A DNA stretch of 42,132 bases from Psammoneis japonica (taxonomy: Eukaryota). The notes under the pieces are model-generated. The model saw nothing but the letters and a program-made list of their open reading frames with translations. It did not search any database and was not told where the DNA came from. The translations under genes were made by a program, and so were the position numbers. Where the stretch lies: contig QPGO01000370.1 of NCBI GenBank assembly GCA_008632985.1, positions 1 to 42,132 of the forward strand, written 5' to 3'. This document shows, piece by piece, positions 1-42,132 of this stretch. Position 1 is the first letter of the stretch. The number at the start of each line of letters is the position of its first letter.

Positions 1-3000
1 ACGTCTTGTGTCTTTTTCCCGTATACAACCATGGCTCGGCCACTCTGTTGCTCATAGGCCACATAATTGCTTTCATGCTTGCACTTGCATAGTTTCCAAG
101 AACAAATCCATCATCCATTCATTACCATCCCACACTATGCAAAAGTCCGAGTTCTTAAAAGAAGCTCCAGCGAGAATCATCTCATTGGACGATGGATGAG
201 ACGCTAAGTACAATCGGTTGTTCGTTCCACTCTTGACGGGTGACTCAAGTCGCTTTTCTAAACTCCAATAGTTTCCATTCCAAACGCGATAGTAAATTGC
301 GTCTTCTCCTCCCTTGTTCCACACCAACATTGCATTCCCACTTTGAGATTCGTAGGCAATGTCAAACCCGTGTCGAAAAGTATTCATTGCATTGGAGTCA
401 AGCGGTGAAAAAGAAATGTCATTCCAGCTGCCATCCGAGTACATTTGAGCAGTGACTTGGAGATTTTCATTGACTCCCACCACAATTGCTTCATCTCTTG
501 TTGTCGAGAAAGCGCCTCGAATAATAACCCATCTTCCATAGGTGTTCTTCATGCTATCTACTTTGTCAAACTTGTTTCCGTCCCATAAGCTGTATCCGGG
601 AGGGGAATCGTCACCGTTTACAAAAATCGCAATACCCCTTTCAGCCTTGCATTTATTACATGCCAAAGGGCAAGCTTCTTCCCCTGAAACCACATTTCCA
701 GATTTTCCTTGCCCATAAAACGAGGAGCAGAAATAACCCACGTTCCACTCCCTTAAATCGTCACAGTCGATCCGCGTCCCTTTAGATGACATATACGCCC
801 AACTCAAGTCATCTCTACACAGCAATCCATTTTGCACGTTAAATGCCGAAACAGCTCGATCAAACGTGGGGTAGGCTGTGAGAGGAAATGTTGTCGGTGA
901 CGGAGTGGGGTTTTTGGTGGGTTGTTTTGTCGGACTGAGAGTTGGGGAGTTGGACGGAGGCCTTGTGGGCACTTGGGTTAGAGAGATCGTTTGCGACGCG
1001 GTTGGCAGTTTGGTGGGTGATAACGTTGGTTGTTTTGTCGGACTGAGAGTTGGGGAGTTGGACGGAGGCCTTGTGGGCATATGGGTTGGAGAGGCCGTTG
1101 GCGACATGGTTGGCAGTTCGGTGGGTGATGATGTTGACTGTATTGTCGGAGTGAGAGTTGGATAGTTGGATGGAGGCATTGTGGGCACTTGGGTTGGAGA
1201 TGCCGTTGGCGACATGCTTGGCAGTTCGGTAGGAAGAGGCGTAGGAGCCGCAAGCATTGGGAGAGGGGTGTCTGGAAGAAATGCATCTGGATCGCATAAA
1301 CCGCAGGTGACTGGACAGGCTTGAGAGCCTCTCGTTGGCTGCCCCCTTGCATCGAAACCCATAAGCTTGCACCTCTGTGATTTTTTGTCCTTGAGGTATC
1401 GGCAGGTCTTGTCGATTCCCTTCTTTGTTGTAAAAACCCAATCTTTATCGTCAATACAAGGCTCAGATGAAGGTCGGGTCATTGTTTTATCTTGAACCGT
1501 TGGCAAGCTAGACGGAGCAATAGATGTTGGGACTGGAACGTCATCCGTGGCCGTTGGAGGCCCAAAGATGGTACTTTCCGAACGCGCAAAGGTACCACCG
1601 GTCTTTTCGAGCTTTCCATCATAGTACAATTGGTAGGAGCCCGCCCCATAAGTACAACACATTCCATCACTTTCTAAGTCTCGAATTGTAAATGTGTATG
1701 TATCTTGTGGCAAGCAAAGCCAGATAACGTAGTTACGCTCATTCCGATACCCGCTGCCTTGATCAATGACCTTGTTGTTGGAGTCTGCCAGGTCCCAAAA
1801 AGTTTCTTCGCCAAACTCATCCGTCGTGAGATTAAGCATGAAGACCTTCTCGTCGCAAGGAAATTCAGTCGGGGCAGGTGTTGGGGGCTGTGTATAAAGA
1901 GGATCTTGTTTGCAACCTCCAACTGCTCCGTCTGACAAGCTGTAGGGTGATTCGCCTCCGGCTAAGCATCCTTCCTCAACAAGGAGGTCGAAGGCTGCTT
2001 TGGCTTGCACGACTCCGAATCCCTTCTCCTGGCTGCATCCACCTTGATTTCCATTGTTGGCCGTTCGAATGAGAACATTTCGAATTTGGTTGTTGGTGCA
2101 TTGTGGAAAGTATGACCATACCAGAGCTGCTGTACCTGCAACAAAGGGTGTTGCCATGGAAGTACCTGGCCGCGGGGCGTAAAACGTGAAAACGTCAGGC
2201 TGAGAACGCAACAACATCATTGCTATTGGGGAAGAAACGTTCGTGTATCAAAACCTTACCACTCCATTCATCATAACCGTACTCGCCGCCTGCACCTGTC
2301 GATACTGTTGAGAGGATGTCGACACCTGGCGCAGCAATTTCAACTTGGTCATTGTACTGAGAAAAGACTGCAGCATTTTCGTCCTCATCAACGGCCGCCA
2401 CCGACATTACCGAAGGTAGAGACGCCGGATAGGCGTAATCATCATTCCCACCATTCCCTGACGCAGCCAATAGCAACGCTCCATCGTTGTAGGCCTTCTC
2501 AAATGCTTGCTGAGCGATATCACTCAAAACCGGCCCTCCAATACTCATGCTTATGACCTTTGCTCCCATTTCTAGGCAGCTTTCTAGACCTTTCAGTAAC
2601 AGAAACTCAGACCCATTTCCATATCGATCCAAAACTTTTGCAATGTGCAAATTGAACCATGAAGCTTTGCTCAGCACCCCTTTGACGCCGATGTTGTTGT
2701 TTCCAATAGCAGCGATTGTTCCACAGCAATGCGTTCCGTGGGAGTATGGATCACTCGTCCAGTCACCAATACCAGTGTTAATACCCGTAACATTGTCAAT
2801 AGGTAGATCTGGGTGACCAAGTGCCATTCCGCTGTCAATGATGCACACTGTCATGTTGTTCACGCGTTCGATATTCGGAGAAAGATCCCACATTCGATCC
2901 GCTTGTATCATTTTCATCCCGTATGACATTTGTTCCTCCAGTAATCGATGGAAGGCCTCTTGATTTCTATGACGTCGTTGAGGTCGTAGAGCATGAATCT

Positions 3001-3387
3001 TGTGGTTAGCTTCGATAAATTGGATGTTCGGATTATCTAGTAGCTTCTTCAATGACGCCCGGCTCGTTCCTTTATGGCGGCGACGCTCTGTTTCCGTAGC
3101 GTGCTAAACTTCTGATGAGACAATCTCTTAACAAGACGTTTTCCTTTTCTATTCTTGTACTTTACAAACACGGATAGCTCCTGAGGTACTTCATGTTTTT
3201 CGTCCACAACAATGCGTAGGATTTCTTCGCTTCCCGCGTGCGTCTGCGCCCACTTCTTTTCGTTTCGTGTTTTGAGAAGTGACTTTAGCGAAACGGATTG
3301 ATTGCAGAAACAAACGTCGACATGCCACGTAAGAAGTAACAATGACACCAGGATCATCTTGAGACAATGATGTACACGCAACAACAT
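1..3387 (-). CDS. Secreted multidomain subtilisin-like serine protease (S8), 3'-partial: signal peptide/prodomain, catalytic domain, DGMCC module, two ShK-like Cys modules, Pro/Thr linker, C-terminal beta-repeat region
   Basis: Catalytic motifs are IIDSG (Asp), HGTHCCGTIAA (His), AASGN (oxyanion Asn) and GTSMATPFVAG (Ser, joined after removing intron 2166-2259). The N-terminus MILVSLLLLTW is hydrophobic (ATG at 3387 or 3357). It needs 1-bp frame corrections near 3070, 115 and 64. The corrected frame (VAYEQQSGRAMVVYGKK) runs off the left edge. Confidence 0.9.
880..1260 (-). repeat. Coding Pro/Thr/Ser tetrapeptide (xxPT) repeat linker with a 108-bp internal duplication
   Basis: Protein reads SPTASPTQVPTMPP...SPTLSPTKQPT. 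Positions 921-971 are repeated at 1029-1079. Confidence 0.85.
2166..2259 (-). other. Spliceosomal intron (94 nt) in the subtilase gene
   Basis: Minus-strand donor G|GTAAGG at 2259, CTGAC branch-like motif, acceptor CCAG| at 2166. Splicing gives DEWSGTSMATP, the canonical S8 serine motif. Confidence 0.9.
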
Positions 3388-6300
3388 CTGCACTTCAAGG
3401 GCGTGCTATTTGGCCTTGGTTTTCGGACGAAAACCATGAGAAGTGTGAGTGAACCGTCGTCGAACCAGGGGCATAGATAACGTTTTCGTCAAAGTCATAG
3501 ATGCAGGTCACTATGACAGATTTCATGCGGTCATGTCATCCCTACAGCATTTCAACACTACGACGATGGCAGTCTAATTTCGCACTGTCCGTGACCTGCG
3601 GGCAGATGATGACAATTAAGTGGTCGCTCTGACTGCCGTAAAGCCGCAGGCATGCTCCATGCAGCACAGTGGCATGGCTGGAGTGGAGCCACCAGCTGTC
3701 CAGCACCAGAGGTGCACAAATCGTCTGTCATCGTTCGCACACGCCGGTTCGCACACTCAGCGCGCACACGTTTGCGTGAATCGGGTGACAGCAGATGACT
3801 CGTGCACCTCTGGCCAGCACATGCTGGGTTTTCTGTCGCAAGAGCAGGAAGCGGCCAGCACAAGAGACAAAGAAGAAGACAAGGAAAAATCTTTGTGCTG
3901 AGATCGTGAGCGGATTCTGTGGAGGCTGTGTGTCACCGATCGCGCGATTGTGCCGCTTTTTTGCCAGCCACTTGTCACTGCTTTTGCTTGCCATGCCATC
4001 ACATGAGCACAACTTGTCAAGACACTCACAGCCATTGTCAACAATGGACAATGTGGGTGTTCAGAATGAGCTCAGGGAGCTCTGTTGCGCTGACAATGTG
4101 CACCCGAAAAGCCACAAGCCAACATTCCAGAAAACTGCAACAATGATTTGCTGGCCCCACAAGCTGGAAGTGGTTTGAGCATGGGCACGTGAAATGGTGC
4201 ACATGCTGACAGATGGGTGGAGCAGGTCATTTGGAACATGCAGAGGTGGGCACAGCATTGGCAAGTTCAATTTCACCCGCCAGAGCCAAGCAGCCACTTC
4301 TCAGCAACAGCGGTTGTTGCTGACAATGCCAAGACAACACACATCGTGTGCTCCAGCTCAAAAGTTGTTGGCAGTCTTTGACCTTGCTGGCCACCTTTCA
4401 AGTGCTGTGCTCCTTGCCAACAATGGGCCGATCATCAACTCGAGACTCTGCACTCCACCCCACAGAGCTCCGCTGCAGAGCGTGTGCAGCCCCTGCTGCA
4501 AAAACAAGATGCCATCTTTGAAAGTGTGTGCAGCACAACCAGAGACCCCACCTCATTTCACAACTGCACAGCAGTTGACAGTGCTTGACTCCAGCCCAAT
4601 TCTTGCTGACAGAATTTGAGCAAGAATGACTTGCTCTTGCTCTGTCTCAGTCATTCAAGTGTTGATGACGCCAGGTGGACACGGCAAGCAAAACTCCAGC
4701 CCAGACCCAGTGCAACACCTTGCTGCTGTCTGCATGGCAGACAAGAAGTCTCTGTGCAGAGACCACTGCAGGTGCCCCCACGAACAATGGGGGCATGTGT
4801 CACAGGGTCAGGAACAGAAGTTTTTGGTCTGGCCAGGTGGAGGTGCCTGGTCTCATGCCTGTGATGGCATGCCCAGATGTTCAGACACCCTGACGGCCAA
4901 GACACGTGGTTGGTGAGACTCGAACCCAAGCCCATTTTGGAACTCGCACCAGAATGCGCCATTGTTGCTGACAGATTTCCATTCCCCAATGGAGGAATGG
5001 AGTGGTCTGTTGGCATTTGTGCTGCCAATTTGTCGCTGTTGCTGTTCACTGTTTCCTTGTTCATCGTGAAAGTTGACTGTCGAAACCCAGCTCTTTTTCA
5101 ATTTCTGTCACTTGCCCGCCCTGTTCTGGTGAACACGGCAGACCAACTCCAAATTCTCAACATCAACTCACTGACCTGGAACAGCCTCAAGAACCTTGAG
5201 CCAGTCAAGAGCATCAAGCCACTAACTCCGCCCACCAGAGACAACTCCGTGGCAAAAACAAAGTTCCATGTGGTCGCGCCACTCCTGCCTTTCCTTGCAA
5301 GCAGCACCCAAGATGAAGGCAACCAGTCAGCATCCAACCTCTTGATCATGACCCTGTCCACTGTCAATGATCATGACCAAGCACATGACAAAGATGAAAT
5401 GCACCCGACAGCATCTGGCAAGCTCCACGTGATCATGATGTTTCCGCTGGCTGTCACTCACAAAAAGTCCCGGCTTTCTCACAAAGCACCATCACCCATG
5501 ATGCTCTCTTGCAACATTTCAACAACCTTCACAGAGAGTGCATTGCTTCCAACTCCACAATGACTGCACCAGCTGGTGTTGCATCTGATGCCACCATGCA
5601 GGGTGTCACCTCCAGTGTCACCAAACTCACAGTCCACCTCCAAGTTGAAAGATCAAACTGCAATGACTGCCTGGCAAACAAGAACAACTCCTTTGCAAAA
5701 CCAGCCCCCACATTCAACAGATTCTGATGTGCATGTCCTCAGCCAACAGAGACACAACACACTCCAAACTGTGTGAATCCGGGCCAAGTTCTGCAATCAA
5801 GCTGTGACAGCAGCAGCTCAAAATTGGACCCAGCACACTCTCAAAAAACAACACGGTTGCCTGCTGGTCCTCAGCCAAGGAGTGGTTGCAGCCACGCAAG
5901 CTGGCAAATTCCTCCAGGACCTGAGTGACCCACCAAACAACTTCAGCACTCCTTCTTCCTCACACGCCCTTGCACTGAGACACTCAAATGATTTTTTTCA
6001 TTGGTGCTCCATTCTTCATGGGATGCATGTCACAAATTTCTTCTGCAGAGTCAATGCTCGCTGCACATCAGCAGTGTTTTTGTCACTCCAGGCAATGATG
6101 AGAACAAGACTGCACTCACAGCAACAATTTGTCTCAACCTGCAGGTCACCAAGCAGCAGCCTCTCCAAGAAAGACATCAAGAAAATGTCAGAGCAGAAAC
6201 TTGAATGGCAACTTTGCACACCTGTCAGCAATCATCATTGGTGAACAATCTCTTGTTGTCAAAAACCTCATCTCCTGCAACAGCCTTCAAGCCAAGGACT

Positions 6301-6487
6301 CAGCTTTTTTCCAGGCAAGCTTCACTTGGACATTGACCATGGCACTCAACTATGGATCACCAAATGTGTCAACGCTCAAGTTCAAAGCAACATCAACAAC
6401 TCCCCAGTCAACTTCACCAACTGTCAATGTGAGATTGTCCTCAAACTTCCTGTGCACTGCCCCTGCCTTCCTGATGACTCCCCAGTT

Positions 6488-7427
6488 GACGGGTTCCAGT
6501 CCTGGGTGGGACTCCGTGTGACATTGGGCCCACAGAATTCCATGTGCGAGCTCCACATTAAATTTGTGCCGCAATGAGAACACAAATGATCGCCAACAGA
6601 AAAAGAGGCAATTTTGCGAACCCATCTCCTCCTTCACACTTGTGGTGCATCATCAACAGTTTGCCCGGGTGTGTTCTACAGACATCAAGGTGTGCGCACA
6701 ACGAGTGCACAGCAGCAGCGCAATGTCAGCCAGACGACTGTCGTGCATTTTTTGCGATTTGCGCGACAAATTGCCGTTGACGCCGACGATGACGATGAAA
6801 ATTTTCAGACGCTGACAGAGGACGACTTTGCAGTGGGCACTTAATGCGTCAATCAACCACACTGTGGAGAACACATGTGTGTGAAGAAAGTCCCCCGGAC
6901 GAACTCACAATCGTTCGACAATCGAGTGCATTGAACGATGGTCGAAAAACAGAGCTCCTTGTTGGTGTGACGTTTTGCTTTCGAACGGAGGTTGCTAGCT
7001 GGGACTTTCATGACTGAATGCGTTCGTAAACTTGATGAACCAAATGTCAACAATGACAAAAGACTCTGGGACATGTCGCTGTCATCGCCATCGTTGCAAC
7101 AACGCACCACCGTCACGTCGCCTGTTTTTGGCAACGAGGCGCGCAGCGCGCTGCGCGTTTCTTGCACAGCAGAAAATCCTGAAAAATCAAATTGTCGTGC
7201 CTGCACCCCTTTGTTCCGAGAATGCCTTAAAGAACATGCCTGGCGCATTTTCATTCTCACAAATGTTGCAAAACACAAAGCCTTTGGCTTCGCAAAACAG
7301 GGAGCATGAAACAATTTCGTAGAAAATGACACGCAGAAATGCACGTGCATGACATGCGACGCGATCCAAAAAACCATTGATGTCACAGTGCAGCAGCACA
7401 AGGTCCCACCCAGAGCTGGAACGCGTC
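6488..7427. mobile_element. Non-autonomous TIR DNA transposon (MITE-like), copy A, 940 bp, 4-bp TSD AGTT
   Basis: Left TIR GACGGGTTCCAGTCCTGGGTGGGAC (6488-6512) and right TIR GTCCCACCCAGAGCTGGAACGCGTC (7403-7427) match at 22/25. AGTT at 6484-6487 and 7428-7431. Confidence 0.9.
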
Positions 7428-7812
7428 AGTTAACTGACAACCATGGAGTGAAACGCAAGGGTGAGGAAGGCAAAGACTGAGGCACAACTCCATGATCCCA
7501 GTCTAGAAAGTCAAAGAAGGGGAAGACTGTGGCAAGGCATTCCACCCCAACATCAAGAGCTTGCCCAAGATGGATGGCACCCAGTTTCTGTGGCAAATGC
7601 TGCCATCTCAAGGGCCGGTTGCACTGCTGCGTGCCCATTCAATCACAACAAACCAAAAGGAGCCCCACACGAAAGAGACAAAAATCTGGGTCGAGTCCTG
7701 CAGAAAAACTGACAAAATCCAGGAATGGGGCACATGGTTGTTGCTCAGCAGCAGTGACCCAAATCCAGGTGGACAGTCTCACCCACCTCCCAAACCTCCC
7801 CAATCCCACAAG

Positions 7813-8201
7813 GACGGGTTCCAGTCCCAGGTGGGACTCGTGTGACATTGGGCCCGTGGAATTCCACGTGCGAGCTCCACAGTGCTAGAATTTCATCAAT
7901 GGATGTGTTTGTCTTCAACATCAAACAAACGGCCAAGTTTGTGGTGCAATTAAGCCTCTTGCCACTCAACATTTTTGCAAATGCGCCTGCCCCACGTGAT
8001 TCTCGAGACATTGTAGAATCGCGCTGTAACAAAAAATGTCAAAAGTTGTTGGACGGATTGCTCAATGAGTGTGCCACAAAATGACACAAAATGTCGAAAA
8101 AATCACGTAGAAATCTACGTGCGCGACATGCGACGTGATTCAAAAAACCATCGATGTCACAGTTCAGCAGTGCGAGGTCCCACCTGGACCTGGAACATGT
8201 C
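7813..8201. mobile_element. Non-autonomous TIR DNA transposon (MITE-like), copy B, 389 bp, 4-bp TSD CAAG
   Basis: Left TIR GACGGGTTCCAGTCCCAGGTGGGAC and right TIR GTCCCACCTGGACCTGGAACATGTC (8177-8201) match at 21/25. CAAG at 7809-7812 and 8202-8205. Both subterminal regions are homologous to copy A. Confidence 0.9.
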
Positions 8202-11200
8202 CAAGAACCACAATGGCATCCAAATGCAAGCCCACCTCCCAAGCAACCACACAAGAAAGCACAAGGTTGACACCAGTTGTTGGATCAAGCCAACCAAAAC
8301 CAAGCAGAGAACCCTGTTGGTTGAACCTGCAATCAAGTCAATGAACTGCATCAAGATTGACAGAACAGCGCACCATGATGGAAGAAATGCCAGGCAAGCA
8401 TTCTCCAGAATCCAGAACCGTTGACATGAATGACAACTCTCCCCAAGAACCAAGCTTGCCCCACCTCAAGATTGCTCATCTGATGGAACAGCACCTGCCC
8501 CGAGCACCTGCCACAGTCACCCCAAAGGTTTTCAAATTCAAACAGTCTCTCCTTTGGGAAGACCCAGCAGAATCTGCAGCCAAAAGGCCACTGGCTGGCC
8601 AAGCAGCAGACCCTTTAGAGGCTTTTGAATCAAAACAGTTGCATCAATTGGCTGACTTGGCAGAGCCTGCAGCCAAAAAGCCACCAGCTGGCTGAGCAGC
8701 AGTCCCGACAACAAAACAAATCCAAAAAGTCATGCCAAGCATCTGACCTGGCAGAACCTGCACCAAAAGGTCACTGCTGACTGAGTGGCAGATCCCAGCA
8801 ACTCTCTCTCAGATGAAGAGTTCATTGATCTGATCTGCAATGTGACATCCTGCCCAGTGCCCATCAAACCCCCCTTTCTCTTTTGAATCTGTGATGGAAG
8901 CAGCAGAATGAAACCAGGTCATCCTTTCACAGCATTTTAACCTGGGCCTTGAGGCAGCTCTCCAAGCTCATGCAACTTGGCCATTGGCTGCAACATCCTC
9001 TGCAAAGGCAACAGTGCAGCAGTGGAGCAGTGTCAGGCTGGCTCTGCAAGTCCAACTTTGATGAAGACAAAGACCCTGTGAAGAACTGTCAGTTGCCCAA
9101 AAATTCACCAACATCATGATCAAAGCCCAGAGCCAGTCATTCAGTCAACAGTTCCCAGCAGGCAAGAAGAACATTGTCAGCAACTGTCTGTTGAGAGACA
9201 GTGACTTGTTGGAACAGGTTCCTCACAATGTTGGCATCTTGCTGCTGCCCAAAGAAGTTGTCTCTCATGGCTGACCTCCTTGACATCAAAGTTGCCCATC
9301 AGCAAGCAATGCCAAAGACACAACAAAAAGCAAGGCACAGCTTTCTCCTGCTGGGAAAAGGTTCTTGGTGAGATTGGGCTTGGAGATGACCTGTTCATGG
9401 ATGACCTCATGCCATCTCCCAATGACGCCACACTCTCAGAGCCTTGCAGCAGCACTGTCAAGGAAGGCAGATGCTCCTCTGAATGATTCGACACACTGGT
9501 GGCAGGGAGTGTAAGAGCTGGCATCAACAATGTGGCACAAACCTTCAGGATTTTATGACAGGAAAGATCCAAGACTCGACAAAGATGAACAAACATTTTG
9601 GCTTAAATTGCAGCAACACTGAGGACACAAGAACTAAAGTGGACAGCAGAAACAGCAAAAGTATCACAGCACACTTCTCTGAGCCTGCCAGAATGGGGAC
9701 TGCAAGATGTGCATGACATGCCACAAGTGTGTGCTTTTTTGTGATGCAATCTTGCAAGTGCTCCAAGACTGCCAGTGATAATGAACCAAGCTGCCAACAC
9801 TCAAGAATCTCAGAAATGTGGCACCAATTTTTTGCTGCAGCACTGCAAGAAGTTCCTGGCTGAGGCAGTGTGAAAGACTTGAAGACCGCCATTCAGACCC
9901 TGAAGAATGTCATTGTGTGTTTGAAAAGAGGTGCTTGAAAATGTGTGAAAGAGACGCACAATTTGTGCTGTCAGGAAAACAGACCAAAGTCATTGAAGCA
10001 GCTGCTTGTGCACACCACAGCAACATCTTGAGGAGAGGAGCAAAACACAACAGTCAAGCAAGACAAGGTGAGGCAATCACAAAAAGAATGTGGTCCCCAG
10101 TGGCATCTGTTTGGCTTGTTGAATTCAGCGCTCAAAGCATTTTGGCAGCTGTGAGCTCCAGACAAGTCAGCGCTGGATGAAAAGACCACGTGTTGGAAAC
10201 ATTGCACATTGAGCCAAGTGGAAATGTGTCCAACAGGACAAAAAGCAGCAGCCAGAAGCTTGTTTGGACAAACAACAAGGGAGAGTGTGAAAGATGTGCC
10301 AACATGCCATTGGCAGTTGGCGCTCATCAAACAGGAGCAAAAGACAAAATGTGATGCCACATGAATGATGAAGGCATGCTGCACAGACAAGATGGCAGTG
10401 CACTGACGACATGTGTGATCTGTGGCAGATTGTGCCCTGCCATCAGCAAGGCATCTGGTGTGCTTCATGGCCCTTCTCATGGGGAGCATGCAGTGCACAC
10501 ACGTTTGCTGACAACTGGCAGATGCGCCAGCAAAATCTTGTGATGCAGTGCTCCCACATCAGCAGACATGAGACAGCAGGCCTCTGGGACTCACACTCAT
10601 GACTCTGAGTGATCCACAATGTGCAAGGTTTGCACACACCAAGCTGGCCTCTGAAATTGTGCCTGGTGAACAACAAGGCTCAGTTTGCCGTGACATCAGC
10701 ATGCATTTGTTGTGCAGTGTTCACAAGAATCAAGATGAAGTTAAGGCTCAGCTCTTTCTTATGAATGGAAAAGTCCATGCAGTGTGTGCACAAAGCAAGT
10801 GCACAGCTCTCACACAGCTGACCATTTCACAGCAAAATGTGCTCGCCAACTCAGCAGCTGCTCTTGCAATTGTTGCCATCTGCAACAATCTTTGCAGCTG
10901 CTCAATCTTCATCTCCAAGTCAACTGCACAATGCATGTTGTCACACTGTTCAAAGAAAAAACCTGAAAGCACATGAGAAAAAAAACGCTTCATCTGCAGA
11001 AAAACAACTTCTCTGTGTGCAATTTGTCTGGCAGAGACGCGTTTTTTCATGTCGCTTTCTGGACCCAGTTGGAAGTTGCGCGCTGTGCTCAGGCACCAGA
11101 TGGGTCATGTTGCGTGGAAGATGGCAGACAGAAAATAAAAAAATGGGGTGTGCAGAACTGCCTTGCTTCTTTTGTGCAGCTCAACAACACTCAGCCATGG

Positions 11201-13168
11201 TGGGAACCACAGATGATGCAAAGCCACATTGTGGAAAAGTGCCCCACTCTGCAGACAAGCATCTTTGAGTGCGTTGATCTTTCTTCATGTGGTGAGCATG
11301 GTGTTTCTCTCAAGCCAGGAAGTCACACAGTGCCTGCTTCACACAACAAATGTGCAGAAAGGATGAACGTTGTTTGGCTGGAAAATCTTGCTTCGCTCGC
11401 TTAGCTTCGCTCGCTTTTAGGCAACCCATCTCGTCTGGCCGTCCTCCGTAGATGTCATTTTGTCGGTCTCGAATTGGATGAATGGGTGTGTGGCATCCGT
11501 TTTATTCTTCTTCAACAAAAAAGATCGCGAAAAGGAGATGACAGAAGATGATACAGTGTGCATGATGCACAATGTCACAATGCACACTGCATGCAAGTGG
11601 CAGCGCCATCATCGACCATGATGCCGTCGTCTTTCCTTTGAGCTAGGGCCCACCCAAGAGAGATTGAATCGACTGGACGGTGCTGTAAAGTGTGTAATTG
11701 GTATTGTTTTCGCTTGCTGTTACAGCACTGCGTATGCGCTCCGAAATTGTGTGTTTTTTGACACCGATAGAAGTTTGGTGCATTCAAATTTGAGACGGTC
11801 TCTCGTGTGCATGCACGTGAGATTGCATCTCCGTTTCCTTTTTTTTTCAACCAACAATCTCACCCGCACGTTTCTGTGATAGATTTGTTCTCTTTAGGAC
11901 AATGCTGTGGGCTAAACAACCCAGATGATGCCAAAAAAGTAGATGGAAACCATTGCTCGTGGATTACGCTGCTCTGGAATTCCTACAACAATTTTACGGG
12001 TGATAAGTAGTAACACTACTTGGGCAATAATATCATGGAAGCGATCACTTTGTGTTGGCCTCGTGTTGGGGATGAGTTTGAGAGTCTGGGGCTTGCGACA
12101 TTTGGTGCAAGAAATTTTCAAGGAGAAAGCACCGCACTCTTATAAGAGGAGATTCGCCCCGTATTTGAAAAAAAGTTTTGTCAAGATCCCATGGAAAGTT
12201 AGGTCACTGATGATGCCAAGCTGACTTTTTTTTAAAAAATTGACTGTAGCTGTGTTATTACTGCTACGAAAAACCGGCACAACAGACGGAGAAGAATTGG
12301 TAACTCAACGATTTGCTCGATGCCAATCAAGTTGTCGTTTTTGTTTGCTCGCGCCAAGGAATTTAATCGCTTGTTGGCTGCGCAGCATTTGCATCCATGC
12401 CGATCTATTCCAGAACAAGAAGTGCACCTCGAAATGCAAAAGAGTGCTGCTAGATTGAAGAGCTGGAGGGAATGGGGATGGGTAACGTAGGAGTGCTGGG
12501 AATGATTAGGGTGGTAGTGCCGGGATATTGAATTGGGTATTAGTAAAAGCCGGCAACTGGATTGAATTGACATACAAGTGGATACATGGCAAAGAAACAT
12601 GGTAGTAGCAGTGCATGTATGTATGGGAAGCTACACTAGAGAAACAAGTATCAAGAACATAGAGAGACGCGGACGGGCAGTTTTTAAAGTAAAAGGTGAC
12701 AAACCCCCACCTTACACATTCAAGGGTAGGCGAATCTCATCAAGCTCTGCAAGGTAGAACACTGCATTTAAAATGTTACACAAGCCATTCCTAGAGTCGC
12801 TACGACGACATTCAAAAACCGTTCGACGCCGCGTGCCGATACCCGGCTGGACCATACGCGATTGCTAAAAAAAAAGGTGTAATACCGGCTGGACCACACG
12901 ATTGGTACATATATGCCAAGTCGCGTCTCTACGGGAAAATCCGACGTCTATCAAAGCATTCTGATCCAACGTAGAGGAAATTCTGGTTGCTTCCCTGTGT
13001 GCTAAGAATATTTTGAGAAAGCTCGTGGTGAGCGTGTCGATCAGATGGAACGCCGACAGTATCTATGTGGTCTTCCCATTCCCCGCCGTCGAGAATATGA
13101 TTCCTTAGCATTTGCTACATCAGTCTGATAAAAAAAGCTAGACCCCATATAGGTGAGAAAATAAGAAA

Positions 13169-15701
13169 TCAGTCGTCACTTATTCTTACAACAGCATCTA
13201 GAGCATCCGACAAGTATTTGGTGCGGTGTTTCCGACCAGATTTCATGGATGCGTCCTTTGCCGCCAGTTCATCCCACTCCCAAAACGGCACTGACACAAG
13301 AAGGTAGTCCTCTAGTTTTGAAAGCTGGCGACGCTTGAGTATTGTGGATCCCGTCGGTGAACGATCAGCAAGAAAATGACTCGGTCCATCAACCTCGATG
13401 CCAACCAGTTTCTGGTCGTACTTCACAACTACATCCAGGCTATATCCGATAGCAGTAATGACCTCTTCCTCTGGCAGGAGTCCCAGTTCAGAGAGCGTAT
13501 CAGTGACATCCTTCTGAAGCTTGGATGGTTTCCCTTGCTCTTGCACAAAAGCATTGCGACACTCATGGCATAAAGCTACATCGAATCGCAAGGGCATGTC
13601 GTGCTCTCGAAGCCACAACACAACTTGATGGAGTTGGCATTTTTCATGACGGGAAAAAAATGAAGCTTTTGAATTACAGATCTCGGCATATTTGGCACCG
13701 AGTAAATCATCTGCACAGTGGTCGCAAACCGCGTACGCCCAAACCATATTCGCAATCTCTTGAGGTTCGAACTTTTCCAGTTTCCGCATTGACACTTTGG
13801 CAATGGCATCAAAAACAACGGAGACGAATGTCCAATGGTGGCAAATGCCCAAACCGTATTAGCAAGGGCTTGAGGCTTAAACTTTTCCAATTTCCGCATT
13901 GACACTTCGGCAATGGCATCAAAAAGCAATTGAGACGAATGTCCAACGGTGCAAATGCCCAAACCATATTTGCAATATCTTGAGGCTTGAACTGTTCCAG
14001 TTTCCGCATTGACACTTTGGCAACGGCATCAAAAAGCAATGGAGATGAATGTCCAACGGTGGCAAATGCCCAAACCGTATTGGCAAGGGCTTGCGGGTTA
14101 AACTTTTCCAATTTCCGTATGGACACTTCGGCAATGGCATCAAAAAGCAATGGCGACAAGTGTCCAACAGAGGCAAATGCCCAAACCATATTCGCAAGGT
14201 TTTGCGGGTTGAACTTTTCCAGTCTCCGCATTGACACTTCGGCAACGGCATTAAAAAGCAATGGAGACGATGTCCAACGGTGGCAAATGCCCAAACGTAT
14301 TGCAAGGGCTTGCGGGTTAAACTTTTCCAATTTCCGTATGGACACTTCGGCAATGGCATCAAAAAGCAATTGAGACGAATGTCCAACGGTAGCAAATGCC
14401 CAAACCATATTTGCAATATCTTGAGGCTTGAACTGTTCCAGTTTCCGCATTGACACTTTGGCAACGGCATCAAAAAGCAATGGAGATGAATGTCCAACGG
14501 TGGCAAATGCCCAAACCGTATTGGCAAGGGCTTGCGGGTTAAACTTTTCCAATTTCCGTATGGACACTTCGGCAATGGCATCAAAAAGCAATGGCGACAA
14601 GTGTCCAACAGAGGCAAATGCCCAAACCATATTCGCAAGGTTTTGCGGGTTGAACTTTTCCAGTCTCCGCATTGACACTTCGGCAACGGCATTAAAAAGC
14701 AATGGAGACGAGTGTCCAACGGTGGCAAATGCCCAAATCGTATTGGCAAGGGCTTGCGGGTTAAACTTTTCCAATTTCCGTATGGACACTTCGGCAATGG
14801 CATCAAAAAGCAATGGAGACAAGTGTCCAACAGAGGCAAACGCCCACACCACATTTGCAAGGGCCTGGGGTGTGAACTCATCAAGTTTGGAAATGGATGC
14901 TTCAGCAATGGCATCAAAAAGAAACGGCGACGAGTGTCCAACGGTGGCATGTGCCCAGACCGCATTAGCAAGGCTTTGCGGACTGAAGAGGCTCATCTTT
15001 GGAACTGATGCCATGGCGAGTTCATCGAAAAGCTCAGTTGAGGATTGTCCAGACTTTGCAAATGCCCACATGGTCATGGACAAACCCCTTGGAGAGAGAC
15101 TGCCTTTTACTGCACGCACTCGCCCTCCCAATTCATCCCAAATGGCTGTCCCAAACTTTAACCTGCTCACGCTGGATATTTTTGCTAGAGAATGTGCAAT
15201 CGAACCAACCGAGTCAGAAGCATCACAGTCTATCACTTTCATGGTACCTTGCAGCATGCGCTGCATCTCTTTTCCGCAGCTCGGCAGATTCACTCGCTCA
15301 GTTCTATTCCTTGATGCGATTGCTGCAATGCGGTTCCAACAAAACGAAATGTCCTTTGGGCTCATTTTGTCGCTGTTCTTCTGGTAAATGTCAAGAACTC
15401 CAGAAACTCTTTCGATGTTTCTTAGGTCGGGTAATCTCCAATTTCGGTTGGCATTGCATCGCTTTTGTTTTGTTTGAGGCCCTCTTGCCCCTCTTGCATC
15501 ACGCCTCATGGAACGATTTCCATCACTCCTCCTACCACCATCTTCACTTTGTTGGGTCGTCATGAAATAAGGCGACGCATTTTCCCTCCAAAACGCCAAA
15601 CGACTCGACTGACAAACATGTCGATGAATCGGCACGTATCCAACAACGCTGCACAGCGCCAACAGCAGCAACAGCTTTCTCATCCCAAACATGTGCCGCA
15701 T
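13169..15701 (-). CDS. Helical-repeat (37-aa, HPR/OPR-like) RNA-binding protein with C-terminal RAP domain, probably plastid-targeted
   Basis: 13 repeats of type FNPQALANTVWAFATVGHSSPLLFDAIAEVSIRKLEK. RAP domain GYSLDVVV...GIEVDGPSHF...TGSTILKRRQL...LVSVPFWEW. N-terminus MRKLLLLLALCSVVG-YVP is a signal peptide followed by an aromatic residue and an S/R-rich stretch, ASAFAP-like. About five 1-bp deletions (near 14302, 14296, 14270, 13950, 13816) break the frame. Start at 15701, 15692 or 15683. Confidence 0.9.
13730..15095 (-). repeat. Coding 111-bp tandem repeat (about 13 units) with a 4-unit (~444 bp) higher-order duplication
   Basis: Recurrent GCAAATGCCCAAACC...GGCATCAAAAAGCAAT every 111 bp. 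The block starting at 13921 is almost identical to the block starting at 14361. Confidence 0.9.
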
Positions 15702-15879
15702 CTTTGAAGTCTGCAAAAGCCGTTGAGTCGAATTCTCTCGTTTCTCTCTTACAACACAGAGAGATTGAGAATGACAGCTGAAGCTTGTCAACTGCAGTGA
15801 TCCAAGCACTCAATGCAGGTTTTGATTGTTTGCCTTCTGTTGTTGTGGGTCGGTTTCTCAACACTTTGGCATGCCGCCG

Positions 15880-18800
15880 CGCCGCGCCACCGCATCAGGA
15901 GATGGTGGTCTGTGCCTCCCCCCTGTGTGAGTGGGGGGGGGGGGGGGGGGTTTGTGTTGCTGCTTTAGCTGTGTCATGCCGCAGAAACAGTGCTTGCAGC
16001 TGCAAGTGCCTGAGGAGCCTCGGCAATCTCACTCCAAGCCTTCAAGCAAATCAGCAATTGCTGGTTGGCTGCCCTCTGTCGTTCTCTGACTCTGTGCTTC
16101 TCTGGTGGTGGCTGATGCTCCTGACACTAAGAGCATGGGGTCCTGTTCATCCATTGTGCCAAGGTGCAGGAGATGTGGGCTGCTTGATGCCATTGCAGGG
16201 CAGTGCTGGCTTCAGCACTGGCAATGTGGGGCAGCAATCTGGCGCTTCTAACACCAAGCAAACAGGAGGCCCAAAAGCTCTGTCAGGCAGTGCAGAAAAT
16301 GATGGGAGTGTGCAAGACACAAAGCATCAGTGGATTCTTGCTGCAAGCCCCAGTGGCAGAAGCCATTGGAAGTGCAATGGCAACAGCTCCATTGAAGTGG
16401 TCACATCACAATGTCTTTGCAAGGCAGCCTTGCAGTTCCCAATAAGAGCACACACTGCAAAGGTGGTGTCAAGTGCAGCAGGGGATGGCAATGCATCAAA
16501 TGTCCAATGCCCCTGATGCCAGGCATGGAAAGCATCGGCGTGGAAGATTGCAGGTGAGAAGGATGCACCACATGAGCCTGACTGCAGCAATTGCTCCTGA
16601 GACACAATGCACAACAGGTGGCTGCAGCTGTCTCTGCCATCTGCCCAAGTGCCACATCCCTGAATGCTGGATGAACACATGCCAGGGAGAGCTTGTGTTT
16701 GTCTGGGAGAGTGCTGGCTGACAAACGGGCTGAGCAGCCTTGAAAGGACAGATTGCTCCAGAATGTGAGAAAGCACAAAATGGCATTGTGGCCCTTCTTG
16801 CCTGGTGTGACAGGTTGCTCTGCTGATGTGAAAGACTGGTCCTTGGCTGTGGCTGTCACAGTCAAGTGCAGGCTGTGGGATGCTGACCCATGGCACAGCA
16901 TGTGTGGCAAACTGACTGATGAGGTCTTTTCTGTTGCTGTCCTTTCCTTTCTTGGTGCTGGTGACATCTCTGCTGCTGGTTGAGGGTGCTGCCATCTGTG
17001 TGCATTTCCTGATCCACAATCAAGGGAGTGAATGGCCATGGCTGCTCCAGACTGACCACTTTTGGGGAGCGCTGCAACAGAAAGGGGTCAGTGGTGTGCA
17101 GCACAAACTGGTTCAGCACAAAGCACATGCCACCCCAGGCTTCATGCTTGAAAAAGCTGAAGCCAAGTCTTGGTTCATTGCATCATGATCCACAGAAACC
17201 AGGATGGAGATGGATGTGTCTGCTGGAGATGGCGTGGACAGGGAGGCAACAAATTGCTCCTGTGGCATCAGGTTCACAAGGAATGCTGATGGGAATGCTG
17301 GTGTGGCAGCAAACCACACCCAAAACAGTGCACTGTCCTTCCACACAGCTGAGCAAGGGAAGCCACCTTGTCTTGCTCATGTCATCAATGCTGTCAATGA
17401 AATCCACGTGGGATGTGGTCAGAGACCAAATCTGACCCACCAGCAATTCAAAGCATGTTGGAAGTGGGAACATGTGCTGAACGGTGCACCAAATGGGGGC
17501 ATTGTGCTGGGCATCCAAATTGAAGCTGGGGCAAGGAGGGGTCCGGCGCATCACTGAGATGGCACTGGGCAACTTCCCAAGTGAGGGCACATGGGAGAAG
17601 CCAGCAGAGTGCCCAGGCTTGCCAGGGATGAGGCTGAGCTGGGTGCAGCAATCCAAGACAGATCCCTGTGCCACAGAAAGATCATGCAACTGAGGTGTCT
17701 GCACACAGCAGTCCATTGGTTTTGGGGCACTGGAGGCATGGCACGAGTCATGCACAAAAGACATTGCCACTGGCTGCAAGGATTGCTCAGGGATGGGAAT
17801 GTGCCCCGGCACCAAGGTGGGCACACTGCTCCAGCTGGACAGCACATTGACCATGCCCCCAATTGAGGCTGCCGCAATGACTGGTTCTGACCATGTTGCC
17901 ACCACTTTGGGGGTGGCTGGTGACTGTTTCACCCTGGTGAGTAAAGCATGCCTTTTGCAGTCAAGGTTGCTTGTGTGGCACACCAGTCAGCTGGCATGAT
18001 TGTCAGCAACAACGGCTTGCACATGGGAAGTGTTGGGGAGGTGGCCAGACTGTCAGCTGTCACTGAGATGCTGACAGCCATGGCAATGTTGTTGGAATTC
18101 AAGTCCAAACAGGTGCTGCACACTGTGTTGACAGCTGTGCAGACCAGACAGGGGCTGGAGCACACCAAGAAGGCCAGAAACGACCCTTCCAGAAAGAAGG
18201 CATTGTTGAAAAAGAGGACAGTGGTCCACAGCCAGTGCACTTCTCTGAATAGAAGACAAAATGGCTTGTGATGCAGAAGCACCAGAAGTCAATGCTGAAC
18301 CACCAGTGGTGGCTGCATGTGTTGGCGTGACCATGTCACAGGGAAAACTCTGTGGACAGAGCAAAGAGAAAGATGAGCTGCAAGCAAAAACTTGCTCTCA
18401 ACTCGTCAATGTGCAGTGCGACATTGATGAAAGAAAAGGAGAATGAGGTTGCTGTGGCTCTTGGGTGTTTGCAGCTGGAAGCACTGCTTCTGCAGCATGC
18501 AGAATGTCTCAAAGCAGCAACCCAAAACAGACCCTTAACCTGCACAGGGGGAGGCACAGACCACCATCTCCTGTTGGTCTCCAATCTGTGCTGAAAGAGC
18601 AGCCAGCTCCTGCACTGCAGCAGGGGCCAAGGCATGTCACTGGCGGCATGAGACTGGCCTGTGTTGCCCCAACCACCAAACAAGCCCCTTGCATGGTTCT
18701 TCAATGCAGTGGTGCAGCAAGACCCACCCAAACAGGCAGGCCAAGAGAACTGTTCAACCCCCATGCCAGTTCAGGCTGGTCACAGCCACTGTCACAAATC

Positions 18801-21420
18801 TCACAGCTGAGCAACAGCAGCAGCATTTGAGCTCAGCTGGCACAAGGCAGGAGCAGGTGTGCAGCAGTCCAAGGAAAGACACTGCTTGAGGTGAGTGGGG
18901 AGTTTGAGGTCACCAAACTCATGAGCCTCTGTCAAGTGCACAACCACCAGGCAAATGGGCCATCTTGTGGTGTTGCAAGCTGCAGTGAACAAGCAGAGGC
19001 AGGCTCACCATGTGCATTTCAATGTTCCAGACTCTGCAAGCCTTGTTGCTGAGCTCATTCAACTGGACATTGCTGGTCACAGCAAGGGTGAGTCAACTCA
19101 AGGTGTCAACCTGCTCCCATTTGGCATCACTGCCCCAGCCCAAGCTGAGCAAATCACCTGCAGGAATTCCAGCATGTGCCAACAAGTTCACAGCAGAGAA
19201 AGAGCCACACAGCCTGCTGCAGATGCCAGGCCAGGGCCATGGATGGATCTGATGATGCAAAGGTTGCAACCACTGCTCTCAAGTGGTGCAGCAGCACCCC
19301 ATGATGATGGGCTGCACATTGTGCTCCAGCTTTTGCTCCAAGCCAGCACATGTTTTGCAGCCCAGCACCATTGTTTGTCATGCAGCCAGCAGCATTGGTG
19401 GCAAAGGGTGTGTTTGGTTGGCATTTTTGGCTTTCCAAAGATGCTGCATGCTCCCATCATGCCAGGGATTGCAGAGACACCTGTGCACATCAACCTTCAT
19501 CACCTGCATGCAGGGACAACAGAGCATTGCACACAATGAGGAGTGCAACAACAGGCTCAACATCCTGCAGGAGCACCCAAGTGTGTGCTGATCACTCATT
19601 GCCAAGATGCAGTGCACTTGGGGGACAATGTTGCATTGCTTGACGACTCAAATGGGGTGCTCCACTGGTTGCCGCACCATCACAAAGGCTGATCCTTTTG
19701 GAATGAGGCCACAATCCTGGTGTTGCCGGTCCTCTTGACAAGCAGCTCATGTGTCAGCGACCATGGTGGTCAGGCCTGCATCAATCTGCTGGGCTTCTGC
19801 TGCCAAGGGCATCATCACAGGTCTGGTGGATCTTGCAACACCAGCGTGCAGCAGTGGGCTTGGAACACCTGAGCACATCTTGCCATGTGCCACAATCGGT
19901 GTCAGGTCTGGCATGGTTGAACCACAAGTCACAATGGCAAGTTGGAGCCCCAACTCACCACAGCAAAACAGATTCAGTCAATGAATGGATGACAATCTTC
20001 ACCCTGTCTTTCATTTGTTGCACACCCCTGCATCCTTTGCCAATTGCAAGGTGGCATTTGTTTGTCAACCACAAGAAGAAGATGACATTTTCAGGGAGCA
20101 GGAAAATGATGACCCATCTCGTCACCCACATTGTCTCTCACTGTTCTCGTCTCATTGAGGTTCAAATGGCCCCACCATCCATGCTTCCAGGTCAGCTGTC
20201 AGCAAGTGGTCCCCATCAATTGTGGTGAGGGTGCTTCTGTGGCATTTGCCAGGTGAGACGCGCATCATTGGGTCTCACTGCAGATTGAGATGCCTGCCAG
20301 GCACACTTTTGCAATCAAAACAAGGTGAAGTCATCTCACCCAGGCATCACGCACTGGCCTTAGAGTGAGTGTTCTGCAGTGCTGGCAATGTGCTCAAGGG
20401 GGTGAGCAGCCTGCTGCCCCAATGTGGTCAGCCCCAATGCTGGTTGGTGCTGAGGTGGGGCTGTCACCAGAGGAGGTTGCCGCTGAACCGGTGGCTGCAT
20501 GAGTGTGGGCCTGTTCCAGCTCCAGGTGATCTGCTTTTCATCACGCGAAAGGCCGATTTTCTGTGCAGTTTGGCGCAATTAACTCCTTCAATTTTGATTG
20601 TTTCGAAAATCGAAAGGTGAGTGTACACCCGAAAATGCATGTAAAGTGTACACTTGCCCTTCGATTTGGCAAAAAACGGATTTGGAAAAAGCCAATTGCG
20701 CCAAATGCACAAATTTCCAAATGACGGGAATCGAACCCGCGCAGAGCACCTGGAGCTGGAAGAGGACTGTGGTGGCTGATTGAATCCAGGCCACTGCAGT
20801 GATTGAGCTGGTGCTGGTTGTTGCTGTTGTTGATTTGGTGCCTCCTGTTGCTGCAGCTGTGCTTAAACTTGCTCTTGAGGGGAGTGCTCTGTGTGCTCCA
20901 GTGGCAGCAGAGCTGCGCCAGACACCAGCACCGCCCCACCCCGGCCGGCACCTGGACCAGCCACCACTGAACAGGAGAGTGGAGAGGTGTGCACCAAGGA
21001 GGGTGGGCCCCATCTTTTTTCTTTTTAGCTGTCCAACTTGTTGAAGTTGCAACTTCAAGTTGGCGTCAATGCCAGAGCATGTGCACTTTGCTTGATGGGG
21101 TGGTTTTGTGTGGCTGGGCGCAAGCACCAGGTTGGACAATCCACACCCGTCAAATGATGACTCACAGCATTTTGTTGTTCTTTAGAAGTGCCATTGTGCC
21201 ACTCTTAACAAGTTTCTTTTGTGGTGTGACTGCATCACATGTCCTTTGGGAACAAGCAGCTTGCGTTGTCATGGCGTCATGGGTTGATGATGCGAAGCGC
21301 GGCGAGCGGTGGCGGGCTTCAAAAAATGATGGGGCGAGCGTCCGTCAGTCAGTCAGCAGGCGGGACCGAATGAGGAGCGTTTTTGGCGAGAGGCCCGAGA
21401 GGCCACGCACATTCAACATG
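15880..21420. mobile_element. Degenerate transposon tract 2 (TpA- and CpG-depleted), probably containing a minus-strand tyrosine-recombinase retroelement remnant at ~16400-19750
   Basis: Extreme TG/CA composition. Weak minus-strand motifs: MKVDV (RT-like, ~19490), a later RT-like segment at ~18930-18970, and QGHWTFDA (recombinase GRWxSDA-like, ~16490-16515). The family call is tentative. A G18 run lies at 15933-15950. Confidence 0.6.
20542..20743. mobile_element. ~200-bp fold-back (MITE-like) insertion
   Basis: Nested inverted repeats TGTGCAGTTTGGCGCAATT / AATTGCGCCAAATGCACA and AATCGAAAGGTGAGTGTACAC / GTGTACACTTGCCCTTCGATT. It keeps CG and TA, unlike its flanks. Confidence 0.6.
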
Positions 21421-21479
21421 TATCATGGGTTCGTAGTTCGTAGCTTCACAGAATAAAGTGCAAATGAGATAGAGAAACC

Positions 21480-22876
21480 ATGCTGTTTCGGTTCCGTAAG
21501 TTCCTGTGGATCGTGCTGTTGCTGACTGTTTTTTTCGTGTGGGTGCACCTGATGGGTGATCTTGATGGCTTGCATGAAGAGCAGCAGGACGGTCCGTCAC
21601 ACCAGCCGTCACATTACGCTATCACTGGCTCGTCCCCAGAACGCATTCCTTTGTCACTTGAATCAAACACAACTACTCAAAGTGGCGACAGCGACCAATG
21701 CCGAGCTGTGACGGAACTGTTTCCGCCGGCTCTCCCCTTGAGTCCAACGCAGACGACCGGGAACATGCCAGCTTTTGGGCAAGCCATGACGCACAATGTG
21801 ACACAAAATGCTGTGGCGTGGTTTCAGCTTGCCATGCCCAACACAGGCAGTGCTGGCATGGAGGATCGCATGTCTCGTGGGGGCAACATGACACCTTTTG
21901 TACGTTCGGGTGGGTGCAGACATGCACGCATCAAGCGCACAGGACCCACGCTCATCCCGGCGGTGAGCAGCAATGGTCTCGCCGCCACAATGGGGTTTTC
22001 GTCAGAGCAGCTGCACGACTGCGATTCTGAATTGTTTCGGCGACTTGGCAGCGTGGTGCGTTGTCCAAACAGTGGTGGCCACTCTGACTATTCCAAGACA
22101 GCACAGAATGTTCGTCACTGCTTCCCTGGGATGAAGGCAGGTTTTAACTTGGAAGCTACCGCCATTGGAACAACCACACGTCATCCAATCCAATACCACC
22201 ACAAGGAATTCAGAATCGGCCGTCCCAGTGTGAATTTTGACAGAGGGATTTGTCAATTGTGGGAGAATTTAACCTTGTCAGCTCCTGTCGGTCATGATAA
22301 AAACACAACATTTGGCTTTGCCTGTGAAAACAATGGGCCTTTTGGCAAATTGGGCGTCAGTAGTGACTTTGAGAGTTACGTTCGATTCGCCCACCACCGC
22401 TGGAACATTTTCACCCGCAATCTGGCTGGAACACTAGAACCTCAGCACGGTCCCATTACACGTTTTGAGGACTCACTTGCCATGCATAAAAAGGACTTTA
22501 CTCGCTCGCAGGCTATGGAACAGAACAAGCTCGGGGTCGATGCGCCAGACTACAAGACAGCCATTCAACACCTTGAAGCGATGCCTCATTTTGCCATATT
22601 TGAGCGCATGTCCGAGAGCATAGAACTGCTTTGCTTTACATACTGCTACAACTGCACGGCACTGGGTTTCACATACAAGCCGAGAACCCACAAACCCGTG
22701 CCGGACAATGTACCGTAGTCGAGGCGACGGGCAAATACCACAGGTTGAACATGCTCCTCTATCAACATGCCACCGATCTCTTTTCACGTCGAATAGCATG
22801 GATGCGGGAAGCAAAGGCCCAAGGGGTGCAGTGTGACATTTTAATCTCTGGATGTGGTTTGATCTGCAAAGACTGA
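21480..22876 (+). CDS. Type II membrane sulfotransferase-fold protein (Sulfotransfer_2 / heparan sulfate 6-O-sulfotransferase-like), divergent active site
   Basis: N-terminal RFRK + TM helix + stem. WFQLAMPNTGS resembles the 5'-PSB loop (PKTGx) and TTTRHPIQY resembles the 3'-PB motif (RDP). Also NIFTRNLAG, AIQHLEAMPHFAIFERMSESIELL and, after a 1-bp frameshift near 22712, RLNMLLYQHATDLFSRR, ending at TGA 22876. Confidence 0.75.
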
Positions 22877-24714
22877 AAAATCTTGGTTGGCATTAGTATC
22901 TTTCTTGGCTGTTGTCTGATTTGAGACCATTCTTGAACATCTCGTGTTTTGTCGCGTTGCGGTCCATTATTCGTAAGCTACGAATGTCTGGACCTTACCT
23001 CGGATCACTGACTCAAGAACGGTGTTACAAAAACTGCACAACAATGACACACACCGCGCTGTGTTTACCCAAACACGCGAATCAACAACAAATCAACAAC
23101 AAATGACAGTGACACGTCCTTCTCACACAAATTGTCGGATCTACAATGCAGGCCTAAAACGAAAACAGAACAGCGGTCTCACCGACGAGATGATTAGGTG
23201 CGGCACCATAACGGGATACCGGTAACACCATTATTTTTCCAACGAGCAACCTGGTAGTAATGTACGTTCATCTTAAAAGCGCTGAGCCTTACTATGTATT
23301 CTGTCCGTTTCCAGATTTGTCTTTAGACGACCGGTGTATTATCGGTTGCAGCAATATCTCGGTATTGACGCATTCTCAAGGCTCTGGTGAGAGTGTTGCG
23401 GCAGTACCTCTTCGTGTTTCACCCGTCACCACTTGATCCCTGGGGTTCCTCGCACCAAGAGAATGATTGTTGGCTACGTCACCATGATGCAAATGTTTTG
23501 TCTCTGCAGATTGGCACACCGTTCACAAGATATTTCAAACGTCACGTTCGATTGGACCCATCTTTGCCGGGCTTTCTTCGAGCGAGCGAAAACACTTGAA
23601 TTGATCAGAGGCGTGGACGACCGCTGAACCATACACTACTTGGTGAATAGCTCATGAGGTTTGTCTAATAAATTATTCTAAAACTAGGGATCAAGCAAGC
23701 TTGCAACCTAGCCATGATGGTATAGAGTGTCATCATCCTTGGCTCATCGCCTATGGGTGTGCAAAAACACCCCGATTACGTCCAAGTGATGCATGTAAAT
23801 CGAGCAAAATGTGTATCCACCACATGCAATGTCATGAACCTTACTCCCCTTCCGACGTATAATATCCAAACATGTATCGGTCCGACACTGGCAATCGAAT
23901 TGAAACTTTGTCTTGACAGATGTCATTCCAGTTCAGGACCAAAAAACATATATGCAGAATCCTGGTTCTTCCTCTAATCGTACATCGTACCACGGTTATT
24001 CGCAGATACGCCGTTCCTATCTGTTCCCCTGAGCGTCACTCTTGTGTATCCAATGCCGTAGAGAGGCGGAGGGTTTTGGACAAGAGTCAAAATACCACCT
24101 CTGGGGCCATGAGAACCATCATCAACCGTCGCCCAACAGTCGCACAGTGGGTAGAAACGGGTTTTTCTATTCACTTCCTTGCAATGCATGACTGGAGTTA
24201 TTGGACACACGCAAAAATACAGCACCTGGTTATGTGCCAATGGCCTCACAACGGTAGTTGAGGCTGTGAGAATAGCGAAGAGGCGAACTCTTTCATGGTC
24301 TTGGTATAAAAATGTTGAGAAAGCGGCAACAAGCTTTGACACAAAAGATCTTTCTGGTTCACTAGCCTTGTTGGTTGACAGCAGCAGTGATAAACAAAAA
24401 TATGATAATCAATCTACAACTGCTACAAAATGCTGTTTTGTGTTGTGTGTCTTGGATTTGATTATGCTGGTAACAAACACACATACTTTGAAGTGAAGCA
24501 CAACAAAGACGAGACCTATCCAACTTTTCCGGCCGACAATAGCACGACAAACATTTGGGTACAGCACTGTAACCTACAGCAGCGTGGTGCGGCAATACCT
24601 GGTTGACAGACAATTTGACACTACTAGAATTATTAATCCGCTACCAATACGCACAGATTTGACAAGATGCTGCGCTGGCGGAATCACACGTTTTTGAGGC
24701 CATCGATCCTCTTC

Positions 24715-25080
24715 TTAAGGATAGTAGTGTCCTTCCTCCTCCTCTTCCTCTTCTTCCTCCTCTTCCTCCTCTTCTTCTTCCTCCTCCTCTTCTTCCTCTT
24801 CTTCCTCCTCCTCTTCCTCCTCCTCTTCCTCCTCTTCCTCCTCCGAGGATGACTTGCTAGACTTGCTTGACTTGCTTGACTTGCTAGACTTGCTAGACTT
24901 GCTAGACTTACTTGACTTGCTTCCCATTCCTTTGCCATACAGCTCGCGAGCATTGTAGGTCGATGTTTTCTCCAACTTGCGGGCATGGATCTCGCGGCCG
25001 CGGACACGCGACTGAGCGGCAGCAACGTCCACCAACGCCATCGTGGCAACAGCAAGGAGGAACAACGGAAGAAGCTTCAT
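24715..25080 (-). CDS. Silaffin-like small secreted protein (121 aa): signal peptide, RXL sites, (SKS)8, E37
   Basis: MKLLPLFLLAVATMALVDVAAA signal peptide, then RVRG, RKL and REL motifs. Mature part is YGKGMG-(SKS)8-SS-E37-GHYYP. Synonymous variation (AGC/AGT, TCA/TCT, GAG/GAA) falls on third positions of this frame. Confidence 0.85.
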   Translation of the reverse strand: MKLLPLFLLAVATMALVDVAAAQSRVRGREIHARKLEKTSTYNARELYGKGMGSKSSKSSKSSKSSKSSKSSKSSKSSSEEEEEEEEEEEEEEEEEEEEEEEEEEEEEEEEEEEEEGHYYP

Positions 25081-25640
25081 GGTTGAGGGGGGAGAAAACA
25101 CTGAAAACCACGCTGCAATCTGTTTTGTGAGAGTTGTGAGTTGTGAGACGATGGCGGGTACGAAGTGGGCAAAGTTTTTGTTTTTTCACAAAAAATGTTG
25201 ATAAATTTTGAAACATTTATATGACCTTCAGAAGAGTATGATTCGCAAAAATTTTAAAATCAATGATATAATTAAGCGCTAAATACCCAATAATAAAATT
25301 TCAACTATCAAACCACATACCGTATCAAAAATTTTTATCATATACTCAAATATGAACGTGTAGATACTAATCAAATATGGAAAATGCATTTATTAACAAT
25401 TGTTAACGACTAAGAATCTTAGATGCTGTATGTCGGAAGTCATAACTCACATAAGAACGTCAAATTTTAAAAATTGAGAAACAAAAAAATGAGTCGTACT
25501 ACTGACACTGCGAAAGTAAAAATTTGTAAAGCGCTGCCAGTCGTGGGAAAGCAATTTCTTTCTCGCAACAACCGCTTCCATCGTGCCGCTTCTCACTTTT
25601 TCTTGTTAAAAAGAATCACACCCCAACCCTGTTTCCAACC
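25081..25640. promoter_or_regulatory. AT-rich 560-bp intergenic region between divergent genes; candidate bidirectional promoter
   Basis: Head-to-head ATGs at 25080 (-) and 25641 (+). By eye, the most AT-rich stretch of the window. No specific motif identified. Confidence 0.5.
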
Positions 25641-26708
25641 ATGCGTGTTTCTACCTGTGTTTTCTTTGGTGTTGCCAGTCTGCTCGATTGGCAGAATGGA
25701 GCCTTGGCGATTGCCAATCCTTCGGGAGAAGAAGCGGTCGAAAAGGTGGAGGACCCGGAGCAAAAGTTTGTGTTGAAGCCGGATGCGAGCCTTTTAGACT
25801 ATCTGGACCCCTCCCTGTTTGAAGATCCATCGGTTTTGAAAGAAGTCAAGGAAACCCTTCGTAGAGGAAGCCTCGTTGTTCTCAAGGATGCGTTTATTCC
25901 AGAGTTTGCTGAATATGCGTGGTCCTCTTTTAGTCGAGATGATCTCGAATGGGAGCCGTTTGTGTCTATCAAACCTAATGGCCACAACTTTCTAAAGCAC
26001 AGACCGGTCTCGAAAGATAAAGAGGAGGTGTTTAAACAAGTTTCAGATGTCTTCAAGCACAAGGACTCGAGGAAGTTCATGTCTTCTCTTTCAGGCAGAA
26101 ATTGCCATTCCAGCAACATTTCTACTTTGTTGAGCTGGTATAAGCCGGGAGATCACAGTAATCCACACAGTGATAGACTGGGAAAAAGAACTGTGACGTT
26201 TCTTTGGCAGCTATCCAAAGATTGGGATCCAGCTTGGGGTGGTGCCTTTTATTGGAACAATGCATTCTTTCAAAACGCTTACCAGCACGCCTCGTTTAAC
26301 ACGCTCCTCCTGTTCCCCATAACGGCCACGTCAACTCATGCGGTCACCCCAGTCTTGCCTGCTTCGGAAGGTTACAAACGGCTAACCTTTTGTGGTTGGT
26401 ACAATGCCAAAATAACTCGAGACGAATGGGATACTGTGCATGATCCTTTGGAACTCATGTATGCCACCCCTGAGGATCGATCCGACTTGACATATGAAGA
26501 GGCAAAGCGAATTGTGGCGATGGATCTTTCCGAGGTCAAGGACGAGGCTCGCCAACAGAAACTTGATGCTCTTAAGGACGACATTCTGGATGAAGCTATT
26601 CATCCCTTATATGAAGATGCTATTTATGTGTTGGGTTTTCCTGAGGAGAACCACGACCTTGAGAAAAAGGAAGGGCTGTCGGAGGGACAACAACAGAGAA
26701 CCTCTTGA
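25641..26708 (+). CDS. 2-oxoglutarate/Fe(II)-dependent dioxygenase (prolyl-hydroxylase-like fold) with probable signal peptide
   Basis: Intact 355-aa ORF. SWYKPGDHSNPHSD (HxD), LSKDWDPAWGG, FNTLLLF, STHAVTPV (distal His), KRLTFCGWY (2OG-binding Arg). N-terminus MRVSTCVFFGVASLL...ALA. Confidence 0.92.
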   Translation: MRVSTCVFFGVASLLDWQNGALAIANPSGEEAVEKVEDPEQKFVLKPDASLLDYLDPSLFEDPSVLKEVKETLRRGSLVVLKDAFIPEFAEYAWSSFSRDDLEWEPFVSIKPNGHNFLKHRPVSKDKEEVFKQVSDVFKHKDSRKFMSSLSGRNCHSSNISTLLSWYKPGDHSNPHSDRLGKRTVTFLWQLSKDWDPAWGGAFYWNNAFFQNAYQHASFNTLLLFPITATSTHAVTPVLPASEGYKRLTFCGWYNAKITRDEWDTVHDPLELMYATPEDRSDLTYEEAKRIVAMDLSEVKDEARQQKLDALKDDILDEAIHPLYEDAIYVLGFPEENHDLEKKEGLSEGQQQRTS

Positions 26709-27755
26709 AACGTTTCATTGAGTCTTTAACTTTTCACGTACGAGTGTAACTCTATAGCGCCAGACCTACATACTTTCTTTGTTCTTCTGGATGTCCTGCG
26801 AGGACGATTAAACTCACTTAATGTGTTACCGTGCATGGGAATGAATCAGGGTGAATGGCAAAACTGCAATGCACAACTTGAAATCGGGACCAAGAGTGGT
26901 GAATTTCTGTTGCATTGATGGCAACTTTGCCAGGCCAAGGCAATCAGCAACAGAAAGATTGAGGTTTAGATGATGCAAAGGGCCCTTTAGGATTGAAATC
27001 CTTTGGACAGGAGTGCTCATGTTTCTCCCGCATCTTCTCCATTCTCCCGCATCTTTGGCATTGAAATGCTGTGGACAGGAATGCTCATGTTTCGGCATAT
27101 GTCCGGTCACGCAGGTAGCTCCGAGTTTATGAAAAAAAAGAGAGGAAAAGGAGGAGGGGAGGAGAAAACGCCATGCGTTCAATTCGCACGTACGATGGAC
27201 AGACGTTTTGCGACATTCATGCTGCTGCGACAAAAACAAACCAACCATGATGCGGCAATGACCGATGTTTGATCTTGCCACCAAACCTTTTCCTGCCAAA
27301 AATGTCAATGCATGACATCCACATTTTGCTGTGACAAGTGTGTCAATTGCAAGAGACACAAGAGAAAACCCCCAAAAATGAAGAACAAAAGCTCCTTCCT
27401 GCGGCTGTGCCGCTGCCCAGACTGCACATTTTCACAACTTGCACAGCAACAGCCAATGTTCTGTTTTTGCTGCCAAACCTTTCCTGCCAAAATTGCTGAT
27501 GATCAGCATGCTGTGCTGTTTCTCTTTGGCAAGTGCACCAGCGAAAAGAGAGGCACAACAGGAAAAAGCCCAAGAAAGCAAAGCAAACGCAAAGGCCCTT
27601 TGCGTGGTTTTGCCACAAGACTCAGGCTCTCAGCTCTCACAGCTTGTGCACTTCAATTTAAGTTTGCACTTGACAGATTGAAGGCTGACTTTCAGCAATC
27701 AGGTGTCAGGTTCTGCTGTCACACTGTGCCTGTGAGCAGCAGCGCCAAGGTTGCT

Positions 27756-28031
27756 TGACAGAAATTGAAGGCAAATGGCAAGAATTCAAACAACAACTCC
27801 TTGCTGCTGTCTAAATGGCAGATGAGTCTCCGCTCAGAGACCGTCACAGGAGCCAAAAGACGTGTGAGTCGGCACAATCGGGCTGCTGTTGTTGTTCTTG
27901 TGAGCCTTGTGGCTCGAAAGCAAACTGCATCGCGCGCGAACGCGCGGAACTAAAGCACACAAAACTGTGCACGGCAAACCAAACAGCGCGCAACATTTCA
28001 CGCGCATCTAAATCCTGTTCAAATCCTGTCA
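27756..28031 (-). repeat. 3' LTR (276 bp) of the non-autonomous Copia element
   Basis: TG...CA ends, 6-bp terminal inverted repeat, adjacent PPT. Homologous to 31027-31305 and 39863-40138. Confidence 0.93.
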
Positions 28032-28704
28032 CTCCCCAGTTTGCTTGAGGAGTCACAGAAACAGATTTTGACTTCGGATTTACCAAAGAACTTTGGAGTC
28101 AAAGCACCAAAACATGAGGAGACAAGAAAGGATCAAGATCCGAGAGCAACGTTGCATTCTCCAAGTGGGTCATCTTGAGATGAGCTGCGTCTCCCCAATT
28201 GCAGATGCCGTTGTGCTTTTCAAAGCTCAAGGCACACTTGGGATCTTGTGGGATTCCACATCCGCACTTGCAATGGAAGGAGCAAAGCTTGGTCTGGTTG
28301 ACAATGTTGAACGGCGGGGTGACATTGCAGGGGCAATGCAAACAAGTTGACATTGCCTTCACTTCCTGAGCGAAGGTCATAAAGACTGATGGCCGTCTGT
28401 TGGTTCTTGGGATGGTTGCCACACTGGGCTGCTGCTAGAAAAACAGAGCAGTGCTCGTGCAGGGTGGCATGGCGTTTGCACGACTCGGGGAACAGAGCAA
28501 GCATGAGTTCAAAGGCACAAGCGGTGGTCTTGTGTTCCACCAATCCAATTGCAAGCTCAGCTGCATCTCCTGAGAGACTGATCCAATTGGAGAAACGAGT
28601 CTCAAGGTGCAAGCCTTCAGGGATCGGATTGGAGCAAGACATCTTGTGGTGCAAGGCTGCAGATGTCTGATTGGGGCAACCAGTCCCGTGCTGCAAGACT
28701 CATG

Positions 28705-29260
28705 GGATCCAAAAGGACTTGCCAGTCTTGTGACACGAGTCTTCGGGGATCCAATCAGGAGGCCAAGTCTTGAGGTGCGAGACTTGGGGGATCCAATCAG
28801 GAGGCCAAGTCTCGTGGCACAAGACTTGAGGGATCCAATCTGGAGGCCGAGTCTTGAGGCATGAGTTGTGGAGGATCCAATTGGGAGGCCCGGTCTTGAG
28901 GCACGAGACGTGGAGAGTCCAGTTGGGAGGCCTGGTCTCAAGGCACGAGACTTGGGGCATCCGATCAGGAGGCCCAGTCTCGATGTACGACACTTGGGGC
29001 ATCCAATCAGGAGGCCCAGTCTCGAGGCACGAGACTTGAGGCATCCAATCAGGAGGCCTGGTCTTGAGGTGTGAGACTTGGGACATCCAATCAGGAGACC
29101 TGGTCTCAAGGCACGAGACTTGGGGCATCCAATCAGGAGGCCCAGTCTCGAGGCACGAGACTTGAGGCATCCAATCAGGAGGCCTGGTCTCGAGGTGCGA
29201 GACTTGGAGCATCCAGTCAGGAGGCCTGGTCTCATGGTGCGATGCTTGGAGGATCCGAAG
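28705..29260. repeat. 42-bp tandem repeat (~13 units), each with an internal hairpin, inside the LTR element
   Basis: Unit ~CATCCAATCAGGAGGCCCAGTCTCGAGGCACGAGACTTGGGG, period 42 (GATCC at 28748, 28790, 28832). The minus frame reads (TRPPDWMPQVSCLE)n. Confidence 0.92.
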
Positions 29261-29667
29261 ACAACGAAGCTGCTTGGATGTCCTGAACTCCCGATCTGAT
29301 GAACCGGTTGAACTGTTGTGAACAGATTCAATGACGGGAAAAGGAGGCTCCCCATCAGGAGATGCGAGAAGCAAGTTGTCATCTCCATCACTTCCCAAAC
29401 GAAGACTGTGAAGGGTGACAGCGGTCAACACGTGGAGGTTGGCAGCACGTGGTTTGCGGGGTGCAAAGACTGCAGCTTTGGGAGCCATGGGTGGAGTGTC
29501 CCAACTGGTCTTTGAAGTGCGGGCCTGTGCAAGGGCTGCAATCCTGCACTGGGCCGAGGTTGCTTGCAGGCGGGTTGGTCAAGACATGCGGGGCGCGACT
29601 GACACCACTTCTGGGGGACACCTGAGTGGCGGCACAGTGCAAGGCTGGCGTCAAAATGGCACTGGGT

Positions 29668-30072
29668 TCACCTGGTTTGGATGGCAAGGGACTCGGCACA
29701 GGTGCCCAAGGGTGCTGCGCCAGTGGCTAGAGAGGTCAAGCAGTCCGGACCAAGGTGGCAGTTGCGAAATTCGTCGGGTGTGAGCAACTGGGGTTCATTG
29801 GTCACATCATCACCGTTGCAAACTTTGACAAAGTAGAAGCTGATCAAAGCTGCCAGGAGGTTTCTGTGGGTCCGTGGCAAAGGCACTGCATTGGCGCCAT
29901 CTCTGCAAGTGAGGGCGTCAATTTGGGTGGGCAAGAACGTGAACAATTCCTCACACGATTCAATCCCATTGATGGACAGGGCAGAACGAAGAGGGCTGTC
30001 ATCGTCTTGATTGAGCACAGTGCCCAGAATGCATTTGAAGCTTTCAGTTTGTTGCTGTCGCGTGAGAACCAT
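29668..30072 (-). pseudogene. Gag-like N-terminal region of the non-autonomous Copia element
   Basis: First ORF after the 5' LTR and leader: MVLTRQQQ...ILGTVLNQDDDSPLRSALSINGI...IDALTCRD...PLP. It resembles diatom Copia gag starts as I recall them. Expected Tyr positions appear as Cys/His. Confidence 0.6.
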
Positions 30073-31026
30073 GACGGAGGACGGTGCAGTAGAAACAAAA
30101 GACAGGAACCAATCTAGAGCGCGATCTTGACTCGGAGTTTTGACTTGGAACTTGGCTTGAAAAAGACTTGACTTGAGCTAGACTTGACTTGAAATCTTGG
30201 ACTATCCCAAAATCAGAAGTCGCCGGATTGTGCCATCCCGTTCGTTGTCAAGTGCTGAACTTCCCATCCGGTCCGTAGAGTTGTGCCGGCACGTCCGAAC
30301 CCGCAGCTGGCGGTGCTTTGGGTTGCTTGCGAGCGGAGCAGCGGGTTGCAAACCCCTGCAGGTGAGCTGACCAGAGGTGGACAAGACCCCCGAACCGTTC
30401 TTGTTTTGTGTCGGTTGGATTTCCCGATCAGGCTGGCCAGTTGACGCAGGCGTCAGGCGCTGTGGACGAACGAACAAACGCGGGAAAAACACCCTCGCCC
30501 CAACGCAGGCTGCAATCACGGCTGCTTGCTCTCACAGTCGTCCTCGTGGACCTGGTGGAACTGCAGAGCACCAGTGGTCTGGGGCAGATCAGGTGCAACA
30601 GACTCGGCGTGCTTGTAGAGTGGCAGCAAAGCCGCAGTCCAAAGAGTGGGTTCAAGTCCTTGGCCGTGAAGACATGTGTGTGTGCATGTCTTCAGCGACG
30701 AAGATCCTTGAATGTGCAGGGTTCTTGACCGTCAACCGTTGAATGGGCACATGAAGGGATGAGGATCAAGGATGGACTTGGACATGACCGTTGAATGCAT
30801 GTCTTCAGCGACAAAAGGCAGCACAATCAATCCAGACATCCAGCGGCAAGGAGACTTGACGGTGACGTTAACTTCCTGCCGATGCCTGGCATTGAATGCG
30901 CGTAGACTTGCCGATGTACGTAGAACATATACGGAGGTCCACGCAGAATTGAAATACCGTCGTCGGTAAATCAACGACGACGATGGCGGTTGCTCAATGG
31001 GTTGACAATGAGCAAGACTGTCAATC

Positions 31027-31305
31027 TGACAGAAATTGAAGGCAAATGGCAAGAATTCAAACAATGGCTCCTTGCTGCTGTCTAAATGGCAGATGAGTCT
31101 CCGCTCAGAGACCGTCACAGGAGCCGAAAGACGTGTAAGTCGGTATAATCGGGCTGCTGTTATTGTTATTCTTGTGAGCCTTGTGGCTCGAAAGCAAACT
31201 ACATCGCGCGCGAACGCGCGGAACTAAAGCACACAAAACTGTGCGCGGTAAACTAAACAGCGCGCGACATTTCGCGCGCATCTAAATCCAGTTCAAATCC
31301 TGTCA
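31027..31305 (-). repeat. 5' LTR (279 bp) of the non-autonomous Copia element
   Basis: TGACAG...CTGTCA followed by TSD TTGCT. Least mutated of the three LTR copies. Confidence 0.93.
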
Positions 31306-33499
31306 TTGCTTGGCAATCCAGCAGCCAGCTCTCTGTGAAAAATGGTTGCAAAAGGAAAGGATCTGCCTGCTGCAACACAAGAGACAAGCAATCAAGAGTG
31401 CATTTTCCTGTGGTTTGGTGTCAAAGGAAATGTGCTTGTTTGTGGTGCTGTGCTGGCAAGGCCAGCTGCGATGCACAGCCCAGCCAGCCAGCCACCGCCA
31501 GCACAGTGGGTGCTGGCCTCCTCTCATGATGTTGGCATTGGGCCACATCATGCAGCTGTGCCACTGCAGTCAAATGGCATTTCTGCCAGCTCTGCATGAA
31601 AAAACAAATTGCAAAAGGAAAGGAGCCATCTGCGGCACAAGAGACAAGCAGCCGCCAAGCTTCCCATGGTGGCGGGCTGCTTGAAGTGCTGCAGCAGCTG
31701 TGCTCTGTGCTGGCCATCCAACAGAGATGAGTGGACCACAACATTGGCTGCAAGATGAAAGGACTGTGTTGGTCACAACTGGCACCAAACAAGTGCAGGA
31801 AATTTTCCTTTCATCCGAGGAAATTTGGGGGCTGCTGAGAGAGGAGCCCCCCATGACCCAAAACCCCACTCATGCTCACATTTTGATTTCCCCCTCATTG
31901 GCTTGTTAAATGAAGAAAACAAAGAGGCTTTCCTCTTTTGTTTTGTTGCACAATGTGTGCCAGATTTGCCACACCAATTTGAGCTTTTGTGGGCTTGCTT
32001 GGAGCAGATTGCACTTGAAGAGACCACGGAAGCACATCTTTTTGTCCTTGAGAAAGTGCCTCCCAATGGTGTCTGCCTCACTCATTGAGTGCATTGCACA
32101 AAAAGAGGTGTTTTGGCAGCCACAGGCTCTGTGCAAATCAACTTCTAGATGAATGGTTCATGACGGTTGCAACCACGCATTGAATCACCAATTGTTTTTT
32201 CCTTTTCTTGTTTTCTTGCACTTCCTTGTCTAGGAAATTCAGCGCCAAATAAGGAATTCCCTGTGATCGAAAACCTGTGATGATGCGGTGATTGGCACGT
32301 TGACAATGATTCCGTCCGTGGCGTCGCCATCAAATTTGCACTGGAAAACCATGCAGGTTTCTGCTTGTCGCCATCAAAATGGAATTGTGTCGTTGTCAAA
32401 TTCCACACAAACCCTGGTGCATTTCCTGCACAGTTTGTAAAGAGCCACCTGCGCAGCTGGACGATTGCCCACATTTCTCCCGCATCTTCCTCGTTCTCCC
32501 GCATCTTCAGCATTGAAATGCTGTGGACAGGAATGCTCACATTTCTCCAGCATCGCAGTGCCCCGCACCGCACATCAGGGCAGCAGCAGTGCGGTGCAGA
32601 CAAAAACTGCTGTCCGTCGTCCGTCGTGTCGCAGAACACGCGTGAGGCGTTCCAGAGTTTGTTGTTGTTTCAACAACAGCAACAGAGTGACCTTGTCGGC
32701 CGAGGTTTTGGTGATTGCTGTCAGCAAGCAAGTGGTGAGCACATGAACATCTGTCCTTTGATGGACAGACTCAAGCTGATCAACGGCCCTTTTGTCATTT
32801 TCCCCACTCTGCAGCGGGGCGCAAAGATGCAGCGAGGCACGCAAGGAGAGATGTGTGTGGGCGAGAAGTTGGGGTGAGACCAGCAGCAAGCTTTGGATCA
32901 ATGAGCCATTGTTGTTGCAGCCTGCAGCTGCTGCAATGGCAAAGGCTTCACCAGAGCCAAGGACAGCACAGCAGCTCTCTTTGTCCTGCCACCCAGCAGC
33001 CCAAATGCACAATGCTTGCAAGCATTTCCACGTGGGAGGCTTGCCACAAGTCCTTGATGCCAGCTCCCATTGTGAAGTCAGCAGAGCATTTTGCCGCATT
33101 CTTTGGCAACAGCCTCTCCACTGAGGCTTGTTGTGCAGAGACGTTGAACTCCAAGGATTTTTGGCGGCTCTTGTTCCGAGCACCCCAGGGAATGCAAAGC
33201 TCCTTCGCCAGCTCCATGTCAACCTCAAAGCTCCCCTCAATCCTGAGAAGAAAGATGAAGATTGGGTCTTGAGTGGTCATGGCACTCATGTGATGGCAGC
33301 CAACCCACCCAGCTCACATCTCTCCAGTGCATCAATGACTCACCAGCAGCCGTGCTGGGCTGGGGTGACTCCGAGTTGCTCGTCAGCATTTCTGGCAGAC
33401 ATTGAGTTGCTGACCACTTTTCTCAATGCCAGCAAGCCCTGCACCACTTGCTGCACATCACCATTGTCCCATGTTTTTTGGCAGGAGTGGCCATTGCCA

Positions 33500-35600
33500 G
33501 CTGTTGTCACCTTGTGATCTGCGCTCTTCAAAATTGTGATGCTGCTGCTTTGGACTTGCCAGCTTGTTGGTGGCCTCAGGCAAGATGCAGTTTTCTGTGT
33601 TGGATGCCCTTGTTCAATCCAGGGTTGTGAGTTGGGCATCCTCAGCCAGCGCCATTGCTTGGGTGGCTCATGCCACTCAGCAACCCCATTGCCAGTGACC
33701 TGGTGGCAGCTGCCAGCCCTGGCAGCACCACCATGAGATCACATTGGGTGCAGCAATGGTGCCTGACACCACTTTTCATCATTTTCACCAGGAACTCACC
33801 CTCTTCAAAAATTTGGTTGAGGAACATGGTGGGGCAGTCCTGGCTTGGGTGTTTGTGGCATGATGCTGAATGCCTCTGAACCCTGCCTTCTGGGATGGTT
33901 GACACCAATGGCAACCTTGTCATCATGTGCACCACATGGCCAGTGGCCACCTGCAAGGAAATGCTCAAACAGTTCTCAAGTGCAGTGCCAAAATGTCTCT
34001 GATTGACCACATGCTCAACAATGTGCACAGGTGTGGCATCAGCTTCCCATTGTCCACCTGCCAGATTCAGTGCTTTGGAAAGTTGCAATTGACTGCTGCA
34101 CACTCCTTGGAGGCTTGCAGCATCTTTGCCTGTTTTCCCAAGAAGATGTCAGCCTCCAACCCTCAAGACATCATGTCCTTCCACATGAAGACCAAGGACG
34201 CAAAGCACTCTTCTCTTGTGAGCTGTGACGAACTTGGCATTTGTTGCATTCTCAAGTGCATCAACAAGATGCACTGTTGGCCACAGTCTGAGCTCCAGGC
34301 CTGTTTGTTGTGCAGCAAGAGAAGGAAGACCATGGGCAGTGTCTCACCACAATGAACACTGTGAAGGAACTGCACATGGAGTGTGGTGTGGCTCCTCCCT
34401 TGCACTTGTGTCATCCAAAGACACTGGTGCATTGCAACAAAACCATCATGATGCACAATGGGGGTCAAGGTTCTTTGGCACTTGCCAAAAACATTGGCTG
34501 GCAAGGTGCCCATGATGGCATCAAGCATGGTTGCAAGTTTGGCCCTGTGCCCAAGAAGACATCCACCAGTGTGGTGTTGTGCCAGAAGCCTGCCAACTGC
34601 TGTGACATTGTGGGCTTCACTGTCAGTCAACAGTCAATCAAATGGAGTCCAATGCTCCAGCAACAATGACAGACACATGACACAGCTGACCTGGCATTCT
34701 CCAAGCCACTTGGACGCCAAAGTCCAAATCTGCTCCCCATCAGCCCAATCCTGTTTTCATCAATGCAACAATTGACAACTCAACTGCCACCGGAATTGTG
34801 TGGGTGAGATGGCACCTTTAACTCCCTTGATGGGCTGCACCTTTTTGCTGATGCTGCCCACCCAGATTGCAACAACAAGTTTGGGAACACATTCCATTTC
34901 AAGATCATGCCCAATGTGCCCATTGTTCAGTCACGGATGTTGAGTGTAACTGTGTCTTTCACACCAACAAGAAGAGCAGCCAAAACAGAAAGGTGTGTTC
35001 CCTCTCTGCTGTCCAGCCTGTCCCTGAGACTGGCAAGCTGAAGCAGCATGGCATCAAATCTCACATGAGAAAGGTTTGCAATGATCTGTTCAAAAACTAA
35101 AAGATGACTTGGCATCATCACAAAACATTCTAAATCATGCCATTGTGTTGCTTCCACATGGCTGGCTCTTGCTCTCCAGGCATCTGGTCCTTCATGAGGC
35201 TCATCTCCGGGACCTCAGTGAAAGTGCAACAAAGCAATGCCAAGGTCATGTGTGCATTTGGCAAGGCCTTGCTCACTCTGCAGGCATCATTGTCACAATC
35301 TGGTTGCAACTTTGCCATGTTCATGATGTGACTGCCAGGATTTGGAAGGAGTTTGGAAAAGGCATCATTTTGACTCAACATGGACCAAAACAATTGGTGT
35401 GAATTGTTTTGCCTCAAAGCCATGGCCAAAACTAATTCCCACATTTTTGACAATTCCAAACAGCTTTGGCCCATTGCTTGTCTTTTCTGCAGCAGCTTTT
35501 GTGGATTCATCACTGCTTGTGTCAATGCAAGTCATTGTTGCGCCATCTCGACTGCATTTGGGAACTTCTTGCTAAAAATCATTTGCAGCAGTTTGACCTT
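33500..35600 (-). mobile_element. Decayed non-LTR retrotransposon (LINE) reverse-transcriptase region
   Basis: Minus-strand remnants in the expected order: KLLPNPGS (~35340), KDQMPG (~35185), CDDAKSS..(D)RII resembling NDAKSCYDRI (~35085-35125), DSEAHNVTAVG resembling EA(H/R)KTLGV (~34600). Heavily disrupted, boundaries approximate. Confidence 0.5.
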
Positions 35601-35736
35601 GAGTCTCGTCACATGATCCCAACCACATGTGAATGTCCAGGTGTTGCTCCAAAATGGCCTTGCAAATGCCATGATGACAATGTGGTTGACATGGACATGG
35701 TGACAGAACCAACAAGAACAAAGCTCAGTTCAAGTG

Positions 35737-35737
<1 letters not shown>

Positions 35738-35803
<66 letters not shown>
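35738..35803 (+). repeat. (CAA)22 microsatellite
   Basis: 66-bp perfect CAA run flanked in register by TGA/CAA units. Confidence 0.95.
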
Positions 35804-35805
<2 letters not shown>

Positions 35806-37049
35806 ACAATGACAAAAAGTTCATGACTGCATTGCACTTCTTTGGGCATCACAGATCACAGATCCCACCTGCCGGCAAAATGACTTTCGCCAGCTTGGCA
35901 TGGCGGGAATTGGTGGGGGCACTTTCTCCACCTGCAAAGTGGCCCTTCAGTGGCTGAGCAGGGCTTCACTCATGCACGCAGAGTTGCAGGGTGTGTTTGC
36001 TGTTTGCAAAGCTGGGCAAGGCTGGCAAGATCTGGGTTGGTGGTGCCACCCTGTGCCACCACACTCACATGGAGAAGCATCACAGTGCAAGCTCTCCTGT
36101 GAATGGGGAGAAATTGGGCTCACAAAAGGGAGCCACGGTGCTGGCAAATTCTTTTTCATTGTGTCATCTCTTGTTTTGTGCCAGAGCACCCATCTCTCTT
36201 GGTGTGCACTGGTGTTGCTGGCACAAAACAAGAAATGCTGCTGCTGTGGCACTCCTGCTTTGATGCTCTGCACCAAATGCTGCAATGTCTTTGCAGCTCA
36301 TCACACAGCACAAGCCAAGCTTGTTGACAACAGTCTCCTTTGTCTCACTTCAAACAATCAATGGCAGCTGAACAAAAGGAGACATTCAAGACATGCTGGA
36401 GACAGACAAAGTGATGAGAGGTTGCAGAGTGCAGAAAAGGCAACATGACTTGGCATGGAGGTCAGCTGGGGTTTGGTTTGATCTCACAGCCACACGTTGT
36501 GTTCCCAAGCTCATGAACATGAATGAAAGCTCAACAGGCACACTTGCTGATGCAAAAAGCAGTGGGAAAGGTCGTCCTGCTCTTGAGAGCACAGATTTTG
36601 GGTTGTCATCTGCTGGGCCAGTTACCCAGTGTTGAAATGAGTCTGTGGAGGCATGAGGAAAGAAGGACTTGGGACAGGACAATTGGGAGAGGATGAGTTG
36701 CATGCCATCCAGAACTTTGCAAAGGGTCTTTTCTCAGTGCAGCATTGAGGGAAAGCTGTGGAGCAGATCTGATTTGAAAAAAGCACTTTTTAACAACTTC
36801 CACACCACATCTTTGCTCAGACTGGCACCCACAGCAGAGCAGCTGGAAAGCAAACTGTCAAGCCAGCACTGCAGGGTTGGCACAGCTGTGGCTGGCTGCA
36901 TGTTGTCTGGGATGTTTTTGTGAGTCACAGAGGTGACCATTTGCAGCTTCCATTCCGTGCACGCATGGTGTGCGGTGCGGTGCGTGCATGCGTGGAATCA
37001 TCCAAGAAGGTCTTTCCACTGTCAGTCTTCATTTTTCTTGTTCGACACC

Positions 37050-37800
37050 ACACCTTGCACCTGCCTTGAGATGTTTGTGAGATCGCAGACAATGAGCTGA
37101 TTGTCAAGACACACCCACAGAGCACCGCCCATTGCCCTCTCTCACATTCTAATGTCACCCCCACCACTGTGGATCACATGCCACATTGCAAATCCTTCTT
37201 GGCACAAGAACTGTGGAGCAAGAAACTGCTTGGACTAGAGGATTGGCCACATCAAAATGGGTCACACATCCAGACATCAAAGTGGGAACAATGTGGCTTC
37301 TTTCTTCATGGCACAATGAGGCTCCTCCTCTGGCAATCCACTCAGAATGTGGCAAGGTCAAAACTGCCTTCTTGGCTCAAGAAAATTTGAGCAAGAACTT
37401 CTTTGCCAGAGGATGATTCCTTGTCATCAAGTGGGCATGCATGCAACAGGCTCATTGTGAATGCTTGGATGGAAGGAACACAGGCCTGTCCCAGGTCTCA
37501 GGTCTGATCATGCACTTGCAGGACATTGCCTGGGACATGTGGAGGAGTCAGAAGCAAGTGGATGACTTGGAGAAGTCTGAAACTCTGCTGCAACAACAGC
37601 ATCTTAGATGGGCAGGCAGGGGAAGAATGCAGATCCTTCTGCAACAACCCCATCTCTCACCACCATCTGTCTTGATGGTTTGTCAGGCCAACAGAGAACA
37701 TCTTGGCAGAAGATCAGGACCACAAATGACATTGACTGGAAGCAGTGTCAGTCGCAAGACTGGCTGTTGCTTTGCTTGACACTGATTGAGGATCTACAAG
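37050..37800 (+). mobile_element. Decayed LINE ORF2 C-terminal fragment
   Basis: AFLAQENL...FFARG...KWACMQQAHCECLDGRNTG...LIMHLQDIAWDMWRSQ resembles the Q-x-IGW...W..QQ.YY...W.MW..RN tail of non-LTR ORF2 proteins. Confidence 0.5.
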
Positions 37801-39862
37801 GATTGTCAGTTGTGCAGTGTTTCCACCCCACAACTTCAAATGTGGACTTGGGCTTGTTTTGTTGTGCACATGTGCTCTGACCCTGTCTGCAGTTGTGGAC
37901 TGAAAGGCATGCCAGGCATTGCCAAAAGCTTGTTGCAGGCAGCAGCCAGCAATGGCTGTGCAATTTTTGGGATTGAATTAAATTGAATTGAACTGTGTGA
38001 GGAAATGGCTTCTGGTGTGGCATCACCACCTGTCTGTCTGTTTGGGCCAGCAGGAAGCACTCCAAGTTGAGGTTTCACTTTTTGTGTTTTGCCATTTTTG
38101 AAAACCATTGGCCACCTTTCATTGTCATCATCATTGCACTTGTTTTGTGAATCAGCTGCAGGACTTGTTCAATGGTTCAATGGCTGTTGCCCACAGTGTG
38201 TTTCCACCATGCAGGCAACACCCCAATGGCAGTTGTTGCAGCTTTTCCCCAGGTCCAGTTTGGTTCATTTGAAGGCAGTCTAGCTCATGCTCATGACAGT
38301 GTGGCTGCACCCAATTGGTCTGACCCCAACTTGTCACTGCAAAACAAGTTTCCAGAGTGCATCTTCTCTTGTGTGTGTCTCCTGCAGGGCCAATGACAAA
38401 GCAAGTGCCCATTGCACCCTCCACACAGCCAAGAGTTCATGGCAACAGTGTCCAAATGGCCACCAAGATGGGCTTCAGTGAGACTTGACAAGAGCTTGTG
38501 GACTTGACCCACACAAAGAGAGCAACCTAAATTGGTTGCTCAGAGTCTGAGGTGGCAACAAAATTTTGAGTGCTGGAGGAGTTTCTTTTGCCCCCCAAAA
38601 CCACAACTGTCAGCCCACCCAATGCACTCCTCACATTGTGGATGCATGGCAGTCAGTCTGAAGTTGTGCCCCCAAGACCCCCCTTTTTGTAGCATCTTGG
38701 CTGATGCATCTGCCAAGCACACTGTGGAGGTGCGCCAGACTGTTGACAACATTTGGTCTTTGTTTGTGGCATTGTCTCAGCAGCATTGGTCAGCATCCCT
38801 GGTCATCTGCTCAAGGATCTGCAGACTCCATGAGCAAATGCAAGATGGACCCTGCACCCATGGTGCATGGAGAGTGGATTGCCTCATCAATCATTTGTTG
38901 CTGCTGCACAGTTGGCTGGCACATCTGCTGCCAAGTGCTCCAGGCAGGAGGCACAAGGATGAGACTCTCATTGGCAGCACCCATCATTTTGTGGTTTGTG
39001 GCACTGACTCAGCAGCATTGGCCTGCATCCTGCCCTGCCATCAGCTCAAGGATCTGCAGACATGAGCAAAGGCAAGACAGACCATGTGCACATGCGTGGA
39101 AAGCAGATTGCTGTCAGCCACATTTTTGCAATGATTGCCAAATGACTCTTCATTTGACATCTGTTGTCCATTTGTTTGCCAGCCACAATGGAGTGGAGAG
39201 CTGCAAATGGCAAGTGGAGAGAGTGTTGCCATCTTCCAACAACACAGCCAGTGCAGCCCTGCTGCATGGCCCCAACAACCCAGGTGGAAGCCTTGGCTCT
39301 GAGGAAACTGAGAGAATGGGTGCCAAACAAGCTCAGCTGGAATCCCACAGATGAGAATTTTAAATTCAAAATGGATGACATTTGGACCCACAAGAAAGGA
39401 GCTCAACACATCACTCATCAGGCAAGACAAAAAATTTGACAAACCCATGGAGCCAAATGAACCACTTTTCCCTGGTGTGCTGCCCACCTCCTCATCTTAG
39501 AAGTTTTCAACATTTTGCCAATGGACATGTTTCCCACCACAAAATTTGGCATGTGTGAGCTCTGCCCTGCTGCCACTGAGAGTGCATTCATGCCACAATG
39601 TCATGAGCCAAGGAAGCAGCTCTTTGGCATGTCTTGACTCTTGTGTGCGGAGCTTGTTCAGCATGCCGTGGGGACACAGCACTGTGATCAAATGGAGAAA
39701 GATCTTCAATCTTGTTGCTGGGATGTGTGAAAAGCAGAAATGATGGGACCTTTTTTTTTGCACCCTCCTTCTTAGAAGAACACAAACATGACACAGCTCA
39801 TTGGCTGGCTGGAGAAGTTGACTGTGTTTTTGAAGCCCTGGAGGCCAAAGTCTCTCACAATG

Positions 39863-40138
39863 TGACAGAAATTGAAGGCAAATGGCAAGAATTCAAACAA
39901 TGACTCCTTGCTGCTGTCTAAACAGCAGATGAGTCTCCGCTCAGAGACCGTTGCAGGAGCCGAAAGACGTGTGAGTCGGCACAATCGGGCTGCTGTCATT
40001 GTTCTTGTGAGCCTTGTGGCTCGAAAGCAAACTGCATCGCGCGCGAACGCGCGGAACTAAAGCACACAAAACTGTGTGCGGTGAACTAAACAGCGCGTGA
40101 CATTTCGCGCGCACCCAAATCCTGTTCAAATCCTGTCA
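39863..40138 (-). repeat. 3' LTR (276 bp) of the pol-bearing Copia element
   Basis: TGACAG...CTGTCA, collinear with the other two LTRs. Confidence 0.93.
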
Positions 40139-40189
40139 CTCCCCATTTTGCTTGAGGAGTCACAGAAACAGATTCGACTTCGGATGGAA

Positions 40190-42132
40190 TGAAGTTCCAG
40201 AACATGAGGGGGTGGAGAAGGTCCCAGACTTGGGGAGTGACCCCAATGCTTGCTGAGAACATCAGCAGGGTTGCGGGAGCCTTCGATGAAGTGGAGCTCA
40301 AGGCAACCAGAGGCAATTGCCTCACACACACAGTGGAACGACAGTGCGGTGTGTTGCTTGTGTAACTTGGAGTGCGGGATGGTGGCACTGTCTGCAACCG
40401 ACTTGTTGTCACTGAACATGCAACCAATGTCACGGATCGGGACGCCGAGGTGGCGCAGGGTGATGCGCAGGTCAATGATCTGCTCGACACAAGTCCTTGC
40501 GGGCAACAAATTCAGATCCGCAGGTTGCAGTCTCCACGGTGGCTTGCTTCTTAGAGAACCAATCAGCCGGGAATTCATTGAGGAAGTGGAGCATTCCCAT
40601 GACAGGGCGTCCGGTGAGCATGCAATGGCACAAGTTTGCATCGACGCAGTGGGTGGTGGTGACAAACTTGCCAAGGGGCAGTGGAGCGTCCTTTGGGATC
40701 ATCTCTTCTGCTTCGCCGTGCACAGAATGCATCCATTCATGGGCCGGAGCAGGGAGATCTGAACAGTCAGGCTTTTCTGTGCAAACGCGGAGAGCGCTGT
40801 GTCGCATCTTGGAGAGGCACCCACAGACGCGTTTGGCACGATCCAAGTGGCCTTGGCGGGGCGCAGCTTGGAAGCTAGAGAGTGACATGACGGCCGTGGC
40901 AATGTCAATTCGACCAAGGGACACTGCCCATTGGAGTGAACCAACAAGAGACTGGAACTGTTGAATGCCATCGGGCCCCAGCAGTTCGGAAGTGTCCAGT
41001 TCGGGGTGGTCACCCTTCTCCAGAGGTGACAGGGTGTTGGTGGTGGGTTTCTCCCCAAACAGTCATGTGCAGCTGTCGACCATGCGTTCGATGCACTTGC
41101 GCGGAGACAGGCACGAGGTGCCGTCAGGATCCCGGGAAAAGTCACAGCCCAGATGGAACTCAATCGGTCCCGCACCCTTGAGCTTGAACTTGCACTTTTC
41201 CGTGAGAGTGTCGACGAAAGATTGAGGGTCCTTCATGGCAATGGCGAGGTCATCCACATGGACGGCAACATGTTCGTGGTGGTCGCCGTTCCTGCACATC
41301 CAAATGTTGGGTTCGGCGTGGCAGGGGAAGAAACCTTCAGCTCGCAGGCAGTCAGCAAAGCGCTCATGCCAGCGGAGGCCGGAGCTGCGCAGTCCATGCA
41401 GGGCCTTGTGGATGACAAGAATGCGGCCTTCGAGTTTGCCAAATTCGGGTCCAGCTGCAATGTACAGCTTCTCCTTGGTGGTGGCTTCAAGGTGGGCATT
41501 GCCAATGTCGGTGGCCCATGTCTCCAACTCGTTGAGTTCGGCCAGGAAAATCATCAGCCGAAGGCCACGGAGGGAGACTGCTCCGGAGCAGACACTGTCG
41601 ACGGGCATGTCCGTGAGGTGCCCATCGGCTGCGAGTCGTGCCTTGTGGCAACCGTCGTGTTTCACGTCATGCACTGGGTGCACTCGGATCTTCTTGTGTC
41701 CCGCAGGAGGAGTGGAAGACTCGGAGGGCCCGCGGTCATGAAAGACTTTGCACTCATCGAGTTGGTCCATCTCGAGATTAGTCGCGTCTCCCCATTTGCG
41801 GTTGCCATTGCATTCGTCTAGTGACATGGCGTGTTTGCAGTTCCGGGGAACTTCGTGTCCGTACTTGCAGTGAGGTGCAGTGTGGAAGGAGCGAAGCTTG
41901 GCTTGGTTGGCCATGCGGAGTGGCTTCTTCTGGCGCCTCGCGATGGTGCGGAACCGCTTCCAGCCATCAGTGTCGAGAAGTCCGTTCTCTCGTGCATAGA
42001 TGGCGCAGGTGACAGGGTCGTCCTTGGCGATGATGGCAAGAGGCTCGGACGTGATCTCCCCACTTTCCCATTCAAGCATGATGTTGTAGCTTGAGCCTTT
42101 CCAGGTTGGGTCATGAGGCTTCAGAGGTCCTT
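40190..42132 (-). pseudogene. Copia pol pseudogene (reverse transcriptase RVT_2 + RNase H), frameshifted and hypermutated
   Basis: HKARLAADGH, DIGNAHLEA (canonical DIGNAYL), KALHGLRSSG (KALYGL), AVHVDDL (YVDD), CVDAN (YVDA), ETATCGSEFVA (TYGSEF), DNKSV, NPADVLSK. Frame breaks near 41060-40930 and 40490. Confidence 0.95.

What the first reader, a model, noticed from the sequence alone, without database searches (positions are those of the whole stretch)
27756..40138. Transposon-restricted, double-stranded TpA>TpG/CpA hypermutation shown by three LTR copies: candidate RIP-like genome defence with A-to-G chemistry
Seen: the two LTRs of one insertion (TSD TTGCT) were identical when inserted, yet differ almost only at TpA and CpG sites. 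The 5' LTR has gtgTAag, ggTATAat, aacTAcat, ggTAaacTAaac; the 3' LTR has gtgTGag, ggCACAat, aacTGcat, ggCAaacCAaac. At two sites the same TA is TG in one copy and CA in another (gtTAtt: gtTGtt at LTR 27756, gtCAtt at LTR 39863; ggTAaa: ggCAaa vs ggTGaa). That points to TA as ancestral and to both strands being hit. Established: CpG>TpG/CpA is the signature of 5mC deamination, and fungal RIP creates TpA rather than removing it. Inference: a second process converts A>G at TpA in chromosomal DNA of silenced repeats. RNA editing or RT error does not explain it, because it is strand-symmetric, post-insertion and also affects non-retro DNA. One candidate is a DNA-acting adenosine deaminase (TadA-family enzymes prefer a 5' U/T); another is biased mismatch repair tied to methylated chromatin. 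I know of no described pathway, but I could not search the literature.
Basis: partly seen in the sequence, partly recalled or inferred. Interest (0 to 1): 0.92.

Follow-up and report, generated by a model that had tools for sequence, protein, structure and literature searches.

The report
TpA-erasing hypermutation of silent DNA
Most of the non-genic DNA in this window, including a family of LTR retrotransposons, has had nearly every TA dinucleotide turned into TG or CA, a rare mutational genome-defence signature so far reported only in a 2026 preprint on one marine alga.

Summary
The three LTR copies (27756, 31027, 39863) differ at 25 columns; 23 lie in CG/TA/TG/CA dinucleotides and 24 are transitions only.

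An independent test fixes the direction. In the Copia pol ORF next to LTR C, 20 of 26 conserved Tyr codons (TAY) now read Cys (11) or His (9). Comparable A>G/T>C changes outside TpA number 8 of 179. So TA is ancestral and both strands are hit.

The signature extends well beyond the LTRs. 28.9 kb of the 42.1 kb window has TpA o/e 0.05-0.14 and raised TG+CA counts. Three gene blocks and the 5' LTR keep TpA o/e 0.36-0.88.

Contigs of a sequencing run reproduce a TA-free block with 0 differences over 32440-36416. This argues against an assembly artefact.

The idea is already in print. A 2026 bioRxiv preprint shows de novo TpA>TpG/CpA-only hypermutation of integrated viruses in Bigelowiella natans and proposes a DNA adenine deaminase.

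This window appears to be a second, far more saturated case, on retrotransposons and with separable CpG decay. The enzyme and restriction to transposons are unproven.

The parts
27751..27755 (.). Target-site duplication TTGCT, left copy
   Evidence: empty-site joint 27750>31306 in run contigs
27756..28031 (-). LTR A, the 3' LTR of the minus-strand, internally deleted Copia element. It is mutated: TA 3, CG 18. All three surviving TAs are in CTAA context.
28032..31026 (-). Internal region of element A-B. It holds a pol fragment (28135-28311), a gag fragment (29671-30072) and a 42-bp tandem array (28734-29233). TpA is almost gone up to about 30864.
30869..31284 (-). Unmutated island covering the 5' LTR (B) and the adjoining leader. 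TpA o/e 0.73, CpG o/e 1.42.
   Evidence: HMM segmentation
31027..31305 (-). LTR B, the 5' LTR of element A-B. It keeps TA 11 and CG 22 and is the copy closest to both others (A-B 15, B-C 16, A-C 19 mismatches).
31306..31310 (.). Target-site duplication TTGCT, right copy
39863..40138 (-). LTR C, the 3' LTR of a second Copia element that runs off the window. Mutated: TA 3, CG 20.
40098..42130 (-). Copia pol (RT, Pfam RVT_2, through the C-terminal part). 22 of 26 conserved Tyr codons are changed (Cys 11, His 9, Trp 1, Phe 1). The Tyr that 99% of 120 homologs have just before VDD reads His (HVDD). TpA is nearly absent while CpG o/e is about 0.5-0.9.
3647..11390 (.). Hypermutated block: TpA o/e 0.06, CpG o/e 0.36. 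Origin unknown.
15641..21420 (.). Hypermutated block: TpA o/e 0.05, CpG o/e 0.21. Origin unknown.
27196..30864 (.). Hypermutated block: host repeat, LTR A and most of the element interior. TpA o/e 0.08, CpG o/e 0.58.
31289..42123 (.). Hypermutated block: TpA o/e 0.06, CpG o/e 0.31. It includes a host repeat (31471-32804, summed depth 1388-1798), a single-copy stretch (32805-39474, depth 32-127) and the Copia C element.
7..3640 (-). Unaffected block with a subtilase gene. TpA o/e 0.57, CpG o/e 0.90.
11402..15638 (-). Mostly unaffected block with a FAST/DUF1601/RAP repeat-protein gene. TpA o/e 0.36-0.54, with a 320-bp low-TpA piece at 14783-15102.
22089..27192 (+). Unaffected block with a Tpa1/OGFOD1-like 2OG-Fe(II) oxygenase ORF at 25530-26708. 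TpA o/e 0.57, CpG o/e 0.82.

Best explanation
The window comes from a eukaryote whose genome has two compartments. In the silent, non-genic compartment a DNA-level, post-insertion mutational process converts TpA to TpG or CpA. This compartment includes an abundant Copia LTR retrotransposon family, a moderately repeated host repeat and further DNA of unknown origin. The process hits either strand at each site independently and runs almost to saturation. Ordinary CpG>TpG/CpA decay of methylated cytosine acts on the same compartment more slowly. Genes are spared, and in the one case visible here so are a 5' LTR and its leader. Targeting therefore seems to follow local chromatin or transcription state, not repeat homology alone. 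This is the same signature seen arising de novo in Bigelowiella natans mutation-accumulation lines. As the most likely chemistry I take enzymatic deamination of adenine to hypoxanthine (read as G) in 5'-TA-3' on either strand, by a DNA-acting ADAT2/TadA-type deaminase recruited to silent DNA. Shown here: the direction, the TpA specificity, strand symmetry, post-insertion timing, compartment boundaries, and a flank effect (RTAY and RTAR sites almost all lost, YTAR sites partly surviving). Inferred: defence function, chromatin targeting, and the enzyme. I put the phenomenon at about 0.85. The stated confidence of 0.45 covers the whole statement including adenine deamination.
For: Direction and specificity. 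In 453 conserved codons of pol (40098-42130, minus strand; 56 full-length homologs), Tyr is kept at 4 of 26 and reads Cys 11, His 9, Trp 1, Phe 1. A>G at codon position 2 outside TpA occurs at 5/121. T>C at position 1 outside TpA occurs at 3/58. Fisher test of 20/26 against 8/179 gives p=2e-16. A first pass with 120 homologs gave Y>C 7 and Y>H 6 among 37 substitutions, including the Tyr before VDD, which reads His. Only the window's copy is Tyr-poor: 1.1% against a median of 3.9%.

LTRs. 23 of 25 variable columns lie in YR dinucleotides. B is central to A and C (A-B 15, B-C 16, A-C 19).

Compartment. Low-TpA segments total 28.9 kb, with TpA o/e 0.05-0.14. Other segments have TpA o/e 0.36-0.88. 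TA+CG+TG+CA stays at about 119-122 per 500 bp in both compartments.

Control. Among paralog pairs, 77/116 mismatch columns are YR interchanges in affected DNA, against 39/119 in gene tandem repeats (p=3e-7). CA/TG double swaps number 21 against 3.

Separability from CpG decay. 40000-42132 has TpA o/e near 0 but CpG o/e 0.5-0.9. In LTR A, TA fell from 10 to 3 while CG fell from 22 to 18.

Not an assembly artefact. Run contigs at depth 32-40 match 32440-36416 with 0 differences.

Family copies. Part of the contig depth reads TA where the window has TG or CA: 52% at 30364, 60% at 30774, 70% at 30812.

Precedent. The preprint reports that 231 of 302 new mutations fell in two viral insertions, all but one A>G or T>C, and that all of these fall on TpA. 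It names an ADAT2-like candidate.
Against: At 4 LTR sites (columns 111, 118, 120, 175) A and C share TG/CA against TA in B. Simple outgroup parsimony would make TA derived there. This needs parallel hits at hot sites or a closer A-C relationship.

The TE or foreign origin of most affected DNA is not shown: 0 of 147 ORFs has a TE or viral family.

The library type of run X1 is not on record, and it may be the sample the window was assembled from.

Nothing in the sequence separates A>G from T>C chemistry.

TG and CA outcomes show no strand-coordinated tracts (z -0.5 to -0.9). A processive single-strand deaminase is therefore not indicated.

Sparing of the 5' LTR is a single case. Gene conversion from an intact copy could also produce it.

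The organism is unidentified, so no deaminase gene could be looked for.
Confidence: 0.45

Rival explanations
1. The phenomenon is the same but the chemistry acts on thymine. A TET/JBP-type dioxygenase oxidises T in TpA of silent DNA to 5-hydroxymethyluracil and on to 5-formyluracil. This mispairs with G at replication and gives T>C, that is CpA on one strand and TpG on the other.
For: In two dinoflagellates 5hmU is enriched on repeats, including Copia and other LTR elements. An inhibitor that lowers 5hmU raises TE expression (passages; section 8). An abstract states that polymerases insert C and G opposite 5-formyluracil (listing). Chemical mapping of 5hmU reads it as C. A preference of dinoflagellate 5hmU for TpA is recalled from older biochemical work and comes from no call here. 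The window encodes a FAST/DUF1601/RAP repeat protein. I recall such proteins from alveolates and green algae.
Against: Base-resolution mapping in Breviolum found no sequence motif around 5hmU. The organism is not identified as a dinoflagellate: a spliced-leader motif search gave only one 2-mismatch match, which 28 of 100 shuffles also give. The B. natans preprint does not mention 5hmU. No TET/JBP gene lies in the window.
Confidence: 0.2
2. Biased repair, not base modification. A mismatch-specific glycosylase or short-patch repair system tied to methylated chromatin resolves T:G or A:C mispairs at TpA towards G:C. This would resemble very-short-patch repair, which I recall as the proposed cause of CTAG depletion in E. 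coli.
For: It affects the same compartment as CpG decay. The outcome is symmetric on both strands with no tracts. The flank effect (YTAR sites partly surviving) would fit a sequence-reading repair enzyme.
Against: It needs a very high supply of mispairs at TpA to erase about 95% of sites. TpA loss is complete even where CpG is barely reduced (40000-42132). The 1000-fold rate and the on/off behaviour between lines in the preprint look like an induced activity.
Confidence: 0.1
3. Base-calling or assembly artefact. Modified bases (5mC at CpG, a modified T or A at TpA) are misread by a long-read platform, and the consensus randomly fixes TG or CA.
For: It would explain the joint loss of CG and TA, the random TG/CA choice and the confinement to silent, modified DNA. 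The library type of the only holder run is not on record.
Against: K-mer contigs of run X1 at depth 32-54 match the TA-free, CG-free block exactly: 0 differences over 32440-36416 and 21 over 36766-39820. The longest contig in that run is 315 kb. Noisy reads would not give this (that the reads are accurate is my inference). Gene blocks in the same assembly keep TA and CG. The preprint saw the same changes arise de novo in Illumina NovaSeq data.
Confidence: 0.05
4. The reverse direction. A RIP-like C>T process at CpA/TpG created the TAs in LTR B, and TG/CA is ancestral.
For: At 4 LTR sites the third copy C agrees with A (TG/CA) against B (TA).
Against: Conserved Tyr codons show TA>TG/CA. TpA is nearly absent from the affected DNA, not enriched. 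B also keeps all 4 CpGs that A lost, and it is the copy closest to both others. Part of the family's contig depth reads TA where the window has TG/CA.
Confidence: 0.03
5. Editing before integration. ADAR-type editing of retrotransposon RNA, or deamination of cDNA, is fixed by reverse transcription. A variant is selection of the elements against UpA and CpG in their RNA.
For: ADAR favours a U upstream of the edited A (as stated in the preprint's discussion). CpG and UpA are both suppressed in many RNA viruses (titles and abstracts in the listing).
Against: The changes are strand-symmetric on the sense strand (Cys 11, His 9). The two LTRs of one insertion differ. Single-copy DNA with no detected retro-element protein family is equally affected. 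The changes destroy a Tyr that 99% of 120 homologs keep next to VDD, so they are not adaptive.
Confidence: 0.03

Closest known systems
TpA-specific hypermutation of integrated viral DNA in Bigelowiella natans (Mettrop et al., bioRxiv 10.64898/2026.01.13.699255; abstract, Results and Discussion read)
   Same: TpA>TpG and TpA>CpA only, on both strands. [quoted passage not shown] TpA-poor CDS there are enriched for reverse transcriptase and DDE domains. Read as a RIP-like defence with a DNA adenine deaminase as candidate.
   Different: There it was seen de novo in two viral insertions that still hold many TpA (3.3% and 9.2% of dinucleotides), and only 124 clusters were found in the genome. Here TpA is almost erased from 69% of a 42-kb window. 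The named targets are Copia LTR elements, CpG decay rides along, and a flank effect and a spared 5' LTR are visible. The preprint's main text has no occurrence of CpG, LTR or Copia. The organism here is probably different: the best hit of its Tpa1-like ORF in the protein collection is 53% identical.
Repeat-induced point mutation (RIP) of fungi
   Same: Transition hypermutation that inactivates repeated or foreign DNA and leaves a dinucleotide signature.
   Different: RIP is C>T, mostly at CpA, and creates TpA (abstract in the listing). Here TpA is destroyed. RIP is triggered by duplication. Here two identical LTRs of one element were treated differently, and single-copy DNA is affected.
CpG decay by deamination of 5-methylcytosine
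   Same: CG>TG/CA on both strands is present in the same compartment: LTR columns 100, 218-219, 239-240 and 248, and Arg>Cys 5 and Arg>Gln 2 of 32 conserved Arg.
   Different: It cannot remove TpA. It is slower and separable here: CpG o/e 0.5-0.9 where TpA o/e is near 0.
ADAR (RNA) and APOBEC (cDNA) hypermutation of retroelements and viruses
   Same: Deaminase-driven clustered transitions as a defence. ADAR favours a U upstream of the edited A.
   Different: Those act on RNA or single-stranded cDNA before integration and are strand-asymmetric. This acts after integration, on both strands, and also on DNA with no detected retro-element protein family.
5-hydroxymethyluracil marking of dinoflagellate transposons (PMC11071213 passages; PMC11572971 passages and section 8)
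   Same: A thymine modification concentrated on repeats, including Copia and other LTR elements, and linked to silencing. It would give T>C if over-oxidised.
   Different: No mutational signature and no TpA motif is reported there. The organism here is not shown to contain 5hmU.

Membership tests
TpA>TpG/CpA targeted hypermutation (B. natans type) | Mutations are A>G/T>C at TpA and rare in other contexts | tested here: met
   Tyr codons 20/26 against 8/179 for matched non-TpA changes, p=2e-16. 8 of 15 variable LTR dinucleotide sites involve TA.
TpA>TpG/CpA targeted hypermutation (B. natans type) | Both strands are hit (TpG and CpA products) | tested here: met
   Cys 11 against His 9. TG:CA is 958:996, 551:567 and 718:915 in the three large blocks.
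TpA>TpG/CpA targeted hypermutation (B. natans type) | [quoted passage not shown] | tested here: met
   HMM segments of 0.3-10.8 kb with TpA o/e 0.05-0.14. TG/CA o/e is 1.7-2.0 in the 1.5-kb windows with the lowest TpA.
TpA>TpG/CpA targeted hypermutation (B. natans type) | Targets are foreign-derived DNA (viruses, transposons) | tested here: inconclusive
   The Copia family is a target, with summed contig depth of 65,000-100,000 against about 32-54 for single-copy DNA. The other blocks show no TE or viral Pfam family in 147 ORFs, and two further searches gave nothing usable.
TpA>TpG/CpA targeted hypermutation (B. natans type) | Arises de novo at about 1e-7 to 1e-6 per site per generation | not testable with these tools
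   This needs mutation-accumulation or pedigree resequencing. The only hint is a run contig with 4 TA>TG/CA changes within 29 bp at 23335-23363.
Fungal RIP | C>T at CpA, creating TpA (high TpA/ApT) | tested here: not met
   TpA o/e is 0.05-0.14 in affected DNA. The direction is TA>TG/CA.
Fungal RIP | Triggered by sequence duplication, so all copies of a repeat are hit | tested here: not met
   The 5' LTR is spared while the 3' LTR of the same element is hit. A block of single-copy depth is hit.
5mC-driven CpG decay | CG>TG/CA with CpG o/e far below 1 | tested here: met
   CpG o/e is 0.21-0.58 in the four large affected blocks. In the LTRs, CG in B reads CA or TG in A and C. That methylation is present is inferred.
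ADAR-edited retrocopies | A>G on the transcribed strand only, fixed before integration | tested here: not met
   On the sense strand both A>G (Cys 11) and T>C (His 9) occur. The LTR pair differs after insertion.
Sequencing artefact at modified bases | Accurate reads show TA/CG where the assembly shows TG/CA | tested here: not met
   Contigs of run X1 match 32440-36416 with 0 differences. Caveats: the library type is not on record and the run may be from the same sample.

The most novel reading that the evidence does not exclude
A sequence-selective TpA mutator (RTAY and RTAR sites almost all lost, YTAR sites partly surviving) acts on double-stranded chromosomal DNA under guidance of chromatin state. 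It erases TpA from most non-genic DNA of a second eukaryote, probably unrelated to Bigelowiella. It works several times faster than 5mC decay erases CpG and spares genes and an active 5' LTR promoter. That would make 'adenine RIP' a widespread eukaryotic genome-immunity system. Its enzyme would be a natural DNA adenine editor, or else an unrecognised mutagenic use of thymine oxidation.
Probability: 0.3. Interest if true: 0.9.

Novelty: new member of a known kind. Interest (0 to 1): 0.68.

Why it matters
A mutational defence that targets TpA was unknown until a single 2026 preprint, and its enzyme is still unknown. This window suggests three things. The process is not a curiosity of two viral insertions in one alga. 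It can reshape most of the non-genic DNA of a genome. And LTR retrotransposons are among its targets.

The window also supplies handles the preprint's main text does not mention:
- paired LTRs as an internal clock (TpA lost about 6 times faster per site than CpG in LTR A);
- a flank rule (YTAR sites survive);
- the absence of strand-coordinated tracts;
- a spared 5' LTR, which argues for targeting by chromatin state over targeting by homology.

There are practical consequences as well. Such DNA loses TAA and TAG stops and Tyr codons. It therefore shows long false ORFs in all frames and escapes homology-based TE annotation.

Tried and rejected
No whole genome is held for this window, so a family-wide LTR alignment was impossible.

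A metagenome scan with a degenerate LTR pattern found 0 matches.

Earlier-findings look-ups by place, words and sequence returned nothing.

Sequencing runs: no RNA holder was listed. Read laying printed only 40 of 911 variable places, so the family-wide state at the LTR sites could not be read.

A dinoflagellate spliced-leader motif gave one 2-mismatch match, which 28 of 100 shuffles also give. It was rejected as evidence of lineage.

Pfam on 147 ORFs of at least 85 aa in the affected blocks gave only three sub-threshold matches: Vir1p, VPS13_M and a zinc finger.

ORF 17186-17986 had no homolog at E<=0.001. ORF 32578-33276 had 2 weak hits at E about 3e-4 to 7e-4 among 1.84 billion representatives. 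Neither says anything about origin.

Rfam and tRNA scans found nothing.

Strand-coordinated (kataegis-like) tracts were rejected. The runs test gave z -0.94, -0.65 and -0.48 in the three large blocks. For the 20 Tyr events I count 8 runs against about 10.9 expected, which is not significant (order).

Whether the flank decides which strand is hit is unresolved. With a preceding pyrimidine the outcome is Cys 7, His 5; with a preceding purine it is Cys 4, His 4. The excess of RCAR/YTGY products is confounded with CpG decay and with unknown ancestral composition.

Literature searches for another description found only the B. natans preprint. bioRxiv supplements are closed, so its Table S2 (mutated sites and flanks) could not be compared with the flank rule.

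Full report
**1. What is there**

Repeat finding and alignment show three copies of a 276-279 bp LTR: A 27756-28031, B 31027-31305 and C 39863-40138. They are 93% identical and have TGACAG...CTGTCA ends. A is preceded and B is followed by TTGCT. A contig of a public run joins 27750 directly to 31306, which is the empty site.

Full-length Copia polyproteins from the protein collection match the minus strand at three places:
- 40098-42130, the C-terminal part of pol, ending next to C;
- 28135-28311, a pol fragment;
- 29671-30072, the N-terminal (gag) part.

A purine tract (GGGGAG) abuts A and C on the minus strand. So A-B is a 3.55-kb, internally deleted Copia element on the minus strand, with B as its 5' LTR and A as its 3' LTR. 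C is the 3' LTR of a second element that runs off the window.

**2.

- Of 25 substituted columns, 23 lie in CG/TA/TG/CA dinucleotides of B. 144 of 276 columns are of that kind, giving binomial p=2.4e-5.
- 24 of the 25 columns are transitions only.
- B has TA 11 and CG 22; A has TA 3 and CG 18; C has TA 3 and CG 20.
- TA+CG+TG+CA is 72-73 in all three copies, so only interchange within this class has occurred.
- Three sites are TG in one copy and CA in another with no intermediate. Two are TG/TA/CA and two are CA/CG/TG.
- B is the copy closest to both others: A-B 15, B-C 16, A-C 19 mismatches.

**3. Polarity**

The LTRs alone leave some doubt. At four sites (columns 111, 118, 120, 175) A and C share TG/CA against TA in B. 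I therefore used protein conservation in the same family.

The pol ORF next to C has 1502 relatives at E<=0.001, and the 120 best listed are mostly 63-71% identical. Against 56 full-length relatives, 453 codons are conserved (at least 20 relatives aligned, at least 70% agreeing). At the 26 conserved Tyr positions the window keeps Tyr 4 times and reads Cys 11, His 9, Trp 1 and Phe 1. The Tyr that 99% of 120 homologs have just before VDD reads His.

Matched controls from the same table:
- A>G at codon position 2 after A, C or G: Asn>Ser 1/13, His>Arg 1/20, Asp>Gly 1/30, Lys>Arg 2/28, Gln>Arg 0/7, Glu>Gly 0/23, in all 5/121.
- T>C at position 1 before T, C or G: Phe>Leu 2/20, Ser>Pro 1/21, Cys>Arg 0/5, Trp>Arg 0/12, in all 3/58.

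Fisher test of 20/26 against 8/179 gives p=2e-16. TA is therefore ancestral, the change is specific to TpA, and both strands are hit about equally. Arg>Cys (5) and Arg>Gln (2) of 32 conserved Arg show CpG decay as well. Among the fetched relatives only the window's copy is Tyr-poor.

**4. It is far larger than the LTRs**

Over the whole window TpA o/e is 0.24 and TG/CA o/e is 1.58-1.59. A two-state segmentation on TA versus TG/CA gives two classes.

Low-TpA segments:

| Segment | TpA o/e | CpG o/e |
|---|---|---|
| 3647-11390 | 0.06 | 0.36 |
| 14783-15102 | 0.05 | 0.49 |
| 15641-21420 | 0.05 | 0.21 |
| 21505-22086 | 0.14 | 0.81 |
| 27196-30864 | 0.08 | 0.58 |
| 31289-42123 | 0.06 | 0.31 |

These total 28.9 kb.

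Segments that keep TpA:
- 7-3640, with a subtilase gene;
- 11402-15638, with a FAST/DUF1601/RAP repeat-protein gene, apart from the 320-bp low-TpA piece listed above;
- 21421-21498, a 78-bp piece;
- 22089-27192, with a Tpa1-like oxygenase ORF;
- 30869-31284.

These have TpA o/e 0.36-0.88 and CpG o/e 0.82-1.42.

The sum of the four YR dinucleotides is about 119-122 per 500 bp in both classes, as expected if TA and CG were converted to TG/CA.

As an internal control I compared paralog pairs. In affected DNA, 77 of 116 mismatch columns are YR interchanges, with 21 CA/TG double swaps. In tandem repeats inside genes the figures are 39 of 119 and 3 (p=3e-7). The three LTR pairs in that count are not independent of each other.

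**5. Properties of the process**

(a) It is separable from CpG decay and faster. 40000-42132, 28000-30000 and 6400-7400 have TpA o/e near 0 with CpG o/e 0.4-0.9. In LTR A, TA fell from 10 to 3 while CG fell from 22 to 18, a per-site rate ratio of about 6.

(b) There are no strand-coordinated tracts. Runs tests of TG against CA give z -0.94, -0.65 and -0.48 in the three large blocks.

(c) There is a flank effect. 82 TAs survive in 25.5 kb of affected DNA, against 510 in 13.8 kb of unaffected DNA.
- Survivors are mostly YTAR (CTAA/TTAG, TTAA, CTAG): 50/82 against 101/510, p=1e-13.
- ATAT is 0 against 37, and ATAC/GTAT is 1 against 84.
- The three TAs left in LTR A are all CTAA.

(d) The only unmutated island inside the transposon region is 30869-31284. 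This is the 5' LTR plus the adjoining leader, with CpG o/e 1.42. The once-identical 3' LTR is mutated. This single case argues for targeting by local chromatin or transcription state over targeting by repeat homology. Gene conversion from an intact copy is an alternative.

**6. Is it real DNA?**

One run (X1) holds 68% of the sampled words of 25500-35499. Three very small runs of the same sample hold 6-7%.

Laid on 22133-42132, contigs of X1 at depth 32-40 match 32440-36416 with 0 differences. A 3055-bp contig matches 36766-39820 with 21 differences. Contigs of that length and depth imply accurate reads. That is my inference: the library type is not on record, and the run may be the sample the assembly came from.

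Bins over the Copia family sum to 65,000-100,000, against about 32-54 for the contigs over the single-copy block, so the family is very abundant. The flanks of element A-B (26802-27468 and 31471-32804) sum to 1300-1800, so the element sits inside another repeat. 32805-39474 has single-copy depth.

Among the 40 variable places printed (of 911), part of the contig depth reads TA where the window has TG or CA: 52% at 30364, 60% at 30774 and 70% at 30812. It reads CG where the window has TG or CA at 30314, 40213 and 40769 (91%, 100% and 100%). The reverse case, CG in the window and CA in all contigs, occurs at 41115 and 41734.

**7. What is not shown**

'Transposon-restricted' is only partly supported. 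None of 147 ORFs of at least 85 aa in the affected blocks has a TE or viral Pfam family. Two further homology searches gave nothing usable. Loss of Tyr codons and of TAA/TAG stops would itself hide homology and create false ORFs.

The organism is unidentified. Its Tpa1-like ORF has no relative above 53% identity in the protein collection. That makes the sequenced B. natans strain unlikely. The extent of the signature points the same way: 69% of this window, against 124 clusters in that whole genome.

**8. Known or new**

Five literature searches found one description: bioRxiv 10.64898/2026.01.13.699255. I read the abstract, Results and Discussion and ran a term search on it.

In B. natans mutation-accumulation lines, 231 of 302 new nuclear point mutations fell in an integrated giant-virus region and a virophage region. 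All but one were A>G or T>C, and the authors report that all of these fall on TpA. The rates were about 1000 times the genome background and were seen only in some lines. TpA-poor CDS were enriched for reverse transcriptase and DDE domains. The authors propose a RIP-like defence by a DNA-acting ADAT2-like adenine deaminase.

The preprint's main text has no occurrence of CpG, LTR, Copia or hydroxymethyluracil.

**9. Mechanism**

I commit to the same process as in B. natans. Adenine deamination in TpA on either strand is the most likely chemistry (about 0.45 for the whole statement, about 0.85 for the phenomenon).

The main rival (0.2) is oxidation of thymine to 5hmU/5fU, which mispairs with G. 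5hmU marks repeats, including Copia and other LTR elements, in dinoflagellates. An abstract states that polymerases insert C and G opposite 5-formyluracil (listing). A TpA preference of 5hmU is recalled only, and base-resolution mapping in Breviolum found no motif.

Biased repair (0.1), artefact (0.05), reverse RIP-like polarity (0.03) and pre-integration editing or selection (0.03) are less likely, for the reasons given under rivals.

**10. Verdict**

This is a second and much more saturated instance, on LTR retrotransposons, and it adds mechanistic constraints.

Noticed in passing
window 23335-23363: Inside the unaffected compartment, the only run contig covering this spot (depth 35) differs from the window by TA>TG three times, TA>CA once and one T>A, all within 29 bp. 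This may be a polymorphic or ongoing hypermutation patch, or a shifted compartment edge in another haplotype or copy.
   Followed up: partly
window 22133-26801 versus 32805-37473: Summed contig depth is 144-301 over the gene block, and the two listed contigs there (depth 113-117) each differ from the window at 5 places. The TA-free single-copy block has depth 32-66 with exact matches. The window's haplotype or copy may be a minority form, or the gene block may be multi-copy.
   Followed up: no
window 13169-15809 (-): Gene for a FAST_1/DUF1601 repeat protein with FAST_2 and RAP domains. It has 11 tandem 111-bp (37-aa) units at 13737-14981. Such proteins are recalled from alveolates and green algae as organellar RNA-binding proteins. 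It is the only hint to lineage in the window.
   Followed up: partly
window 73-3103 (-): Subtilase (Peptidase_S8) gene split over two overlapping ORFs, with a 108-bp tandem repeat at 920-1230.
   Followed up: no
window 25530-26708 (+): 2OG-Fe(II) oxygenase ORF. Sources name its relatives Rps23 Pro-64 3,4-dihydroxylase Tpa1-like. It is a housekeeping type of enzyme and showed no Tet_JBP match in Pfam, so it is not a candidate for the thymine-oxidation rival.
   Followed up: partly
window 28734-29233: 42-bp tandem array (11.9 copies, 82% matches) inside the internally deleted Copia element A-B. It lies in long minus-strand ORFs (28435-29424 and 28700-29578) with no Pfam family.
   Followed up: no
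affected blocks, e.g. window 40126-41232 and 32145-33313: With TA gone, only TGA stops remain. Long overlapping ORFs therefore appear in several frames on both strands (148 ORFs of at least 85 aa overlap the blocks listed). Gene finders would over-call here.
   Followed up: partly
window 35737-35803 and 24732-24921: A perfect (ACA)22 microsatellite lies in the TA-free block. CTT/CCT-rich 9-21 bp repeats lie in the unaffected block.
   Followed up: no
affected blocks as a whole: Products are uneven. RCAR/YTGY rises from 43.9 to 70.7 per kb, while RTGR/YCAY rises only from 37.8 to 48.1 per kb. This may be a second flank preference of the TpA or CpG process, or it may reflect a different ancestral composition.
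   Followed up: partly

Follow-up and report, generated by a model that had tools for sequence, protein, structure and literature searches.

Among the closest described systems, RIP of ascomycete fungi places dense, context-specific transitions in repeats and transposons, leaves neighbouring genes clean and produces a strong dinucleotide signature. The RIP change is C:G to T:A, mainly at CpA, which makes TpA and stop codons and lowers GC content. It is triggered by duplicated sequence, is premeiotic and depends on an enzyme of the RID/DNMT4 type. Relatives of DNMT4 are reported from many diatoms (PMC9998398). In methylation-driven CpG decay, a palindromic pyrimidine-purine step is converted to CA or TG on either strand, in silent DNA only. 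APOBEC or ADAR hypermutation fixes transitions in integrated retroelement copies, is strand-asymmetric and is bound to the RNA or cDNA stage. Finally, 5-hydroxymethyluracil of dinoflagellates, a thymine modification, is reported to favour TA and TC, to be enriched in repeats and to overlap 5mC (PMC11572971).

The stretch of DNA analysed here, 42,132 nucleotides in full (the window), shares features with each of these systems. However, the polarity is the opposite of RIP: T:A is changed to C:G at TpA, TpA and TAA/TAG are destroyed and GC content is raised, while the affected Copia family is still very high-copy. In place of the TpA enrichment that RIP produces by C:G>T:A, TA observed/expected is 0.00-0.12 and TAY codons have become CAY or TGY. 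Unlike CpG decay, the target is TpA, where cytosine deamination is impossible, and loss runs at ~5-17 times the rate of CpG decay. The strand-asymmetric clusters of a single transition typical of APOBEC and ADAR are not seen, as His and Cys outcomes are equal (9 each), CA and TG are nearly balanced in most blocks (ratio 0.92-1.07), and DNA without a retroelement signature is also affected. The dinoflagellate base would provide a chemical handle on exactly the base changed here, but the sections available of PMC11572971 report no mutational consequence, the host is diatom-like in this case, and TC is not depleted. A search of the full-text literature, with subscription journals outside its coverage, found no description of transposon hypermutation of the TpA>CpA/TpG type. 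We consider it probable that the window contains a dead copy of a high-copy Ty1/Copia element, rewritten by a DNA-level TpA>CpA/TpG process that acts on non-genic, silent or repeat DNA and not on neighbouring genes.

The right end of the window (42132) cuts the Copia element. The 1859-aa full-length relative P0004 matches 42130-40496, 40500-40237 and 40232-40182 in three frames of the minus strand (tblastn), with the fragment aligned to residues 1200-1848. Of the Ty1/Copia order integrase, reverse transcriptase, RNase H, only the section from the reverse transcriptase to the C-terminus lies in the window, and the upstream part beyond its edge. Full-length polyproteins of 1850-1990 aa share 64-71% identity with the fragment. 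The start at 40190 given by the initial annotation is about right, with the pol end near 40182. The features of the fragment are:

40182..42132, minus strand: 3' part of Ty1/Copia pol (reverse transcriptase and RNase H, ~650 codons), matched by P0004 and P0121 across three frames (tblastn)
41117..41707, minus strand: reverse transcriptase domain, Pfam RVT_2, residues 142-338 of a 355-aa frame, E = 1.4e-21
41063..41065, minus strand: sole in-frame stop, TGA, where Arg is commonest in relatives (55/152); fits CGA>TGA (CpG decay)
40499..40504, minus strand: first frameshift; a base at 40501 is lacking in most other copies
40232..40236, minus strand: second frameshift, close to the pol end; one base is omitted at 40232 in 14295 of 27415 depth

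The RVT_2 score of 77.6 bits, against a Pfam cut-off of 31.6, identifies a Copia-type reverse transcriptase. The YVDD box and other invariant residues are not intact, with HVDD in place of YVDD and 20 of 23 conserved Tyr replaced. Judged by its sequence, the fragment is a dead member of Ty1/Copia and not an active one. The first frameshift belongs to the minority of family copies, the base at 40501 being omitted in 39998 of 45966 depth.

Five motifs had been put forward in the initial annotation as recoded Copia motifs, and all were found as described:

41258..41260, minus strand: HVDD, the catalytic YVDD box, codon CAT (His); relatives have Tyr in 144/152 and His in 5
41494, minus strand: NAHL, codon CAC; relatives have Tyr in 144/152
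41398, minus strand: ALHGL, codon CAT; relatives have Tyr in 152/152
40522, minus strand: TCGSE, codon TGC; relatives have Tyr in 125/152
40648, minus strand: CVDA, codon TGC; relatives have Tyr in 111/152 and Phe in 38

Relatives thus carry Tyr at these sites, and not the His or Cys of the window. Using 399 conserved sites (at least 80% agreement among 107 close relatives), 3 of 23 conserved Tyr are kept, the others being 9 Cys (TGY), 9 His (CAY), 1 Trp and 1 Phe. The codons bear out the proposal that the changes are exactly TAY>CAY and TAY>TGY, as well as the polarity drawn from protein conservation, with TA as the ancestral state. All non-Tyr conserved residues taken together are kept at 336/376 sites (Fisher exact p = 2.0e-15 versus Tyr), and the loss of Tyr is far above that of any other residue. 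Neither of the two refuting conditions named in the initial annotation (His or Cys in relatives, Tyr loss no greater than other losses) therefore holds. Composition follows: Tyr makes up 0.6% of the fragment as opposed to 3.9-6.3% in close relatives, while His (6.2% versus 3.8%) and Cys (4.3% versus 1.2%) are raised. Since TAY is the only codon type for Tyr, the process leaves its clearest coding footprint as Tyr>His and Tyr>Cys. TAA and TAG are absent from the pol frame, and their removal allows dead frames to stay open. The claim that the process erases these stops and is the opposite of RIP in polarity therefore stands; the further claim that it inactivates elements holds only as a possibility, as death of the element could precede TA loss.

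A shortage of both TA and CG, combined with an excess of CA/TG, is the classic pattern of RNA viruses. Given the resemblance of the window to that pattern, the changes might be taken as adaptive recoding in an active lineage under selection against UpA and CpG in its RNA, as is the case in many RNA viruses. This is barely credible, because 20/23 conserved Tyr are lost, including the YVDD Tyr and a Tyr invariant in 152/152 relatives, the His/Cys choice varies by lineage, the window copy has one stop and two frameshifts, and CpG is barely lowered in pol.

Among the 60 conserved residues that have changed, 25 are explained by one TA>CA/TG step (18 Tyr and 7 others) and 11 are CG>TG/CA; the rest comprise 5 other transitions, 8 transversions and 11 needing at least 2 changes. 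No close DNA relatives were found for a direct substitution spectrum (best 70% identity), so that ancestral Leu, Ile and Val codons, which the initial annotation had named alongside Tyr, are judged only by their non-synonymous outcomes. The 7 non-Tyr changes follow the same one-step TA rule (Val>Ala GCA three times, Leu>Pro CCA, Ile>Met ATG, Ser>Gly and Ile>Val). Changes of the CpG-decay type in pol include Arg>Cys five times and Arg>Gln twice. For dinucleotides that 60% or more of 78 intact related loci have in common, retention in the fragment is 4/28 for TA (the others being 12 TG, 10 CA and 2 TT), 13/19 for CG and 0.66-1.00 for the 14 remaining dinucleotides. TA loss in this element is thus roughly 5-17 times quicker than CpG loss.

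TA depletion extends over most of the non-genic part of the window. The non-genic blocks, ~25 kb, have a TA observed/expected of 0.00-0.12 (roughly 0.5-0.75 in the three gene blocks) and CA/TG of 1.6-2.1, with 77 TA in 24.8 kb of depleted blocks versus 516 in 14.7 kb of gene blocks. Four 1-kb bins are devoid of TA and the longest TA-free gap spans 2381 bp. Depleted and contrast blocks are arranged as follows:

1..3639, minus strand: contrast block, subtilase gene, TA observed/expected 0.46-0.58
3640..11136, no strand: TA-depleted block D1, no transposon domain recognised, 27 TA in 7497 bp
11137..16442, minus strand: contrast block, FAST/RAP repeat-protein gene, TA observed/expected 0.24-0.75
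16443..20361, no strand: TA-depleted block D2, 4 TA and 29 CG in 3919 bp
21401..27190, plus strand: contrast block, genes including a 2OG-Fe(II) oxygenase, TA observed/expected 0.5-0.67
27191..29728, no strand: TA-depleted block D3, 9 TA in 2538 bp
31283..39862, no strand: TA-depleted block D4, host DNA around Copia, holding the 2381-bp TA-free stretch, 25 TA and 85 CG in 8580 bp

Every depleted block is non-genic, every normal block has genes or long open frames, and most depleted blocks are without transposon domains. Such a mosaic would be expected from a uniform, genome-wide TpA>CpA/TpG bias, with purifying selection alone holding TA in genes and the blocks being unconstrained DNA. We regard this as unlikely, since host genes retain TA at synonymous sites at ordinary levels: in the 725 codons of the subtilase frame, TA spans codon positions 2-3 in 15 cases and positions 3-1 in 35, as opposed to 1 and 3 in the 553 codons of dead pol. 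Protein-level selection is unable to preserve TA at synonymous sites when the process is 5-17 times faster than CpG decay. Furthermore, the ~0.5 kb that precedes the subtilase frame has normal TA as far as 3639, where a sharp edge gives way to 1584 bp without TA. The named homologues of the subtilase are diatom proteins, at ~42% identity, on which basis the host is a probable diatom or related alga. The FAST/RAP protein matched a mixture of algal phyla at scores no higher than 0.90.

CG is also well below expected in silent DNA, with block values of 0.02-0.6 observed/expected, as in CpG decay of the methylation type. Comparison of TA and CG observed/expected (0.19-0.26 versus ~0.9 in the gag/LTR block, 0.10 versus 0.73-0.83 in pol, 0.00-0.07 versus 0.02-0.16 in old blocks) reveals that TA decays before CG. 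CpG decay is a second process beside TA loss, not its explanation. GC-biased gene conversion was considered separately and ruled out: it is without dinucleotide specificity, and CG would not fall.

Copia sequence is also found elsewhere in the window, as LTR copies and relics:

39863..40146, no strand: 3' LTR of the element, directly downstream of pol, with ends TGACAG...CTGTCA, three TAs left (in CTAA context) and 20 CpGs
27756..28031, no strand: second LTR copy, 93% identical, then a related internal flank
31027..31305, no strand: third LTR copy, with most TA and CG left
28135..30072, minus strand: relics of an internally deleted Copia between the second and third LTR copies

The TG...CA ends directly after pol are those of a Ty1/Copia LTR. 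A 42-bp tandem array separates the two relics, a gag N-terminus (30072-29743) and a pol piece (28311-28135); tblastn with 270 Copia proteins over the window added nothing beyond these. Across the three LTR copies, 16/19 sites with substitutions set TA/CG against CA/TG, and four sites have three states (CA/TA/TG or CA/CG/TG). At four LTR sites a lone TA copy stands against two copies with the same CA or TG, and these could be gains of TA instead of losses. A blastn comparison of the window with itself revealed few repeats beyond the LTR copies and tandem arrays. The other depleted blocks (~22 kb) gave no transposon domain at curated cut-off (137 frames of at least 86 aa, Pfam, E up to 0.05). 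The description as repeat-targeted is thus supported only for the Copia pieces, and TA loss is not confined to recognisable transposons.

TA loss is strand-symmetric: CA and TG occur at ratios of 1.03-1.07 (three blocks), 0.92 (pol) and 1.29 (D1), and on the coding strand T>C (His) and A>G (Cys) number 9 versus 9 here and 55 versus 62 over all mutated sequences. The mutated Copia family is very high-copy, with 1154 contigs at least 99% alike to the stretch in run X1, which may be the source sample. Of the 112 listed places where family copies differ, 110 show transitions. Of the best-supported 40 of these 112 differences, 25 are CpG decay private to the window copy, and only 3 single and 2 double differences are of the TA type. 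These counts point to many TA losses being shared by most of the family, with the private changes of the window copy mostly CpG decay. Given the few private TA-type differences among the best-supported 40, much TA loss may predate the spread of the family, which sits badly with a simple picture of insertion followed by decay, and suggests that the mutated form was not prevented from reaching high copy number.

Both the near-exclusive transitions and the high copy number, with many TA losses seemingly common to copies, are in line with editing of RNA or cDNA during retrotransposition, where an ADAR-like or APOBEC-like host deaminase preferring A after U/T would cause copies to arrive hypermutated. 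We nevertheless consider such editing quite improbable in view of the near-equal T>C and A>G counts and the CA:TG ratio near 1. Moreover, depletion spans ~22 kb without a retroelement signature and continues past the LTR end at 39863, and elements at different stages of TA loss adjoin one another.

The signature recurs elsewhere. Of 80 related metagenome loci, 78 have a TA observed/expected of 0.47-1.01, while L066 has 0.02, keeping 1/35 Tyr with 12 His and 8 Cys, and L064 has 0.31 and the signature in part. Seven database fragments (ENA and JGI metagenome contigs) show the same signature, in contrast to four control fragments that keep 62-84% of Tyr. L066, L064 and the seven fragments derive from separate ENA and JGI metagenome assemblies, which together with the 1154 near-identical contigs of run X1 (with the reservation that X1 may be the source sample) speaks against a sequencing or assembly artefact. 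Such an artefact would arise if a modified base at TpA in silent DNA were misread as C or G, and a repeat-concentrated modified thymine does exist in another algal group (PMC11572971). However, former TA sites are always CA or TG and never CG, with the choice stable per copy, and we judge a misreading to be very improbable.

The data show the spectrum and polarity of the process, its restriction to certain regions, its approximate speed compared with CpG decay and its presence in other assemblies; that it acts in place on chromosomal DNA is our inference. It would consist of a strand-symmetric T:A>C:G transition at either T of the palindromic TpA step, acting on non-genic, silent or repeat-derived DNA with neighbouring genes spared, at a rate several-fold above CpG decay. 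The cause may be an activity, linked to silent chromatin, that modifies or deaminates bases; candidate chemistries are deamination of adenine at TpA and an oxidised thymine that is mutagenic. Genes might escape either because the process is aimed at repeats or through repair of transcribed DNA. A role in defence cannot be claimed, as the mutated family is still very high-copy.

More tentatively, diatom-like algae might possess a chromatin- or repeat-directed DNA hypermutation system, the mirror image of fungal RIP and of a chemistry so far undescribed in genome defence, with an enzyme converting A (or T) at TpA of silent DNA. Examples would be an adenine deaminase acting on double-stranded DNA, or a thymine oxidase with a mispairing product. 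Its effects would be to recode Tyr, wreck TATA-like and AATAAA-like signals and erase TAA/TAG. If real and targeted, this would be a second route by which a eukaryote mutates silent DNA to death, distinct in its chemistry and the first such process known on A:T pairs. The finding and dating of transposons would be altered too, as proteins lose Tyr and gain His and Cys while open frames get called genes, and LTR-divergence clocks would be dominated by two dinucleotides. The signature to be sought in other genomes and metagenomes is TA near zero, CA/TG near twice expected and CG falling later. The enzyme activity pointed to, a context-specific A>G or T>C change on DNA, would be of interest for base editing.

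The outcome at individual sites differs between lineages. A deterministic outcome behind shared states was ruled out, as the window and L066 make a different choice of His or Cys at 9/13 common sites; these include the YVDD site, where L066 has TGT and the window CAT in an identical context (TAT preceded by C and followed by G). The base preceding the Tyr codon gives no clear prediction of outcome (pyrimidine 8 Cys/5 His, purine 4/4). Surviving TAs, on the other hand, are enriched in YTAR (46/77 in depleted blocks versus 102/516 in gene blocks) and poor in ATAN (10/77 versus 250/516), which would fit faster change at RTA/TAY. Pooled Cys and His outcomes (62:55) agree only weakly with the direction predicted from the RTA/TAY context, and the context rule is kept as a lead.

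Two protein searches gave 270 relatives of the Copia fragment at the right end of the window, many of them 1850-1990 aa long and so probably intact. The 152 that span the fragment end to end were retained, the other 118 being dropped before counting, and 107 of the 152, 58-70% identical to the fragment, formed a close set. No DNA relative closer than 70% identity to the pol fragment was found. P0004, a full-length related Copia protein of 1859 aa, matches in three frames:

42130-40496, minus strand: Ty1/Copia pol, C-terminal part
40500-40237, minus strand: the same, second frame
40232-40182, minus strand: the same, third frame
41065-41063, minus strand: in-frame TGA stop; Arg is the commonest residue here in relatives (55/152)

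The first frame also matches Pfam RVT_2 (E = 1.4e-21). On these matches, the window holds the final ~650 codons of a Ty1/Copia polyprotein, covering reverse transcriptase and RNase H; the polyprotein continues past the window's right end. The copy carries one in-frame stop and two frameshifts. With Arg the commonest residue there in relatives, the stop fits a CGA to TGA change. The extra base at 40501 is missing in 87% of the depth of sequencing run X1, so the first frameshift is private or a minority state.

The close set agrees at a level of at least 80% at 399 sites, and the fragment keeps 339 of these. Conserved Tyr survives at 3/23 sites, with His and Cys equally frequent among the replacements (9 each, plus 1 Trp and 1 Phe), compared with 336/376 for all other residues (Fisher p = 2.0e-15); conserved Arg is kept at 22/29 (5 Cys, 2 Gln). 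Tyr accounts for 0.6% of the fragment, compared with 3.9-6.3% of close relatives. The initial annotation had reported Tyr replacement at five Copia motifs (YVDD>HVDD, NAYL>NAHL, ALYGL>ALHGL, TYGSE>TCGSE and YVDA>CVDA). All five are present, with CAY or TGY codons, and Tyr is ancestral at each, being found in 111 to 152 of the 152 relatives. Relatives do not share the derived state (the YVDD site is His in only 5/152), and the excess of Tyr loss over that of other residues is borne out. Adaptive avoidance of UpA is excluded, because Tyr residues that are catalytic or invariant have gone. The base preceding the Tyr codon gave no clear prediction of His versus Cys.

We sorted the 60 changed conserved residues by the single base change that restores the majority residue. 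TA to CA or TG explains 25 (18 Tyr, 3 Val>Ala (GCA), Leu>Pro (CCA), Ile>Met (ATG), Ser>Gly and Ile>Val) and CG to TG or CA a further 11; the rest comprise 5 other transitions, 8 transversions and 11 requiring at least two changes. Among dinucleotides common to at least 60% of 78 intact related loci, TA is kept at 4/28 sites (12 TG, 10 CA, 2 TT) and CG at 13/19. The remaining fourteen are kept at 0.66-1.00, the lowest being AC and AT, both overlapping Tyr codons. All conserved TA sites in this test are Tyr codons, and TTA, CTA, ATA and GTA could therefore be judged via their non-synonymous products only.

Across the whole window the observed/expected ratios are 0.24 for TA, 0.50 for CG and 1.58 for CA/TG, unevenly distributed along the sequence:

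1-3639, 11137-16442 and 21401-27190: gene blocks; TA mostly 0.5-0.75, CG 0.65-1.05, CA/TG about 1.1-1.4
3640-11136, 16443-20361, 27191-29728 and 31283-42132: depleted blocks; TA 0.00-0.12, CG 0.02-0.83, CA/TG 1.4-2.1

The gene blocks encode a subtilase, a FAST/RAP repeat protein and a 2OG-Fe(II) oxygenase. TA occurs 77 times in 24.8 kb of depleted blocks versus 516 times in 14.7 kb of gene blocks; four 1-kb bins of the depleted blocks contain none, and the longest TA-free gap is 2381 bp. In the depleted block 3640-11136 the stop triplets are 25 TAA, 15 TAG and 374 TGA. TA depletion trivially leaves few TAA and TAG, and long meaningless open frames are therefore abundant. Surviving TAs lie in YTAR context at 46/77 in depleted blocks versus 102/516 in gene blocks, and in ATAN context at 10/77 versus 250/516, which hints that RTA and TAY are hit faster.

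TA is lost ahead of CG: in the gag/LTR block (29729-31282) TA stands at 0.19-0.26 and CG at about 0.9, pol has TA 0.10 and CG 0.73-0.83, and old blocks have TA 0.00-0.07 and CG 0.02-0.16. From survival (TA 0.14, CG 0.68 to about 0.89), per-site TA loss is roughly 5-17x CpG loss. CA and TG remain in balance, with a CA:TG ratio of 1.03-1.07 for three blocks, 0.92 for pol and 1.29 for 3640-11136. The data fit a process at the DNA level that converts T:A into C:G at the palindromic TpA step, on either of its two Ts. This strand symmetry contradicts editing at the RNA or cDNA stage, as does depletion that extends to DNA lacking a retroelement signature; APOBEC/ADAR editing is strand-asymmetric, unlike the process seen here.

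A uniform TpA bias opposed by selection in genes is likewise contradicted, since genes keep synonymous TA. In the subtilase frame (725 codons) TA falls 15 times at codon positions 2-3 and 35 times over a codon boundary; the counts for the dead pol (553 codons) are 1 and 3. Host genes are thus spared beyond protein-level protection, and either a process aimed at repeats or repair of transcribed DNA would account for their escape. At 3639 the edge is sharp: TA stays normal through the roughly 0.5 kb lying upstream of the subtilase frame, and the next 1584 bp contain none. The FAST/RAP gene has a softer edge, near the frame start.

Three LTR copies were compared:

39863-40146: LTR, 284 bp, directly downstream of pol, ends TGACAG...CTGTCA
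27756-28031: further LTR copy
31027-31305: further LTR copy

Substitutions separate them at 19 sites, of which 16 set TA/CG against CA/TG. Among the 16, four are three-state (CA/TA/TG or CA/CG/TG), with the middle state one step from both others. Four sites count against the simple reading: TA occurs there in the 31027-31305 copy alone, the remaining two having an identical CA or TG, through either shared ancestry of those two or TA gain. The TAs retained in the LTR all have a CTAAA-like context and lie with dense CGCG runs, while in adjoining pol TA is down by about 90%; such contexts may be resistant to the process, or selection may have acted on the LTR while the family spread. In an internally deleted Copia, the gag and 5'-LTR end (29729-31282) has 25 TA in 1554 bp and near-normal CG, and the 3' part, far more TA-depleted, has 9 in 2538 bp. 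This could be a junction between two elements that differ in age, or the process may have been uneven along one. Between the pol and gag relics, 28596-29309 contains about 17 copies of a 42-bp tandem unit, 64-81% alike.

We aligned X1 contigs to 39800-42132 at a likeness of at least 80% (5452 contigs). Depth summed to about 34,000-110,000 across pol and to as much as 769,000 at the LTR, compared with 27-66 for eight X1 contigs listed singly; the Copia family is therefore very high-copy. X1 possibly derives from the same sample as the window and does not provide independent support. Other letters reach at least 10% at 112 places, 110 of them transitions. Among the best 40 of these, 25 have CA/TG in the window copy and CG elsewhere, indicating private CpG decay, 4 are the reverse (CG in the window copy), 5 are TA-type (3 single and 2 double, the double ones being CA versus TG) and 6 are other. 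Only 1 of 24 former Tyr codons lies among these 40, and the other copies there carry a different derived codon, so the bulk of the family is not clearly different at most such sites. Much of the TA loss may be older than the expansion of the dominant subfamily. The remaining 72 places are balanced (15 A>G, 18 T>C, 18 C>T, 20 G>A, 1 C>A), which would also fit many CA-versus-TG polymorphisms, or minority copies keeping TA.

Among 80 related loci from public metagenome contigs, TA is 0.47-1.01 in 78 (median of all 80, 0.71). In locus L066 (TA 0.02) the 35 Tyr sites of P0004 are 1 Tyr, 12 His, 8 Cys and 10 Phe; in L064 (TA 0.31) there are 14 Tyr, 9 Cys and 6 His. Between the window and L066 the His/Cys choice agrees at 4 sites and differs at 9, including the YVDD site (CAT versus TGT in identical context). 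Context therefore does not fix the outcome, and the events are independent. Seven database protein fragments from ENA and JGI metagenome contigs carry the same signature; one, P0157, keeps 0/17 Tyr (11 Cys, 4 His), and four control fragments keep 62-84%. P0236, P0391 and P0393, from one 90% protein cluster spanning JGI and ENA contigs, have an identical pattern (5 Cys, 3 His, 2 Tyr of 12), so one mutated lineage recurs across separate metagenome assemblies. A sequencing or assembly artefact is unlikely given independent assemblies with the signature and stable alternative states among copies. The independent TA-free element at L066:5-2614 has unusually many Tyr>Phe (TTY) changes, 10/35 versus about 9-22% in the listed normal relatives.

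We propose that T:A to C:G change at TpA would act in place, on DNA that is silent, non-genic and for the most part derived from transposons, running beside ordinary CpG decay at a faster rate; the Tyr to His/Cys recoding would be its coding footprint in a dead element. Either enzymatic deamination of adenine at TpA or a mutagenic, oxidised form of thymine is a candidate cause. CpG decay is parallel, but the TpA process uses the other palindromic pyrimidine-purine step. RIP is alike in outline, yet its defining chemistry does not hold here: the description of the process as the opposite of RIP is apt in that TpA is destroyed here and created by RIP. We rate the process as belonging with context-specific hypermutation of silent repeats, a bolder, possible reading being new enzymatic chemistry on A:T pairs. 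Any defence function is putative, and the mutated family ranks with the most abundant sequences of X1. A full-text literature search, mostly outside subscription journals, found no published description of such a process. According to the accessible text of PMC11572971, dinoflagellate 5-hydroxymethyluracil has a preference for TA and TC, is repeat-enriched and overlaps 5mC. It may offer a clue by analogy, as a lead only: that system is from dinoflagellates whereas the host here is diatom-like, and TC is undepleted here.

The 2OG-Fe(II) oxygenase gene (25530-26708), in a normal-TA block, is of the prolyl-hydroxylase type (Pfam 2OG-FeII_Oxy_3/4), with no match to the TET/JBP family and no tie to the mutation process. 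The FAST/RAP gene (Pfam FAST_1, DUF1601, RAP) contains 9-11 copies of a 111-nt (37-aa) tandem repeat at 13737-15024, with 60-100% identity, and the subtilase frame three 108-nt tandem repeats at 917-1240, 77-100% alike.
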